Shown here piece after piece: positions 1 through 64,000 of a stretch of DNA of 64,000 nucleotides. The notes beneath the pieces are model-generated. The model was given only the letters and a program-made list of their open reading frames with translations. It ran no database searches and was not told the DNA's origin. The number at the start of each line of letters is the position of its first letter. The first letter of the stretch is position 1. The position numbers were made by a program, and so were the translations under genes. The stretch is from Thermoproteota archaeon (GTDB lineage: Archaea > Thermoproteota > Thermoprotei_A > Sulfolobales > Ignisphaeraceae), in the NCBI GenBank assembly GCA_030550585.1, contig JAUQPB010000001.1, positions 608,001-672,000 on the forward strand, given 5' to 3'.

Positions 1-41
1 AACTACATCTAAGAAAATTCATAACCCATGAAGAAGTTGGT

Positions 42-1478
42 ATGGGGCAAAATCAGTTTAGGTGCTTTTATCTAGCGTTCCATCCAGTAAATGGTTCGCT
101 GGTTGTACATGAGGGGCACTCAGGAAGAGTTTACATGGATGGAAGGCTCATCTATGGGTATGAACTGGTTGGCAAACCTCCAAGAGCTGGGGGAGACACC
201 CACGGGGCTATCACATGGAATAGAGACTATGTCTTCTTTGGCGGTTGGGTGAAGGCGCCTCCAGGGCTTTTGATTGCAAGTGATAGAACCTTGGCTAAAC
301 AGGATATGAGGGAGAAGTATAGTCATATACATGCTATTGATGATGGTGGTAGGGTGGAGCTTATATGGTCTAGGAAATGGGATGATAAACTCCCTCCAAA
401 TCACTGGTATGGGGAGGTGACAGATCTTCTTTATGATGGGCATGAGGATGCAATCTATTTTACGAGAGCCGATGGATATGCAGAGCTTGGTCTCTGGAGA
501 ATAAACGTGTCGAGTAGAAGAGCCGAGTGGATTGTTCGAAACAGAACTGTTTACAAGATGGAAATGAAGGACGACAAGATATTTGCCACCTTATTTAACC
601 CTGCTCACATGGAGAAATCGGCTATTGTAGTTTTCGACACCTTGAGAAATGAAACTAGAATTGTAGAGGAATTCAACTTTGCTTTAGAGCCTGGAAGAAA
701 AGTTTCTATGTATCGCGATGGCGGTCAGATAGTCCAATTACAGAATAGATTGATAGCATTTTACGGAGGTTCTATGATAGTTGTTGATCCCTATAGAGAT
801 AGCTACACCTTGTATCCATTTCTAGAGGTAGCAGGTTCGAAGGAAAATGCTGTTATACCCAACCCAGAAAGACCCCTATATATACCCGGGCTAAGAACAC
901 AGAAAATATATCCAATGGGGGTTCCAGTAATCGCTGCAAACCCATATGAGGGCTCTACAGAGCCGTTCCACAAAACAACATTCGGAATGATATTGAGAAT
1001 AGATTCTGTATCGCCACAGATAATATCATCTGCAGGATTCATATCAGGTATAGCAACAGATGGAGAATATGCATACTTTGGAGCATCATATGCTAACCAC
1101 TGCCCACATTACACATATAGAACAGGCGATGGAGGCATATTTGCAGTACCAATAAAAGATCTGTTCGCAAAGCCGTGGAATCCCATAAGACTATGGATAT
1201 ACGATGGAATGTACAGCCAAGAATCGTCAGGGTTATTCGGATGGTTTGGAGGCATACCACTAAAAGGCTTTGAAAAGAAGATTCTTAGAATATACACATC
1301 AAAAGAAGCAAAGATTAGAATAGCGGAATACACAATGCTAGGCATAAGCATAGAAGAAGATGTTGCAGTGAAAACGGGTTGGAACACAATATCACTTGAA
1401 AACCACTATGACATAGTAGCATTCAAGATCCTAGAAAATGTTGATAAAATCCTTGCCGAAATAATTTTAGAGCCGTAG
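42..1478 (+). CDS. DUF2139 (COG4697) family archaeal protein, probably all-beta/propeller-like
   Basis: Motifs ELVGxxPRAGGDT, YVFFGGWVxAP, KYSHIH and WYGEVTDLLYD...RADG match my recollection of DUF2139 proteins; no signal peptide. Confidence 0.7.
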   Translation: MGQNQFRCFYLAFHPVNGSLVVHEGHSGRVYMDGRLIYGYELVGKPPRAGGDTHGAITWNRDYVFFGGWVKAPPGLLIASDRTLAKQDMREKYSHIHAIDDGGRVELIWSRKWDDKLPPNHWYGEVTDLLYDGHEDAIYFTRADGYAELGLWRINVSSRRAEWIVRNRTVYKMEMKDDKIFATLFNPAHMEKSAIVVFDTLRNETRIVEEFNFALEPGRKVSMYRDGGQIVQLQNRLIAFYGGSMIVVDPYRDSYTLYPFLEVAGSKENAVIPNPERPLYIPGLRTQKIYPMGVPVIAANPYEGSTEPFHKTTFGMILRIDSVSPQIISSAGFISGIATDGEYAYFGASYANHCPHYTYRTGDGGIFAVPIKDLFAKPWNPIRLWIYDGMYSQESSGLFGWFGGIPLKGFEKKILRIYTSKEAKIRIAEYTMLGISIEEDVAVKTGWNTISLENHYDIVAFKILENVDKILAEIILEP

Positions 1479-1729
1479 GCAACATTTAAAACACAATCGT
1501 TTCTTGCATTTCCATTTTTTATAAAAATCGTAGGAGGTCAAAACTCTCTATCAGCAATCTCAAAGCTTCTGAAAGAAGTATAGGAACTTGTATGAGCAAC
1601 TTCAGATGAGGTCGTAGATAGCATAGCTTTTATACTTTAGCATACATCCAAAAACCTTTGTCTCTATAACAACTTATTGTCAGTTAATATTTTATTTAAA
1701 GTTTTTATAGATAGGTATATAACAATAGG

Positions 1730-1737
1730 TTTATAAA
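1730..1737 (+). promoter_or_regulatory. Archaeal TATA box (TTTATAAA) of the GH148-like gene
   Basis: TTTATAAA about 36 nt before ATG 1774; SD-like GAGGAGGGT lies in between. Confidence 0.6.
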
Positions 1738-1773
1738 GTAAAGAATGGCATCAAAATATGAGGAGGGTAATGT

Positions 1774-4317
1774 ATGACAAACACAAAAATGAGTATTTCA
1801 GCATTGGCAGCATTATTGATCATCATAATGTCTATTGTATCTGGTGTGGCAGGATATTTGATAGGCTCCTCAAAATCTTCGACCATGACTCAAACCTATG
1901 TTTACACATCGATAATTTCAAATACAATAGAGGTGCCAACAACCATAACCGTTCCTACAACAATTCCTACAACACTGTCGTTACCGCCCTCCACAGTTAT
2001 AATACCTTACACAACAACAATATCAAGTGTCATGCCCACAACTGTTTTTACTACTACAACTACGATTAGCACTATTACAATGAGGAGCACTATTACAGTC
2101 ACAGTGACGGGTCAGCCTATGACTATACCAACTGGCGATAGACTATTCCCATTTTACTTTCCTTGGAACGATGCAATGCAAACAGATATAAGCTTAGCTA
2201 CATATATAGACAAGCCCGCCGGTAAATACGGGCCTGTTACTGTTGGGTCTGATGGTCATTTGTATGTTGGTGGTAAGAGGATTAGGTTCTTGGGCGTTAG
2301 TGTTGTAGCTACCGGCGCGTTTCCATCGAAAGAAGAGGCTGACATTATAGCAGCTAGACTGGCAAAATATGGTATAAATCTTGTTAGATTCCATGCCATA
2401 GACGCTAATTGGGAGCCTAACAACAACATATTCTCGCCTCCAGGAACAAGACAACTGAATTTGAAGAACTTAGACAGAATGGACTATTTTATTGCCGCTC
2501 TAAAAAGAAATGGAATATACATTGACCTCAATCTTATGTGTTATAGACAATTCTCTTCAGCCGATGGGTTGCCGAGCGAGGTAAATACAATGCAGGTTAA
2601 GGATCAGCATCTCCTACCATTCTTCTATGATCCTGCTAGGCAGCTTGTAAAGGAGTTTGCAAGGCAGTTGCTGACGCATGTGAATCCGTATACGGGCTTG
2701 TCGTATGCTGATGACCCTGCAGTAGCCTTTATAGAGATCTTGAATGAGTATGGAATGACATTTGGTTGGTTTGATGGCGCTGTTGACAGGCTTCCACAGG
2801 TCTTTAGAAATGCCTTGAGAGAGAAGTGGAATGAATTTCTAATAAGCAAGTATGGCACAACAGAAAATCTTGCCAAGGCATGGGGAAAAAGCCTTTTACC
2901 TGGCGAGAGTCTAGAGAACAAAACAGTTGATGTATTCAACTATGCAGACATTATGATAAAAAGACCTACTCTTCAAGCAAGGCTTGACTGGGCTGAGTTT
3001 CTATGGCAGCTCGACTACGACTATTTTATGGATATGTACAGTTTTTTGAAGAATGAGTTGAAGGTTAAGGCTGTTGTTATTGGTACGCAGTCTGCTTGGG
3101 GTGGGCTGCCGAATGTTATGGCTCGGCTTGATGCTGTTGATTCTCATCATTATTGGAGGTATCCTGAGGGTAGTGGCAGTATTTGGTATGTTGTGAACGA
3201 CCCTATGGTGAACAATCCAACCTTTAACACAATGTCCCAGCTAGCATTTAGAAGCGTATATGGAAAGCCATTTACTGTCAGCGAGTATAACCACCCAGCA
3301 CCAAACATGTATAGAGCCGAAGGATTTGCATTCCTACCAGCTTTCGCAGCATTCCAAGACTGGGACGCCATAATGCCATACAACTACGGCCCGTGGACCT
3401 CAAGACAGATGGCGCTTGCTAGCTGGAACTCAGGAAGAATGAGAGGAACACTAGACTTTGATCAAGACCCTGTTAGATGGGCTCTAATGCTAACATCATA
3501 CTTCCTATTTGTTAGAGGAGATGTAAGCCCAGCAAAACAACTTGTAGTTGCCGAAATGACGAAATCTAAGGAGCTGGATCTAGTAGCAAATAGGGTTGCA
3601 AGTGTCTGGAATCTTCCAAACGCTGGACAACTAAATGTTCCATACTATGTCCCACTAATACACGGATTCAGAATGATTGTAGATAATACCACCCTACCGA
3701 CAGACGCTCTTTCACCAGAGGATGTAGCACCTCCAACAGATAATGTTATTAGGTCTGATACTGGAGAGCTTGTATGGGATTGCAGCATTCCCAATAGATG
3801 TGTGTTTATTGTTAATACGAGTAAGAGTATTGTTTTGACGGGTTATGTGAGTGGGAGGAGATTCGACTTTGGAGCAGTATCTATAGAGGTTGGAGACACT
3901 CTACTAGATGGCTGGGCAACAATAGCTCTACACGTTCTAGATGGCAATAGCTTCCAAGACGCAAAAAGAATACTTGTCATAGCCATTGGAACAGGATTCA
4001 ACAACAACATGCCCATATACAACTACGACAACAGACAACTACTATTCAGAACATCAACAAACCTAACAAAAGACCAGCTAGCTAGTTTATATAGAATGAG
4101 AATATCCACATTTGATAATTGGGGCTCGGCTCCAACCATTGTAGAGGGTATTGAGGCTAACATAACTATCAAGACCAATAAAAATGTTATATGCTGGGCT
4201 CTAGACAATATAGGCGAAAAGGCTGGAACACTAAGCCCAATTAGATCTGGAGATCAATGGAATATAAAAATATTGCCGACATATAGAACACTATTATATG
4301 AAATATTAGTATATTAA
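1774..4317 (+). CDS. Membrane-anchored clan GH-A glycoside hydrolase, GH148-like (beta-glucanase-like), with Thr/Pro-rich linker
   Basis: N-terminal hydrophobic helix and T/P/S-rich stalk; motifs RLAKYGINLVRFH, LDRMDYFIAALKRNGIYIDLNL, HVNPYTGLSYADDPAVAFIEILNE (acid/base E325) and KPFTVSEYNH (nucleophile E504). Confidence 0.75.
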   Translation: MTNTKMSISALAALLIIIMSIVSGVAGYLIGSSKSSTMTQTYVYTSIISNTIEVPTTITVPTTIPTTLSLPPSTVIIPYTTTISSVMPTTVFTTTTTISTITMRSTITVTVTGQPMTIPTGDRLFPFYFPWNDAMQTDISLATYIDKPAGKYGPVTVGSDGHLYVGGKRIRFLGVSVVATGAFPSKEEADIIAARLAKYGINLVRFHAIDANWEPNNNIFSPPGTRQLNLKNLDRMDYFIAALKRNGIYIDLNLMCYRQFSSADGLPSEVNTMQVKDQHLLPFFYDPARQLVKEFARQLLTHVNPYTGLSYADDPAVAFIEILNEYGMTFGWFDGAVDRLPQVFRNALREKWNEFLISKYGTTENLAKAWGKSLLPGESLENKTVDVFNYADIMIKRPTLQARLDWAEFLWQLDYDYFMDMYSFLKNELKVKAVVIGTQSAWGGLPNVMARLDAVDSHHYWRYPEGSGSIWYVVNDPMVNNPTFNTMSQLAFRSVYGKPFTVSEYNHPAPNMYRAEGFAFLPAFAAFQDWDAIMPYNYGPWTSRQMALASWNSGRMRGTLDFDQDPVRWALMLTSYFLFVRGDVSPAKQLVVAEMTKSKELDLVANRVASVWNLPNAGQLNVPYYVPLIHGFRMIVDNTTLPTDALSPEDVAPPTDNVIRSDTGELVWDCSIPNRCVFIVNTSKSIVLTGYVSGRRFDFGAVSIEVGDTLLDGWATIALHVLDGNSFQDAKRILVIAIGTGFNNNMPIYNYDNRQLLFRTSTNLTKDQLASLYRMRISTFDNWGSAPTIVEGIEANITIKTNKNVICWALDNIGEKAGTLSPIRSGDQWNIKILPTYRTLLYEILVY

Positions 4318-4324
4318 ACATTAC

Positions 4325-4332
4325 TCTTTTTT
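4325..4332 (+). terminator. Oligo-T terminator after the GH148-like gene
   Basis: CTCTTTTTT tract about 10 nt after stop 4317, in a convergent intergenic gap. Confidence 0.45.
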
Positions 4333-4359
4333 AAGATCTTAGCCTACTTCTTCAAAACT

Positions 4360-5616
4360 TTACGACCTCATCATCAGATATGCCATTATCTTTGCATCCT
4401 CAATCAAGTTGTTTATATTGCTATACTCGTTTGGCATGTGAGCAGTATTGTCTATTGTTGCCCATGCAACAGCTGGTATACCCAGTTTCCTGAAGCTGGA
4501 CGCCAATGTTCCACCTCCTATCCCTCCAATAACCGGCTCTACACCTCTCAGCTCTTTTAGTGCTTGAATCAATGTTTTTACTATTGGAGAGTCTGCTGAT
4601 GTTGGTGGTGGAGAGTCGAATCGATTTATGACCTCAATCTCTATCTCTGGATACACATTCTTTTCGACCTCTTTTAAAAACACCTCCCTTACAGTAGAGG
4701 CAACGTTTTTGAAGCTCTTTAGAAGTTCGTCAACGGGATACTCGGGCAATATTCTGCAGTCTATAACAACTTCGTGTTCTCCTGGAATAATGTTTGGTGA
4801 TCCGGCTGTGTTTCTAGCCATTGTCGGTTCACAAGTTGTGTATGGAGGGTCGAATAAGGGGTTTTCTGATCCAAATCTATTGGCTATAAGGATGTTCACT
4901 AAGTGCAGAAACTCTATAGCAACTTTATGTGGGTTAACACCTCTATGTGGAGTACTAGCATGTACTTGAAGGCCCTTGAACCTGATTTTTAGCCATAGAA
5001 TGCTCTTTTCAGCAATCTCTATGAACCTCCCATCGCTTTTCCCATAGTCTGGAACCAGAGCAACATCGTTTTTGTTGAAAAGCTCTGGATAGTTACTGAC
5101 AATGTATTCCATTCCATATCTAGAGCCAGCCTCTTCATCGCTAACAAATGCAAGTACAATGGTTCTCCTAGGCTTGGCCCCAGCATCGATAACAGCTTTT
5201 GCTGCTAGAAGAGATGACACTATCGCCTGTCCATTATCTTCAGCGCCTCTTCCATAAACCCTTCCACCAATAAACCTAGGCTCAAAAGGTTTTGTAATGG
5301 TCCACGCATTTAGATTCCCAGGTGGTACAACATCTAAGTGTGACACTATCCAAAGTTTTTCGCTGGTCTCACCCCTAATAAAGACCAGTATGTTTGGTCT
5401 AACACCATTTTTAGCCCTAGAATCATTCACATAGATTGTCTTAACCTCGCCAAGACCCCAGTTCTTGACAGTTTCGAGAATATACATAGCTTTATCATAT
5501 TCGCCTTCACCACCATAATCAGGGTTCACACCCCCCTTCGATATAATGTCCATCAAAAGCTTTACAGCATATTCGCGCATTCCGTCAATTCTATTCAAAA
5601 TATCTTTGAGCATCAT
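4360..5616 (-). CDS. M20 family metallopeptidase / succinyl-diaminopimelate desuccinylase-like (DapE/ArgE)
   Basis: SHLDVVP, YGRGAEDNG, SDEEAGS and AHMPNE metal-binding motifs. Confidence 0.9.
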   Translation of the reverse strand: MMLKDILNRIDGMREYAVKLLMDIISKGGVNPDYGGEGEYDKAMYILETVKNWGLGEVKTIYVNDSRAKNGVRPNILVFIRGETSEKLWIVSHLDVVPPGNLNAWTITKPFEPRFIGGRVYGRGAEDNGQAIVSSLLAAKAVIDAGAKPRRTIVLAFVSDEEAGSRYGMEYIVSNYPELFNKNDVALVPDYGKSDGRFIEIAEKSILWLKIRFKGLQVHASTPHRGVNPHKVAIEFLHLVNILIANRFGSENPLFDPPYTTCEPTMARNTAGSPNIIPGEHEVVIDCRILPEYPVDELLKSFKNVASTVREVFLKEVEKNVYPEIEIEVINRFDSPPPTSADSPIVKTLIQALKELRGVEPVIGGIGGGTLASSFRKLGIPAVAWATIDNTAHMPNEYSNINNLIEDAKIMAYLMMRS

Positions 5617-5859
5617 TTACTTCACCAGCTATCAATCTACGACAAACTTTCTAAACCCTTTCTAAATGCTTATGAAGTTTGGGTAAAACAAAAACTTTGT
5701 TGAAATCAAATAGACTATATTCTCAAATTCGTCTTAAATGTTTCAATGGTGCTCTAGAGCTTTAAACACTGTTTGTAGCTTGTTGGCTCATATGCTCTTT
5801 CATCTATAGACATGCAATGCTAAATTTATGCGAAATTCTTGTGTGCATAAGCATAAGAG

Positions 5860-5867
5860 TATATAAA
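5860..5867 (+). promoter_or_regulatory. TATA box of tRNA-Trp
   Basis: TATATAAA preceded by purine-rich BRE-like ATAAGAG, about 40 nt upstream of the mature tRNA 5' end. Confidence 0.6.
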
Positions 5868-5906
5868 GGCTGGGAGGCAATGACTATTATCTGGATGAAA
5901 TTTGGA

Positions 5907-6043
5907 GGGCCCGTAGCTCAGCTAGGTAGAGCGGCGGGCTCCAGCTAGACTCTATGGGTCTGTCGACCGTATGGGATGAGAGGAGGCTGGAGCGTTGAGG
6001 GGAGACCCGTAGGTCGGGGGTTCAAATCCCCCCGGGCCCACCA
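5907..6043 (+). tRNA. tRNA-Trp(CCA) with a 60-nt intron at 37/38 (5945-6004) and an encoded 3' CCA
   Basis: Acceptor GGGCCCG/CGGGCCC, D-arm GCTC/GAGC, anticodon stem GCGGG/CCCGT with CT-CCA-G|A, T-arm GGGGG-TTCAAAT-CCCCC, then ACCA; BHB-like helix CTCC/GGGG with AG|C and AG|A bulges. Confidence 0.95.
5945..6004 (+). ncRNA. tRNA-Trp intron-encoded box C/D guide RNA (predicts Cm34 and Cm39)
   Basis: Guide TATGGGTCT + D' TCGA pairs with AGACCCGTA (+5 rule gives C39). C' GGGATGA, then guide GGCTGGAGC + D TTGA pairs with GCTCCAGCT (+5 rule gives C34). Box C is degenerate. Confidence 0.8.
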
Positions 6044-6048
6044 CCTAC

Positions 6049-6717
6049 CTATTCCAAACACTTGGCTAGATGTGGAAAGCTTGTTTTAATTGTCTCTATC
6101 CTAGTGATCGCTGGAGGGTGGGCAGAGAGAAGCGTTGAAACAACATCTCTACTGTTTTTCTCTCCTTGGCTAAGAAGTATAAGGAGTCTTAGATAGGAGC
6201 AGGGGTTTGAAGCATTCGACACAGCGAATAGATCTGCTTCTAACTCATATCTTCTTGCTATATACCTTAGAGTTATCTGAATGATGATGTACACGGCTAC
6301 AAACATCGATATTAGCAATATCATATCTGTTAATGTTTCTACAAATTGCAGAATATAGATAGTGGTGCCAACGATTATAGAGAGTAGTGCTACAGCGATG
6401 AGCGTCATCTTTATGCTGTGTCTAAATTTGCAATGAGCATATTCGTGTAGCAATACAGCCTCTATATAATCTGCCGGAAGATTGCGAAGAGCACTAGTCA
6501 CAACAACTGTTCTACATGTAATTCCGAATACAAGTGCGTTATAGAATGGCGCATCCGATTCTTTGATATTTTTAAAGGGTTTTACACCTATTCTCATTGC
6601 TATCCTATTTGAGAGACTTGAGAGTAGCAAATCGTTTATAGGTCTTGCTCTAAGCCACCATAGCCTAAGTCTTATAAATCTCGCCAACATATTTTGGCGC
6701 TGTTTACCAGTTGCCAT
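6049..6717 (-). CDS. M48/HtpX-like membrane zinc metalloprotease
   Basis: AVLLHEYAH, ELEADLFA and HPPAITRI motifs plus two TM helices. Confidence 0.85.
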   Translation of the reverse strand: MATGKQRQNMLARFIRLRLWWLRARPINDLLLSSLSNRIAMRIGVKPFKNIKESDAPFYNALVFGITCRTVVVTSALRNLPADYIEAVLLHEYAHCKFRHSIKMTLIAVALLSIIVGTTIYILQFVETLTDMILLISMFVAVYIIIQITLRYIARRYELEADLFAVSNASNPCSYLRLLILLSQGEKNSRDVVSTLLSAHPPAITRIETIKTSFPHLAKCLE

Positions 6718-6974
6718 AGCATCGAATCACATTCGACAAGGCTTTGAATATAATTGATATTATGTAATCATCTTTAAATGTTTTTGATACTGGATTAACC
6801 CACTTCATTATCAGGATACCTGCTGCATATCCGAAACTTGTATAAAATGCTTGATATAGCTATCACAAGATCTTTATAAAGTGTGATGTGTGGCAAGCAG
6901 AGAATGTGTGGCGTTGATTAATAGTGTAAGATAATATAATAATGGGTTAGAATTTATCGATGTAATATGAAGGT

Positions 6975-7598
6975 TTATATAACCTCTGAGAGGTGTTGCT
7001 CTATATACTGTGCATGGTCAACTATCCTCTCTATGTGCCTCATTAGCAGCGCCTTTACAGCTTTTTCTCTTGGTACAACATCGCTAGTTGTTATCTCTCT
7101 TAGTATCTCCTGGTACTCTTTATCAACATGTTCGTCAACTTCGTTGACTATGGCTATTCTCTTTGGTGAAAAGTCTATGAGATCGTTTAGTGCAGCATCC
7201 AATGCCTTTAGAGCTTCTTTAAATATGCTGGAAATGTTTTGTATGGTTGATATTGCCGAGACTGGTGCTAGCAAAGAGTCTATTCTCGCTATTTCTCTAC
7301 AGTAACGAGATATTCTATACACATCATATGCTATGCTTATTAATGCATGTGCCGATAGAAGCTCTTTGCCTAGGGGCTGTCTCCTAGCTATGAAAACCAG
7401 AACCTCTGTAACAAATTCTCTTCTAATTTTATCTAATATCATTGACAAATTGTCTATCTCTTTCCAGAGCCTCTTTCTATCCTCTAAATTACTCGTTGAA
7501 ATCAAGCTCATTGTATGTTTGGCTATAGCCTTGGTGTTTTCAGCCATGTGAAGCAATATCACTTTGAGTTTCTCAAGCTCTGAGACCGTTATAGACAA
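6975..7598 (-). CDS. phoU: Phosphate uptake regulator PhoU
   Basis: RQPLGKEL, DVYRISRY and RHIERIVDHA PhoU repeats; last gene of the pst operon. Confidence 0.9.
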   Translation of the reverse strand: MSITVSELEKLKVILLHMAENTKAIAKHTMSLISTSNLEDRKRLWKEIDNLSMILDKIRREFVTEVLVFIARRQPLGKELLSAHALISIAYDVYRISRYCREIARIDSLLAPVSAISTIQNISSIFKEALKALDAALNDLIDFSPKRIAIVNEVDEHVDKEYQEILREITTSDVVPREKAVKALLMRHIERIVDHAQYIEQHLSEVI

Positions 7599-8348
7599 TT
7601 ATATCTCACCTCTCAAAAGCTTTTGAGCAAGTTCTGTGGTTGGTCTTAAAAATATTTGGTTTGCTGGTCCCTGCTCAACAATTCTACCATCGTAAACAAT
7701 GGTTACATAGTCTGCAACTCTTGCTGCTTGATGCGGGTAGTGTGTAACCATAATAACTGTAATCTCATCTTTTAGAGAGACTATAGCCTCCTCAAGTTTT
7801 CTGGCATTAACAGGGTCTATGTTTGCAGTTGGCTCGTCTAGCAATAGAAGCTTTGGCTTCATGGCAAGAGCCCTTGCTAGACAGAGTCTCTGTTTTTGCC
7901 CTCCGCTAAGCTGATGAGGATAGTCATAGAGTCTATCTTTAACCTCGTCCCAAAGCATGGCCTTTTCAAGAGCCCATCTAACAACAGCATCAAGGTCTTT
8001 TCTATTCTTAGCAACGCCATTGATTTTGGCTGCTATCGCAACATTGTCATATATGGTCATATGTGGGAATGGGTTGGGGGTTTGGAACACCATCCCTATA
8101 TATCTTCTGAGCTCATATGGATCCTTCTTCAGCGCATCAAAGCCTAGGACTTTTACCGTACCCTCAACTCTAGCATCACGATTTACATCTATAAGTCTGT
8201 TTATAACCCTGAGGATGGTTGTTTTTCCAGAGCCTGAGGGGCCCATAATGACATAGACGGAGTTGTACGGAATCTTCAAACTTATGTTCTTTAGTATATG
8301 TCTATTGCCTATATACACATTGACATTCTCCATCTCAACAGCATACAC
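7599..8348 (-). CDS. pstB: Phosphate ABC transporter ATP-binding protein
   Basis: GPSGSGKTT, GMVFQxPNPFP, LSGGQKQRLCLARA, LLLDEPT. Confidence 0.95.
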   Translation of the reverse strand: MYAVEMENVNVYIGNRHILKNISLKIPYNSVYVIMGPSGSGKTTILRVINRLIDVNRDARVEGTVKVLGFDALKKDPYELRRYIGMVFQTPNPFPHMTIYDNVAIAAKINGVAKNRKDLDAVVRWALEKAMLWDEVKDRLYDYPHQLSGGQKQRLCLARALAMKPKLLLLDEPTANIDPVNARKLEEAIVSLKDEITVIMVTHYPHQAARVADYVTIVYDGRIVEQGPANQIFLRPTTELAQKLLRGEI

Positions 8349-9193
8349 TATAACTTCACCCCTCTAACAGCTAACTTAGTGGCAATGAAAATAATTAGAT
8401 ATGCAATTAACAGCAGTGCTGCAGCACCCCATGCAATCTCCTGGAAGTTTCTGTAGGGGGTAAGTATATAGTCGAATATTAGAAGTGGTAATGCATCTGT
8501 TGGCCCTAGAATAGATGTTGATACACCTATTCTATACCTCCCAACAGTAAATAGCAGCGCGGCTGTTTCGCCGAGTATTCTAGCCATGGTCATAAGAACT
8601 GTCACTAAAACACCTCTTCTTATAATTGGCAGAAAAACCCTTGTGACTGTTTTCCATCTAGACATAGCTATAGAATATGCGGCTTCTCTATATGTTTCTG
8701 GTATTGAGCGCAGATATGTTGAGAAGTATGTGTATGCATATGGGAGAGAAACTATTGTTAATGCCACAACACCTGCAAGAGTTGAGAAGGTTCCCATGGG
8801 AACTACAACAAGGAGGTATACAACCATTGAAACCGCTATTGTTGGAATACTAGCCAGAGACTTTGCAACAACATCAACAGCTATCGACAGAGGATTTCTA
8901 GGAAACTCGTTAACCATGATGGAAGAGAACAAGGCTATCACAATTGTTATTGGGAGGGCTAGTGCTGTTAGCATTAGAGAGCCTACTAGCGACGGTGCTA
9001 TACCGCCAACATCTTTTGATGTTGGTGCTGGTGGGATGCTTGTGAAGAAACTGGGGCCAGCTCTAATGATAACTGACAGTCCGTTAGCCAAGGTTACTAC
9101 TATCAAGTGTATGACTGGTGTGATGGCTATGATAGACAGTATCAGTATTACGGCAAAAAATATTCTATCCTTTAATTTTCTCCACTTATACAA
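8348..9193 (-). CDS. pstA: Phosphate ABC transporter permease
   Basis: GGIAPSLVGS, EAA loop (YREAAYSIA), ARILGETAALL. Confidence 0.92.
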   Translation of the reverse strand: MYKWRKLKDRIFFAVILILSIIAITPVIHLIVVTLANGLSVIIRAGPSFFTSIPPAPTSKDVGGIAPSLVGSLMLTALALPITIVIALFSSIMVNEFPRNPLSIAVDVVAKSLASIPTIAVSMVVYLLVVVPMGTFSTLAGVVALTIVSLPYAYTYFSTYLRSIPETYREAAYSIAMSRWKTVTRVFLPIIRRGVLVTVLMTMARILGETAALLFTVGRYRIGVSTSILGPTDALPLLIFDYILTPYRNFQEIAWGAAALLLIAYLIIFIATKLAVRGVKL

Positions 9194-10103
9194 CTACCCT
9201 CCTCCTCCACCTACTCATTAAAGATAGTCCAATAAAGCTAAGTATAATTGCAACAACTAGAACAACTAATGCCGAGGAATACAAAACAGATTCTGCATAT
9301 CTATACAAGTAAGCATTGCCAAACTGAGAAGCTATTAGAGCAGAGACTGTGTACCCTGGCGAGAATATGCATGAGCCTAGATACATTGAGTTGCCAATTG
9401 TTGTCACAGCTATTGTTGTTTCGCCCAAGGCTCTTGCAAATCCGAGTATAATCGATGCTATTACGGCTGGTTTTGCCAGTGATAACAACACCTTTACTGT
9501 TTCATATCTTGTCGCTCCAATGCCTAGGCAAGCCTCTCTATAGGTGGTTGGGATACTCTCATAAGATTCAAAGATCATTGCAGTAACGTAGGGCGTTATC
9601 GATATTCCTATGGATATTCCTGCGGTAAATATTGTGAAGGCTGTGATTGGTTTGCAGGAGAATATGGGTATGAAGGATAGGTATATACTTAGAGGATCCA
9701 TAACATAGGTCTTCAATATTGGTGCTAGGTACATGGACGCCCACATAGCATAGATGATTGTTGGCACACCACTCATAAGCTCGACAATAGACGATAGAAT
9801 ATCTCTAACCAAATCATGCACATACTCAGCCAATAGAATGGCTAGTGGAACTGAAAATACAAGTGCTGTCACTGTAGCTAGAATAGATGTTGTGATAGAG
9901 CCTACTATCGGTGCTAATAGGCCATATCTGCTATGTTCAGGATCCCATATACTGGATGTGAAGAGACTAAGACCAAAGGCGTTAAAGGCTTCAAAAGATC
10001 TTGAAATAAGGATAAGAATAGCTATGACAAGTATGGCTAGGAGAGATATTGAAAAGGGTGTGAGTGTTAGAAAAAATAGCATGTCTTTTCTACTGGCCTT
10101 CAT
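9186..10103 (-). CDS. pstC: Phosphate ABC transporter permease
   Basis: WDP...YGLLAPIVGS, ELMSGVPTIIY, ARALGET. Confidence 0.92.
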   Translation of the reverse strand: MKASRKDMLFFLTLTPFSISLLAILVIAILILISRSFEAFNAFGLSLFTSSIWDPEHSRYGLLAPIVGSITTSILATVTALVFSVPLAILLAEYVHDLVRDILSSIVELMSGVPTIIYAMWASMYLAPILKTYVMDPLSIYLSFIPIFSCKPITAFTIFTAGISIGISITPYVTAMIFESYESIPTTYREACLGIGATRYETVKVLLSLAKPAVIASIILGFARALGETTIAVTTIGNSMYLGSCIFSPGYTVSALIASQFGNAYLYRYAESVLYSSALVVLVVAIILSFIGLSLMSRWRRRVVV

Positions 10104-10114
10104 AATGCTTTGCC

Positions 10115-11242
10115 CTAAGATGATATCATGTTTGCAGCCTCAATTAAAAGGTTTCTAATGTTTTCAGGTGGTGCAACATACCCTTGTATAACATGTTTAT
10201 ACCCTTCTTCGGCGACCCACATCAGAAACTCCTTTACTGCCAAAGCCTTTGACTGATCCCCATATTTCTTCCAGAGGATTATATGTGTTGGCGCTACTAT
10301 GGGGTAGCTATCCTCGCCAGGAGCATAAACAATTTGATATGCATCTTCGCTAAAGTCGCTGAGTGGTGATTGGGGTAAAACAGCTTTTTCTAGAGAAGCC
10401 ATTATCGATTTGTTAGATGGTGCCACAAAAGCCCCTGCAGCATTCTTTATTGCTGCAATAGGAAGGTTATTCATTATTGCATAGCTCCACTCAACGTATC
10501 CAATGGAATATGGTGTTTGCATAACTATTTGCGTTACCCCTTCGCTACCCTTGCCACCTATACCCCTACCAGTTGATGTAACAGGCCAGTTAACGGTTTT
10601 CCCCACAAGGTCTTTAGACCACGAACCATTGGTTGACTTGTATAGAAATATTGTGAATATCTCTGTTGTTCCACTAGCATCAGTTCTATAGACAGGTATT
10701 ATCTCCTTGTGTGGAAGCTTATCTGCTATATCGGTATTGAGGCTTTTTATCCGTGGGTCGTCCCAGTAAACTATAGACCCTTTATAGATATCTGCTAAAA
10801 CAGATCCATCAAGTTTCAATGTATAGTTGGTAGGAATGCCAGGCACATTATATACTATTGCAACTGCTCCAGCCAGCCAAGGAATCTGTAGGACGCTTCC
10901 ATTATACTTTAGCCACATATCTCTAGATAGAGGCGGATCTGAACAGGCAAAGTCGACCACATTCTGGAAGAACATGCTTAGACCTGCACCACTTCCCACA
11001 GATTGGTAGCTTATCTTTATACCTTTTTGAGAATAGAACAACTGGATCCACTCATTCAGCTGTGGATATACAAGTGTCGAGCCCGCTCCCTGGATTATAA
11101 CATTGTATGTGGTCTGAGGTGTTTGGGTTGTTATTATTGTTTGTGGTGAGGTAGAGGAATACATTATCTTTATGAATAGATATGGTAGAACAACTGCAAC
11201 AATAATCACTATTATGATTGCTACAAAGGTTTTTCTATCCAT
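10115..11242 (-). CDS. pstS: Phosphate ABC transporter substrate-binding protein, N-terminally membrane anchored
   Basis: GAGSTLVYP, YQSVGSGAG, DFACSDPPL, YRTDASGTT, IGYVE; TM helix plus short Thr-rich linker. Confidence 0.95.
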   Translation of the reverse strand: MDRKTFVAIIIVIIVAVVLPYLFIKIMYSSTSPQTIITTQTPQTTYNVIIQGAGSTLVYPQLNEWIQLFYSQKGIKISYQSVGSGAGLSMFFQNVVDFACSDPPLSRDMWLKYNGSVLQIPWLAGAVAIVYNVPGIPTNYTLKLDGSVLADIYKGSIVYWDDPRIKSLNTDIADKLPHKEIIPVYRTDASGTTEIFTIFLYKSTNGSWSKDLVGKTVNWPVTSTGRGIGGKGSEGVTQIVMQTPYSIGYVEWSYAIMNNLPIAAIKNAAGAFVAPSNKSIMASLEKAVLPQSPLSDFSEDAYQIVYAPGEDSYPIVAPTHIILWKKYGDQSKALAVKEFLMWVAEEGYKHVIQGYVAPPENIRNLLIEAANMISS

Positions 11243-11394
11243 CTTTTACGCCAGGGTCTATATTTGAAGATAAAAGTATATAAATCTTGCTAATGAATGT
11301 TTATAGAACATAAGTATAGCATTATAAGTATGTTATTGAATATGTATAAAAAATTCGCAGGTTTAAAGAAACGCATACACAGATTTGCATCTAG

Positions 11395-13416
11395 TTATTT
11401 AATAGCTTTTTTCTTCTGCACAATCTTTATGTTAGTGATTCTAATACTCTTTAAAGGCTGTGTATAACTACCATTATCAGAGCCTCTTTTAGTGCATGTA
11501 ACCATATTTGCTTTTCTATGCCACGGAATGGCTACAACCCCCCTAGGAACCTTATCGTTGGTTTTTGCATAGAATATCTCTTTGCCACACTCTGTCTCGA
11601 TTTCTATTACATCTCCATCGTCTATTCCAATAGCTTTGGCGTCAAATCTATTTATTATAGCAATATCAATGTTTTTATCTATACATAGGGATGTGTTGTA
11701 GCACAAACTCGATCTATATGTTGTTAATATGAGGTATTCTCTCTTGTCATCTTCCTCTTTGTCTGTAATCCTCGAGAAAATTGCTTTGCCCAGAGGAGTT
11801 TCAAATCTATTTTGATACAACCTAGAGGTACATTCTCCATTTTCGCAAGGCCATATAACTCCATTTTCATTTTCTTTCAGTTTCTGCGGTGTAATACCTC
11901 TATATATGGGTACCACACTACTTATTTCAATAGTTATATCCTCTACTGATCCATATTCTCTCCAGCTATCTAATCCAATCATTCTGCCTAGCTGCTCAAC
12001 TATAACCCAGTCTGGCAGCACCTTTCCCGGAGGATCTAATATCTTGTATGACCATTGAACTCTTCTCTCCGAGTTTGTGTAGGAACCTTCCTTTTCTAAA
12101 CGAGTTGCTACAGGTAGTACATAGTCGGCGTATTGTGTGGTCTCACTCCATCTTATCTCATGAACAACCACAAGCTCGATGTTTTGAAGAGCTTTCCTAA
12201 CCATTGTCGAGTTTGGGTGGCTTAGAACAGGATTTTCACCAATTATGAATAGAGCCCTTATATCTCCTTTCAAAGCTTTTTCAAAAATCTCGATGCTTGT
12301 ATATCCCGGTTCACTTGGAATGTTATCGATGTTCCATGCATCTTGGAATAGCCTTTTCTTGTACTCATCATCAACTCTTACATAGCCTGGAAGGTAATTT
12401 GGTAGTGCACCCATATCGCAAGCTCCCTGGACATTGCTCTGACCCCTTACCGGGTACAATCCGCAACCTCTTCTACCAATATAGCCTAGAAGCAAAGCCA
12501 GATTAACTATAGCTGAGACGTTGTTCTTGGCTGTCACATGTTGTGTTATACCCATTCCCCATAGTATAGAGCCGCAACCAGCCGAAGCAAACTCTCTTGC
12601 CACCTCCTCAACCAGGCTACTTTCAACACCAAGCTCCCTACATTTCGATATGTCATAACGTTTTGCAATTTGATAGAACCCCTCGAAACCTTCTGTCATT
12701 TGATGAACGAATCTCTTGTTGTATAATCCGCTAGAGATTATTATGTTTGCCATGCAGAGAAGAAGCTTGTAGTCCTCTCCAGGTCTACCTATCTGAATAA
12801 ATATATCAGCTAGTTCAGCCGTTTCGCTTCTCCTAACATCGATTACGATTATCTTGGCGCCCCTCTTCTTAGCCTCTAAAATCAAGGCTGCTAGAGGAGG
12901 ATGTGTAGCAACAGGATTATAGCCAATTATCAGAATAGCTTTTGAATACAATAGATCTGAAAAAGGGTTTGTCTGAGCTCCAAACCCAAGCGATTTGGCA
13001 AGGACATCAACACTTATTGCATGGCATAGCCTTGCACAATTATCTATATTATTGCTTCCAAGAAACCTAGCAAGCTTCTGAATCAAATAATTCTCCTCGT
13101 TAGAGCATTGTGAGCATCCTATAAAAGCTATGGAGGAGCCCCCATATACCTTGACAATCTTTCTCAGCTCTGTAGCTATATCATTTAAGACACTGTTCCA
13201 TGTAGCTTCTGAAAAGATATCGCCTCTTCTAACATATGGATATAGAACCCTATTGGATGGAGAGGTAAGATTCGTTATCAAAGAGCCTTTGAAGCATCCA
13301 TAGCCATACGCAGAACCATTTTCTTTATTTATGTAAATACTGCAACCATATCCGCAAAAAGGGCAAACAATTCTTGAAGCCAATCTAGATCGCACCAATG
13401 AAAAATATGTTAACAA
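11395..13416 (-). CDS. fdhF: Molybdopterin oxidoreductase, formate dehydrogenase alpha (FdhF)-like, Cys-type
   Basis: CPFCGYGC-X15-CFKG Fe-S motif, NEENYLIQKLAR, DNCARLCH (Cys ligand + His), GMGITQH, RGQSNVQGACDMG, EKEGSYTNSERRVQ. Confidence 0.8.
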   Translation of the reverse strand: MLTYFSLVRSRLASRIVCPFCGYGCSIYINKENGSAYGYGCFKGSLITNLTSPSNRVLYPYVRRGDIFSEATWNSVLNDIATELRKIVKVYGGSSIAFIGCSQCSNEENYLIQKLARFLGSNNIDNCARLCHAISVDVLAKSLGFGAQTNPFSDLLYSKAILIIGYNPVATHPPLAALILEAKKRGAKIIVIDVRRSETAELADIFIQIGRPGEDYKLLLCMANIIISSGLYNKRFVHQMTEGFEGFYQIAKRYDISKCRELGVESSLVEEVAREFASAGCGSILWGMGITQHVTAKNNVSAIVNLALLLGYIGRRGCGLYPVRGQSNVQGACDMGALPNYLPGYVRVDDEYKKRLFQDAWNIDNIPSEPGYTSIEIFEKALKGDIRALFIIGENPVLSHPNSTMVRKALQNIELVVVHEIRWSETTQYADYVLPVATRLEKEGSYTNSERRVQWSYKILDPPGKVLPDWVIVEQLGRMIGLDSWREYGSVEDITIEISSVVPIYRGITPQKLKENENGVIWPCENGECTSRLYQNRFETPLGKAIFSRITDKEEDDKREYLILTTYRSSLCYNTSLCIDKNIDIAIINRFDAKAIGIDDGDVIEIETECGKEIFYAKTNDKVPRGVVAIPWHRKANMVTCTKRGSDNGSYTQPLKSIRITNIKIVQKKKAIK

Positions 13417-13522
13417 ATCCCAATTTAAGCAACGTATTTACATAAATTATGTAATGAGGCGATTATAATAAAGCAATTTAAGTATTGCAACCACACAAAC
13501 CCTTCTAGAGTAAGGCAAATCC

Positions 13523-13575
13523 ATGATGACCCCTTCATGCTCTGAACTCCACATGATGTGTGCTGGGATATCTGA
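13523..13575 (+). ncRNA. Box C/D methylation-guide sRNA
   Basis: C ATGATGA, 12-nt guide CCCCTTCATGCT, D' CTGA, C' ATGATGT, 12-nt guide GTGCTGGGATAT, D CTGA; canonical archaeal spacing. Confidence 0.85.
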
Positions 13576-14288
13576 TGAATTTTCGTAAGCAACTAAGAAG
13601 GGATATAAGAGATCTCATAACCAACATCATTTCATATAATGCTATAGGTGTTGGCTATAGTTTTTGGAGGCAGAGACCATGGGCCATAGCAACCATTGCT
13701 AAGGGGAAAGCTGTTCTGGATCTTGGCTCAGGCCCTTGCATAAACGGTGTAGCAACGGCTCTTAGAAATGGCGGATATGTAGTCTGTCTCGACATTTCAA
13801 AGACGATGGCTAGCATGGCTAGATATACCCTCAAGAAGTTCAATGTGCTTGGCGACGCTGTGATAGCCGATGCTTTGAAAACACCTTTTAGAAGCAACTC
13901 TTTCGATGCTATCCTCGCTATTGCTGTTGTTCACCATATTCCAAAATCTCTTTTGCCCATATTATTTTCAGAGGCTAGGAGAATTCTAAAGGTGTTGGGC
14001 ATTTTTGTTGTGACTGTGTGGTCTTGGAGACATAGAAGATTCATTTTGAAAACCTTTCTTAACATCTTTTTCACATTACTTGGCTTGCTAGGATATTTGA
14101 GAAGATATGTGATTTTTTGGAAAAGCAGAAGAGGATATTTCAAAAGGGTCTACTACCTGTACGACCTGAAGGAGCTTATCGAAGCTGTAAAAAGTTCGAA
14201 GATGGTGGTCGCTTCGAGTGGGTATACATGGTATATTAGGCAAGATAATCGAAATGTCTATGTAGCGGCGCTAAAGAGCAGAGCTTGA
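13575..14288 (+). CDS. Class I SAM-dependent methyltransferase, Trm9/ALKBH8-like (likely start ATG 13575; ORF track starts 13560)
   Basis: VLDLGSG, ADALKTPFRSNSFDAILAIAVVHHI, VTVWS and RVYYLYDLKEL, which resembles the Trm9 RYYHxF...EL motif; convergent with elp3. Confidence 0.7.
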   Translation: MNFRKQLRRDIRDLITNIISYNAIGVGYSFWRQRPWAIATIAKGKAVLDLGSGPCINGVATALRNGGYVVCLDISKTMASMARYTLKKFNVLGDAVIADALKTPFRSNSFDAILAIAVVHHIPKSLLPILFSEARRILKVLGIFVVTVWSWRHRRFILKTFLNIFFTLLGLLGYLRRYVIFWKSRRGYFKRVYYLYDLKELIEAVKSSKMVVASSGYTWYIRQDNRNVYVAALKSRA

Positions 14289-14291
14289 CAA

Positions 14292-15743
14292 TTATCTAAG
14301 TTCTTTGGCCATATATGGAGAGCCAGAAGGTCTTCTATACCCATGCTTTCTGTAATACTCTCTCGCGCCAACGCCTGAAAGCACAAGGATTTTTCTACAG
14401 CTAAACTCGTATTTAGCAATCTCCTCAGCTGTTGCAAGGAGTTTCGAGCCCCAGCCACGATGTTGCCAACCATCTTCATTGCGGTCTCCAATCGGTATCT
14501 GAGGGCCATACACATGCAATTCTCTTACAATTGCTGTTGAAGAGTCTATCTCTGGCCTGTGTGCCTTGGCTGATGGTATTCTAAGCCTGAGCAAGCCGAC
14601 CAGCACATTGTTTTCAACATCCTCTGCGGCCAAGAATACCTCTGTTCCTTGGCTAGCCTCATAAACCTCCTTGGTTATCTCTATTCTTGATGGCCTTACA
14701 CCTCTGAACATCTCCTGTCTTCCAACCTCTCTAAACCTAATCTCATTTATCTTTATACCCTTCTCAAGAGCCCTCTTCTCAACAAGCTCTCTCAGATTAG
14801 CCTTCTTGGGTCCCGCCAATATTATCGGTGCTGGAATGTCTCTCTGGATCCTCATAACCCTTACCCACTTTGGTATAAATCTGTAGAACTCTGAGATGAG
14901 CTCAACAGCCTCTTCATCCGTCAACGCCTTGTAGAGACCATTTCTCCACATTTCATAAAGCTTAGTCCCCTCGATGACCAGCGTTGGATATATCTTAAGC
15001 ATGTCCGGTCTAAAGTCAGGATTCTCAAAAATCTCTTTAACCATTTCAATATCCCTATCCCTATCTGAACCCGGGAGACCAGGCATAATATGGTACACAA
15101 CCTTGAATCCAGAATCCTTCAGTACTCTGGTAGCTTCTACAACATCTTTCACAGTATGACCTCTATTAACCTTTTGAAGAACATCGTCATAGATGCTCTG
15201 AACACCTATCTCAACCTTTGTAGCCCCTAGATACAGCATCCAATCAGCATCTCTCTCCTTTGCCCAGTCAGGTCTTGTCTCAAGGGTAAGGCCAACAATT
15301 CTGATAGAGGCTGTCTCATTTTTCTCGTGGGCCTCTTCAAGACTCGGCATACTCTCGGGTTTTGGCTCTGGAAACCTATTGACAGCCTCGAAAATGTTTG
15401 TAATGAACCACAGCTGGTAGTCTCTAGGCAGAGCAGTGAATGTGCCGCCCATAACAACGACCTCTACTTTGCTTGGCGCATGACCCATGCCAACATATTG
15501 TCTTAGCCTAAGCCTAACCTGCTCATAGGGGTCGAAACCAACGTGAATAGCTCTCATCAGAGCTGGTTCATTGCCTATATAGCTCTGTGGAGTTCCATAC
15601 TCTACACCGCCGGGGCAGTAAATACATTTTCCATGTGGACATGGAAAAGGCTTTGTCATCACAGCTACTATAGTCACGCCAGAAAGGGTTCTGGTAGGCC
15701 TTATAACACGCTCTCTAATCTTCAGCGCCATGCACATTCTCAA
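14292..15743 (-). CDS. elp3: tRNA uridine(34) acetyltransferase Elp3 (radical SAM + KAT)
   Basis: CPHGKCIYCPGG, TPQSYxGxEPA, ETRPD, LKIYPTLV, RELHVYG, QHRGWG, GAREYY. Confidence 0.97.
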   Translation of the reverse strand: MRMCMALKIRERVIRPTRTLSGVTIVAVMTKPFPCPHGKCIYCPGGVEYGTPQSYIGNEPALMRAIHVGFDPYEQVRLRLRQYVGMGHAPSKVEVVVMGGTFTALPRDYQLWFITNIFEAVNRFPEPKPESMPSLEEAHEKNETASIRIVGLTLETRPDWAKERDADWMLYLGATKVEIGVQSIYDDVLQKVNRGHTVKDVVEATRVLKDSGFKVVYHIMPGLPGSDRDRDIEMVKEIFENPDFRPDMLKIYPTLVIEGTKLYEMWRNGLYKALTDEEAVELISEFYRFIPKWVRVMRIQRDIPAPIILAGPKKANLRELVEKRALEKGIKINEIRFREVGRQEMFRGVRPSRIEITKEVYEASQGTEVFLAAEDVENNVLVGLLRLRIPSAKAHRPEIDSSTAIVRELHVYGPQIPIGDRNEDGWQHRGWGSKLLATAEEIAKYEFSCRKILVLSGVGAREYYRKHGYRRPSGSPYMAKELR

Positions 15744-15857
15744 AATGTTTTATATAATTAATGTTTAAAAATTATTTTGATTAACCGTCGGCAATAAAAG
15801 TCAAATTTAGCCCAAGTGGATGTAAATTGTTTGTGCCATTTACACTATTTTCTATAT

Positions 15858-16838
15858 TCAACTGGTTATATTTGATACATAGTCTAGAGAGTAGCTTATT
15901 CTAATGGCCTTGCTAAGCTCGTCTATTGCCATCCAGTCCTCGAAGCTTAGCCTCCAGCCAACAGATCCAACAAGATCAGCTACCTGTTCCGGGCTTTTAG
16001 CTCCTGGTATTGGAACTACAACAGGGCTTGACATTATAAGCCAGTTTAACGCTACTTGTATTGGTGTCTTGCCATATTTGTCCCCAATCTTCTTGATTAG
16101 CTGTACCAGCGTCCATACCTTTTCGAAGTTCTGTGGATGGAACACAGCCTCTCTTGCTCTCACATCTGTGAACTTTGGTAGGTTTTCAGGCGTGTACTTT
16201 CCTGTCAAAGCGCCTTTTGCTATTGGGCTCCACGCTTGTAGTGTTATACTATGTTTTTCTGCATATGGTATTATCTCCTCCTCAGCCCATCTCTCAACCA
16301 AGTTATATCTGTATTGAAAGATCTCTACATCGACTTTCGACAAATTCGATCTAAAGCTTTCGACAAGCTCTATGGGATAGTTGCTCAGGCCTAGGTACCT
16401 GACCTTGCCCATGTGGACAAGCTTCTCTAGGTACTTTACATACATTCTAGTTGGATAGTTATGCCAGACAGGTGGCCAGTGAACCAACAAGCCATCTATG
16501 TATCCAAGACCCAGAATCTTTATTGAGTGGTCAACAGCTTTAAACACATCCTCAGGATTTAGAAACTCTGGCATTATCTTTGTTGTGACAATAACCTCAT
16601 CTCTCTTAACACCAATCTCTCTCAGCGCTCTCCCCAAAATGTTTTCGCTTAGACCAAGCCCATATGCCATGGCCGTGTCAAAGAAGTTTACACCAAGTTC
16701 AACAGCCTTGGCAACAACACTCTTAGCCTTTTCGTATTCCGTCAAACCCCAGGCCTCGCTAAACTGCCACGCACCTAAACCAATTCTTGAAATCTTTTCC
16801 TTTGTCTTTCCAAGGGTTGTATACTCCAAACCACTCAC
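15858..16838 (-). CDS. Aldo/keto reductase
   Basis: IGLGAWQF, FDTAMAYG, LVHWP, LGLSNY, AWSPIAKG, PIPGAKS. Confidence 0.95.
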   Translation of the reverse strand: MSGLEYTTLGKTKEKISRIGLGAWQFSEAWGLTEYEKAKSVVAKAVELGVNFFDTAMAYGLGLSENILGRALREIGVKRDEVIVTTKIMPEFLNPEDVFKAVDHSIKILGLGYIDGLLVHWPPVWHNYPTRMYVKYLEKLVHMGKVRYLGLSNYPIELVESFRSNLSKVDVEIFQYRYNLVERWAEEEIIPYAEKHSITLQAWSPIAKGALTGKYTPENLPKFTDVRAREAVFHPQNFEKVWTLVQLIKKIGDKYGKTPIQVALNWLIMSSPVVVPIPGAKSPEQVADLVGSVGWRLSFEDWMAIDELSKAIRISYSLDYVSNITS

Positions 16839-16912
16839 CTATACAACCAAGGTTTTACCACATTTTCAAACTTAAAGTTTTTGTATATGAAAATGTGCAT
16901 TCTATCAGTTTG

Positions 16913-17641
16913 CTAAAGCTCTTCTAAAACCTCTATAATCTGGGGGAACTCGCCTATTAATGCAAGTCCAAGATCCTTTAAGACCAGTTTGTTTCTCCCC
17001 CTCCTCCTGTCTATGTGTATAGCCTTCATACCAGCAGATAATGCACCTCCAACATCTTCGATAACACTATCTCCTACATGGGCTATTCTCTTAGGCTCTT
17101 CGCCAATTTTCTTTGCAAAAATGAAGAATATTTTCCTATCTGGCTTGTTTATCCTCGTCTCATCGGAGAAGATGAGAACTTCAAACATGTTGTATATGCC
17201 AAGCCTCTTGAGAATATCTATTGTGTATATGCTACTCCAGAAAACTGTGTTGCCCACTATTCCAAGCTTGAATCCAAGTCTGTGCAAAAGCTCTAGAGTA
17301 TCTACAACATCTCCAAACACAATGTCTTTTGGATCTGCAGATGCAAATGCATCTGAAATAGCCTGTAAAACCTTGTTTGTTTCAATACCAAGTCTTTCAG
17401 CAAGCATATTCTGAGACTCAACAACTATGTCAAAGCCGTCTACCTCCCCCAGCCTTCTCCTCAATTTACATCTATCATAAACAACTCTGATGGTCTCCAG
17501 AACCTTTGCAACATCTGTATTTGGAAGATGGATAGAAAGCTTTGAGGCAATAAGGCTAAACACCTTGTTTATATCTAACATAGTGTCCCAGACATCAAAT
17601 GATATTGCATGTACCGAAACCATTTTTGTGGCCCTGAACAC
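16913..17641 (-). CDS. HAD-superfamily hydrolase (subfamily IA)
   Basis: FDVWDTML, GNT, KPD, HVGDSVIEDVGGA. Confidence 0.9.
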   Translation of the reverse strand: MFRATKMVSVHAISFDVWDTMLDINKVFSLIASKLSIHLPNTDVAKVLETIRVVYDRCKLRRRLGEVDGFDIVVESQNMLAERLGIETNKVLQAISDAFASADPKDIVFGDVVDTLELLHRLGFKLGIVGNTVFWSSIYTIDILKRLGIYNMFEVLIFSDETRINKPDRKIFFIFAKKIGEEPKRIAHVGDSVIEDVGGALSAGMKAIHIDRRRGRNKLVLKDLGLALIGEFPQIIEVLEEL

Positions 17642-17671
17642 CGTTTTTGCTACTCAGCTTTTTGAGCAAGT

Positions 17672-18577
17672 CTATATAAATGTGCATACAAGTGAGAATA
17701 TTAGTGATGTTACGAGTATTGCTATAGCTGAGTATTTTAAGAATGGTATGGTCTCTCCATAAACCATTCTGCTGATAGCTATAGAAGATATGATTGCTAT
17801 GAAAATTGCCGAGATGTAGTAGAGTGATAGTATGTAGTATATGTCTATCGAAGCTCTAGCAAAAGGTGTTGCAAAAGCTGCTTTAGCTATATATGAAAGT
17901 AGCACTACCGTTATTATACTCCCCATCACATATGCGAAGATTGTTAGGTATAGAAGTGATTTATAGCCCTCTAGCCTCGTTTTCCTCAAGTCATCCAGTC
18001 TCGACAACTGGAAAGAGAACCTCTCGGCAATTGATAGAACCTCTGCAACCCTACCACCACTTACAAAACCCACTGGCAGGCAGGAGAGAACAGCCTTTAC
18101 CTCTCTGGGAGCATTACCGAAAACAGTTTCAAATGCTTTAAACGGGTCAAAACCAAGCTGAATAAGCTTAGCAAACCTAATTGCATAGTCTTGAAGGGGC
18201 TTGCCAATGGCATTAGACGAAAGCTCTACCGCTTTGGACATGGGAACGCCTGCCCTGACATACGATGATAACACAGCTATGAAATCCTGTGTCTGCCTGC
18301 GCAGCATTTTTCTAGTCTCTACATCTTCTTTGAAAAGTAGGTATATGGAGAGCATGGTAAACGATATTATGCAGCCTACTGTGGTGTATGAGTCTGAGGA
18401 GAGGAGAACAGGTATAGGTATATAATAGAATCTCACCTTTATATACAGGCCTTCGACACCTCTAAAGATGTTGAAGCCCATCAACCTTGTGATTGTAGGC
18501 AATACTATTAGCGACAGTATAGGCCCTAGTAATGCAATAGCTACCGAGAGTGCTAGAGCTCTTGGCCCCCTTCTCAA
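17672..18577 (-). CDS. Type IV pilus membrane platform protein (TadC/T2SS-F family)
   Basis: DFIAVLSSYVRAGVPMSKA, helical cytoplasmic domain and several TM helices; co-transcribed with the secretion ATPase. Confidence 0.8.
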   Translation of the reverse strand: MRRGPRALALSVAIALLGPILSLIVLPTITRLMGFNIFRGVEGLYIKVRFYYIPIPVLLSSDSYTTVGCIISFTMLSIYLLFKEDVETRKMLRRQTQDFIAVLSSYVRAGVPMSKAVELSSNAIGKPLQDYAIRFAKLIQLGFDPFKAFETVFGNAPREVKAVLSCLPVGFVSGGRVAEVLSIAERFSFQLSRLDDLRKTRLEGYKSLLYLTIFAYVMGSIITVVLLSYIAKAAFATPFARASIDIYYILSLYYISAIFIAIISSIAISRMVYGETIPFLKYSAIAILVTSLIFSLVCTFI

Positions 18578-19506
18578 GGTCTCATCCTAGACACTATAAC
18601 ATCTGATAGAACAACTATGGATGTAGATGCTATGGGGACTAGAAGAAGTGTTGTCAGGATCATAAGAGCGTCAAACGACAGCCAGCTGATTGGATATAGC
18701 AGCAGGAGTGCAGCTATAGACCCAACGAGCACTGGTATTAATAGTGCTACCGCGACATACACCTCCATATACACATTCAGAGTCTCCACAGACTTTTCAA
18801 TCCTAATGCTGTATCTGCTTACATACCTCTCTAGAAGACTTGACAAAACATTTGTGATTCCGCCCCCAATGGCTATTGCTGAGGCTAGCGAGGAAAAAAG
18901 CTCTCTTAGAGTCTGGGATGGGGTTATATTAGAAACCCTCTTTAGAGCTTCATCAACTGGAACACCTGCTCTAATAAGCGATGTTGCCAGGTCTATCTCT
19001 ATGAAGAAGAATTTGAAGTCTTTCCCCAAAACAATTGGAAGAGCCTCCAGATTTTTGTATATGCTCTGTCCAGAGGCGCCTAGCAGAGAAAGTGCCAGCA
19101 GGAGCTGTAATGCTTTGGACTCTAGAACCTCCCCCCTATTCCTATAGAGAATAACTGGAATAGAGATGGCTAATGCCATTGCAATAGGCAACACAATTAG
19201 AAGTGGCGCTACAAGAGCTAGTAATGCTATGACCAGAGGCGGGGCAGATAGATGCAGGGCTAGCAACGTTGATGCTATGGAGGAGAATAACAGTGCTGGT
19301 AATAGAGCCATCGAGACCTTTTCAACATACTTTCTATAGCTTGTTGCAACCCCCGATCCAATCACTATAGTCTCCAAATCGATCTTGAAGGACTTTAGAA
19401 ACAATGCAACGAATTTTTCAAATGGAGTTACAAGAACCTGTAAAACGCTATATAGTTTTCTTCTCAGCCTCCTCAACAAACTTGAATCTATATGGCTCTC
19501 CAACAA
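18574..19506 (-). CDS. Type IV pilus membrane platform protein (TadB/TadC family)
   Basis: GVPVDEALKRVSNITPSQTLRELFSSL and ETLNVYMEVY motifs, TM helices. Confidence 0.8.
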   Translation of the reverse strand: MLESHIDSSLLRRLRRKLYSVLQVLVTPFEKFVALFLKSFKIDLETIVIGSGVATSYRKYVEKVSMALLPALLFSSIASTLLALHLSAPPLVIALLALVAPLLIVLPIAMALAISIPVILYRNRGEVLESKALQLLLALSLLGASGQSIYKNLEALPIVLGKDFKFFFIEIDLATSLIRAGVPVDEALKRVSNITPSQTLRELFSSLASAIAIGGGITNVLSSLLERYVSRYSIRIEKSVETLNVYMEVYVAVALLIPVLVGSIAALLLLYPISWLSFDALMILTTLLLVPIASTSIVVLSDVIVSRMRP

Positions 19507-21010
19507 ATTTCACAGCCTCTAGATATACTGCCACAGGATCTCTCCTATATCTTCTCACCAAACTATGAAGCTGAATAACGTCCATACCCTTCTTAACTGC
19601 ATAGAGAAGCAGAGTCGCTCTTCTAACCAGATCCTCTAAAACATCCTCATAACCTATCAAAAGAAGCTGTGAGATATCCTTCAATAGCCTGCTCTCAGAT
19701 AAGTTAAAGAGCCAGGAATCGGATTCCCTATCCCATCTACACAAAAGCTTTACAGTAATCCTATTTGTTGTTGGATCATAGTCCCAGATCTCATGAATAT
19801 ATGTAACCTTTCTCACAATGTTAGCCCTATGCAAAAGCCTTTGAACTTGCACAAAAAGTTTTGCGGATGCTATAAGAGATACCGGCACATTCATTGGTGG
19901 CGAGGAGAGCCTCCTAATCAGAGACTCTACACTTTCTGCATGAATTGTTGTCAGCCCTCCATGACCTGTTGAAACAGCTTGGAAGAAGCTGTAGGCCTCT
20001 CTAGACCTTATCTCACCAAGTATTAGAACATCTGGTCTCTGCCTCATAGCAGCCTCGACCTGCGCCTGGAGAGTAACGTTCTGGATGTTTGGATCGCTAC
20101 TCAGTCTAGTTACCATGGATGTCCAGTTCTCGTGGAATGGCAGTCTAATCTCTTGGGTATCCTCTGCAGAGACTATCTTCAGTTCAGATGGTAGTAGCAT
20201 TGCAACAGCATTCAATACTGTTGTCTTGCCGGAGCCCGTCGGCCCATAGAATACTATCCCCTGTTTACTTTCAGCTGCCAGCCACATCAACGAGGCCACG
20301 CCAGGGTCTAGCATGCCACTGCTTATTAGCTCGACTATTGAGAAGGGGTTCTCTCTATACTTTCTAATAGTAAAGCTGTGACCATGTGTAGAAACTGTAT
20401 CGAGAACTATGTGCACCCTATAGCCCTCCGGCCTCAGAATGCCCTCCACAACTGGCTGTGCAATAGAAGCCTCTCTATCAGCTCTATAGGCAAGCTTCTT
20501 CACAATAGAGTTGAGCCTTTCAGAAGGCAGAGCAACATTTGTTTCCAGCCACTCATATCTCCTATGAAAAACATGAATAGGCCTGTCAACACCATCACAT
20601 GTTATATCCTCTATCTCAGGATCTCTAATGAACGGATCTACCTCTCCATAACCAACAAAATCCCTGAGAACATAGTAAACAACTCTGTCGAAGGAGCTCT
20701 TCGACTCCTCACATCTTCTTCTACCAAAAAACTTTCTACACAGGTTATACACCACATCACTTACATATTCATAGCCGTCATCAAAACCATTAAAACTTGA
20801 AAGCCTCTTCAACATCTCAACATCGCTAAAAATAGCCTCAACAACCCTCCTCTTAAGTTCTTCAAGAAAAAAAGTTAGCTCGGGTTCCCTAACAAAATAC
20901 CTCAGTTTGCCATCCAAACCCTTGACAATTGATATCTCGACCATTTCGCGAAAACCAACTCTATAACCTTCTACAACTTCATAGCCCTTATCGATAAGCA
21001 TGAACACCAC
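19448..21010 (-). CDS. Type IV pilus / secretion-superfamily assembly ATPase (AapE/ArlI-like)
   Basis: DPEIEDITCDG, SFTIRKY, Walker A GPTGSGKTT, AEDTQE, RQRPDVLILGEIR, TGHGGLTTIHA. Confidence 0.92.
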   Translation of the reverse strand: MVFMLIDKGYEVVEGYRVGFREMVEISIVKGLDGKLRYFVREPELTFFLEELKRRVVEAIFSDVEMLKRLSSFNGFDDGYEYVSDVVYNLCRKFFGRRRCEESKSSFDRVVYYVLRDFVGYGEVDPFIRDPEIEDITCDGVDRPIHVFHRRYEWLETNVALPSERLNSIVKKLAYRADREASIAQPVVEGILRPEGYRVHIVLDTVSTHGHSFTIRKYRENPFSIVELISSGMLDPGVASLMWLAAESKQGIVFYGPTGSGKTTVLNAVAMLLPSELKIVSAEDTQEIRLPFHENWTSMVTRLSSDPNIQNVTLQAQVEAAMRQRPDVLILGEIRSREAYSFFQAVSTGHGGLTTIHAESVESLIRRLSSPPMNVPVSLIASAKLFVQVQRLLHRANIVRKVTYIHEIWDYDPTTNRITVKLLCRWDRESDSWLFNLSESRLLKDISQLLLIGYEDVLEDLVRRATLLLYAVKKGMDVIQLHSLVRRYRRDPVAVYLEAVKFVGEPYRFKFVEEAEKKTI

Positions 21011-21084
21011 TACAGCTCTGTGGTATTGGCACCAAATATTCTGTAGTATGGTTCTAAAAATAGTTATATATTTTGTTTTAGCTA

Positions 21085-21537
21085 TTACGATGAGTAGACG
21101 AATATATATTCGCTTTCCACACCATTGGATGTGACAAGCTTTAGGCGGTAGCTAAAGCCTGGGGATAGGGATGTTTTTGAAATGTCTATCTGTATTTTAT
21201 CTAGTTGCCCAGGCTGGATGGTCTTTCCAGTTATCTCTGAAGCGTTTATTACATTCCCACTTATGTCTAAAATATATGCAGATGCTATCTGAATGGGTAC
21301 ATCGCCAATGTTTCTAACATATGCTGTTATCTGTATCTGCTGTGCGGTCGTGTTCACACTTACAGCTTCTATCTTTATCCTTTCTCTGAGGGTCTGGCTC
21401 TGTGTTGCTGGTGCTGAGGATGTGAAGGTGGATACCCATAGCCAGAGTAAGACGCCTGCTGAAACAGCTATCAGTATCAGTATTATGGTTGCTATTATTG
21501 GAGACACACCTTTTGAGCTGTGTTTAGCGAAATACAT
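21085..21537 (-). CDS. Archaeal type IV pilin, probable major pilin (start likely ATG 21537; ORF track extends to 21564)
   Basis: Class III signal KG|VSPIIATIILILIAV; ERIKIEAV...YVRNIG pilin core; GGTGG SD before ATG 21537. Confidence 0.85.
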   Translation of the reverse strand: MYFAKHSSKGVSPIIATIILILIAVSAGVLLWLWVSTFTSSAPATQSQTLRERIKIEAVSVNTTAQQIQITAYVRNIGDVPIQIASAYILDISGNVINASEITGKTIQPGQLDKIQIDISKTSLSPGFSYRLKLVTSNGVESEYIFVYSS

Positions 21538-21569
21538 TTTCCCACCATAGTGTAGCATAGCCATTTAGA

Positions 21570-21598
21570 TTTATAAACATCGTTTTGGTAGGCGACCA
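21570..21598 (-). promoter_or_regulatory. Pilin promoter: TATA TTTATAAA (21570-21577) plus upstream motif TGGTCGCCT (21590-21598)
   Basis: The identical 9-mer lies at the same 12-nt distance from the TATA-like box of arlB. Confidence 0.55.
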
Positions 21599-21685
21599 GC
21601 CGACGAACGTGTTCTCTTCACATATTGAAAATGTGCCCCAACTTAAAATCCATATTCTTTTTAACCTTTCTACAGATTCTATAGC

Positions 21686-22135
21686 TTGGGATCCTGCTTG
21701 CGTGGTGTTAGCGAGTATGTGGCTACGGTAATAGTTGCTATAATAACTATGGCTGCTGGGATACTGGTATTCATTCACAGCTACTACATTGCGAACTCCT
21801 ATTACGACACACTTTCAAAGGCTTTTGAAGAGTCTTTGAAAAGCTCTTCTATGACAATCCTAGCCTCTTACATTTCTAACCAAAAACTTGTTGTAATAGC
21901 CTCCACAGGCTCTATGCCCATACAGATATACTCTATCTATGTCAATGAGAGCTTGGCTAACTGCGTTATAGCATTCAATAACACTGCAAAGCCATTAACA
22001 TATTCAAACCCTGTTGGCGTGTCTTACTACACAGCCTTTGTAGCCATGTGCAACGTTGGAAATGCAAGCTATGCAAATGTGAAAATAGTTTTCGATGGGG
22101 GTACAGAATATGCAAAAGCCCAGAAGATTGGTTAG
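21686..22135 (+). CDS. Minor type IV pilin
   Basis: Class III signal RG|VSEYVATVIVAII, helix, then beta-rich domain; divergent from the major pilin. Confidence 0.75.
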   Translation: MGSCLRGVSEYVATVIVAIITMAAGILVFIHSYYIANSYYDTLSKAFEESLKSSSMTILASYISNQKLVVIASTGSMPIQIYSIYVNESLANCVIAFNNTAKPLTYSNPVGVSYYTAFVAMCNVGNASYANVKIVFDGGTEYAKAQKIG

Positions 22136-23924
22136 AGGAATCTCAGCCGTTATAGGCACTGTAATTCTCATCGTCATAATGGTTCTATTCATAGCTCTCT
22201 ACATAGCATCTATAGAAAGATTTGGGGCACTAAGCCGAGAGGTGGCAAGCAGACTGAGCAATTTGCAAGAGTCTTCATCTACAATAAGAAATATCGATGC
22301 TAGCTGGAGCTACAACGGGACATACACAACCATTTTTATAGACAACCAAGCACCCAAAGCAATAGTCGTAGTATCCATTGCGATGGTGTACAAAGACGGT
22401 TCATACACAATAATATCGAGGCTAAACAAAACCATAAACGCATTCATATCGGTGAACAATGCATCATACAACCAACTGCAACTACCTCTCGCAATACCAC
22501 CAGCAACACAAGCAGTAATAGCCATAAAAACCAGCCGAGAACCAGCAGCGCTATCCCTAGCCATAGAAGCATCGCCCATAACAGCTATTATAATACCAAA
22601 GAAACCAGCCAGCATCAATACAACAACTGCTAGGCTAGAGCCGCAAGGAGGAAACGGAACAGTTATATGGATAGGAAGGGTGCAAGTCCCAGTAATAGCA
22701 ATAAAAAAAGGTATAACGATGCAACAGTATCCTATTAGTGGCAACAAAAGCAAGGAAGAGGTCCGTTTTAATGAATCAATTCTTTTTGGCAATGTATTGA
22801 AGGCCTACAAAATAAACATTACAACTACTATTAACACAAATATTTCTGTCAGCATAAATATCCTAATGAATGGTACAAACATTTCGAGCTATTGTAGTGT
22901 CTCTCAAAGCTTACCCTCTCAAAAGCCGCATCCTCAAGGATTAAAAGGCAACTTCACTATTGTGTGCTACTATCCTATCAATGGGGAACCTGTTCAACTA
23001 GTCAATATTACCATCGTTCTTCGGCGGTCCGAAGGAGGAGGAATGTTTGAATATAAAATTTATAACGTTTCTGAGTATGTCTTTGGATATGTTGGCTACT
23101 CTCTATTTGACTCTCTTATAGTGGGGCTTGGAGGCTCAACACAAATAGCTTTCTACAATCTCTCTTCTATCAGCCTAGGATCTCTACAACCTGTTTTCAA
23201 TACCAGCTCGTATTCATATTTTGATGGCTCTGTTGCCATAGCCTATGACTCTCAAAGCTATAGGCTCTACATGGTTAATAGAAGTGGTGTATTCTCCTGG
23301 GATTCTCTAGGATGGTCTTCTGTCACCTCTAGTTGTAGGTCTGTTGGTGTTGGCGCTGCCATCAATATTGTGGGTGATAGGATTGTTGTTTTTCCTGGTG
23401 GATACAGAAACTACATCTGTGTACTCGATTTATCAAGGGGTAGTGTAGCTAACGTGTCTTTGGATGGCTTTAAACTCTATGAATACACCTCATCAGCTGT
23501 CTATAGAGATTCCATAGTCTTTACAGCTCTGGATGGTAGTGGAGGTGTAAATGTATTGTTGTTCAATGTTACAACAGGTTATGTAAAACCATTGTGGAGG
23601 ATACCCATATACGCTATAGCTGGTGTTGCAGTAGATGGAAATAGCTCAAGGGTTTACATAGTGTCTGGCAACTCTTGGAGGTGCGCTAAACCACAGTGCA
23701 ACTCGTATCAATATATGAAGATTTTTGTTGGCTCGCTGGAAACAGGCTTTTTCAGCTATATGGATGTGCCTATGCAGTTTACTGTGCAAAGCGTGATTGG
23801 CTATGGTAATAGGGTGGGGATGTACAGAGACAAACTTCTTGTTGTAGACTATGGCACTGTTTTACTCATAGATCAGAAGGGTCTTGGACTAACAAGATAT
23901 GCAAATGCTTACCATGTTCAGTGA
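22095..23924 (+). CDS. Large pilin-like protein with a C-terminal beta-propeller-like domain (candidate adhesin; start possibly ATG 22110)
   Basis: Class III signal RG|ISAVIGTVILIVI; many N-x-S/T sequons; blade-like segments AIAYDSQSYRLYMV, GVAVDGNSSRVYIV, RDKLLVVD. Confidence 0.65.
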   Translation: MGVQNMQKPRRLVRGISAVIGTVILIVIMVLFIALYIASIERFGALSREVASRLSNLQESSSTIRNIDASWSYNGTYTTIFIDNQAPKAIVVVSIAMVYKDGSYTIISRLNKTINAFISVNNASYNQLQLPLAIPPATQAVIAIKTSREPAALSLAIEASPITAIIIPKKPASINTTTARLEPQGGNGTVIWIGRVQVPVIAIKKGITMQQYPISGNKSKEEVRFNESILFGNVLKAYKINITTTINTNISVSINILMNGTNISSYCSVSQSLPSQKPHPQGLKGNFTIVCYYPINGEPVQLVNITIVLRRSEGGGMFEYKIYNVSEYVFGYVGYSLFDSLIVGLGGSTQIAFYNLSSISLGSLQPVFNTSSYSYFDGSVAIAYDSQSYRLYMVNRSGVFSWDSLGWSSVTSSCRSVGVGAAINIVGDRIVVFPGGYRNYICVLDLSRGSVANVSLDGFKLYEYTSSAVYRDSIVFTALDGSGGVNVLLFNVTTGYVKPLWRIPIYAIAGVAVDGNSSRVYIVSGNSWRCAKPQCNSYQYMKIFVGSLETGFFSYMDVPMQFTVQSVIGYGNRVGMYRDKLLVVDYGTVLLIDQKGLGLTRYANAYHVQ

Positions 23925-24065
23925 CAATATCTAATGTTTTTCTAAAAGATTGTCCGATGTTTGTATTTATACATATTACTAATTTAAATGAGTATACTTG
24001 TATACAACATTATTTTCAGTCAGATATATATGTGAGAAAAGCCATAGGGGTTGTAGGGTAAGAAT

Positions 24066-25400
24066 ATGCCTAAAGAAGAGTTTGAGCCATATCATGCATG
24101 GGTTGACAAAAGCTATGTTCCAGACCCCAAGAAGGATGTCATTGTAACATTTAGGATTACTCCTGCAGAGGGCTTCTCTATAGAGGATGTTGCTGGGGGT
24201 GTTGCCGCTGAGAGCAGTACTGGTACCTGGACAACGCTATATGTCTGGTATGATCAGAACAGGTTGGAGAAGCTGAAGGGTAGGGCATACTTCTTTAAGG
24301 ATCTTGGCGATGGCAGCTGGCTTGTGAGGATAGCCTACCCAGCAGAATTATTTGAAGAGGGCAATATGCCAGGTTTCCTCGCTAGCGTTGCTGGCAACAT
24401 ATTCGGTATGAGGAGGGCTAAGTGGCTGAGAGTTGAGGATATTTACATGCCTCTAGACTTCGTCAAGTATTTCAAAGGGCCTATAAAAGGAGTGCGCGGA
24501 GTTAGAGATATATTCAAAGTCTATGATAGACCTATTGTCGGTACGGTTCCAAAGCCTAAGGTTGGCTATACAGCAGATGAGGTTGAGAAGCTAGCCTACG
24601 AAATACTGTCTGGTGGCATGGACTACATAAAAGATGATGAGAATCTTGTTAGCCCAAGCTACTGCAGGTTTGAGGCAAGGGCAAAGGCTATTATGAAGAT
24701 AATTGACAGAGTTGAGAAGGAGACTGGAGAGAGGAAGGTGTGGTTCGCAAATATAACAGCAGATGTTAGAGAAATGGAGAAGAGGCTAAAGCTTGTAGCA
24801 GACTATGGAAACCCATATATCATGGTAGACGTTGTTATAACTGGGTGGTCAGCTCTAACATACATAAGGGATAAGGCCGAGGAGTACGGGCTTGCAATAC
24901 ACGCTCACAGGGCAATGCATGCAGCGATGACTAGAAATCCATACCACGGAATATCGATGTTTACATTGGCAAAGCTGTTCAGGATAATAGGCGTTGACCA
25001 GCTACACATTGGAACGCCGGAAGTTGGGAAGCTAGAGGCGAAGACGATAGACGTTATTAGAAATGCTAAGGTGTTGAGAGAAAATCCATTCAAGCCAGAC
25101 CCAGATGACATATACCACCTAGAACAGGAATTTGGATCAATAAAGCCAGCAGTTCCAGTATCATCTGGCGGTCTACACCCAGGAACGTTGCCAGAGGTTG
25201 TTAGGGTGCTAGGCAAGGATCTTGTAATGCAGATTGGCGGCGGTACGATAGGCCATCCAGATGGGCCAAGAGCAGGAGCAGCTGCTGTTAGACAGGCTCT
25301 AGAAGCAATCTCAAAGGGCATTCCGCTAGAGGATTATGCAAGAGATCACAAAGAGCTTAGAAGAGCTTTGGAGAAGTGGGGAACTGTAAGACCCATATAA
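24066..25400 (+). CDS. rbcL: Ribulose-1,5-bisphosphate carboxylase, form III
   Basis: AAESSTGTW, GNIFG, KPKVG, GGMDYIKDDEN (K189), HAHRAMH, GKLE, SGGLHPG, GGGTIGHP; 444 aa; catalytic motifs intact, so not an RLP. Confidence 0.97.
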   Translation: MPKEEFEPYHAWVDKSYVPDPKKDVIVTFRITPAEGFSIEDVAGGVAAESSTGTWTTLYVWYDQNRLEKLKGRAYFFKDLGDGSWLVRIAYPAELFEEGNMPGFLASVAGNIFGMRRAKWLRVEDIYMPLDFVKYFKGPIKGVRGVRDIFKVYDRPIVGTVPKPKVGYTADEVEKLAYEILSGGMDYIKDDENLVSPSYCRFEARAKAIMKIIDRVEKETGERKVWFANITADVREMEKRLKLVADYGNPYIMVDVVITGWSALTYIRDKAEEYGLAIHAHRAMHAAMTRNPYHGISMFTLAKLFRIIGVDQLHIGTPEVGKLEAKTIDVIRNAKVLRENPFKPDPDDIYHLEQEFGSIKPAVPVSSGGLHPGTLPEVVRVLGKDLVMQIGGGTIGHPDGPRAGAAAVRQALEAISKGIPLEDYARDHKELRRALEKWGTVRPI

Positions 25401-25424
25401 ACAAAGATTTTTAATTTAAACCCA

Positions 25425-25434
25425 TTTCTTTTTT
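25425..25434 (+). terminator. Oligo-T tract after rbcL
   Basis: TTTCTTTTTT 25 nt after the stop. Confidence 0.4.
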
Positions 25435-25471
25435 ACCACAAATTCTCCTACCCATCCCAGGTGTTTCGCTA

Positions 25472-26236
25472 TTGAATAACGATGTTGAGAAGAAGCTGCT
25501 TGAATCTCTAAAAGGTGGCAGACCATCAGCAATATTTATCGATATAGATGGTGTTATGACAATCGAGAGAGGCTCTTATGTAATAGATTTGGAGCTTATA
25601 GAGCTTCTTAGAAAGGTTATGGAGTACAACATTCCAGTGTGTCTTGTTTCTGGAAACGCCTACCCAACTGTTTTAACGTTGCAGAGGTATCTAGGTCTTT
25701 CACCAATATTCATAGCTGAAAATGGCTGTGTGATACAGCTGTATAAAGAGTTCATAAAGATATGTAGAGAAAATCTCGATCCGCTTGTAGATGAAATAGA
25801 AAAGGAATTCCATTTGAGGAGATCGACAAGTAATTTATATAGGCTATGCGATAGAGCTTTTCACGTGCCAGATGATGTAAAATCCAATCCTAGCAAGGCC
25901 AGAGAACTGGAGAAGAATATTATGGAGAAATATCCAGGTATATACGCCTTGTACACAGGCTATGTGCTACACATATACCCAAGATACTGCAGCAAAAGCA
26001 ATGCAATAAGAATTGTTGCAGAGAAAATGGGGTTGGATCTAGAAAAAGCTATAGCAATCGGTGATAGCGTGACAGATGTGGACATGATTAAAGCCGTTGG
26101 GATAGGTGTTGCTGTTGGAGATGCAGATGAAGAGGCAAAGAGGGATGCAAAAATAGTTCTACCGTTCAAGGCATCCCAATCAACAAAATATTTGATTTCA
26201 ACTCTACTCAAACATATTTCACAAACTCGTGAATAG
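25472..26236 (+). CDS. Archaeal phosphoglycolate phosphatase (HAD IIB, SPP-like)
   Basis: IDIDGVMT, SGNA, IAENG, SKSNA, AIGDSVTD; typical of the TA0175-type PGPase family. Confidence 0.8.
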   Translation: MNNDVEKKLLESLKGGRPSAIFIDIDGVMTIERGSYVIDLELIELLRKVMEYNIPVCLVSGNAYPTVLTLQRYLGLSPIFIAENGCVIQLYKEFIKICRENLDPLVDEIEKEFHLRRSTSNLYRLCDRAFHVPDDVKSNPSKARELEKNIMEKYPGIYALYTGYVLHIYPRYCSKSNAIRIVAEKMGLDLEKAIAIGDSVTDVDMIKAVGIGVAVGDADEEAKRDAKIVLPFKASQSTKYLISTLLKHISQTRE

Positions 26237-26359
26237 AGCACAAAAAGGAATGCAAAGAAGCTGTGCTACCAATTTTTGTATTATATTCTCGAACCCTAGT
26301 ATTGTAATGAAAAATATAAAAATCTTTAAAAAGATCTTACCCTCATAGGTGATTGACTA

Positions 26360-28912
26360 GTGATAAAGAGGCTGGTTATGGCAGTAGCTGTGGTAGCTCT
26401 AATAGTTATTGGGGCGCTAATCTACTACATGGCTCTCTATACAAATAGACCCAGTACACCAGCATTAACCACCTCCACACCATTAACACCGCCGATACAA
26501 ACAGTGTTAACACCAACAATAGAAACAAGTATCTCCTCAATAACGCAGCTACAAACACCTACAGCTTTGTCCAGCATTACGATAAAACCCTTGAACACAA
26601 CATTTTTAAGTAGCACAACATCACCATCTTATATCATGACTCCTACAAATACAGAAACAAGAGAGACTACTAGCACACCTACACCAACCCAGATGACCCA
26701 GTCTACAACATTACCCCAACCAGCATTTACTGTAACTAGTGTTGCACCATCTATTGTGGTGAGTAGTTATACCCAGAACGCCTCTTGTTATGATGTCGTC
26801 GAAATAAACTTTGATGTTAGTGGTATAAAGTATTCTAATCCTTTTGACAGTAGCGAGATAGATGTCTATGCAACTATTCTTACACCAGATAACAAATTAT
26901 TGGCGGTTCCAGCATTCTATACAAAAGACTATGAAATTCAAAATGTGTCGCTAAATGAAGATCTTGTTGTGTTTATGGGGAAGCCCCACTGGAGCATAAG
27001 ATTCACGCCACAGGCTGAGGGAGTATACAAAGTTTCTTTAATTGCTAAGAGCAAGGATGTTGAGATTAGAAGCAATACTCTAGAGATCTATGTGAAGAGC
27101 TGTGACAAATCTTTGAAGGGTTTTGCACATTTTGATAAGGATAGCGGGTATATAAGATTTGACAATGGCTCTTCACAGATTCTTATCGGGCTAGACTTGG
27201 CGTGGGCGCCCAAGGCAAGTGCATCAATATCGTTTTACAGAAGCTGGTTTGAGAGATTGAGTAATAGTGGTGTGAAGGTTGTTAGAATAGGTCTTGTGCC
27301 ATGGTCTCTCAACCTAGAGTGGAACAAGCTCCACTCATACGACTTAGCATCTGCTGCTAGACTAGATGAGATATTGGAGCTTGCTAGAAAATATGACATC
27401 TACATAATATTCGTTTTCATGTGGCATGACGAGCTGGCGAGCAAATGGAGCGACAACCCCTATAATGCTAAAAACGGTGGTTTTCTGGCTTCTCCAGAAC
27501 AGTTTTGGAGTAATCAAAAAGCTATAGAGATTTTCAAGGACAGGGTAAGATATGTCATTGCTAGGTGGGGATACTCTCCAAACATAATTGCGTGGGAACT
27601 TGTAAACGAGGCTGATCTAACAACAAACTTTTACCAGGCAAGAGACAGCTTTGTTTCGTGGGTGGCTAATCTAAGCTCCTATGTAAAGTCATTGGATCCA
27701 TACAAAAGAGCTGTTACAATCAGTCTAGCAGACTACAACTCTGAGCCGAGGGTGTGGCAGCTAGATACAATAGACATTATAACTGTTCATAGATATGGTC
27801 CTTCAGGGCTCAAAGACATTGCATCAGCGTTTCCAGAGATCATAGAATCTCTGAGAGCAAAATATGGTAAACCCGTTGTCATAACCGAGTTCGGAGACGA
27901 TTACAGATGGATTGGATACCCAGGTTTCACCGGAACACCTTATTGGGCTTTAGACAAGAGTGGCGTTGGTTTGCATGAGGGGCTTTGGAGCTCCATATTT
28001 GCAGGCTCGCCAATCTCTGCTATGAGCTGGTGGTGGGATACCCAGATAGAGAGGTATAGTCTGTTCTATCACTTCAAAGCCCTAAGCAACTTTCTAGGTG
28101 GTTTAGACCCCCTAAAAAGTGGGTTGAGCAAAGTTGATGTAGTGGTGGAGAATGCGACTACAGGTAGAGGCTATATATCGAATATAACGATATACCCCAT
28201 GGCTGGGTGGATCACGCCTGGAGGTGGACAACAAAAACAGAATACATATGTTATCAATCCGAATGGATCTATAGAAGGCGATCTATCTCTACTAAGTAGC
28301 TTTGTATATGGAAAGAGCCACTATCAAAACTTCTTAAACCCGATATTCAATGTCACAATGCTTCAAAAGGGGAGGTTTATAATACATATAAACTCTGTTG
28401 GGAGGGGAGGAGCAAAAGCCAGCATATATGTTGACGGTGTGAAGATTAAGGAAGTTGATTTGCCTGATAAGGATGGTAAGAGTGATGAGGCGGCAAACGA
28501 ATATGGAATCGATATAGAAGTTGATCTAGAGCCTGGCGAACATGCCATTAAAATAGATAATGATGGAGTTGACTGGTTCACATGGGACTATATAATAATA
28601 GAAAATGCTGTCTATGCAAAGGCGAAGATCCAGGCATTAGCACTAGGCAACAGAACCTTTGTCATGCTTTGGATTAGAAACAAAGACTATAACTGGTGGA
28701 ATGTGATAAACAATGTCACCATAGATAAGATGGAGAACGTTACAATATCTCTAAACAATCTAGAGGACGGTGTCTACAAAATTGAGTTTTGGGACACGTA
28801 CCAGGGTATTGTAGTGCATGAAGAGAATGTCAATGTATCTGGTGGTAGAATTGAGATTGTTATTAAAGAGCTTGACAAGGATATAGCCATAAAAATATTT
28901 AAAATTGGATAG
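26360..28912 (+). CDS. Membrane-anchored multidomain GH5-like endoglucanase (EBI-244-like, with DUF5060-like domain)
   Basis: TM helix, T/P-rich stalk, NPFD...VPAFY...WSIRFTP domain, RYVIARWGYSPNIIAWELVNE (E417), KPVVITEFG (E510), MSWWWD, C-terminal beta domains. Confidence 0.8.
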   Translation: MIKRLVMAVAVVALIVIGALIYYMALYTNRPSTPALTTSTPLTPPIQTVLTPTIETSISSITQLQTPTALSSITIKPLNTTFLSSTTSPSYIMTPTNTETRETTSTPTPTQMTQSTTLPQPAFTVTSVAPSIVVSSYTQNASCYDVVEINFDVSGIKYSNPFDSSEIDVYATILTPDNKLLAVPAFYTKDYEIQNVSLNEDLVVFMGKPHWSIRFTPQAEGVYKVSLIAKSKDVEIRSNTLEIYVKSCDKSLKGFAHFDKDSGYIRFDNGSSQILIGLDLAWAPKASASISFYRSWFERLSNSGVKVVRIGLVPWSLNLEWNKLHSYDLASAARLDEILELARKYDIYIIFVFMWHDELASKWSDNPYNAKNGGFLASPEQFWSNQKAIEIFKDRVRYVIARWGYSPNIIAWELVNEADLTTNFYQARDSFVSWVANLSSYVKSLDPYKRAVTISLADYNSEPRVWQLDTIDIITVHRYGPSGLKDIASAFPEIIESLRAKYGKPVVITEFGDDYRWIGYPGFTGTPYWALDKSGVGLHEGLWSSIFAGSPISAMSWWWDTQIERYSLFYHFKALSNFLGGLDPLKSGLSKVDVVVENATTGRGYISNITIYPMAGWITPGGGQQKQNTYVINPNGSIEGDLSLLSSFVYGKSHYQNFLNPIFNVTMLQKGRFIIHINSVGRGGAKASIYVDGVKIKEVDLPDKDGKSDEAANEYGIDIEVDLEPGEHAIKIDNDGVDWFTWDYIIIENAVYAKAKIQALALGNRTFVMLWIRNKDYNWWNVINNVTIDKMENVTISLNNLEDGVYKIEFWDTYQGIVVHEENVNVSGGRIEIVIKELDKDIAIKIFKIG

Positions 28913-28925
28913 CCTCTGTAAAAGT

Positions 28926-30392
28926 CTATGCCTTGTAGAGCTCTTGTAGTTTTACCCATTTTTTCTCAAAACTTTCTTTGAATTTCCTGTAGATTTTTGT
29001 TAATTCAGCATCTGGATCAACAATCTCTACCGGTTTTAGGAATCTCTGTTTAATCTCGTTTATGTTGGTATATATCTTGTTTCTATATAGAACAGGTATT
29101 ATTGTTCCAATGCCGACGAGATCTCCATGTACAACGACTCTTCGCTCATATACAGAGGCTCTTATTCTATTCCAAAGCTTGGATCTGACAGCACCGCCTG
29201 TTAAATTAACTTCGCTTATATTGACATTGAATAGCTTTTGGAATAAATCTATGTAGTAGTTTTCGAGCATGGTTATTCCAAGCACCACACTCCTCAATAT
29301 CCTGCCAATGACAACATCTCTCGACTGGTCATACATAATAAAGTTTATGAGTGCAGGAGCGAGGTTAGGATCGTAAAATGGGCCTCTATCTCCATATGGG
29401 AAGAAGAGATACTCTGTCCCAGCCTCAACAGCCTCGATATATCTAAAAGCCTCTCCTACAGATAATCCAAAGACTTTTTCTGAAATCCATGATAGATAGG
29501 CTCCTGTGAAACCTGTTGCTGAACCAGCTAGATATCCGTCTAGGGGGTGTACATGGTAGTATATAGCTGGGTGCATGATTATCCTATCAACAGATATTTT
29601 TGGCACTGTCGTTGATCCTGTATATATATTTACATCTCCTTTTCCAATAGCTCCTCCAGCTAGTGCAGCTGCATTTCCATCTGTCATACCCTGGTACACG
29701 CTTGCACCATATAAACCCAGTCTTTGTGCAATGCGGCTCTTAGCTCTACATATAAACTCCCCCGGTGGGGCTAAACCGGGGAGCTTATCTATTTCTATGC
29801 CTATTGCGTTGTATAGAGGTTCAAACCATTTTGGAGGTCTTGAGAGTATATCTAGACCAAACTTCAATGCATTCGTATAATCAGTTCTAACATCTTCCCA
29901 CGGCTCTCCCTCGTCATAGCAAAGCCTGTAGAGCAGCCATGTTGCAGCAGGGACAAACTTATAAACATTTCCATATATGTTGCTAAGAGTTTTTTTCATG
30001 AAGAGCATCTTGACGAAAGGCGATGACACATCAACGCTAACACCATGTTTTGAAAGCTCGTTGACAGCCTCAAGACTCTTGATCTCATCAAAGACATCAC
30101 CCCTCTTTTCATAGTACATAACTGGGCCGTGGAGAGGGTTACCAAGTTTGTCTATGGCTATGAAGGTTCCTGATGTGCTATCCACAGAGACATGTTTCTC
30201 ACAGTCTGTGCAGTTCTTAACAACAGTTGGCATAGCCTCGTCTATTGCCTTGATCCACTCCTCAACAGCTTGCTTTGATATACTGGCTTTTCCAGCTGAT
30301 ATTAGATTCCCCTCTACATCATATACCTCTACACGAACGCCACTACTACCAACATCTATTCCAATAAATAGCTGTTTGCTCATTTGAATCAC
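28926..30392 (-). CDS. FGGY carbohydrate kinase, D-ribulose/xylulose kinase-like (SePSK/AtXK1-like, C5-phosphorylating)
   Basis: GIDVGSSGVR, VDSTSGT, TDYTNALKFG, GMTDGNAAALAGG, GSTTVPK, TGGAVRS; the DYxNALKxG and TDxxAA motifs resemble the SePSK/AtXK1 subgroup. Confidence 0.75.
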   Translation of the reverse strand: MIQMSKQLFIGIDVGSSGVRVEVYDVEGNLISAGKASISKQAVEEWIKAIDEAMPTVVKNCTDCEKHVSVDSTSGTFIAIDKLGNPLHGPVMYYEKRGDVFDEIKSLEAVNELSKHGVSVDVSSPFVKMLFMKKTLSNIYGNVYKFVPAATWLLYRLCYDEGEPWEDVRTDYTNALKFGLDILSRPPKWFEPLYNAIGIEIDKLPGLAPPGEFICRAKSRIAQRLGLYGASVYQGMTDGNAAALAGGAIGKGDVNIYTGSTTVPKISVDRIIMHPAIYYHVHPLDGYLAGSATGFTGAYLSWISEKVFGLSVGEAFRYIEAVEAGTEYLFFPYGDRGPFYDPNLAPALINFIMYDQSRDVVIGRILRSVVLGITMLENYYIDLFQKLFNVNISEVNLTGGAVRSKLWNRIRASVYERRVVVHGDLVGIGTIIPVLYRNKIYTNINEIKQRFLKPVEIVDPDAELTKIYRKFKESFEKKWVKLQELYKA

Positions 30393-31882
30393 CTTGTATA
30401 ACCTATTATCTTCAAAAACCTTTCGTAGGCCTCTTCATGCTCTCCGCTGTGCCTAGGCTCAAAGACCCTGACCTTGTAGGAGTTTCTAACATATTCTCTA
30501 AGCTCTTTCAAAGATTTTATAATGCCGAGTCCAGCAACCTGCAAGAGAACGTTTCCTATGGACGTCGCCTCCTCGGGCCCGGCATAAACAACCTTGTTTG
30601 TGAAATCTGCTGTTAGCTGATTCAAGAACCAGTTTCTAGAGCCTCCACCAAATATGTTTATCCCCTTGAGCCTTCTTCCAAGAAGATCCTCAGCCTGTTC
30701 GAAGACAAGTCTATACTTCAATGCGAGGCTCTCGAAAACAATTCTAAACAGCTCTCCAAGCCCCTGAGGCTTTCTCTGCCCGGTTTTCTCAAGATAAGAC
30801 ATTATAGCGTCTACCATGTTTTCTGGTGCTATAAACCCCTCATAGTCTGGGTCTATAAAGGCTGTGAATGGCTTTGCCTCTTGAGCTATCCTCAAAATCT
30901 CTTCATATGATAGCTGCTGACCTCTATCAGCTAAAACCCTTCTAATCTCCTCAACAATCCACATACCCTGCACATTTCTTAGAAATGTTATTGTGTTGAA
31001 TGCCCCACCCTCATTGGTATAGTTGTACTCCATAGCCTTTCTATTGATTAGCGGATGAGGAAGTTCAACACCAACCAGAGACCATGTGCCAGAGCTTACA
31101 TAGCCAACATCCTCAGAAACCATGGGCCCAGCAGCAATGGCTGAGGCGGTGTCATGTGTTGCAGGCGCAACAACGTCTATTTCCTTTGGTATGTCAAGTT
31201 CAGAAGCAAGTCTAGGATTAATCTTTCCAATTCTTGTTCCAGGCTCTATAACATCTGGGAATATATGTGTGGGAATACCCAAAGCTTCTAAAATGTCGAA
31301 GGCCCATTTCTTTGCGCCTGGATCTAGAAACTGTGTTGTTGTGGCCTCAGTGTATTCAGCAAGTTTTTCGCCTGTTAGCCAGTAGTTGAAGAGGTCTGGT
31401 ATCATGAGAAATGTCTTGGCTATTCTAAGCTTCGGATCATTGTAGTAGACCATGGAGAATATCTGATACAAGGTGTTTATTCTTATAAACTGTATACCCG
31501 TTCTCTCATAGATCTTCTCTTTAGGAACCCTCTTGAAAACCTCTTCCATCATGCCCTCGGTTCTCGGATCTCTATATGTATGGGGATTTTCTATGAGCAT
31601 CCCCCTCTCATCTAGTAAAGCAAAGTCTATACCCCAGGTGTCAACACCTATTGAAACAAGATCCTTGCCATATCTCTTATATGCAAGTTTAATAGCTGTC
31701 TTCATCTCATGCCATATCCTCAAAACATCCCAGTAGAGACCATCATCAACCCTTATCATAAAGTTTGGCCATCTATAAAGCTCCTCAACACTCACAGTCT
31801 TCTCCTTCTCATCTACAAAACCCATCATTGCCCTGCAACTAGATGCTCCAAGGTCGAACGCCAAAATCGCTATTTTGCCCAT
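30389..31882 (-). CDS. rhaB: Rhamnulokinase/fuculokinase-like FGGY kinase (C1-phosphorylating)
   Basis: AFDLGASSCR, GVDTWGIDF, YRDPRT, TGIQFxxINTLYQ, MIPDLFNYWLTG, HDTASA, SSGTWSLVG, TNEGG, ESLALKY, GGGSRN, AGPEEAT. Confidence 0.85.
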   Translation of the reverse strand: MGKIAILAFDLGASSCRAMMGFVDEKEKTVSVEELYRWPNFMIRVDDGLYWDVLRIWHEMKTAIKLAYKRYGKDLVSIGVDTWGIDFALLDERGMLIENPHTYRDPRTEGMMEEVFKRVPKEKIYERTGIQFIRINTLYQIFSMVYYNDPKLRIAKTFLMIPDLFNYWLTGEKLAEYTEATTTQFLDPGAKKWAFDILEALGIPTHIFPDVIEPGTRIGKINPRLASELDIPKEIDVVAPATHDTASAIAAGPMVSEDVGYVSSGTWSLVGVELPHPLINRKAMEYNYTNEGGAFNTITFLRNVQGMWIVEEIRRVLADRGQQLSYEEILRIAQEAKPFTAFIDPDYEGFIAPENMVDAIMSYLEKTGQRKPQGLGELFRIVFESLALKYRLVFEQAEDLLGRRLKGINIFGGGSRNWFLNQLTADFTNKVVYAGPEEATSIGNVLLQVAGLGIIKSLKELREYVRNSYKVRVFEPRHSGEHEEAYERFLKIIGYTR

Positions 31883-31961
31883 GGTCTCACAACATTAGTT
31901 AATAAAGGTTTCAAAAATAAAAACTTTTCATCGAATTACTGCCAATTATTATTATCAAACA

Positions 31962-32699
31962 CTAAATTTTTCTAGTTACAGACCCCTTCTGTAGATACCT
32001 CAACAGTATGTCGTCCCATCTAACAAATAGGGTTATAGCCATTATACCGGTGAGCAATACTGTTGTGAAAATGAAGACTATAGCCTCGTTTTCCACCAGC
32101 TGTTCTCCAACAAGCCCCACGGCTCTGCCAGCCAATATGATGACCAATATCATTATAAACTTTCCCAAAAAGGTAACTGGCATCACTTTCCAAATACTAT
32201 ACCCCATCATGCCAAGCGGTATGTAGAGAACCTTGTCTGGAAGGTGAGTGAAAGCAAATATGAAAACAAGTAGAGCAACGGCTTTGTAGCCCCACATCTC
32301 GACGAGCTTCAATAGGCTCTCCAACCTATTGATATATCCTGTGTTTCTCAAAGCTTCTCTACTAATCCTTCCAACAACCCATGCAATAGCTTCTCCAAGT
32401 GCAGAGCCCAAACCACTTAAAATAGATAATAAGATTATATATGCAAGGTTCATTTTGTAGAGAGAAGCTATTAAGAAGATTATGTATGTATATGGTATTG
32501 GCACTATAGAGATTGATGCTATAAATGATATTAGAAAAGATGCAAGGAGGAAATTGATGCTAAATAAAAAGGATATAAAGACTTTCCTAAATATGAAAAT
32601 CACTATGCTGGTTACAACCAATATGAGTATTGTAGAAAACGCCTCAGCAACTTTAGCTATCCTCCTAGGCAAGCTCATTTGTTGCACCAAATAGGGCAA
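31962..32699 (-). CDS. DedA/VTT (SNARE-associated) membrane protein
   Basis: IVPIPY, GLGSALGEAIAWVVGR, FAFTHLPD...PLGMMGY...GKF. Confidence 0.8.
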   Translation of the reverse strand: MPYLVQQMSLPRRIAKVAEAFSTILILVVTSIVIFIFRKVFISFLFSINFLLASFLISFIASISIVPIPYTYIIFLIASLYKMNLAYIILLSILSGLGSALGEAIAWVVGRISREALRNTGYINRLESLLKLVEMWGYKAVALLVFIFAFTHLPDKVLYIPLGMMGYSIWKVMPVTFLGKFIMILVIILAGRAVGLVGEQLVENEAIVFIFTTVLLTGIMAITLFVRWDDILLRYLQKGSVTRKI

Positions 32700-32779
32700 C
32701 GCATTTTATAAGTTTATAAAACGTCTCTTCTACAGTCCTGTAATACACAGTTATAAGCTTTAGATTTTGAATAATTTCA

Positions 32780-32831
32780 GTGATGAGCTCGTAAGGTGAA
32801 ATGATTAGGTGATTGGGGAGGTTTCGGCTGA
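32780..32831 (+). ncRNA. Box C/D methylation-guide sRNA
   Basis: C GTGATGA, guide GCTCGTAAGGTGAA, D' ATGA, C' GTGATTG, 12-nt guide GGGAGGTTTCGG, D CTGA overlapping ATG 32831. Confidence 0.7.
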
Positions 32832-33553
32832 TGAGAATTAAAATAAAACTGTTTTCGCTTTTTAAAGAGATTTTCAACTCAGATGAAATTGAGGTACAGT
32901 TTGAGAAAAATAGTGTGACTGTCGAAGAGCTAAAGGAGGCTCTAGCTAAGATCAGTCCTAAGGCGAGGAATGTTTTAAGCAGTGTGGAGCCTATTATCAT
33001 GGTTAACGGAATTGTTGCTGATGCGAATACAAATATTGGTGAGGTGGATGAGGTAGCCCTTCTACCACCTATGTCAGGAGGCTCGAAGCATGTTAGTGTC
33101 AAACTCTTTGTAGATGATCGTGATGTTGATATAGAGTCGAGGGTTAGGGATATTTTGACCAAGGTTGGTGGTGAGGGTGTGGGAGCAATAGCGATTTTTG
33201 TTGGTGTTGTCAAGGATGTTGTAGATGGGTATAAGGTTAGAGAGCTTGTTTATGAGGCTTATGAACCCTATGCAACAAAGACCCTGGAGAGAATAGCTGT
33301 TGAGGAAAGCGTTAATGAGAACATTAAAGCGATTGAGATTATGCATAGAGTTGGTGCTGCCAAACCTGGTGAAAAAACCCTTTGCATAATAGTTGCTTCG
33401 AGGAATAGAAAAGAAGCGTTAGATACATTGTCAAGAGTTTTAGAGAGGGTAAAGCACGAGGTTCCCATATTCAAGCTTGAGAAGAGAGAGGATGGAGAAT
33501 ACTATGTAATTGGAGATGGTAAAAGAGTTAAGAGCCCGAGCGAGGTTTCTTAA
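32831..33553 (+). CDS. moaE: Fused molybdopterin synthase MoaD-MoaE (ORF track starts 32813; likely ATG 32831)
   Basis: Ubiquitin-like MRIKIKLF...DEVALLPPMSGG, then MoaE GAIAIFVGVV, YEAY, HRVG, ERVKHEVPIFKLE. Confidence 0.9.
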   Translation: MRIKIKLFSLFKEIFNSDEIEVQFEKNSVTVEELKEALAKISPKARNVLSSVEPIIMVNGIVADANTNIGEVDEVALLPPMSGGSKHVSVKLFVDDRDVDIESRVRDILTKVGGEGVGAIAIFVGVVKDVVDGYKVRELVYEAYEPYATKTLERIAVEESVNENIKAIEIMHRVGAAKPGEKTLCIIVASRNRKEALDTLSRVLERVKHEVPIFKLEKREDGEYYVIGDGKRVKSPSEVS

Positions 33554-34436
33554 CTAAAACCACCTTGTTTTGCAACCCAACCTTCTCTATCCTTACATAG
33601 CCGAGCTTCTCAAGTTTTTTCACATGCCTCCACAACGTGGTTCTCGGAACAGGAACATCTTTCTGCAACTCTGATTGTAGTGCCGATCCACCTCTTTTTT
33701 CAAGGCTTTTCAGAATAGCTAAATCAACATCGCTTAGAAATTCCACCTCTCTTTCTTTCCCACTCCTAGCTCTAGACATATACAGGTAGGCTATGAAGAG
33801 TGCAACTGCGCCTAGCGCCACACCAATGATTATAAAGACTATGTTAGGCTGTGACTGAGAGGTTTTTGGCGCTACTACTGGGGTGGTGAACTGCTGTGGT
33901 TGTGTGGTCTCCTTAACAATATAGTTGATTGTAGGCTCGTCTGAGAATTCTATGTAGAGTATAGAGTTGTTGACATAGCCATAGTCAGAGATATTGTTTG
34001 GTACTGTCAGCAAGATTATGTTTGGAGCTAGATATAGTTTGTACATATATTCTTTAGATAGATGAAGAGAAAAGGCATTATTCTCGATACTAACGTTTGC
34101 CACATACTCAATATCACAACTTGCATTGATTGTCGAGACTATGTAGAGAGTATTAGATTTATCGTCATAGAGAAATGGAAGTTCTTGACTATTCAAAACA
34201 ACTGTAATGGTCTCTATAATAGGTGTCACAGGCAAAACAACAATGTTTACACCAGTACTCAAGTTCATCTTTATTCTGATATGTGCCACGCCATTAGAAT
34301 CTATATAGATGTGTGCAATTGGCTTTAAAGAATATATGCTGATCGTACTTGTGCCAGCTATAAATAGTGCAAATAGGGTTATGAGAAGCAAGGAGTATGG
34401 TATTCTAATCAATGTCCGTATCACCTCAGAGTACAT
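33528..34436 (-). CDS. Membrane-spanning protein with an extracellular beta domain and a cytoplasmic winged HTH (COG2512-like)
   Basis: N-terminal hydrophobic segment, beta-rich domain, T/Q/P linker, TM helix, then LSDVDLAIL...GGSALQSEL...RTTLWRHVKKLEKLGYVRI. Confidence 0.8.
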   Translation of the reverse strand: MYSEVIRTLIRIPYSLLLITLFALFIAGTSTISIYSLKPIAHIYIDSNGVAHIRIKMNLSTGVNIVVLPVTPIIETITVVLNSQELPFLYDDKSNTLYIVSTINASCDIEYVANVSIENNAFSLHLSKEYMYKLYLAPNIILLTVPNNISDYGYVNNSILYIEFSDEPTINYIVKETTQPQQFTTPVVAPKTSQSQPNIVFIIIGVALGAVALFIAYLYMSRARSGKEREVEFLSDVDLAILKSLEKRGGSALQSELQKDVPVPRTTLWRHVKKLEKLGYVRIEKVGLQNKVVLVKKPRSGS

Positions 34437-34542
34437 TGTTGTGGTGGAATAAAAACTCTATTTTTCAGAACCAATATTATGGTAGGGTAGAGGTTTGACA
34501 TGGAGAAAACAATTATGCTTATGTGAGCAAATGATTTAGATT

Positions 34543-35772
34543 TTAGGTAAATAGGTAGCTTTTCTGAGGGTTCGTTAAACCAAGTGCTATTAATGCATCG
34601 CCTCCAACCTCAACACCGTATGTCATGATGAGTCTATACAGCCTCTTCAACGATGCGGTTTCAAGTCTTATGAATCTATCGGCATAGTCTATTGGTATCG
34701 GTACAGCGTTTTGCGATGTATTATGCATTACATATTCTAGGACATCTTCTATTCTTGACCTTGGATAGACATCCAGTCTTATAGCTTGGGGATACACCAT
34801 ATCGCTAACCGGTTTGTAGAAGACTATAGCAGTTTCTCTCATTACATCACAGATGTTCTTTAATCCACTAACAGCATTGCCGCTCGAACAGGTTTCAAGC
34901 ATATCCAGTATTGTTTGTATTCTTTTCTGTTTTAAAGCCTTTGACGATCTCTTCATTATGCTGAGGTGCATCTTAAATATGTCTAGATAGCTGCTTATCA
35001 CAGCATATTCTCCTGGTTCAAGAACATAGCTGAGTATAACCTTGTCATTCAGTCTCCTCAATAGCCTGGCAAGTTCGCTGTCAAGTCCCTCGATATAGGA
35101 TGCTATAAATCTGCTTGAAACTCTTTTAACAACTCCAACAACAGGCAACCCAAGATCGGACGCCTTTCTAAGTAGTCTCAGCAACTTTGATGAACCTATG
35201 GATATAAGCTCATCAATTTCTTTGATATTTTCTAGGCTATTCTCATCGGCGTTTTTAGCTGGGTTGAAGAATGAAGGGCGGGTAGAGAAGTAGAGAGACC
35301 CGTCAAGCATAACCATATCTACATAACTATGTTTATCTAGAGCCTTTAGAGCAGTGTCATACTCTAGAATCTTTGCATAAACCTCTATAGCTGTATTCAC
35401 ATACCTTTCACTGTTTCCAACAATTGACGACATTCTGCATATCTCATATGATGAGGTGCCGCTTGGGCCAACAACAACATATCCAGAGACTATAACGCCG
35501 AAGACCCCAGATACTATCTCTAGTGTTGGCTTACTCCATGTGCTATCAACTGCTACAACTATTCTACCACCATTTTCTACAACCCCAGAGAATTTTCTGA
35601 TCTCGAGAAATCTTCTAACCTTATCCCTATTCTCTAGTGCAGGCCTAGCATAATTTGCATAGACCTTGCTTACAATATCCTTTGCCGCCTCAACCAAAGC
35701 TGTTGTTAGCTCGGGGTTTTCGTCTGTAAGCTCGATTAATTTTCCAGAAAACTCTTCATCCTCATGCAACAT
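34543..35772 (-). CDS. nurA: NurA-family nuclease
   Basis: AVDST, MLDGSL, GVVKRVSS, DKVILS...LEPGE, PIPIDYAD; overlaps the upstream herA. Confidence 0.8.
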   Translation of the reverse strand: MLHEDEEFSGKLIELTDENPELTTALVEAAKDIVSKVYANYARPALENRDKVRRFLEIRKFSGVVENGGRIVVAVDSTWSKPTLEIVSGVFGVIVSGYVVVGPSGTSSYEICRMSSIVGNSERYVNTAIEVYAKILEYDTALKALDKHSYVDMVMLDGSLYFSTRPSFFNPAKNADENSLENIKEIDELISIGSSKLLRLLRKASDLGLPVVGVVKRVSSRFIASYIEGLDSELARLLRRLNDKVILSYVLEPGEYAVISSYLDIFKMHLSIMKRSSKALKQKRIQTILDMLETCSSGNAVSGLKNICDVMRETAIVFYKPVSDMVYPQAIRLDVYPRSRIEDVLEYVMHNTSQNAVPIPIDYADRFIRLETASLKRLYRLIMTYGVEVGGDALIALGLTNPQKSYLFT

Positions 35773-37408
35773 CTCTGACCTTCACCAGCAATGGTCTTCT
35801 AAGCGGATTGCCAAGCCCTGTGAAGAAGAATTCTCTTGGTGATAGAAGTGGAAGTGTGTACTCCATATACTCCACACCCTCGAGCCAGTTCCTCAACTCG
35901 TTGTAGTCTCCAGATGTTTGCATTCGCGAGAAGAAAACTGTGTTTATATTTCCTCTAATCTCTGGTGCGAGATCTATGACCCTCTGCGATGATAGGATTA
36001 GTCCGAATCCCCATTTCCTGCCCTCTCTACTAGTCCTAGCAATAATGTCTTTGGCAGGGTCACATCCATAGGCACAGCAATAGTTGTGAGCCTCATCGAC
36101 AACAGCAATTATATTGGCTCTACTCCTCTTGTATAGAATTGTATCCCAGATTTTCTTAATGAATTGATATACAATAGCATTTTTAGCACTATACTCAACT
36201 TCTGTCGACAAATCAATTATTATAACCCTTTTTGCATCATTGAAAAGAGCTGTGACAACGTCATCAATAACAGTTGACCTCCTAGACATGTTTTGCTCGA
36301 AAAACGCCCTACCAACTCTTGTGTATAGCAGTAACCTCAGCTTTTCAATTGTTTGCTGCCTAGCATTCATATTTTTCAGATACGTTTCAAGATCATTGAC
36401 AAATTGGTTAAAGTCCCATTTGAATAGCCCTTTCGAGCTGAGCTCTTTGTATTTCTTCAGCAGTTCCCCAAGCTCTATATCCCCATTTCTTCTTCCAAAA
36501 CCCCTTGTCTTTGCCTGTTGTAACGGGCTTTCCACCTCCTCAACAACACTCCTAATATATTCTATTACAGCCCCATAGACATAATCTTGGTGCTCGGATC
36601 TCCTCAGACCCATTTGATCAACAATTATATCAGCTATAACATCCGGCTCTAGAACAATATTTGAAGAGTCTATAACCGATATCGAGTTTTCAAAGCCTAT
36701 CCACCTAGACAAGTCGGCGTAGTCAACACCTGTATGATCAAATATGACTATTCTATAGTTTGGCGCCTTCCTCAGAACCTCTTCTATAATTGCTTTTACC
36801 AGTCTAGACTTTCCAGATCCTGTTGCACCCAAAACAGCTATGTGATAGTCTAGCGCAATTGGGTTAACATCTATCTCGAGGTTAGCAAATTTGTGGTAGC
36901 CTATGAAGAGCCCCTGGGGGAGCTTCAATATGCCTGATAATGCATCTCCCCTCTCAACTATATAAACATGGCTGCCAGGTCTTGGAATAGCGAAACTCAG
37001 AGAAACCCCGCCACCAGAGCCTATCTCCCTTATAATCTCAACATAGCTATGCATGAGAGGTGCTGAGAAGCTGTGGCTTTTGTCAGGGTCGAAAACTGTT
37101 GGAAGAGCATTGGCATCTATTGCAAGGTCCTTTTTAGTGCTACTCTTAAACACTCCGAGAAATCTCCTACCCTCTAGGAAATCATCTATTATCGCCAGCA
37201 TCTCATCCCTTACATAGTCCATCGCATCTCTAGATATTCTGACAGGTGCTAGAGAAGCTCTAGCACCAGATGTTATGACGCCGACAAGTCTACCGAAGTC
37301 TCTAGGGCTCCAGCTCCACAAGCATACCGACCGAGGGGTTTGAGATATTAATACGCTAATATCTTTTGAGAGCAAAGCGAAAGTTTGCAGGATAAAAAGG
37401 CTGTGCAT
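35762..37408 (-). CDS. herA: HerA-family ATPase/helicase (true start probably TTG near 37321)
   Basis: HAS-barrel-like N-terminus, HIAVLGATGSGKS, IFDHTG, VVDEAH, REGRKWG...SQR. Confidence 0.85.
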   Translation of the reverse strand: MHSLFILQTFALLSKDISVLISQTPRSVCLWSWSPRDFGRLVGVITSGARASLAPVRISRDAMDYVRDEMLAIIDDFLEGRRFLGVFKSSTKKDLAIDANALPTVFDPDKSHSFSAPLMHSYVEIIREIGSGGGVSLSFAIPRPGSHVYIVERGDALSGILKLPQGLFIGYHKFANLEIDVNPIALDYHIAVLGATGSGKSRLVKAIIEEVLRKAPNYRIVIFDHTGVDYADLSRWIGFENSISVIDSSNIVLEPDVIADIIVDQMGLRRSEHQDYVYGAVIEYIRSVVEEVESPLQQAKTRGFGRRNGDIELGELLKKYKELSSKGLFKWDFNQFVNDLETYLKNMNARQQTIEKLRLLLYTRVGRAFFEQNMSRRSTVIDDVVTALFNDAKRVIIIDLSTEVEYSAKNAIVYQFIKKIWDTILYKRSRANIIAVVDEAHNYCCAYGCDPAKDIIARTSREGRKWGFGLILSSQRVIDLAPEIRGNINTVFFSRMQTSGDYNELRNWLEGVEYMEYTLPLLSPREFFFTGLGNPLRRPLLVKVRDVA

Positions 37409-37483
37409 CTAATATAGGAAAATATAGTGTAACATCTGGTTAAGTAAAATTGGAGAGAAAGGTTATAAAGTAGTTAGGTTAAG

Positions 37484-37825
37484 GTGTTAGAAGGTTTTGC
37501 AACAATGTTTAGGATTGTTATAGAAGCGTTGCTACAGGGTTTGCCTGAGGAGCAGATGTGTATAGCAAAGCTTAGAGAGGGGATGGAGATGGGCGGGATT
37601 TGCACAGGCTCGCAAACATCGTTTGCATGTGCATCCAACAATGTCTTGGTGAAGGTGCTTCCCGCTGAAGCATCTCATCAGCTTTCCCATGCATTCATTG
37701 GAGTGCCAATGAAGTTTGCTATTCAGATACATGTTGAGGGTGAAAAAGCTGAAGATGTTGTTAAAATTGCTGACATTGTTTATAAGACTTTGAAGGGCTG
37801 CAACATTCTTTTGAGAATTGTGTAG
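37484..37825 (+). CDS. Hypothetical protein (start probably ATG 37505)
   Basis: Fills the gap between herA and deoD; TATA-like GTTATAAA upstream; normal composition. Confidence 0.55.
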   Translation: MLEGFATMFRIVIEALLQGLPEEQMCIAKLREGMEMGGICTGSQTSFACASNNVLVKVLPAEASHQLSHAFIGVPMKFAIQIHVEGEKAEDVVKIADIVYKTLKGCNILLRIV

Positions 37826-37826
37826 A

Positions 37827-38561
37827 CTATACATTAATCCTTGTAAGAGCCTCTAAAACTATCTTAGCTGCTCTATCGACATAGTCTCTAAGCTCTTCGG
37901 CTGATGCGAATCCGAGCTCCTCTACGAGAGAGTCGCTGACCATTAGCAGTGCCCCTGTCTTCAGATTTCTCATGGCACCTAGCATAAAGAGACCTGCACA
38001 CTCCATCTCAACAGCTACAACACCTCTACTTGTCCACTTTCTAACGAAATCAGGGTCTTCAGCATAGAAAGCATCGCTACTGACAACGGGTCCTAGAACA
38101 TAGTTTACACCAGCCTTCTGAGTCTCTTCAACAAGGGTCTTTAGAACCTCGAAACTTGGTGCTGTTGCTGTGCACACATTCTCTTTTAGATACTGGTAGA
38201 ATGCGCCTCCAGGGTAGTAGGCAGCGGCTGTTGGGATTACTACATCGCCTATTCTAAGCCCCTTGACCATTGCACCACAAGTTCCGAATCTGACAACAAC
38301 CTTTGCTCCCAGCATTGCTAGCTCTTCAACAACTAACATAGAGGATGGGTGGCCAACACCATGGACAGCAACAGATATTGGAACACCTTTATACGAGCCA
38401 GTATATATTGTGAAGCCTCTATTCGTATTAACTACCCTAGGATTCTCAAGCATTTTAGCGACCTGGTCTACTCTTGCAGGATCTCCAGCAATTATCACTC
38501 TCTCTGCAATATCTCCCCTCCTAGCCTTTATGTGTATGGGTCCAACCAATCTTCTCACCAA
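37827..38561 (-). CDS. deoD: Purine nucleoside phosphorylase (hexameric DeoD/MTAP type)
   Basis: HIKA..GDIAERVIIAGDPAR, HGVGHPS, RFGTCGA, SSDAFYAE, AVEME, VSD. Confidence 0.9.
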   Translation of the reverse strand: MVRRLVGPIHIKARRGDIAERVIIAGDPARVDQVAKMLENPRVVNTNRGFTIYTGSYKGVPISVAVHGVGHPSSMLVVEELAMLGAKVVVRFGTCGAMVKGLRIGDVVIPTAAAYYPGGAFYQYLKENVCTATAPSFEVLKTLVEETQKAGVNYVLGPVVSSDAFYAEDPDFVRKWTSRGVVAVEMECAGLFMLGAMRNLKTGALLMVSDSLVEELGFASAEELRDYVDRAAKIVLEALTRINV

Positions 38562-38605
38562 GAAAAATTAGACCATGCAAAGATTTAAGCTTTATGCTTA
38601 TATAA

Positions 38606-39028
38606 ATGATGCAACGAAGCAATATGGGTATGGTAGTGCTTAGAGGAAAAGTGGTTAAGGGTATTGGCGAGGGGAGAAAATATGTTGAGATATATAGCAT
38701 AGAGATAGAGAAGACACTTGGCTTTAGACCATTTCCAGGAACGCTAAATGTATTGCTTGACAAAGAGTCTATACACAAAATTGTATCGGTCTACAACACA
38801 AAGCCCTATGCAGTAATAAAACCGCCGCTCAATGATCTAGCAGATGTATATGTATGGAAATGTTGCATAGCGAAGAGTGGTAGCTCAGATAAGGTAGAGT
38901 CGTATGTAGTGAGACCTGCGAAAACTGTGTACGATGTTAGCGTTGTGGAGCTTATATCAAGTGAATATATTAGAAAGAGGCTTGGGCTCTCTGATGGCAA
39001 TGCTGTGGAGATAGTAGTTTTTACTTGA
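38606..39028 (+). CDS. ribK: CTP-dependent riboflavin kinase
   Basis: GKVVKGIGEGRKYV, LGFRPFPGTLNV, VELIS..YIRKRLGLSDG. Confidence 0.9.
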   Translation: MMQRSNMGMVVLRGKVVKGIGEGRKYVEIYSIEIEKTLGFRPFPGTLNVLLDKESIHKIVSVYNTKPYAVIKPPLNDLADVYVWKCCIAKSGSSDKVESYVVRPAKTVYDVSVVELISSEYIRKRLGLSDGNAVEIVVFT

Positions 39029-39030
39029 AT

Positions 39031-40179
39031 CTACCTTCTGATCTTTGGAACATCAAATTTGTATCTGATCAGATACTTCTCCACTTGATCCACAGCTCTT
39101 CTCCTCTTCTCTTGGTGATCTCTAAGAAACCTTGCCACCCTCTCTGCCAGCTCCTTTTTGCACTCTCCACAGAGTAGTGCGCCAGTTTTGCATGCATGGT
39201 ATCTCTCCAAAAGTTTCTTGTCATTGTCTTCGAATAGCATTTCATACATTTTGTAGACTGGGCAGGCATCTGGATTGCCCCCATACTTTCTCTGCAGTTC
39301 TGCAGTTGGCTGACCCCCTGTATAAGACTTCATAATTTTTTGCATTGCTATCTCTGGCGGGTCTGTAGTGTATATAGCTGTCTCTGGTTTTGAGGAAGAC
39401 ATCTTACCGCCTATTCCAAGACCCGGAAGAAGCTTGTTGTGTATTTGTGTTGGCTTTGGATAGTTTAGAGATGGTGCAACATCTCTTGCAATTCTCCAGT
39501 AGGGATCTTGATCTATTCCAGCGGGGATCAAGACCATCACATGTTCTTGGTATAGCTCTGTTGGTAAGAATGCTACAGATATTTGGAGAACTGGATAGAA
39601 TATCATTCCAATGTTTGTAGAGTCTGTGAATCCAAATGTTGCTTTTTGTGTTGAATAGGTTATCTTCTTTGCAATTCTTATTGCAATGGGGTAGAGAAAC
39701 CCGATATCCTCTGAATCTATTATCACATGAGTCTTTGCTGGGTCAAGCCCTAGAGCAGCTAGATCCAATATATTCTCATATGCAAGACTGTTGAACTCCT
39801 CTAGAGAGCCTGAATCTCCATGCCAGTACTTCTCATCATCAGTCATCTGGAAGAATAGCTCTAGACCAAGTCTATCCTGCAACCATTTCGTGAAAATCCA
39901 TGGCAGTATATGCCCAAGGTGAGTGTGTCCAGAGGGCCCTCTACCTGTATACAAAGCACATCTTTTTCCAGTTTTGAAAGTCTCTAGAAAGATGTCAAAA
40001 TCTCTATGAGAGTAAAAAACTCTTCTCCTAACCATTGAATGGGTTTCCCCGGCAACCTCTGCTAGCATAGAAACCTCTTTATCCGTCAAAGGCTTTGCCC
40101 CAAATATCTTTACAAGTTTGTCATAGTCTACAAAGGCCTCTGCTTCCCATGGCGTTACATGCGTTTCCTCAAGCTCCAC
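39031..40179 (-). CDS. trpS: Tryptophanyl-tRNA synthetase
   Basis: VTPWE, LYTGRGPS, HLGH, GIDQDPY, KMSSS, CGECK. Confidence 0.97.
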   Translation of the reverse strand: MELEETHVTPWEAEAFVDYDKLVKIFGAKPLTDKEVSMLAEVAGETHSMVRRRVFYSHRDFDIFLETFKTGKRCALYTGRGPSGHTHLGHILPWIFTKWLQDRLGLELFFQMTDDEKYWHGDSGSLEEFNSLAYENILDLAALGLDPAKTHVIIDSEDIGFLYPIAIRIAKKITYSTQKATFGFTDSTNIGMIFYPVLQISVAFLPTELYQEHVMVLIPAGIDQDPYWRIARDVAPSLNYPKPTQIHNKLLPGLGIGGKMSSSKPETAIYTTDPPEIAMQKIMKSYTGGQPTAELQRKYGGNPDACPVYKMYEMLFEDNDKKLLERYHACKTGALLCGECKKELAERVARFLRDHQEKRRRAVDQVEKYLIRYKFDVPKIRR

Positions 40180-40235
40180 AAACGTTTATCACCTGTTGCC
40201 AATATCTAGCGAGTCTTGAGAGAGGTTATAAGTGT

Positions 40236-40883
40236 TTAGGGCATTATCCCTATTCCCAGAAACCTCTTCATAACGATGTTGAGGGAGAACAGTATTAACA
40301 GAACACCGAAGGCTCCCAGCAATGCTCTATAACCTTTTTCGCCAAGGAACCTAGACCCTCTTCTAGTGGCCTCAGCTACTGTAGCCAGCCAAATGAAGTC
40401 CATCCAGACGTGTGCAGGATACATAACGAGGATTGATAGGAGCCCGAAAGAGGCTATTGACGAGATGAGCGACATTCCTATGCTTATCCACCACATCAAG
40501 AAGAATATGTTTAGAGCCGTGAAGAGAAAACCAACGACAATTGGGTTGCCATAGTCGCGCTTTTGGCTATCGCCTATATTGAAGCCCTTTATAGAATCTC
40601 TTAACAGCATATATGCAAAATAAAGTATTATTATTGCTCCGCCAACTGCTATAACCCCGCCCACAGAACTTGATAGAACCTCTTCTACCTTGCTAAACAT
40701 TATAGTGAGTATAACAATGTATGGGAGCTCAAACAGCATGTGCCCCAAAGCTACCAATACACCGCCTCTCCAACCACTTTTTGCACCAATAGACATTGTT
40801 GCCACCGTTAGGGGGCCTGGGCTCAGAGCGCCAGAGGGCGTCACCATAATTGTTTGTATAGCTAGCGATATCAGGGAATCCAT
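40236..40883 (-). CDS. LysE-family translocator
   Basis: SGALSPGPL, GHMLFE, GFLFTALN..FLMWW. Confidence 0.88.
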   Translation of the reverse strand: MDSLISLAIQTIMVTPSGALSPGPLTVATMSIGAKSGWRGGVLVALGHMLFELPYIVILTIMFSKVEEVLSSSVGGVIAVGGAIIILYFAYMLLRDSIKGFNIGDSQKRDYGNPIVVGFLFTALNIFFLMWWISIGMSLISSIASFGLLSILVMYPAHVWMDFIWLATVAEATRRGSRFLGEKGYRALLGAFGVLLILFSLNIVMKRFLGIGIMP

Positions 40884-40889
40884 AGACTC

Positions 40890-41270
40890 TCACTTACCCG
40901 AGCCTATCTCTATCCACTGAAAAGATATTATATCACGTATAAACTGCGTTGCTATATCCAGAACATGTTGAACGCACTCCTCATCGCTCTCAAGCCCCTT
41001 CTCATTACAAAGCCTTTTCACAATCCCCCAGCCAACAGAATCCTCGCTCAAGATCGTGACACAGCCACTATCAAATCTTCTACTAGGCGTTTTATACAAC
41101 GCTATATATGCTCTAAGGCTATTCAAAAGATCTAGAAGTCTTATCATTCTGTACTTAGATGTGCAGACATCCAGCCCATAAATGTTGTAGAAGGCTGTCC
41201 TCTCAACACTGTCTATCTCAGTGGCTATCCTAACACCGTCAGCAGATGCAAAAACACTTCTCTTTTTCAA
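40890..41270 (-). CDS. Hypothetical protein
   Basis: 126-aa ORF co-oriented with and 7 nt from the LysE gene; SD-like GGGT upstream. Confidence 0.6.
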   Translation of the reverse strand: MKKRSVFASADGVRIATEIDSVERTAFYNIYGLDVCTSKYRMIRLLDLLNSLRAYIALYKTPSRRFDSGCVTILSEDSVGWGIVKRLCNEKGLESDEECVQHVLDIATQFIRDIISFQWIEIGSGK

Positions 41271-41344
41271 AGCAATCTACACCCTTCTTTTCCAAATGTA
41301 TTTGGCTGAACATAAGCTTTTTTATTTCTAGGCTTTAACAAACA

Positions 41345-41884
41345 TTGTTGGTGGTTATAATGTCAGAAACCGAAACTCTTATAAAATTTTTGTTGACGAG
41401 AAGAAGCATAAGAAAGTTTAAGAAGGATCCTGTCCCCCTAGATGTTGTGAAGAGGATTCTAGATATTGCTAGATACGCTCCAAGCGCTGGAAATAGACAG
41501 CCATGGATATTCATCGTCGTTTCCGATCCCGAGGTTAAGAGCAGACTTGCAAAGATCCATCGATGGGCATATCCATTAGAAGAGGCGCCAATGGGTATAG
41601 TAGTGGCATGTAACAAGGATGTTTCGCCTGATTCCTACTATGTTGACTGTGCAAATGCGACAATGTATATAATGCTAGCTGCACATGCATATGGTCTTGG
41701 AACTGTGTGGCTACAAACACTTAGAAATGTTGAAGATATTCAGAAAATACTTAACTTGCCAGCCAACTATATACCGGTTTCAATGCTTGCAATTGGATAT
41801 CCAGCAGAATCGCCATCTCCAAAGTCTAGGAAGGATCTCAAGGAGATTGCATATCTAAACTCTTTTGGAAACCCACTACAATAG
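41345..41884 (+). CDS. Nitroreductase family protein (start probably ATG 41360)
   Basis: RRSIRKF, APSAGNRQPWxF, LAAHAYGLGTVW, AIGYP. Confidence 0.93.
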   Translation: MLVVIMSETETLIKFLLTRRSIRKFKKDPVPLDVVKRILDIARYAPSAGNRQPWIFIVVSDPEVKSRLAKIHRWAYPLEEAPMGIVVACNKDVSPDSYYVDCANATMYIMLAAHAYGLGTVWLQTLRNVEDIQKILNLPANYIPVSMLAIGYPAESPSPKSRKDLKEIAYLNSFGNPLQ

Positions 41885-42775
41885 TGTTTTTAAGGCTATT
41901 TCGACTCTTTCTTCAACCTCCTTGACAAGAGGCTCTACAAAGGATAGTATACTCGGCGAATATTTCACCTTTCCCCTCAAAACCCTTAAAAGCCTAACAT
42001 TCTCGCTAGGGTCGAATGGCAAAGCCCTTATATCAGCCAGTTTTGGATGTGCAAAAAACACGTTTTCGAATACAGGTGAGGGTATTTTGCCGTCGAGCTC
42101 CCACTTCATTCCATAGGAGGAGTAAGCCTCTTCCACAACCCTTCTAGCCCTTCTCCTATAAACCTCAATATTCATCTTTTCAATAGTTCTAAACCTAGTC
42201 AAAACAGCGCCAACAAAAGGTGGTTTATCATTTGGTGGAGAGCCTCTAACATCTCTAATCAGATAGTATAGAGCTGTTAAAGCAAAGCTAGTCTTTGTTA
42301 CAGGGGATATCAGGGCATCAGCCATTTTTATCAGAGGCCCTATCAAACCATACATCTGTGGCGGAAGATCCAAGACTATGTAGTCGAATTCTGAAAGCTT
42401 CTGATCAACATCGCTTCTAAGGCTGTAGACTCTTTCGGCAGGCACTATAACATATTTAGCTAGGCCTATGTACTCGGGTTTCGACGGTATAATAGCAAGG
42501 TTGTCGCTAACCCTATAGACCACAGGCTCTCCAGACCCAGCAATCCACTCAATTGAAAACACCTTTTGCTGCATCTTGGAATATCCTAGAAGCTTCTCAA
42601 AACTTGTGGGCGGGATGAAAACCTCTGTTATATTTGCCTGGGGATCGGCATCAACAACAAGAACCTTTCTACCAAACCTCTCAGAAAGTGTTGCTGCAAC
42701 AACACTAGCGAGCGTGGTCTTCCCAACACCACCCTTGTAATTTGCTATAGCAATGACCTTTGGCACAAAAACCAC
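41876..42775 (-). CDS. ParA/Soj-family ATPase (orphan)
   Basis: ANYKGGVGKTT, VDADPQANIT, DYIVLDLPP. Confidence 0.88.
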   Translation of the reverse strand: MVFVPKVIAIANYKGGVGKTTLASVVAATLSERFGRKVLVVDADPQANITEVFIPPTSFEKLLGYSKMQQKVFSIEWIAGSGEPVVYRVSDNLAIIPSKPEYIGLAKYVIVPAERVYSLRSDVDQKLSEFDYIVLDLPPQMYGLIGPLIKMADALISPVTKTSFALTALYYLIRDVRGSPPNDKPPFVGAVLTRFRTIEKMNIEVYRRRARRVVEEAYSSYGMKWELDGKIPSPVFENVFFAHPKLADIRALPFDPSENVRLLRVLRGKVKYSPSILSFVEPLVKEVEERVEIALKTLL

Positions 42776-42823
42776 TCAACACAAATTAACCACCCCTTAG
42801 AAGATTATTAAACTTTTATCAAG

Positions 42824-43078
42824 TTAAACCTTAACAGCGTTTCTACCCACTCTTCTCACTAGAGCTGTTGCCACAATAAACAACACAAAAAATGTGCTTG
42901 CCATAGAGATGAGGAGGAGATATGCTAGCGCTTTTTCCATGGGCTCTGAATACAGGAAATTGATAAGAATGCTTGGTAGGGAAGCTTTCACTGTACCAAG
43001 TTTTGCTATGGTGATTATTGGAGAGGCGATAGCTGACGAATATGCGGCAAAATCTTTTAGTCTGTGAATAGATTTCAT
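42824..43078 (-). CDS. Small hypothetical membrane protein
   Basis: 84-aa ORF with hydrophobic segments; ATG overlaps a candidate sRNA box D. Confidence 0.45.
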   Translation of the reverse strand: MKSIHRLKDFAAYSSAIASPIITIAKLGTVKASLPSILINFLYSEPMEKALAYLLLISMASTFFVLFIVATALVRRVGRNAVKV

Positions 43079-43125
43079 AGTGCTTCACAGTCAACATCTA
43101 ATCGAGTATATTACCTTATAATCAC
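43075..43125 (-). ncRNA. Candidate box C/D sRNA (degenerate boxes)
   Basis: Minus strand: C GTGATTA, 13-nt TAAGGTAATATAC, D' TCGA, C' ATGTTGA, 12-nt CTGTGAAGCACT, D ATGA; each box has one or two mismatches. Confidence 0.4.
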
Positions 43126-43220
43126 TTGCACACATAGATTCTCTTACTAGATACTTCGATTATATATTTCGATTAAAGCTTAATAGATAACAAGGCTAAA
43201 ACAGATGGGGTGCACAAGGT

Positions 43221-43994
43221 TTGGCAGGCATCGGAATAAAGGATGTTATTAGAGCAGTTGTCTACACTATAACAACCTTTGTAGCCACAGTCCTGCTAAC
43301 TGTAGAAACCCCCGCAACGGGTGGCTACTTCAACTTAGGTGAAGCAGCCATATATACAATAGCATTTATAGCGCCACCACTTGTCACAGCAATATCCTCT
43401 GGCCTGGGACCCGCACTAGCAGATTTGGCTCTTGGCTACTGGTACTTCGCACCAGCAACATTTGTCATAAAGTTCTCAGAGGGGTTCGTCGTTTCAAAGC
43501 TTTTGAATTGGCTTCGCTCAAAGCGGCATAAAGAAGCTGTTCTCAACATCATTAGAGCTCTTGCAATTGTTCTTGCAACTGCCCTAACAGTTATTGTTAT
43601 TGTTGCAGAAGCGTCCCCTGGTGGTGGTGCAGGGGTAGAGTTTTCATGGACTCCAACAACATTCTTAGGACTTTCTATACCGATACCAAACCTCAAGATA
43701 GTTTTACCGTCTCTTGCATGGATAGTTATAGCTGTGGTGTTTATAATAGTTGCAGTACTATCCATAGCCATATGGGGAAAACCATATGTTCTATCAATGG
43801 CTGTTGGCGGGTTGATAATGGTGACAGGGTATTTCCTATACGAATACTTTGTCTCAAATCCGATCATACTTCACAGAGAGGCCCAAGCCGCGATATTTGA
43901 GATACCTGTTAACATAGGGCAGTTTGTAGCTGGCATAATATTGGCCTACCCATTGGTGCAATTTATTGAGAGAGCTAAAGGCTCTAGAGGTTAG
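43221..43994 (+). CDS. ECF transporter substrate-specific S component
   Basis: PATGGYFNLGEAAIY, GLGPALADL, APATFVIKFSEG, EIPVNIGQ. Confidence 0.88.
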   Translation: MAGIGIKDVIRAVVYTITTFVATVLLTVETPATGGYFNLGEAAIYTIAFIAPPLVTAISSGLGPALADLALGYWYFAPATFVIKFSEGFVVSKLLNWLRSKRHKEAVLNIIRALAIVLATALTVIVIVAEASPGGGAGVEFSWTPTTFLGLSIPIPNLKIVLPSLAWIVIAVVFIIVAVLSIAIWGKPYVLSMAVGGLIMVTGYFLYEYFVSNPIILHREAQAAIFEIPVNIGQFVAGIILAYPLVQFIERAKGSRG

Positions 43995-45255
43995 AAACCT
44001 CTCTGTATACTCCTCTACAAAAGAAATTTTAAGAAATGTAAATTTCTCTCTTGGCAGTGGAGAAATACTGTTAGTTACCGGTAGATCTGGATCTGGGAAA
44101 ACAACTCTTTTGAGGAGCTTAATAGGCATTGCAAGAGAGCTCTATGGACTGTCTTTATCCGGATCTGTATCTGTCTACGGAAATAAGATCTCCAATTCCT
44201 ACGAGACCTCAAAATATTTTTACTATGTACCTCAAGAGCCTTGGTACTCAATATCGTTTCCCTATCCAGCTATGGATATACTCTTTAAGAGTATAGATGT
44301 GGATGCTAAAGCTGTTGAGGAGATGGCTAAGAGGCTTGGCGTTGGCCACAAGCTCTTTGACTCATCAATAAATTTGAGTGCTGGCGAGGCTCAGAGAATA
44401 GCCTTTTTAGAGGCTTTGACTTCAAATGCAAAGATAATTCTGATAGACGAAATAACCTCTTATCTAGATAGAGAATCTAGGCGCCAGGTCGTGGAGGCGG
44501 TTAAACTTGCTTCAGAGTATGGCGAAACAATAGTTGTTGTCGATCATGACATATTTTCTTGGCGCGGAATTGCAAATAAAATCCTGTATATAGAGAAAGG
44601 TATTGCAACAATGTTTGACGATCCGGTGGATACCCCAATCTATGAAGATTTCAAGGCTTTGGAATACACAATAAAAAATATTGAAAGATTTGATGCCAGC
44701 ACGGAAAAGGTTATAGAGGTCGACAACATATGGTTTAAGTATCCCGACTCTAAAGAATATATATTAAAGGGCATTTCATTTGATGTTTTCTCAGGGGACT
44801 TGGTCTGGGTTAGGGGAGGCTCTGGGAGAGGAAAATCAACATTGTTAAAAATCTTGGCAGGCATTTTAAAACCGAGTAGGGGTAGTGTAAAAAGATTTGT
44901 TAGAGGTGTTCAACTCGTTTCTGAAAATCCTCTACACTACATATCCAATCCAACAGCAGGCGATGAGATTGGGTGGAACAAGGAAATTGCAAAGATTGCT
45001 GGGTTAGAAGATGCTTTAAACACGCCAATAGCATTTCTTAGCAGCGGGGAGAGAAGGAGACTTGCAATAGCATCTGCATTCATCAGACAGCCAAAGGCTC
45101 TTCTCATAGATGAGCCGACTGTTGGTCTAGACCCTTGGAACTCTATTGCAGTAATAAAGCTTTTGACAATGCTACAGCAAAGAGGCTCTGCAATTGTTGT
45201 TGCTAGCCATGGTGAGGAGCTGGGGTATATAGCAACAAAAACTTTGGTGGTCTAG
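43966..45255 (+). CDS. ECF transporter duplicated ATPase (A-A')
   Basis: Two NBDs: GRSGSGKTT/LSAGEAQR/IDE and GGSGRGKST/LSSGERRR/IDEP. Confidence 0.88.
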   Translation: MRELKALEVRNLSVYSSTKEILRNVNFSLGSGEILLVTGRSGSGKTTLLRSLIGIARELYGLSLSGSVSVYGNKISNSYETSKYFYYVPQEPWYSISFPYPAMDILFKSIDVDAKAVEEMAKRLGVGHKLFDSSINLSAGEAQRIAFLEALTSNAKIILIDEITSYLDRESRRQVVEAVKLASEYGETIVVVDHDIFSWRGIANKILYIEKGIATMFDDPVDTPIYEDFKALEYTIKNIERFDASTEKVIEVDNIWFKYPDSKEYILKGISFDVFSGDLVWVRGGSGRGKSTLLKILAGILKPSRGSVKRFVRGVQLVSENPLHYISNPTAGDEIGWNKEIAKIAGLEDALNTPIAFLSSGERRRLAIASAFIRQPKALLIDEPTVGLDPWNSIAVIKLLTMLQQRGSAIVVASHGEELGYIATKTLVV

Positions 45256-45257
45256 CC

Positions 45258-45956
45258 ATGAGCATCTCAAAAGCGTTCTCGAAGCTGGTTCTCTTGGTGC
45301 TGAGATCCCTCTTCCTCTATGGTTTTACAGACGCTAGGAGAGGATCAACAATACTACACCTCGTGTTTGCAGTGCTCTCACTATACATTGTTGTGCACAG
45401 CCCATTGGCATCGATACCCATATTCTCAATGCTGATAGCATTCTATATGGTGTTTGGCATAGGGAGTTCACTACTATACTCTGCACTAGTATCCTCTATA
45501 CCTGCCACTTGGATGGGGCTCACAAACCTTCTATACACATGGATTAACAGAGGAATTATATTGCTAACACCCTTCTTAGATGTTTTTATAAGAGCTGAGA
45601 TAGGGTCTATCATAGTATTCTCGTTGATGCAGAATATCAACATAGCCGAGCTATGCTACCTATCATACAGAATATCAAAAACATTTTCGCTGGCCATCGG
45701 ATACTTCTGGAGAATATCGTCACAGATTCTAAAGGAATCTAGCGAAATGCTCTATGTACATGGGCTAAAAGGGGAGAGCTCTTGGAAAACCCTGGCAATG
45801 CTCTTTGTGAGAGGCGATGAAATTGTTGACCAATTTACAGAGGGGGTATACTTGAAACAGTTTAGCTACATGCCTAAACCGATATACAGCAGAAAAACTG
45901 TTCTTGTCCAACTACTCATGGCAATAAGTGTTCTTGTCATAGCATTCCTATTTTGA
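45258..45956 (+). CDS. ECF transporter T component-like membrane protein
   Basis: Multi-TM protein following the S and A components; T-component motifs are divergent. Confidence 0.6.
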   Translation: MSISKAFSKLVLLVLRSLFLYGFTDARRGSTILHLVFAVLSLYIVVHSPLASIPIFSMLIAFYMVFGIGSSLLYSALVSSIPATWMGLTNLLYTWINRGIILLTPFLDVFIRAEIGSIIVFSLMQNINIAELCYLSYRISKTFSLAIGYFWRISSQILKESSEMLYVHGLKGESSWKTLAMLFVRGDEIVDQFTEGVYLKQFSYMPKPIYSRKTVLVQLLMAISVLVIAFLF

Positions 45957-45974
45957 TGATGTATTTGCAATTCA

Positions 45975-48554
45975 TTACAACATATCTCTAACTATCTTTA
46001 AGCTCTTCTCATCTAAGTCACTTAGTAAAGCCTCGAAGAGATTGTCATGTCTATCCCTCATAATTATCTTATCTCTGAATATCATTATACTTCTCCTCCC
46101 ATAAGTCTCAATAGTTGTTAGACCACTATTTGTTTCCAGCTCCCACAGTAGATAATCTCCTTTGAAATCCACTCTTCTAATCCTCCTAACCTTGAAAACC
46201 TTGTTATTAAACTCGATGGCCTTTTCTAATACTTCTAAAGATTCTTTATCAAGTTTCCTATAATCATCGATTATAAGGATCTCTTTCTGATCGTCTGTGT
46301 AGAGCCCTACTACGTGTCTTGCTGTTATTGGGAATAGCAACTTGGGCGTCAAGTCTCTATATAAATTACCTTTATAAATCACATCTACCTTCGCCTTCGA
46401 CTTATTTGATGGGAGAATCTTAACTTCTTCAGCTTTAACTATGTTCATCTCCAGCGATTTCTTCTCCATCTCCTTCTTGGTCATGTCAACGAGTGTTAGA
46501 ACCTCTTTCACATCACCTCCTATTAGCTGGTCCTTAAACATGTTGTACAGTTTGGAATTCTTGTTTAGTAGCAATGTTATGGGATCTCCTTCTTCGACTA
46601 TAGAGCCATTTTCTAGCACAATAACCTTGTCTGCTAATATAACCTCAAAAACGTTGTGTGTTATGAATATGGATGTCTTATCCTTTGTCACATTCATTAT
46701 GGCCATGAATATCTCTCTCTCGTTTATAACATCAAGATTCGATGTAGCTTCGTCGAATAAGTATAGACTTGGGTTTAGCAGTATTGCTCTAGCTATTGCA
46801 AGTCTCTGTCTCTGTCCACCTGACACTTGAGAGCCTCTTTCCCCAAGTTGGGTGTCATAGGCAAATGGCATTTTAACTATTTCATCGTGTATCATCGCTA
46901 TTTTGCATGCTCTCACAATATCTACTGGGTTATACTCTTTTGCTCCATAAGCAACATTGTAGCCAACTGTTGTGTCGAAAAGAACAACTTCTTGAGGAAC
47001 ATAAGCCACTTTGCTTCTTAGACATTTTGGATCAATGTCTCTAATATCATAGTCGTTTACTATTATTCTCCCTTCTTCAGCGTCGAAGTATCTGAGCAAG
47101 AGTTTTACAATTGTTGTTTTTCCAGAGTCGCTTCTACCAACTATTGCTATTTTCTCGCCCTTTCTAATAGACAAGTTGATATCCTTTAGAACTGGCGTTC
47201 TTGGGTCATAGCCAAAAGTTACATCCTTAAACGATATACTCTCTATCCTGTCTATGCAGAGTCCTTTCCCAGTTCTTAGTGTAGGTGATAGTGATAGCAA
47301 CTCTCTTATTCTCTCTGCAGAGACAAGAGACTGTTGCATAGCTGGTATAAGGTTGCTCAAGTTGTTTACAATACCATAGAACTGAGATGCATATGATATG
47401 AAAGCTGTTATTGTTCCAAGCTCCATTCTTTTGCCAAGCACTTGTAGTCCGCCGAACCACCATATCCCAACAGTAGCAATATTTAAGACGAAGCCTAGGA
47501 GGGGCCATGTCAGATTGTTTAGCTTAGCTATTGAAACATTGCTTTCATAGACTCTGTCAAGAAGAAATCTAAATTCTTGTGCTTCATTCTCTTCTTTCAC
47601 AAAAGACTTTACGATGAGATAATTAGGAATTGTTTCATAGATTTTGGAGTAAAGCTCTGAGTTTCTACGCCAATTTGCATGCCATAGAAACCTAGATCTC
47701 TTCCTATAGTGAAGAACTAGCAGAACTATTATTGGTGTTGGCAATAGTATGAATAGAGCTAATCTAGCATCCATATAGAACATAATGCTTCCAACAGCAA
47801 CAATATTAAAGCTATTTGAAATGACTGCTGGAACAGCCCATACAAGAAGCCAGTTAAGGCTATTAACATCATTAACTATCCTTGAGGTTAATCTACCCAC
47901 ACCAATAGCCTCGATCTGCGGCAAGTCAAGGCTCATTACATGGCGGTACAAGGTCTCTGAAAGATCTACAGTAACCTTGTATCCCAGTTTGCTGAGTACG
48001 AAACCACGATAAATTGTTGTAATAGCTATGGCAACATGGGTTGCAACAAGCGTTAGTATAATCGCTATGAACAGCGCTATAGAGGGGCTTGAAGCCAGTA
48101 AAACACTGTCTATGAGGATCTTCATTAGATATGGCGGTAAAAGCCCTACGACCGTTAATAGAATCGATGTAGCTACACCTATCACCAAAGCCTTTTTATA
48201 TTTGCTTAGAATACTCCAAAGCCACTTCAAGGTTCCTACAGATGGCTTCTCAACCCTCTCCCTCTCAACAACAAACTTAGCCCCCTTGTTAAAAGAGTCT
48301 GCAAACCTCTTAAACTCCTCCTCCTTCCTCCTAGTAAAATAGGCAACATCGACCCTATCACCACCACGTGTAACAGCAACAAGCCTGCAGACACTAATGC
48401 CGCAAACAACATCAAGCCTAGCAACATCGTCAACCCTATACAAAAGATTATCTCCACGCCACACACTTAGAGAAGCACCTTCAACTTTTACAACAAGCCT
48501 AGAAAACCTCAAATCCATATCAAGATCTGTCTCAGCATAGCTCATGCAAAGCAC
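45975..48554 (-). CDS. ABC exporter (permease + ATPase) with a C-terminal DUF1854-like domain
   Basis: Six-TM ABC membrane domain, GRSDSGKTT, VSGGQRQRLAIARA, FDEATS; tail with LFPIT, WELETNSG and RDRHDN resembles DUF1854. Confidence 0.8.
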   Translation of the reverse strand: MLCMSYAETDLDMDLRFSRLVVKVEGASLSVWRGDNLLYRVDDVARLDVVCGISVCRLVAVTRGGDRVDVAYFTRRKEEEFKRFADSFNKGAKFVVERERVEKPSVGTLKWLWSILSKYKKALVIGVATSILLTVVGLLPPYLMKILIDSVLLASSPSIALFIAIILTLVATHVAIAITTIYRGFVLSKLGYKVTVDLSETLYRHVMSLDLPQIEAIGVGRLTSRIVNDVNSLNWLLVWAVPAVISNSFNIVAVGSIMFYMDARLALFILLPTPIIVLLVLHYRKRSRFLWHANWRRNSELYSKIYETIPNYLIVKSFVKEENEAQEFRFLLDRVYESNVSIAKLNNLTWPLLGFVLNIATVGIWWFGGLQVLGKRMELGTITAFISYASQFYGIVNNLSNLIPAMQQSLVSAERIRELLSLSPTLRTGKGLCIDRIESISFKDVTFGYDPRTPVLKDINLSIRKGEKIAIVGRSDSGKTTIVKLLLRYFDAEEGRIIVNDYDIRDIDPKCLRSKVAYVPQEVVLFDTTVGYNVAYGAKEYNPVDIVRACKIAMIHDEIVKMPFAYDTQLGERGSQVSGGQRQRLAIARAILLNPSLYLFDEATSNLDVINEREIFMAIMNVTKDKTSIFITHNVFEVILADKVIVLENGSIVEEGDPITLLLNKNSKLYNMFKDQLIGGDVKEVLTLVDMTKKEMEKKSLEMNIVKAEEVKILPSNKSKAKVDVIYKGNLYRDLTPKLLFPITARHVVGLYTDDQKEILIIDDYRKLDKESLEVLEKAIEFNNKVFKVRRIRRVDFKGDYLLWELETNSGLTTIETYGRRSIMIFRDKIIMRDRHDNLFEALLSDLDEKSLKIVRDML

Positions 48555-48718
48555 CTAAATACAAACATAGCACACAAAAATACAAATTTTAAAATTTGAT
48601 GGCGCCAGCAAATATAATTGCATATTCTAAGCCAAACACCTTTTTCAAATGTAAGTTGCAAAGAACTTGGATACAACTTGATCTACGCTTGCTAAACTAG
48701 GTCTTCTCTTGTGGAGAA

Positions 48719-49894
48719 CTAGTAGTAGTTTCCAAGTAGCCATTTATTTCCTATGTAAACTCTTTTTAAACTCGCTTCATGGGCTGTCTCAATTGCTTTT
48801 TTGGCATGTGATATGCTTGTTGGTGGGAGGTCTTTTAGTAGGTGGTCTGGGTGGAAGGCTAGGAATATCACAGGGGTTTCAGGGTCTATAGATGCTATAT
48901 ACTCTGCTATTCCTCTTATCTCGACCTCGTCTATGTATCCCGGAACTAGGAGAACGCTTATTACCAAGAGCGGTATCTCCCTCCTCTTCTTAGCCATTTC
49001 GCTAACAATTTTCACATTCTCTTTTATCCTATCAACAGCTTTTTTACCATCCACACCTGTAAGGGCTTGGTAGACAGATGGTGTCCACGCCTTCCAATCT
49101 ATTTTGACAATACCCCCGCTCTCAAGACTCAGCCTAGCCATTTCGCTCATTATAGACGGGTTTTCGAGCCCGTTCGTCTCCCAGCATATCCTCTTTACAG
49201 CACCTCTTCTTCTAGCCTCTTCAACAATCTTTCTAGAGACCTTTAAAGCGTATACAGTGTGGGGTCCTGGATCCCCGCCGAAGTAGCACACACATGTAAC
49301 CCTGCTTGCCATGGCCGCTTCGAATAGCTCCTCCTCAGACACTCTAAACCTCGCTCTCTGAGCACCATCCACAACAATGTTTTTATGCTCCCAATTCTGG
49401 CAAAACACGCAGTTCAAGTTGCAGCCAGCAAAGAAGACAGCTAGGTTGTAAAAGCCGTGCTCAACACCATTGCGAAGAGCGTACTTGGGGTAGCCAGCAC
49501 CCGTGTAAGCAGGGCAAACAGGTGTTGCAACACAGTTTGTTGGCAGGGGATCTAGATAGTAGTGCAGAACCCCCTTGCCAAAACCCTCGACAGGCTGTAG
49601 AAAACCGCCTTTGTTTGTCCAAACACCACAAAAGCCAACACCATTCAAAGGTATGACACATTCATTTGCACAAAAACTGCATTTAACTCCTCCAGAGCTC
49701 TTCGGAGCCTCGAGGGGGAGCCCAAGACCAATTCTATACGATTTGTGAACAGACATTGCAATGGGTAGAGCCTCCCCAGCTCTAGACCTCAAACAATCTA
49801 CGCAAACACCAATAATGCTACTAACAGTCTTAGAAGACTTTCCACAGACTCTACAAACACCCATGCCACAGACCACTGATCGATAAATAGACAC
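48719..49894 (-). CDS. Radical SAM protein, PFL-activase / AmmeMemoRadiSam-like (start probably ATG 49864)
   Basis: CRVC...CVDC, CSFCANEC...GFCG, CNLNCVFC (CX3CX2C), CYFGGDP, WETNG, AFHP, VYIGN. Confidence 0.85.
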   Translation of the reverse strand: MSIYRSVVCGMGVCRVCGKSSKTVSSIIGVCVDCLRSRAGEALPIAMSVHKSYRIGLGLPLEAPKSSGGVKCSFCANECVIPLNGVGFCGVWTNKGGFLQPVEGFGKGVLHYYLDPLPTNCVATPVCPAYTGAGYPKYALRNGVEHGFYNLAVFFAGCNLNCVFCQNWEHKNIVVDGAQRARFRVSEEELFEAAMASRVTCVCYFGGDPGPHTVYALKVSRKIVEEARRRGAVKRICWETNGLENPSIMSEMARLSLESGGIVKIDWKAWTPSVYQALTGVDGKKAVDRIKENVKIVSEMAKKRREIPLLVISVLLVPGYIDEVEIRGIAEYIASIDPETPVIFLAFHPDHLLKDLPPTSISHAKKAIETAHEASLKRVYIGNKWLLGNYY

Positions 49895-50002
49895 TAGCTA
49901 TCCAGACTATAAAAACAGTGTTGACAGATCGAATAGCAAGCTACTGTCGCATAAAAGCAGATAAGCTTTGGGCAAGCCACAGCAATTGACTGGTGGATCG
50001 AC

Positions 50003-50569
50003 TTGGGCGAAGCAACACTATGGACACTCTTCATAACATTTTTGAAAATCGGCGCTGTTATGTTTGGCGGTGGACAGGCGATGATCCCCATTCTCAGATA
50101 CGAGGTTGTTGTACGCAACCAGTGGCTCTCCGAAGAGGAGTTCCTAGATCTTGTTGCAATAGCAGAGTCGACCCCAGGGCCAATAGCAGTTAACGCCGCT
50201 ACATATATAGGCTACAAAACTTGTGGCCCGATAGGCTCTCTCATAGCAACAATAGCTGTGATACTACCAGCCTTCCTAACAATACTCGCCATAGCCATGG
50301 CGCTACAGAGGTTTTACCAAAACTATATTGTTAGAAGCGTCTTGAACGGGATTAGAGCAGCTGTGATAGGCCTCTTCGCAGCAGCCCTACTAACAGTTGT
50401 TAGAGGCATATACAAAGGGCTACAACCAATCTCAGCAGCAACAACAACAGTGATAGCCATAGCAGTATTCATATCAATCACAATATTCGATGTAGATCCA
50501 ATAATACTCATCATCGCATCAGCAATAGCAGGCCTAGTATTGGGGCTTTTGGGTGTCTGGAATCTGTAA
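50003..50569 (+). CDS. chrA: Short-chain chromate transporter
   Basis: FLKIGAVMFGGG, AIAESTPGPIAVNAATYIGY. Confidence 0.92.
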   Translation: MGEATLWTLFITFLKIGAVMFGGGQAMIPILRYEVVVRNQWLSEEEFLDLVAIAESTPGPIAVNAATYIGYKTCGPIGSLIATIAVILPAFLTILAIAMALQRFYQNYIVRSVLNGIRAAVIGLFAAALLTVVRGIYKGLQPISAATTTVIAIAVFISITIFDVDPIILIIASAIAGLVLGLLGVWNL

Positions 50570-50575
50570 ATATGC

Positions 50576-50842
50576 CTATCTATGTCTAGACCTAGCCAGA
50601 TGTAGTATCAGAGCAAAGAGTATGTGAAGGCCGATAGCAAGACATGTAACGGCCAAGCCAACAAACACATAGAACAGTATATCGCTTTGAAATGTGGAGA
50701 GGTAGAGCAGTATAGTGCCTATAACGATGAAGGCTATAGACTCGAAAAATATGATAATCAGAGAGGAGTTTGAAGAAGATATGCCAGAAGAGGTGTTTGA
50801 AGACAAAAAAATATTTTTGTTTTTGGGTTTCAAGCTAACCAC
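50576..50842 (-). CDS. Small membrane protein (2 TM) downstream of the archaellin gene
   Basis: Two hydrophobic helices, 21 nt after the arlB stop. Confidence 0.5.
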   Translation of the reverse strand: MVSLKPKNKNIFLSSNTSSGISSSNSSLIIIFFESIAFIVIGTILLYLSTFQSDILFYVFVGLAVTCLAIGLHILFALILHLARSRHR

Positions 50843-50862
50843 GTTGACAGTCTTTCCTAAGG

Positions 50863-51540
50863 CTAGCCAAGATCTATAACACTATACGCTAAAGACGCTG
50901 GAACAGTCCTCTCAACAGTTAAAGCAGCACCAATCGGAGGCTTAATCTCAACCTTAAAGACATCATATGGCTTAAGACCAGCTGCAGTTGGTGCACTAAG
51001 AGCTGTTGCTAGTGTTGGGAAGTGAATTACAACCAAAACCTTTTCGCCAGGCTGCAACACAGTATCTCCGTTGTTTCCGGGTCCCCAGACTACTATAACA
51101 CCATTGCTTGCTCCGCTTGCATGATTACATAGGGTGTTTATATCATAACCCTCCACACTAGTTACTGCTTGATTCTTATCGCTATAGAGGTTTGTGCCAG
51201 CCATCTTGTTTATTACCCATACTGCTATGTCTGCTTTTCCTGGTGTTAAATCGACGTCTTTTTGTCCTGCTGATAGTCTAACTGGTATTATGACACATGT
51301 CACTTCTTGGTTAGTTGTATCTACCTTTGCTAGTACTGTTCCGTCTACTTCTAGTGAGCTGCTTGCTTGTGCTAGGCCCTGGGCCATAACCTCTTTGCTT
51401 CTCTGCGTTGTGTAAAAGCCCATGTTTAGTGCTACAAAGGCTAGTGCAGCAGCCACTACAACAAATGCTATTAGCACTATAGCAGCCTCAATACCCACAA
51501 TACCCCTCAACAGTCTCGTTCTCATTTTCATCTGGTTCAC
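50863..51540 (-). CDS. arlB: Archaellin (start probably ATG 51531)
   Basis: RG|IVGIEAAIVLIAFVVVAAALAFVALNMG, GDTVLQPGEK, EIKPPIGAALTVERTVP...IDLG. Confidence 0.95.
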   Translation of the reverse strand: MNQMKMRTRLLRGIVGIEAAIVLIAFVVVAAALAFVALNMGFYTTQRSKEVMAQGLAQASSSLEVDGTVLAKVDTTNQEVTCVIIPVRLSAGQKDVDLTPGKADIAVWVINKMAGTNLYSDKNQAVTSVEGYDINTLCNHASGASNGVIVVWGPGNNGDTVLQPGEKVLVVIHFPTLATALSAPTAAGLKPYDVFKVEIKPPIGAALTVERTVPASLAYSVIDLG

Positions 51541-51571
51541 CTATCCCAAGAAATTTGACACCCCTCAAGAA

Positions 51572-51600
51572 TATTCAAAAGTAGTGCATAAAGGCGACCA
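51572..51600 (-). promoter_or_regulatory. arlB promoter: weak TATA TTTGAATA (51572-51579) plus upstream motif TGGTCGCCT (51592-51600)
   Basis: Same 9-mer and same spacing as in the major pilin promoter. Confidence 0.5.
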
Positions 51601-51797
51601 CACGCCTAGAACAACAAACAAATCAAGCAATAGAATGCGGAGACGCCAGCACGCTAATATGTAGCCCTCTGTTTTGTTCAAGGTGTTTGCTACTGCTACT
51701 ACTGCGGGTTTCTATAAATAGCCTCTTTTGGGGTCTCTTCTTCCCAGCTGTTTCTGTTTCTTTGTCTACTGCCACATGTTTTCTAGTGGGAGTGAAA

Positions 51798-52052
51798 ATG
51801 GGTTTAGCCAAAGAGCTTGCTGTTATTAGGGATGCTAGCGGTGTGGTTGATGTAGATGTTGAGTGTGCTGATAATAGGGTAGTTGTTAGGGTCACTTTCT
51901 TGGGCTCTGTCTCGGTGGGTGAGATTGGTAGGGCTGTTGGTGCTTTGGCAAGGGTTTTCAAGGGCTATAGACTGTCTGGTGTCAGCATATCCTCTCCCAG
52001 CTTCATCGACGTTTTTATAGAGTTTGTTAGGGGTGGTGATAGGGATGGATAG
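51798..52052 (+). CDS. Small hypothetical protein, first gene of the archaellum motor operon
   Basis: ATG 51798 with GGGAGTGA SD; 84 aa; overlaps the start of the ArnR-like gene. Confidence 0.55.
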   Translation: MGLAKELAVIRDASGVVDVDVECADNRVVVRVTFLGSVSVGEIGRAVGALARVFKGYRLSGVSISSPSFIDVFIEFVRGGDRDG

Positions 52053-52971
52053 CTTTGACAGCGTTCCCAACCAGGTTGGCGGTAGTGGTCTGCTAGGCTT
52101 AGACTCTAGGCTACAGGTTTTGAGGGAGCTCGACTCTGTCATAGATTTTGCTAGGGGGTTTCTACAGCTAAGAATTGTTCTATGCCTCGGTATAAAGGGC
52201 CCTATGACCAGCAGGGACATAGCGTCTGTTCTTGGCGAGAGGCAGAAGTCTGTTCTTGACGCTATTAGAAAGCTCGTTTCGAAGGGGCTAATTGTCAAGG
52301 AGTCTGATGGTGGGCTGGACCTATACAAGCTTTCTGACACTGGATTGGATTTCTATAGAAAGCTCCAAAATGTTGTTGGCGATGGCTGGAGACATAGGAT
52401 TTCTAGAGAGGAGAGAAGGGAGATGATACTAGACATAGCATCTGCAATGACCAAATACACGCATTTGATGGATGCTCTAATAGCTGTTGCAACCAGCAAA
52501 AATGGTGAGCTACCTCTTGCTGATATAGCAGATGCTATGAAGCTTAGCATAGACAGGGCCAAGACATACATAGAGATGTTTAGCGACAAGAGAAATGGTG
52601 TAAGAATATTTAAGAGAGTTGAGAGAAACTCTAAGATGTTGGAAAAGCTAGCCAAGATACTCAAGCCCCTTGGTATAAACATAAAAACATCTGTTGTAGT
52701 GTACAAGATTACGGAGGAGGGGCTAACAATATTCTATAAACAGCCATACTACCTCAAATACAAGAAGAGCTTGGCCAGCAGAATAGTTACAAAAATTTTC
52801 GGATCGGCGCACCCAAGGATAGTGCTGAAGAGGATGTCGATAGCAATGCTCGCAGCAACCCTGGCAATCGCCATAATAGCACTGGCTATCAGAACATCAT
52901 TATCACTTGCTTTATTTGGTAGCGTGGCATTTGCAACAACATTGATGTACATAGGCTATAAAGCTATCTAG
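52024..52971 (+). CDS. arnR: ArnR-like membrane-anchored winged-HTH regulator (start probably ATG 52045)
   Basis: LQLRIVLCL..KGPMTSRDIASVLGERQKSVLDAIRKLVSKGLI wHTH, second HTH-like region, two C-terminal TM helices; lies in the archaellum cluster. Confidence 0.75.
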   Translation: MLGVVIGMDSFDSVPNQVGGSGLLGLDSRLQVLRELDSVIDFARGFLQLRIVLCLGIKGPMTSRDIASVLGERQKSVLDAIRKLVSKGLIVKESDGGLDLYKLSDTGLDFYRKLQNVVGDGWRHRISREERREMILDIASAMTKYTHLMDALIAVATSKNGELPLADIADAMKLSIDRAKTYIEMFSDKRNGVRIFKRVERNSKMLEKLAKILKPLGINIKTSVVVYKITEEGLTIFYKQPYYLKYKKSLASRIVTKIFGSAHPRIVLKRMSIAMLAATLAIAIIALAIRTSLSLALFGSVAFATTLMYIGYKAI

Positions 52972-52986
52972 CAGGGGGACAAACCA

Positions 52987-53871
52987 ATGGCTGAGAACAG
53001 GGAGAAGAGAGCTGGTGAATGGCCGTGCAACTGCATTTTCTGTAGGGTATTTGTCCACCCATTTATGAGACGCAGGAAAACGGTTGAAAGCGTTGAAGAG
53101 GCTGTGGCTGTGGAGAGTTTAGTTGAGCAGCCTCCAACACCTCAAGAGGCTCAGAAGCCCCAAATAGATTTCAATGGGATTAAAGAGGCTGTTGCAGAGC
53201 ATGTGACCCTAATTGTTGATTCTAAACTGAAGGAGTTTTCCTCTAGAATAGATGCTGTCGAGGAGGAGGTTAAAAAGGTTAGAGAGGACATGGTTAAGAG
53301 CATCGATGAAGTGAAGAGTGCTCTAGTGGATATAAGAGCTGCTGTCACTGAGATTGCAAATCCATTCAATGTTCTTAGAACATATGCTCAACAAAGTTCT
53401 CGAGGAGCTGCCCCAAAGCCAAACCAGATCATAGAGAATTTTGAGAAGATGTTGGCAGGTATGTTGAAAAACGCTCCCCAGGAGTCTAGCGAGAGTGGGG
53501 AAAACCAGGGAGCAGCATCAGTTGAGGACATAGAGGCTATGTCAAAACAGGTTGTGTTAAAGGGGTACAAAAAACTTGGTTTATCAGGTCTGATAAAGCT
53601 TGTTAAATGGGTTGACGACATGTTGAATAGAGTTCCAAAAGAGGTTATAGAGGAGATAGCAAGGTTTATGAGAGCTGTGAACGCTGTTGATGAAGAGGAT
53701 GAGAGGATCATTCTTAGCGTGATAGAGTTTGTGTACAAGGCTAGAAAGATTGGTTTGAAGATCAACGAGCAGATATTGCATATGTACAACTTGGCAAAGG
53801 TCTTTGGGATAGAGGATAGGGAGGCAAGTGAAGAGGTGTTAAAACTGACTATGAATAGCGAGGTTGGGTAG
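52987..53871 (+). CDS. Archaellum accessory protein, ArlX / ArlC-D-E-like
   Basis: Coiled coil ending in EIANPFN; C-terminal LIKLVKWVDDML...EEIARF helical domain; position before arlG. Confidence 0.6.
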   Translation: MAENREKRAGEWPCNCIFCRVFVHPFMRRRKTVESVEEAVAVESLVEQPPTPQEAQKPQIDFNGIKEAVAEHVTLIVDSKLKEFSSRIDAVEEEVKKVREDMVKSIDEVKSALVDIRAAVTEIANPFNVLRTYAQQSSRGAAPKPNQIIENFEKMLAGMLKNAPQESSESGENQGAASVEDIEAMSKQVVLKGYKKLGLSGLIKLVKWVDDMLNRVPKEVIEEIARFMRAVNAVDEEDERIILSVIEFVYKARKIGLKINEQILHMYNLAKVFGIEDREASEEVLKLTMNSEVG

Positions 53872-53876
53872 AGAAG

Positions 53877-54359
53877 ATGGTTTCTGAAAGCATAAACACA
53901 GCAATAATTGTGACAGCAGGGGTTATACTAGCCGCCATGGTGTCAGCAGCCCTCCTATCACAGTTTGGTGTAATGGACTCTGCAATGAGGTTAACTGTTA
54001 AGAATGCTCAAGACAGGTTGCAGACAGAAATAACAATAGTACTGGCATCCATAAACACCTCTACAACTAGGTACTTCGTCATATATGCAAAGAACGTGGG
54101 AGCAAGATCAATATCGTTGCAAGAGCTGATGCAAACAGATGTATATTTGAAAGACTCCTACAAAACAGTTTTGCTAACATACAATAGTGGTGGGGGGCCC
54201 GGAAAATGGAATTTCACAGAAACTGTTCCTGATGGGGTTTGGGGTGTAGGGGAAACAATAGTTATTAAAGCTTTTAACACAACATCATTCTCCATCCCAA
54301 CAACAATAATAATCGCCCTTCCAAATGGTGTTTCTGCAGAATATCAATACACTGGGTGA
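53877..54359 (+). CDS. arlG: Archaellum stator protein ArlG
   Basis: MVSESINTAII + TM helix, RLQTEITIV, IYAKNVG, WGVGETI, LPNGVS. Confidence 0.85.
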   Translation: MVSESINTAIIVTAGVILAAMVSAALLSQFGVMDSAMRLTVKNAQDRLQTEITIVLASINTSTTRYFVIYAKNVGARSISLQELMQTDVYLKDSYKTVLLTYNSGGGPGKWNFTETVPDGVWGVGETIVIKAFNTTSFSIPTTIIIALPNGVSAEYQYTG

Positions 54360-54886
54360 ACCACATGGGCAGGGGGATATCATCGCCAATATCAGCAGCG
54401 ATAATAGGGTTCACAATAGTTGCTCTAGCCATATACACAACATATGTTACTGTCAATGCTATACTCCAGGTATATACAACACCTAGAGGCAACCAACATA
54501 CGGAATGCGGATATATAAGGCTGGTGAATTCAACCCTATATCCCAATAATACGATTGAAATTGTTATTGAGAATGATGGTCCCAGCACAGTGGCTAGTCT
54601 AGATGATCTAGGCATGGCCCTAGTTCTATATGCGAATAGTAGCCAGTATACATACTCGCTTAGATACTGCGGCTCTCCAGCCCCTGGCTGCTGGGTTGCT
54701 GAGAGCATTGCTGTCGGCTCAAAAACATTTGAGGCCTATAGTAAAAGACCTTTTAGACCTGGCGAAACGCTCTATGCAAAGGCTTTTCCACCAATACAGC
54801 TGACCTCTGCAGACTACAGCTATCTAGCTGTTTTTACAGGGTGTTCAAGGGCGGAGAGGGTTATTATTCCATTAAGTAGTGGGTGA
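54356..54886 (+). CDS. arlF: Archaellum stator protein ArlF
   Basis: GISSPISAAII + TM helix, IVIENDG, PFRPGET; lies between arlG and arlH. Confidence 0.7.
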   Translation: MNHMGRGISSPISAAIIGFTIVALAIYTTYVTVNAILQVYTTPRGNQHTECGYIRLVNSTLYPNNTIEIVIENDGPSTVASLDDLGMALVLYANSSQYTYSLRYCGSPAPGCWVAESIAVGSKTFEAYSKRPFRPGETLYAKAFPPIQLTSADYSYLAVFTGCSRAERVIIPLSSG

Positions 54887-54892
54887 TGGTGC

Positions 54893-55603
54893 TTGGCTAG
54901 AAGAGATGTTGTTACAACCGGTAGTGAGGAGCTGGACTCCAGGCTTGGAGGTGGAATACCGGTGCCATCTCTTCTGCTGGTTGAAGGGGATCATGGCACG
55001 GGTAAAAGTGTCGTTGTTCAGCAGATAGCATACGGGGCTTTGAAGAGCGGTTTAAGGGTTTACTACATAACAACCGAGTCTACAGTTAGAGAGCTTCTGC
55101 TTCAGGCAAAGAGGGTGAGCTTTGATATGACAAACTACTTTCTGAAGGGGTTTCTAAAGATATTTCCTGTGCATATGGAGGGGGCTAGATGGGCTAAAAA
55201 CATTGCAAAGCTTCTTCTTCAGATAGTGGGGAACTTCATGGTCAAGACTATGAGCGATTGGGATCTGTTTATAGTAGACTCCTTCTCTGTTCTAGCAGTA
55301 TATGCAAGTACAAGTACAGTTCTAGACTTTTTGACTATAGCAAAAAATGTTGTTTCACAAGATAAGCTGGTTATACTATCTGTTCACCCTGGTGTTCTAA
55401 GCGAGGAAATTATGATTAGGGCTAGAAGTGTTTGTGATGGGTATATAAGGCTGAGAGCGATGGAGATAGGGGGTATGATGATAAAAGCTATGGAGGTGGT
55501 AAAGCTTAGGGGGGCTCTAGGACCTGTAGACTCGCTGATAGCATTTGATGTTGATCCAGCCTTCGGAATAAAGGTTCTCCCACTATCACTTGCAAAGGCG
55601 TAG
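54893..55603 (+). CDS. arlH: Archaellum nucleotide-binding protein ArlH (KaiC-like)
   Basis: ELDSRLGGGIP, GDHGTGKS, IVDS, KLRGA, FDVDPAFGIKVLPLSLAKA. Confidence 0.93.
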   Translation: MARRDVVTTGSEELDSRLGGGIPVPSLLLVEGDHGTGKSVVVQQIAYGALKSGLRVYYITTESTVRELLLQAKRVSFDMTNYFLKGFLKIFPVHMEGARWAKNIAKLLLQIVGNFMVKTMSDWDLFIVDSFSVLAVYASTSTVLDFLTIAKNVVSQDKLVILSVHPGVLSEEIMIRARSVCDGYIRLRAMEIGGMMIKAMEVVKLRGALGPVDSLIAFDVDPAFGIKVLPLSLAKA

Positions 55604-57284
55604 AGACATGGCGTTGCAAACAGTTCTAGACCCTAAGCTAGCGAAGCATGCTAGAGAACACCCATATCTGCTAAACTACTTGAATAGTGTGGTAAAAGAG
55701 GTTGGGATGCCAATTCTCTACGAGGCTCACGAGCTAAGCTATGATATGAAGAAGCTTAGAAACGTCAACATTATATATTACATAGGCGACGGGATATACA
55801 TACATGTTTACATGCCCCCCAAGGGGACGGTCAGCGGCTATAGAAAATATGTTGCTATAGAGCCTCCCAGACCCCATCCCAACCTCTTCAGAATTATCGA
55901 GCTAAAGCTTGCCGAGACAATCACCGAACAAGATGTGTCAGAGGATCCAAACGAGAAAAGAAATATCCTTCTAAGAAAACTGGAAAAAATTGTAAAGGTT
56001 GTTGATGACCCTGTTAACTATGAGAGGATAAAGCCTGATTCTAGAACAGTACCTGTTTACAGAGGGGATCTAGAGTACCTGAAATACTATGTGGTAAGAG
56101 ATAAGATTGGGCTTGGAACCCTAGAACCATTTACCAAGGATCCCTGGCTTGAAGACATAACTTGTAGGGGGCTGGGCTACGTATATGTCTTCCACAAGAT
56201 ATTCGGGCCACTGGAAACAAATATTGAGTTCAAGACTGAGGAAGAGCTGGACACATTCATAATAAAACTTGCTGAGAGGATCGGGAAGCCAATATCCCAT
56301 GCAAGACCTATAGTAGATGCAACACTGCCAGACGGCTCAAGGATAAACATTGTCTATGGACATGATGTCAGTCTCCACGGCTCCAACTTCACAATAAGAA
56401 AGTTTAGTAAGATACCAGTCAGCATAACACAGTTGATAGCCTGGAACACCATGGACGCAAGGGTAGCGGCGTATCTATGGATCTTGCTAAACAGCAATAT
56501 GAGTGGGTTCATATGTGGTGAGACAGCGAGTGGAAAAACAACAACGTTAAATGCTATAGCAGTATTCATACCACCAACATATAAAGTGATATCTATTGAA
56601 GATACCGCAGAGGTTCAGCTACCCCACCTAAACTGGGTCAGAGAGCTAACGAGAGACACTGGAGTGAAGGAGTCATCGATAACAATGTTCGACTTGCTAA
56701 GAGCAGCATTGAGACAGAGACCAAACTACATAATCGTTGGCGAGATTAGGGGCGCTGAAGCTGCAATAGCTTTTCAGGCTATGCAGACTGGCCACCCCGT
56801 TCTCTCCACATTTCACGCTGCTAGTGTTGAGAGGGTTGTTCAGAGACTCACTGGAGACCCTATAAACATTCCAAAGAGCTTTATGGACAACCTAAACTTT
56901 GTTCTTATCCAGAGCGCTGTCTGGAGAGAGGGTATAATGGTTAGAAGGGTTCTTAGTGTGAATGAAATCATAGGCTACGACCCAAAAGCAGATGCTATAG
57001 TCTATGTACCGGTCTTTGTCTGGGATCCAGTCAGAGACGTATTTGCATTTAGGGGTAGGGGAGCTAGCTATCTGCTCGAGAACAAAATCGCTGCCATGAG
57101 AGGCATTTCAAGAACCCAGATGAGAAAAATCTATGATGAGATTGAACAGAGGGCATACTTCCTAAGACTTCTTGTCGAGAAGAAGATTTTCAACTATTTT
57201 GATGTGTGGAACGCTATTATAAAGACCTATGAGATTGGACTGGACACAGCCATTAAAAGACTTGAGAGAGGTAGTTTGGTATAG
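55590..57284 (+). CDS. arlI: Archaellum motor ATPase ArlI (start probably ATG 55608)
   Basis: HPYLLNYL, DPWLEDI, DATLPDGSRINIVYG, GETASGKTT, RQRPNYIIVGEIRG, QTGH. Confidence 0.95.
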   Translation: MQRRRDMALQTVLDPKLAKHAREHPYLLNYLNSVVKEVGMPILYEAHELSYDMKKLRNVNIIYYIGDGIYIHVYMPPKGTVSGYRKYVAIEPPRPHPNLFRIIELKLAETITEQDVSEDPNEKRNILLRKLEKIVKVVDDPVNYERIKPDSRTVPVYRGDLEYLKYYVVRDKIGLGTLEPFTKDPWLEDITCRGLGYVYVFHKIFGPLETNIEFKTEEELDTFIIKLAERIGKPISHARPIVDATLPDGSRINIVYGHDVSLHGSNFTIRKFSKIPVSITQLIAWNTMDARVAAYLWILLNSNMSGFICGETASGKTTTLNAIAVFIPPTYKVISIEDTAEVQLPHLNWVRELTRDTGVKESSITMFDLLRAALRQRPNYIIVGEIRGAEAAIAFQAMQTGHPVLSTFHAASVERVVQRLTGDPINIPKSFMDNLNFVLIQSAVWREGIMVRRVLSVNEIIGYDPKADAIVYVPVFVWDPVRDVFAFRGRGASYLLENKIAAMRGISRTQMRKIYDEIEQRAYFLRLLVEKKIFNYFDVWNAIIKTYEIGLDTAIKRLERGSLV

Positions 57285-58879
57285 CACGCCGTAGAAACAT
57301 TTTAAAGAGTCCATATCTGTGGAGCTCGATAGCCATAGCAATAATAGCCATTTTTCTACCGCCACCACTAAACTTTGTTCTATTGGCTTTCTCCCCCCTG
57401 CCACTCGTAATCGGATTTGTGATAGATTTTCTCAGGAGGAGAGGCATAACAGCTGTTATAGATGAGGATATGCTTTATCTAGCAACACATATGTACGCTG
57501 TTTCAACTGGAAAACCTCCACATGAAAGGATATTCAGTCTTGGGAGTGTGTCTGGCAAGGGATATGGTAAATACACACAGGTTTTGAATAGAATTGCAAG
57601 TCTTGGCAGGAGGTGGGGCTATGGGTTTGTCATAGCAACGAAGCTACAGGCCAAAGAGGTTGAGAATGTTCTTTTCGCAGATTTTCTCAATAGATTAGCT
57701 GAGGCTATAAATGTTGGCGAGGATCTGGAGACTTTTCTCCACATAGAGCACAACACTATGCTTGTTAGCTATGAGGCTGACTATGCAAGGGTTTTAGAGG
57801 CTCTAAAGCTTCTTCTAGGAATATACACAGCATCTATAAGCTCAGCCATATTCATAGTGATTAACATGGTCTTGCTATCCTTCTTCTTCGGAGGAATAAA
57901 CATGGTGATAACATCTTTTATAGGAACCATGGTGGCATTAGCCGCTTTAGTGGTTCTGATAAGAAGGTCTCTCCCTAGACAAGCGATAGTTCACGATCTA
58001 AAGATTAACATGCCTGAGATAAGGTTGTACATATACTCCTTGGCAACATCAATAGCCGCTGCAAGTCTGGTAGGGTTCTACACTCTTGTTAGATTTGGGC
58101 AACCAGCATATTTTCTTGTGGCATACGGGCTATTCCTACTTATACCAGGTTTGATTGGGAGGAGGATAGAGAACAAGGTTAAAAATATTGAGAGCTTCTT
58201 CACAGTATTCATAAGAAGTTTGGGGCTTACATACAGCACCCTGAGGAACTATGCCCAAAGCGTTAGAAGCATTCTAGCCTCTGATCTAGGTCTTTTGACA
58301 AGGCATCTAAGAAAATTGTATGCTAGGCTTAGAAATGGCATAGACACTAGGGTGGCTTTTCTATACTTCGTTGGTGAAACAGGTAGCGAGACTGTTAGAA
58401 GAGGTATAGACATATTCTACGATGCTATAGAGGCTGGTGGAGACCCTGTAAAGGTTGGCGAGGCCCTTAGCACAACAATTCAGAGGATACTGAATCTGAG
58501 GAAGCAGAGAGAGCAGGTTGCAAGAGCATTCCAGGGGGTTGTATACATACTGACAATACTTATAGTAGCTCTAGCAGAGTTTGTCTTCACGCTAACTCTA
58601 ATACTACAACAAGTATTTGCTGTAGCTGGAGGAAGTGTTCAGATAATTCCATTTACATACATAGAGCCTGCAATAATCACAGCAATTAAAATAGGGCTTG
58701 TATTCACAATAACAATACTCAACGCATTTGCCCTACAGTTTGCCAGAGGGGGATACACAGGAGCAGCATGGCTCCACGCATCAATTCTGCTCATACTAAG
58801 TGGGGCGACAATGGTTATATCATCTATGTTTTCGCAAATGCTATACCAAATGATACAGCTGCCACAAATAACACCATAA
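57281..58879 (+). CDS. arlJ: Archaellum membrane platform ArlJ (frame open from 57275; probable ATA start 57281, first canonical start TTG 57383)
   Basis: DMLYLATHMYAVSTG, WGYGF, DFLNRLAEA, FxxFIRSLG, GETGSE, LRKQR; TM-rich. Confidence 0.9.
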   Translation: MARRRNILKSPYLWSSIAIAIIAIFLPPPLNFVLLAFSPLPLVIGFVIDFLRRRGITAVIDEDMLYLATHMYAVSTGKPPHERIFSLGSVSGKGYGKYTQVLNRIASLGRRWGYGFVIATKLQAKEVENVLFADFLNRLAEAINVGEDLETFLHIEHNTMLVSYEADYARVLEALKLLLGIYTASISSAIFIVINMVLLSFFFGGINMVITSFIGTMVALAALVVLIRRSLPRQAIVHDLKINMPEIRLYIYSLATSIAAASLVGFYTLVRFGQPAYFLVAYGLFLLIPGLIGRRIENKVKNIESFFTVFIRSLGLTYSTLRNYAQSVRSILASDLGLLTRHLRKLYARLRNGIDTRVAFLYFVGETGSETVRRGIDIFYDAIEAGGDPVKVGEALSTTIQRILNLRKQREQVARAFQGVVYILTILIVALAEFVFTLTLILQQVFAVAGGSVQIIPFTYIEPAIITAIKIGLVFTITILNAFALQFARGGYTGAAWLHASILLILSGATMVISSMFSQMLYQMIQLPQITP

Positions 58880-58886
58880 AACTTCC

Positions 58887-59150
58887 TCATGGCGATAAAT
58901 CATCTAAGCACTTCCTAAACTCTCTACAAAGACTATTGTCATAGACGCAAACAGCTTTCACAATACAGTTTACAGTCTCAGCACTCGACAAAACCTTTAC
59001 AGCCTCTAGAATATGGCACAAATCCTTGCACACAGCACTCGAGCCTCTGGAACTGAAAATGTATAGTCTAAGAAAGTTTCCGTAGCCAGGGACAACCCTG
59101 TTTATGGCAGCAAAAAACTCTTCGCAGATATGCTCAGACATGGTACACAC
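58887..59150 (-). CDS. Small Cys-rich helical protein downstream of the KaiC-like ATPase
   Basis: 84-87 aa, co-oriented with the KaiC-like gene; resembles small KaiC partner proteins. Confidence 0.55.
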   Translation of the reverse strand: MCTMSEHICEEFFAAINRVVPGYGNFLRLYIFSSRGSSAVCKDLCHILEAVKVLSSAETVNCIVKAVCVYDNSLCREFRKCLDDLSP

Positions 59151-59227
59151 AGTATAGTGTGTTGCAAGAGCATTACTTTAAATTGGCTTCTGAGGGCTAC
59201 TCCAAATCTACAAAAAAGAGTTGACTG

Positions 59228-60619
59228 CTAACCCCCTATCAACTTTCTCTTGATTAAATCAACAAGCTCTTCAAGACAGCTATCAAGCTCTTCTTGCTTT
59301 ATGATGTGGGGCTCCTCACCCCTCCTCCATACATACATCTTATATCTATATTCACCATCAATCTGCTCCACATCATGTCTAATAACAACATCTGAAAGCA
59401 TAGAGTTTATATCGTATATCTCTTTATTTGCTATAGACCCTATTCTAATAATGAGCTTACCCATATTCCTCAAGTAGTTGAGCTCGTTATACAAACTTCT
59501 GATATACTCTTCTCTATTTCTTGTAGCAAATATTTCAATGCCGTGAAAAGCAACTATGTCTGCATCGTTCGGTATCATCAGTAGCTCTCTAATTGCAAGC
59601 TCATCAGTACTGTAGGTAAACGGATTTATGCTTCTTATTTTGATGTAGTCCTGGATAATCTTATCAACAACCTCTCTACTTATACCAGTCTGCGAAAAGC
59701 TCTTGCGTATTAGATCTTTTATCACATCTGGTGGATAGAGGTATGAGAGAATATGAATCTTTAGATCATTTAGAACCGCTATACCTATGAACATCGGTAT
59801 GTATATTAGGGGTCTTGCATCTGGTGGGTAGGAGATATATACTGTCATACCTTTGTGCAGGTGCTTTATAATGTTCCTCAGCTTAGTGCAAAAAACATCA
59901 ACCTCCGGACCCTCTCTAGCTACTTCCTCGAGTATTGGAGGTGCATAGAGCTCGATGCCCCTACCCTCGACTATTGAGAACGGTATTTCTGCTACAGATA
60001 TTGGAGAGCTACGAGACTTCCTAATTTCGAGTTTTCTAACAAGCAGATTGCTCTTTATTCCATGCTTTAAAATCAGTACCGCATCAGCTACAAACTCTAT
60101 AGAGCCAAGATCAATAGATTTACTGCCAAACGGGAGCTCAGCCACAAGAATGCAGACGCCATTTATAGTTTTGGGTAGGTTGTAGAAGTAGTTTTGCAGC
60201 CACGCTCTCTTAGCATGGTCGCCTTCAACAGCATTTAGAAGAGGGTTGACAGAGTCTATGACAACAACTCTGAAGTCTTGTGATGCAACAAGAGAGCTTA
60301 TCTCATTGATTATCTCCTCAACTGCTGAGGATATGGGGAAGCTAAGGTGTTTTACAAGCCCTTTGGATTCAAGGGCGTAGAAATCCATTCCAAGTCTCTT
60401 CATATTTCTATACAGCTTCTGCTTATCCTCTTGCTGGGATACAAACAAACATTTCTTGCTATTCAATGCGTTTGCATAGCATATTGTTGAGGCAAATGTT
60501 GTTTTTCCAGATCCTGGGTGGCCAGCTATAACAATGGTAGATGGAGGCTCTAGTACAGGTTTGAGAAGTTTGTCAAGTGTGCTGATGCCAAAGGTGAAAT
60601 CATTGTCTGTCACAATCAA
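59228..60619 (-). CDS. KaiC/RAD55-family ATPase with a degenerate second domain
   Basis: FGISTLDKLL, GHPGSGKTT, VVIDSV, EFVADAVLIL, RKLEIRKSR. Confidence 0.88.
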   Translation of the reverse strand: MIVTDNDFTFGISTLDKLLKPVLEPPSTIVIAGHPGSGKTTFASTICYANALNSKKCLFVSQQEDKQKLYRNMKRLGMDFYALESKGLVKHLSFPISSAVEEIINEISSLVASQDFRVVVIDSVNPLLNAVEGDHAKRAWLQNYFYNLPKTINGVCILVAELPFGSKSIDLGSIEFVADAVLILKHGIKSNLLVRKLEIRKSRSSPISVAEIPFSIVEGRGIELYAPPILEEVAREGPEVDVFCTKLRNIIKHLHKGMTVYISYPPDARPLIYIPMFIGIAVLNDLKIHILSYLYPPDVIKDLIRKSFSQTGISREVVDKIIQDYIKIRSINPFTYSTDELAIRELLMIPNDADIVAFHGIEIFATRNREEYIRSLYNELNYLRNMGKLIIRIGSIANKEIYDINSMLSDVVIRHDVEQIDGEYRYKMYVWRRGEEPHIIKQEELDSCLEELVDLIKRKLIGG

Positions 60620-60726
60620 ACCCTCTAGAATTGTTTAACATGTTTGAGGTCTTCATACACCCCTTTACAACTAACTATTTAAAAGCATATATAATATGTG
60701 TAGCCAATAAAGAAATTGACTGTTGT

Positions 60727-62286
60727 TTAGCTAGACAGCTTCCTTCTTCCAGTGGCAAGAAGCAGAAGCGCTATTGCAATGCTCAAGGCCAACACTATTC
60801 CTATTCTCACAGCGTTTTCCTTGCTTAGCAGCCATGGGTTTTGTTGAGATTGTTGCGAGATCTGGTTTTGGACTGTGTTCGTCTGCTGTATTTGTCTAAC
60901 AACCACATTTATTTCACTGCTTTCAGCCGAAGCCGTTGTGTTTGTCTCTGAGGCTAGGGCTTTGAATGTGTATGTCCCTGGCTTTGAGAAAAATTGCAGA
61001 GGTGGTATAACTGCTCTCCCCCTCTCATCTGTTTTTGCAGAGGTGTAGACAGCCCATGTGGTGGATCCAGGCTCTCTATACATGATTGTAATTGGTATTG
61101 GCGTTGGAGGGTTAACTGTTACTAGCATTGTTGGATAGGGGTCTCCAACATAGAGGGTTGTGCTATTCGTCGATAATTTGATGATAGGCACAATCTTTGA
61201 AATGCTAACGGCAATAACATTGCTTATAGCCTCTTTATAGAGCTCTGTAGGAATGGATCTTGCCCTAACATAGGCTGTGCCCAAAGCTCTGTCTGGCTTC
61301 CATGTATAGTAAAAACAGCCATTTTCATTGCTTTCAACAGATGAGATGTTGTTCCATTCGAAACCATTTAAACTATACTCTAAAACAATTCCAAGTCTTG
61401 CCTTGGGATCAATGCACCCGTTAATCAGTATGCTTTGCCCATATACTATATTTGTTGCGTTTGCCTGTATCGATATTCTAGGCTTCAACGGTATGACAAT
61501 TCTTGTTGCAACTACAAAACTTCTTGACATGCCATACGACGTTATATAACTCACGTTAACATATACTGTGTGTATGCCTGGGTCGAGATATGCTGGAAAA
61601 GAGAATGTTACACTACTGTTTCCAGGTATGGAGTCGCTGTACTGTGTTTTAAGGATAGAGGAATTGGAGAACACAGTTGCATACACCTTGTAAATAGGTT
61701 GAATATCAAAGTTGTTTATAGTGACCTGCACAATAACACCACTATCAATATTTATACTATTCACAAATGCTATGACTGGGGATGGAGGAACAAATAACAT
61801 TACTGGAATGTTTTGAGAAAACGACACTTGTCTTCTAGACCCATTATCAAACTCTATATATCCTTGCATAACGAGTTGAAGAGCAGAAGGAATTGTGGCA
61901 CCAGGTTTCAAGGATATGTCAATAACAATTGGTATGTTTAGAGATATAGAGGCTTTTTCCCCAGCCCTACTTAGCATACCAACATAATCTGACGTTGACA
62001 TCTTGCCCAATATAATGCTGATAACAGTTATTGACAGAAATTCTCCCAAACCCTTCTCAACAACAGTAACAGAGGCATTTATAGTTGCTATAGAGCCCAC
62101 CTCTAAAATTGCTGGAACATCTAAATCGACTTTAACAATCCAGTTAAACCAGTTTGAAACAACATAGCTATATCTATTCACATTGCCTAACCCTTGGAGA
62201 TTTGCATTAACGAAGCTTTGTGTTGTAAAGACCAATAAAACTAGTAAACATATCGAAAACGTCGCATTCTTCATATGTGTTCTCAT
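60727..62286 (-). CDS. Cell-surface protein with tandem Ig-like/CARDB-like domains and a C-terminal TM anchor
   Basis: Signal peptide, beta-sandwich repeats (PGIHTVYVNVSY, GTYTFKA), Q/N linker, TM helix + RRK tail. Confidence 0.75.
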   Translation of the reverse strand: MRTHMKNATFSICLLVLLVFTTQSFVNANLQGLGNVNRYSYVVSNWFNWIVKVDLDVPAILEVGSIATINASVTVVEKGLGEFLSITVISIILGKMSTSDYVGMLSRAGEKASISLNIPIVIDISLKPGATIPSALQLVMQGYIEFDNGSRRQVSFSQNIPVMLFVPPSPVIAFVNSINIDSGVIVQVTINNFDIQPIYKVYATVFSNSSILKTQYSDSIPGNSSVTFSFPAYLDPGIHTVYVNVSYITSYGMSRSFVVATRIVIPLKPRISIQANATNIVYGQSILINGCIDPKARLGIVLEYSLNGFEWNNISSVESNENGCFYYTWKPDRALGTAYVRARSIPTELYKEAISNVIAVSISKIVPIIKLSTNSTTLYVGDPYPTMLVTVNPPTPIPITIMYREPGSTTWAVYTSAKTDERGRAVIPPLQFFSKPGTYTFKALASETNTTASAESSEINVVVRQIQQTNTVQNQISQQSQQNPWLLSKENAVRIGIVLALSIAIALLLLATGRRKLSS

Positions 62287-64000
62287 TTCCTCTTCGCCAA
62301 TGAAAGTATTGATAATGCGAGAGAGAATGTCGCCACAATTAACGATATATACAATAGCGTATTTAAAATGTTTTGCTTCTGATGCAGCAAGTCAAGGTCT
62401 TTTTGCATTGTTTGAACATCTTTGCTGATTCTGCTTAGGTTGCTCTCGATCTGCATTGTTAACTGGGATAAAATATTCTTTGTTCTGTTAATCTCTATCA
62501 TCATGGAGTTAACATTGTTTAACACCCCACCTATTGTCCTGTTAACAATGTCTATCTCCTCTTCCTTATGCGCAGATGCCATAGGAATATTGACAGATAA
62601 CACCAATTCTTTGCAATTCCAATTGCTTGTATCTATCGATATCATAGTGTTATTCAGTTTTATTGTAACCCACTTTTCGTTGCATGGAATATTGAAAACA
62701 GCTGTGCCACTATCGTTTGTATAGCCAAATGCCGAATATCCACTTTCTGTGTAGAGCTCTAGGAAACTATTTTTCGCAGGTATGCCCCCAATAAACAGTT
62801 TTATGTATATAGGTGCCAAAAACATTTTTTCAAGAACTATAAGAACTCTTTTATAACCGTTGATAATATTGCATGGTATGGCGGTTTCAGGGTAGTAGAA
62901 GGTGTCTAGATAGATTTGAGTGGGTTTGCTCCCCCAGTTAAGATATTGCAAAAAGATTGGCTTTCCACACAAGTATGCTTCAAGTGATGTATTTGTCATT
63001 GCCATTGGAACATTGGGAGAGAAGGTAATTGTGTCTAAAACTGGCTGTATTCCTAGAAAGCCTCTGAGCACAACCCTATAGAAGTCTATGCATGGCATTC
63101 CACGGTATAGCACATACATGTAGTAGATAGGCATCATTCTTAGAACGAGATCCAGATGACCATACCTTGAAAAAGCCTCTAGTGCATCTACAATAAATCT
63201 CCTCTCTATGGGCATTGACGATATGTTGGTTGACGAGATAAAGCTGGCCAGGTATTCCATGTGCTTATCAGAGTTTGGAACACTATAGATAGCTATTGAA
63301 GCCTCTTCAATAACGTTGTCAAGGGAGATAGTCCTGTAGTCGGCTGAGGGGGCATAGGCATAGCCTAGAAAAAGACTTTTCAGCTTATCTACAACAGCAT
63401 TTCTTATAGCCTCTACACGAGTGGCTGTGTAACCATCTCCAACGTATTGAGCGGCCATGTAAACCATTTCGGCTGCACTATATATCTTCGCCAAATCAGA
63501 ACTTCTATTCGATGCATCTACAAGTCTTGTTAAAGAGTCTATAAGCTCCTCTATAAGCTCTTTAGGCATTGTTCTTAGGCTCTCTGGATAGTAATAGATA
63601 TAGCTGGCTAAGGCAATATAGAAGCTGTGGTTGGAATAGAATTTCTTTGCAAACCACGAAGCATCGGTTCTTATGTTAGACAATTTCGATAGATATACAT
63701 AGGATGAGGCCTCCTCCGGCAACACATTAATCAAATTGTCTTCTATACCACCATGTGTCATCATGTTTACTGTGTTGTAGATGGATAAAACGTAGAGATT
63801 CTTCAACTCAAGGTTGCTCATTTGCGGAACCGGAAAATGCGATACAACATCCGAGAAAGCGTTTTTCGTATAGTCAAGATATTTCACAACATTGTTAGCC
63901 ACTTCATCAAGGATGTTGCCGAAACCTATTAGAGTGTTTACGCACTGTCCTGATGGGATAGTCGCAGAGATGATTATAGACCTGTTCACTGTTCCAATAC
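62283..64000 (-). CDS. Large surface protein, 5' end outside the window; helical region, GFLGIQP..ITFSP motif, coiled coil and C-terminal TM
   Basis: Frame stays open from 63989 to the window end; motif resembles the tail of six-hairpin glycosidases; ends in TM helix + KRK. Confidence 0.65.
   Translation of the reverse strand, partial: IGTVNRSIIISATIPSGQCVNTLIGFGNILDEVANNVVKYLDYTKNAFSDVVSHFPVPQMSNLELKNLYVLSIYNTVNMMTHGGIEDNLINVLPEEASSYVYLSKLSNIRTDASWFAKKFYSNHSFYIALASYIYYYPESLRTMPKELIEELIDSLTRLVDASNRSSDLAKIYSAAEMVYMAAQYVGDGYTATRVEAIRNAVVDKLKSLFLGYAYAPSADYRTISLDNVIEEASIAIYSVPNSDKHMEYLASFISSTNISSMPIERRFIVDALEAFSRYGHLDLVLRMMPIYYMYVLYRGMPCIDFYRVVLRGFLGIQPVLDTITFSPNVPMAMTNTSLEAYLCGKPIFLQYLNWGSKPTQIYLDTFYYPETAIPCNIINGYKRVLIVLEKMFLAPIYIKLFIGGIPAKNSFLELYTESGYSAFGYTNDSGTAVFNIPCNEKWVTIKLNNTMISIDTSNWNCKELVLSVNIPMASAHKEEEIDIVNRTIGGVLNNVNSMMIEINRTKNILSQLTMQIESNLSRISKDVQTMQKDLDLLHQKQNILNTLLYISLIVATFSLALSILSLAKRK

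Follow-up and report, generated by a model that had tools for sequence, protein, structure and literature searches.

Organization of the locus

The window, i.e., the whole 64-kb stretch of DNA that we analysed, comes from the 99.9% complete genome of an Ignisphaera-like archaeon. It carries two FGGY kinase genes in tandem on the minus strand, referred to below as KinA and KinB, in the vicinity of a form III RuBisCO gene. The features on which our analysis relies are as follows.

22095..23924, plus strand: 609-aa ORF of unassigned family, with no Pfam or NCBIfam match, 142 bp upstream of rbcL and on the same strand
24066..25400, plus strand: rbcL, form III RuBisCO large subunit (TIGR03326, 657 bits against a cut-off of 497.45)
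25472..26236, plus strand: HAD-IIB phosphatase of the Ta0175/TK2301 "archaeal phosphoglycolate phosphatase" kind (TIGR01487, 135 bits against a cut-off of 122.75), same direction as rbcL
26360..28912, plus strand: 850-aa glycosidase-like ORF between the HAD gene and KinB, with weak DUF5060 and GH2/GH42-like matches
28926..30392, minus strand: KinB, 488 aa, a divergent member of the FGGY kinases, from an archaeal clade with SePSK/AtXK-1 as relatives
30389..31882, minus strand: KinA, 497 aa, the leading gene of the tandem, an FGGY kinase of RhaB/FucK (ketose C1-kinase) type
31883..31961, minus strand: putative promoter region, 79 bp of intergenic DNA ahead of KinA that contains A/T-rich TATA-like stretches and is presumed to drive this gene
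37827..38561, minus strand: nucleoside phosphorylase (PNP_UDP_1, PF01048, 162 bits), 6 kb away

The initial annotation of this DNA had described a tandem FGGY kinase pair 3.5 kb from rbcL, and that description is borne out. Both ORFs contain FGGY_N and FGGY_C domains above the gathering threshold (109.8 and 124.4 bits in KinA, 53.4 and 31.9 bits in KinB), and 3,526 bp separate the end of rbcL from the end of KinB, the genes being convergent. By simple proportion, two given genes in a genome of 1.76 Mb would be 3.5 kb or less apart in about 0.4% of cases. The GTGA overlap described between the kinases can be read in the sequence if KinB starts at GTG 30392, but it gives way to a 5-nt gap after the KinA stop if KinB starts at ATG 30383. 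The latter start, preceded by AGGTGAT, is likely the correct one, as judged by its better match to the N-termini of homologues. Whichever start holds, the two genes are tightly coupled. Of the 10 related loci inspected, several have junctions of 5–15 nt with a Shine-Dalgarno-like motif, and the order KinA-then-KinB with a gap of at most 35 bp recurs in 11 of the 22 genomes possessing KinB.

The RbcL protein shows the motifs KPKVGY, IKDDE, HAHRAMH, LHIG, GKLE, SSGGLH and GGG in our alignment A2, which we take to contain the active-site residues. Its pairing with the HAD phosphatase gene is kept in genomes G271, G235 and G211 and at loci L020-22, L028 and L031. For one phosphatase of this kind, TK2301 of T. 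kodakarensis, published work gives a kcat/Km of 126 for ribulose-1,5-bisphosphate (RuBP) versus 17.4 for 2-phosphoglycolate (PMC11032457). The 850-aa glycosidase-like ORF is missing at this site in most relatives (in G271, G317, G235 and others, KinB lies 0.85–0.9 kb from rbcL with the HAD gene alone between them), and it is therefore probably an insertion rather than a member of the module. Glycosidases and sugar ABC transporters surround the kinase/rbcL loci in general. As for the nucleoside phosphorylase, the DeoD and uridine phosphorylase models score under their cut-offs; the enzyme is a possible source of ribose-1-phosphate, and its link to the module is speculative.

It had also been noted that no isomerase or class II aldolase lies nearby. 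This is correct for the 64-kb window, where we found no homologue of either, but not for the genome as a whole: contig C6 carries a FucI-like gene, a truncated second copy of KinA and an aldolase II gene, and contig C7 carries a second aldolase II gene. In G211, the interval between KinB and KinA, directly ahead of rbcL, even contains FucI-like and aldolase II genes. RhaA (PF06134) had no match in the genome under study, and the Ignisphaera aldolase II proteins reach only 51.7–79.2 bits on the ribulose-1-phosphate aldolase model NF053831, whose cut-off is 300.

Family assignment of the two kinases

KinA scored 458.3 bits on the rhamnulokinase model TIGR02627 (cut-off 527.95) and 392 bits on NF007925 (cut-off 639), so that by profile scores it is a close relative of RhaB and not a certified rhamnulokinase. 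Its best solved relatives are FucK of S. pneumoniae (4C23, 335 bits) and RhaB of E. coli (2CGJ, 282 bits), and its H-D-T-A-S motif aligns with FucK. Orthologues with 73–95% identity adjoin KinB or rbcL in related genomes, a single KinA being present in G211, G235 and G337. Other KinA-type kinases live in different company: in 5 of the 6 genomes of genus g131 they occur without RuBisCO or KinB and adjoin an isomerase-fold gene, and further copies adjoin a class II aldolase together with an aldehyde:ferredoxin oxidoreductase. When 12 rbcL-linked copies were compared with 13 that are aldolase-linked or come from genomes lacking RuBisCO, only 2 fixed differences emerged, both conservative; KinA thus looks like an ordinary ketose 1-kinase.

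A search of the PDB with the KinB-family profile (A1) returned as top matches AtXK-1 from the Arabidopsis chloroplast (5HTR, 120.8 bits, E 5e-34) and SePSK from Synechococcus elongatus (5HTN), with E-values of about 1e-33. KinB shares with both of them the motifs D-[GS]-T-S-G-T, D-Y-x-N-A-L-K-x-G, G-x-T-D and G-[DE]-R-x-P, and by these motifs and its best solved relatives it belongs to their subfamily; by phmmer, the similarity between pairs amounts to a low 67 bits. The AlphaFold model of KinB (pLDDT 92.2) has the FGGY fold, with a TM of about 0.8 to XylB and gluconate kinase. Residue D238, within G-M-T-D-G, is invariant in 29 sequences, and we take it to be the catalytic Asp of FGGY kinases. 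On the xylulokinase model TIGR01312, KinB scored only 98.6 bits against a cut-off of 380.25. The best solved relatives of the two proteins show that the initial type labels, RhaB/FucK for KinA and SePSK/AtXK1 for KinB, were right, the substrate-loop motifs of the latter type being aligned in KinB.

SePSK and AtXK-1 come from RuBisCO-containing organisms and have an orphan physiological role; they are about 50 residues shorter than KinB, and no archaeal member of the group has been characterised. In SePSK, bound D-ribulose places O4/O5 on the catalytic Asp (PMC4880283). Such geometry, along with the substrate-loop motifs found in KinB, is consistent with phosphorylation at C5. The same study reports stimulation of SePSK by free D-ribulose rather than by a phosphate ester, the assays having covered only unphosphorylated sugars (PMC4880283).

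Search for known RuBP-forming enzymes

RuBP is known to arise either from AMP or nucleosides via ribose-1,5-bisphosphate (R15P) or through phosphoribulokinase (PRK), which is used in the CBB cycle and in the reductive hexulose-phosphate pathway of methanogens. A genome search for AMP phosphorylase, R15P isomerase and PRK had been proposed along with the initial annotation; it recovered none of the three, either in the genome under study or in 18 related RuBisCO genomes (17 Ignisphaeraceae and G078). The sole e2b2-family gene of the genome under study gives 232 bits on the R15P isomerase model TIGR00511 (cut-off 314) and 390 bits on TIGR00512 (cut-off 279), making it an MtnA-type gene. R15P isomerase above the cut-off was found in none of 26 Ignisphaeraceae and none of 27 Acidilobaceae genomes. 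The best match to AMP phosphorylase (TIGR03327) in the genome under study has 35 bits against a cut-off of 535, and the enzyme is likewise missing from all 18 RuBisCO genomes. For PRK (PF00485), the best match (20.5 bits, under the cut-off) covers the N-terminal P-loop region only, and the 18 genomes yield similar P-loop matches of about 20 bits, one of which attains the cut-off of 22 bits only if adjoining stretches are counted in, and spans 29 positions of the profile.

Several other enzymes of pentose metabolism were recovered. A single MtnA-type isomerase gene, unlinked to rbcL, is present in 17 of the 18 RuBisCO genomes, and a PfkB kinase matches the ribose-1-phosphate kinase model best (191 bits, under the cut-off of 330). 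Together, these two keep a conventional-style route to RuBP open, and the MtnA-type isomerase could be a supplier of RuBP or of ribulose-1-phosphate. Transketolase and RpiA are present as well and would offer a pentulose 5-phosphate an alternative fate; no credible match to ribulose-phosphate 3-epimerase was found.

Distribution of KinB and its linkage to rbcL

We then turn to 201 genomes of the same order, of which 95 have RbcL and 22 have KinB. KinB is confined to the RuBisCO genomes: all 22 genomes possessing it are RbcL-positive, and none of the 106 RbcL-negative genomes has it, a phyletic signal that amounts to about two independent lineages (Ignisphaeraceae and Acidilobaceae), as related genomes are not independent. 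The co-occurrence of the kinases with rbcL that the initial annotation had proposed to examine is thus borne out for KinB within the order, and the other computational checks it called for likewise spoke for its interpretation, which is partly supported. Twenty RbcL-positive genomes lack a match to R15P isomerase, and 17 of them have KinB. The remaining three, G446, G346 and G438, are 55, 63 and 68% complete, and other members of the genera of G346 and G438 have R15P isomerase. Since KinA, KinB and rbcL are linked, one missing contig may remove all of them together. Among the genomes with both RbcL and R15P isomerase, KinB occurs in 5 of 75, in none of these five within 19 kb of rbcL. Outside the order, KinB is found alongside R15P isomerase in Bathyarchaeia too; hence, KinB is not simply a replacement for that isomerase.

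In the lineages without R15P isomerase (Ignisphaeraceae and Acidilobaceae), KinB or KinA lies 0.1–17 kb from rbcL in at least six gene orders. KinB is less than 1 kb from rbcL in G271, G317, G235, G379, G337, G373, G367 and G422, 3.5 kb away in the genome under study, G323 and G078, 5.6 kb away in G211, and 13–17 kb away in G330, G344 and G386. Where the pair splits, it is KinB that stays beside the rbcL–HAD genes; in G211, the gene preceding rbcL, 146 bp away and in the same orientation, is KinA. Linkage to rbcL has therefore been kept through rearrangements, and this extends to a second family: G078, the only one of 27 sampled Acidilobaceae genomes with RbcL, has 2.2 kb between rbcL and the KinA-KinB pair, a stretch that contains two isomerase-fold genes. 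The RbcL tree leaves undecided whether the Acidilobaceae module originated from Ignisphaera.

Related arrangements exist elsewhere. A similar cluster is found in UBA162 (L038/G468), where R15P isomerase was not found, and at locus L045 two FGGY kinases stand beside a RuBisCO-like protein that, by our reading of alignment A2, appears to keep both phosphate-site motifs, the roles of whose residues we presume. On the other hand, KinB-family genes with 30–36% identity occur in haloarchaeal genomes without a RuBisCO match, and 13 of the 35 genomes with KinB-family genes outside the order have no such match.

A possible two-kinase route to RuBP

Hot-spring archaea whose genomes possess RuBisCO and none of the known RuBP-forming enzymes lead us to suggest that the kinase pair beside rbcL probably makes RuBP from a free pentose sugar by a route as yet undescribed. 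More precisely, we propose, with a probability of roughly one half, that KinA and KinB form a translationally coupled operon supplying RuBP to the neighbouring form III RuBisCO by phosphorylating D-ribulose at C1 (KinA) and then at C5 (KinB). A ribose-type ABC transporter would import the pentose, and an isomerase of the xylose-isomerase fold or a FucI-like one would convert it to D-ribulose. KinA would then yield D-ribulose-1-phosphate, and KinB, being related to XylB and SePSK, would act at the far end of the sugar to give RuBP, which RuBisCO would combine with CO2 into two molecules of 3-phosphoglycerate. In a side branch, the class II aldolase might split ribulose-1-phosphate into DHAP and glycolaldehyde, and the adjacent HAD phosphatase may remove 2-phosphoglycolate or trim RuBP. 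What the genomes show is the identity of the genes, their coupling, linkage and co-occurrence, and that the known routes are missing; the substrates, the sugar source, the sequence of the two kinase steps and the parts played by the isomerases and the phosphatase are inferred from these.

The proposed scheme resembles several known systems in part. Like the Thermococcus-type pentose bisphosphate pathway, it would use form III RuBisCO as a catabolic sink turning a pentose bisphosphate and CO2 into two 3-phosphoglycerates, in an anaerobic hyperthermophile setting with a nucleoside phosphorylase near; in contrast to it, the genomes here yielded neither R15P isomerase nor AMP phosphorylase, and RuBP would come from a ketose via two FGGY kinases without an aldose bisphosphate intermediate. 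The haloarchaeal non-carboxylating pentose bisphosphate pathway shares D-ribulose-1-phosphate as a hub metabolite, and genes for a C1 kinase of RhaB/FucK type, a FucI-like isomerase, a class II aldolase and a HAD phosphatase co-occur here at the level of the genome or the locus. The differences are that KinB and RuBisCO are attached here, that the aldolases, at 52–63 bits, fall far under the Ru1P aldolase cut-off of 300, and that the HAD protein is of the Ta0175/TK2301 kind. PRK likewise forms RuBP in a final step that consumes ATP, which is the overall role proposed here, but has an unrelated P-loop fold and no credible representative in these genomes. A functional analogy is offered by 1-phosphofructokinase (FruK), which converts fructose-1-phosphate into fructose-1,6-bisphosphate: there, too, a ketose-1-phosphate is phosphorylated at its far end to a bisphosphate entering central metabolism, yet FruK belongs to the PfkB family rather than FGGY and acts on a hexose rather than a pentose. 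We know of no FGGY kinase that takes a phosphorylated sugar, and the literature searched contained neither a report of one nor a published description of a two-kinase route to RuBP.

Other scenarios deserve consideration. In the main alternative, KinA and KinB might be ordinary, unrelated kinases, with KinA serving as a 1-kinase for rhamnulose, fuculose or ribulose ahead of a class II aldolase, KinB as a xylulose/ribulose 5-kinase ahead of transketolase, and rbcL simply sharing the carbohydrate island; RuBP would then derive from ribose-1-phosphate, which the PfkB kinase would turn into R15P for the MtnA-like isomerase to convert. Much of the genomic setting fits such a picture: the FucI-like/KinA/aldolase II clusters of contig C6 and G211, KinA-type genes in genomes without RuBisCO, the widespread MtnA-like gene, a PfkB kinase closest to ribose-1-phosphate kinase, transketolase and RpiA, the glycosidases and sugar transporters around the loci, and the haloarchaeal KinB-like genes. 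We nonetheless hold it to be unlikely, because it leaves unexplained the restriction of KinB to RuBisCO genomes, the tight KinB–rbcL linkage seen without R15P isomerase and not in the five genomes with both, and the placement of rbcL beside KinA-KinB in the sole RuBisCO-positive Acidilobaceae genome. In addition, the MtnA-like gene stands apart from rbcL and is of the methylthioribose-1-phosphate type by model score, and the 3-epimerase was not credibly detected.

The order of the two phosphorylations might also be the reverse: KinB would make Ru5P as a 5-kinase for D-ribulose (or xylulose), and KinA would phosphorylate Ru5P at C1 as a non-homologous phosphoribulokinase. The response of SePSK, the nearest characterised relative of KinB, to free D-ribulose agrees with this, as do the position of KinA in the C1-kinase clade and its place directly upstream of rbcL in G211. 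It appears improbable, given that the KinA copies linked to rbcL differ by no fixed change in the active site (the comparison gave two conservative positions only), that the single intact KinA of the genome under study and of G211 must serve an aldolase route too, as the FucI-like and aldolase II genes there indicate, that the gene order is KinA then KinB, and that the restriction to RuBisCO genomes applies to KinB and not to KinA. Finally, in a variant compatible with the preferred scheme and to which we assign a low probability, nucleoside phosphorylase would release ribose-1-phosphate, the MtnA-like enzyme would convert it to ribulose-1-phosphate and KinB would complete RuBP, leaving KinA as a side entry from free ketoses. 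The phosphorylase gene 6 kb away, the MtnA-like gene as the only e2b2 member, and a ribokinase gene adjoining KinB in L028 and KinA in G235 speak in its favour. So do four Bathyarchaeia loci of one genus with an MtnA-like gene about 1.5 kb and a ribokinase about 1.8 kb from KinB; there, however, an opposite-strand SRP54 separates MtnA and KinB, the neighbours are housekeeping genes, and the genomes have a true R15P isomerase. We also found no publication showing MtnA acting on ribose-1-phosphate.

Implications

The source of RuBP for a form III RuBisCO defines the purpose of this enzyme in non-autotrophic archaea. Returning to the sequential action of KinA and KinB, we may tentatively, and at somewhat less than even odds, sketch a kinase-only route: an isomerase would turn ribose or arabinose into free D-ribulose, the two FGGY kinases would add phosphate to C1 first and to C5 second, and the product would pass to form III RuBisCO, giving a RuBisCO-dependent pentose fermentation without the pentose phosphate pathway, PRK or R15P isomerase. 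If this is true, KinB would be a ribulose-1-phosphate 5-kinase and would extend the chemistry of the FGGY family, among whose known members it would be the first to use a sugar phosphate. The SePSK/AtXK-1 kinases found in cyanobacteria and chloroplasts might have this activity too, which offers a testable hypothesis for these orphans and might also account for the recurrent modules of FGGY kinases with RuBisCO-like proteins. A short synthetic path from pentose to RuBP with thermostable enzymes would become conceivable. For the family itself, one of cultivable hyperthermophiles that have kept a bona fide RuBisCO while the known RuBP-forming enzymes are absent, the route would be a new entry into RuBP, tying RuBisCO to sugar rather than nucleotide catabolism.

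Gene content of the locus and identity of the two kinases

The genome under study (1.76 Mb, 99.9% complete, with its nearest named proteins from Ignisphaera) carries the following genes at its RuBisCO locus, both kinase genes being convergent with the plus-strand rbcL group (window coordinates).

22095-23924, plus strand: 609-residue ORF of no known family
24066-25400, plus strand: rbcL, form III RuBisCO large subunit (TIGR03326, 657 bits vs a cut-off of 497)
25472-26236, plus strand: HAD-IIB phosphatase of the archaeal 'phosphoglycolate phosphatase' kind (TIGR01487, 135 bits vs 122.75)
26360-28912, plus strand: 850-residue glycosidase-like ORF
28926-30392, minus strand: KinB, FGGY kinase
30389-31882, minus strand: KinA, FGGY kinase

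KinA is close to rhamnulokinase (458 bits, slightly below the curated cut-off), and its best solved relatives are FucK of S. pneumoniae (4C23, 335 bits) and RhaB of E. coli (282 bits). KinB is distant from all curated models, its top score being 98.6 bits on XylB, and belongs to a mostly archaeal clade with a sharp edge: members score between 1043 and 297 bits, and the next proteins, bacterial ones, stand at 134 bits. In a profile built from 29 clade members, AtXK-1 of Arabidopsis and SePSK of Synechococcus were the best solved relatives of KinB (E ~1e-33), and their substrate-loop motifs align with those of the clade. Domain scores and solved relatives thus bear out the initial annotation, which had described tandem FGGY kinases of the RhaB/FucK and SePSK/AtXK1 types near rbcL. 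A Foldseek search with the KinB model was non-discriminating as to substrate, its matches (TM 0.75-0.84) being FGGY kinases of a general sort, for gluconate, xylulose and glycerol as well as LsrK.

The GTGA overlap proposed for the pair holds only if KinB starts at GTG, whereas an ATG ~8 nt downstream, after AGGTGAT, better matches the N-termini of homologues. KinA and KinB are tightly coupled whichever start is used. The flanking regions contain a fused molybdopterin synthase, with ThiS/MoaD and MoaE domains in one ORF (32813-33553, plus strand), a NurA-HerA pair (34543-37408, minus strand) and an archaeal pilus/secretion-type cluster of a T2SS-E ATPase and two T2SS-F membrane proteins (17672-21010, minus strand). 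In one sediment metatranscriptome, sharing 5% of the sampled words, rbcL fragments alone were matched, a 445-nt contig being identical to positions 24850-25294 (rbcL), and no contig matched the kinases.

RuBP supply in the genome

The initial annotation had the two kinases replace PRK or the AMP phosphorylase/R15P isomerase route, and the genome gave no credible match to any of these three enzymes. The top match to AMP phosphorylase (35 bits) lies beside tryptophan-pathway-like genes, and that to PRK (20.5 bits) is restricted to the P-loop region. The sole gene of the e2b2 family reaches only 232 bits as R15P isomerase vs a cut-off of 314, and is of the methylthioribose-1-phosphate isomerase type (TIGR00512, 390 bits, cut-off 279). 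Transketolase and RpiA are present, while RhaA had no match and ribulose-phosphate 3-epimerase no credible match in this genome. Overall, a known RuBP-forming route does not appear to be encoded here.

The absence of class II aldolases stands for the window but not for the genome, in which contigs C7 and C6 carry one each. The C6 gene is clustered with genes for a PfkB kinase, a FucI-like isomerase and a xylose-isomerase-fold protein, as well as with a second copy of KinA. This copy (G000:C6:42750-43865; locus L007:8766-9890), adjoining the FucI-like and aldolase genes, lacks ~140 N-terminal residues, and no homologous sequence was found upstream of it in any frame. It is probably a truncated pseudogene, which would leave the KinA of the window as the sole intact copy. 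An orthologue of the isomerase-fold AP_endonuc_2 gene that adjoins rbcL in relatives lies on C7 (238085-242569; L092:7316-11569), with a NUDIX hydrolase gene on one side, a GH3 glycosidase on the other and RpiA 2 kb away; such a setting may at most hint at pentose handling.

Distribution of the kinases in Sulfolobales and beyond

Each of 201 genomes of the order was searched with four queries (RbcL, R15P isomerase, KinB at E<=1e-60 and KinA-type at E<=1e-100). Form III RbcL was found in 95, R15P isomerase above cut-off in 84, KinB in 22 and a KinA-type kinase in 26. Co-occurrence with rbcL, named at the outset as a check on the proposal, was found across the order for KinB: all 22 KinB genomes are RbcL-positive, and none of the 106 RbcL-negative genomes carries it.

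R15P isomerase had no match in 20 of the RbcL-positive genomes. These are 17 Ignisphaeraceae, a family with the isomerase in none of the 26 genomes searched, together with G078, the sole RbcL-positive one among 27 Acidilobaceae, and G346 (63% complete) and G438 (68%), whose congeners carry the isomerase. Of the 20, 17 have KinB, the exceptions being G346, G438 and G446 (55% complete). Where RbcL and R15P isomerase occur together (75 genomes), KinB is found in 5, never <19 kb from rbcL. The pattern in Ignisphaeraceae is nearly all-or-none, with RbcL in 17 of 26 genomes and KinB and KinA each in 16/17 RbcL-positive and 0/9 RbcL-negative ones; overall the distribution amounts to about two lineages, related genomes not being independent, and one missing contig can remove linked genes together.

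Eighteen of the 20 isomerase-less genomes (Ignisphaeraceae and G078) were also checked for AMP phosphorylase, found in none, for PRK, with only ~20-bit P-loop matches, and for MtnA; 17 of the 18 genomes carry a single MtnA-like gene, not linked to rbcL. The association is looser outside the order, where a RuBisCO-family match accompanies KinB-family genes in 22 of 35 genomes; the other 13 are mostly haloarchaea, with KinB-like proteins at 30-36% identity. In Bathyarchaeia, KinB coexists with a true R15P isomerase.

Gene neighbourhoods in relatives

Three further genomes of this genus, and one from another family, keep the genes together in varying arrangements. G271 has KinA, KinB and then convergent HAD phosphatase and rbcL genes, the KinB-HAD gap being only 18 bp. 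In G235, KinB is convergent with rbcL-HAD, and KinA lies 11 kb off, adjoining a ribokinase. Within 10 kb, G211 has KinB, a xylose-isomerase-fold gene, a FucI-like gene, aldolase II, KinA, rbcL and HAD, with KinA 146 bp 5' of rbcL on the same strand. In G078, sugar ABC permeases and rbcL share one strand, two isomerase-fold genes lie on the opposite one, and KinA-KinB comes next; UBA162 (L038/G468), a second Acidilobaceae genome, gives the same picture. A tree of 25 RbcL sequences had an unresolved backbone, so no direction of transfer between Ignisphaera and Acidilobaceae can be claimed.

A single KinB protein matched nothing when queried against the genome contigs, and a scan with an alignment, covering one genome for each species, succeeded, returning 72 KinB-related loci (L numbers); many appear to lie on the same contigs as the compared genomes, which makes the two sets overlapping rather than independent. 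An rbcL of 82-92% identity lies inside L020, L021, L022, L028, L031, L037, L038 and L042, and KinA is directly 5' of KinB in L020, L024-L027, L029, L037, L038 and L046. Recurrent neighbours are a ribose-type ABC transporter (Peripla_BP_4, fused ABC ATPase, BPD_transp_2), xylose-isomerase-fold and FucI-type isomerases, ribokinase, and a class II aldolase followed by an aldehyde:ferredoxin oxidoreductase. In the Ignisphaera MAG loci L025-L027 (~11486-18930), KinA-KinB belongs to a larger sugar module. The genes 3' of the pair there encode a lactate racemase-family (LarA-like) protein, a third FGGY kinase, a 220-residue protein of the transaldolase/FSA family and an ABC transporter of the ribose type. 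PTS components (galactitol/ascorbate-type EIIC, Enzyme I) lie near KinB or KinB-like genes in L017 (G184:C72), Haloferax L055-L058 and L064.

In two bathyarchaeal loci (L043:7629-10090 and L049:833-3260), a TIGR01487-type HAD gene is directly 3' of KinB, with no rbcL in the locus; on this gene order, the KinB-HAD pairing is independent of RuBisCO adjacency. TK2301 of T. kodakarensis is of the same kind as the HAD phosphatase beside rbcL, and prefers RuBP, with kcat/Km values of 126 s-1 mM-1 for RuBP vs 17.4 for 2-phosphoglycolate (PMC11032457). The HAD phosphatase could serve in 2-phosphoglycolate removal or in RuBP trimming.

KinB-like genes also accompany RuBisCO-like proteins. In L045:345-7821, from a record labelled bacterial, such a protein, scoring 331 bits with the form III model, and a KinB-like kinase are encoded divergently; next come genes for an aldolase II/epimerase, an aldose-epimerase-like protein, another FGGY kinase (XylB-like) and an oxidoreductase of the F420 type. 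The RuBisCO-like protein has lost only the second Lys of KPK, where Asn stands instead, and keeps the H-R, H and G-G-G motifs. In the haloarchaeal L062, the RuBisCO-like protein beside the KinB-like gene is more degenerate.

Predicted roles of the kinases and a possible route to RuBP

KinA-type kinases occur in 5 of 6 genomes of one RuBisCO-less genus, directly 3' of an isomerase-fold gene, and elsewhere are paired with aldolase II and aldehyde oxidoreductase, a combination that we take to mark a route by way of a ketose-1-phosphate aldolase. Between 12 rbcL-/KinB-linked and 13 aldolase-linked or RuBisCO-less KinA sequences, there are only two fixed, conservative differences (I/V; F/L,Y) and no gain of basic residues in the former. 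Owing to its occurrence without RuBisCO, its pairing with aldolase and these few differences, KinA is predicted to be an ordinary ketose C1 kinase. The gene tied to RuBisCO is KinB, which remains by rbcL-HAD when the pair splits. SePSK holds O4/O5 of D-ribulose on the catalytic Asp (PMC4880283), and in a profile alignment KinB retains the residues for this placement, which points to phosphorylation at C5. K128, K177, K265 and R336 are also conserved in KinB and, with the D-S-T-S-G-T loop, are candidates for a phosphate site.

These predictions leave several readings to be weighed. A mundane reading of the pair we consider unlikely, and the reversed order, with KinB acting before KinA, more unlikely still; the few KinA differences argue, short of proof, against a specialised Ru5P kinase. 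Nucleoside entry through the MtnA-like isomerase is a further, unlikely possibility. The proximity of MtnA to KinB in Bathyarchaeia, considered as a link to a ribose-1-phosphate isomerase, was set aside as weak because housekeeping genes (SRP54, HisRS, tRNA endonuclease) lie between and around them and a true R15P isomerase is present.

The full-text literature, with subscription journals and bioRxiv supplements outside its coverage, yielded no paper naming a ribulose-1-phosphate kinase. Beyond PMC4880283, it gave no relevant paper combining FGGY, Rubisco, archaea and ribulose, and no later functional assignment for SePSK/AtXK-1 (At2g21370). In the available part of the 2024 T. kodakarensis paper, Ignisphaera figures only as a RuBisCO-bearing genus without a TK1734-type phosphatase (PMC11032457). 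Archaea are already known to form ribulose-1-phosphate as a metabolite (PMC9700705).

Overall, the sequential action of a C1 and a C5 kinase put forward by the initial annotation came out favourably in every genomic test applied. It is still a prediction from genomes, and we would put the probability of a two-kinase RuBP supply, KinA then KinB, at about 0.5. This order seems to us the simplest overall: KinA would convert D-ribulose to ribulose-1-phosphate, KinB would convert the latter to RuBP, and RbcL would yield two molecules of 3-phosphoglycerate, with a branch at ribulose-1-phosphate that may lead through aldolase.
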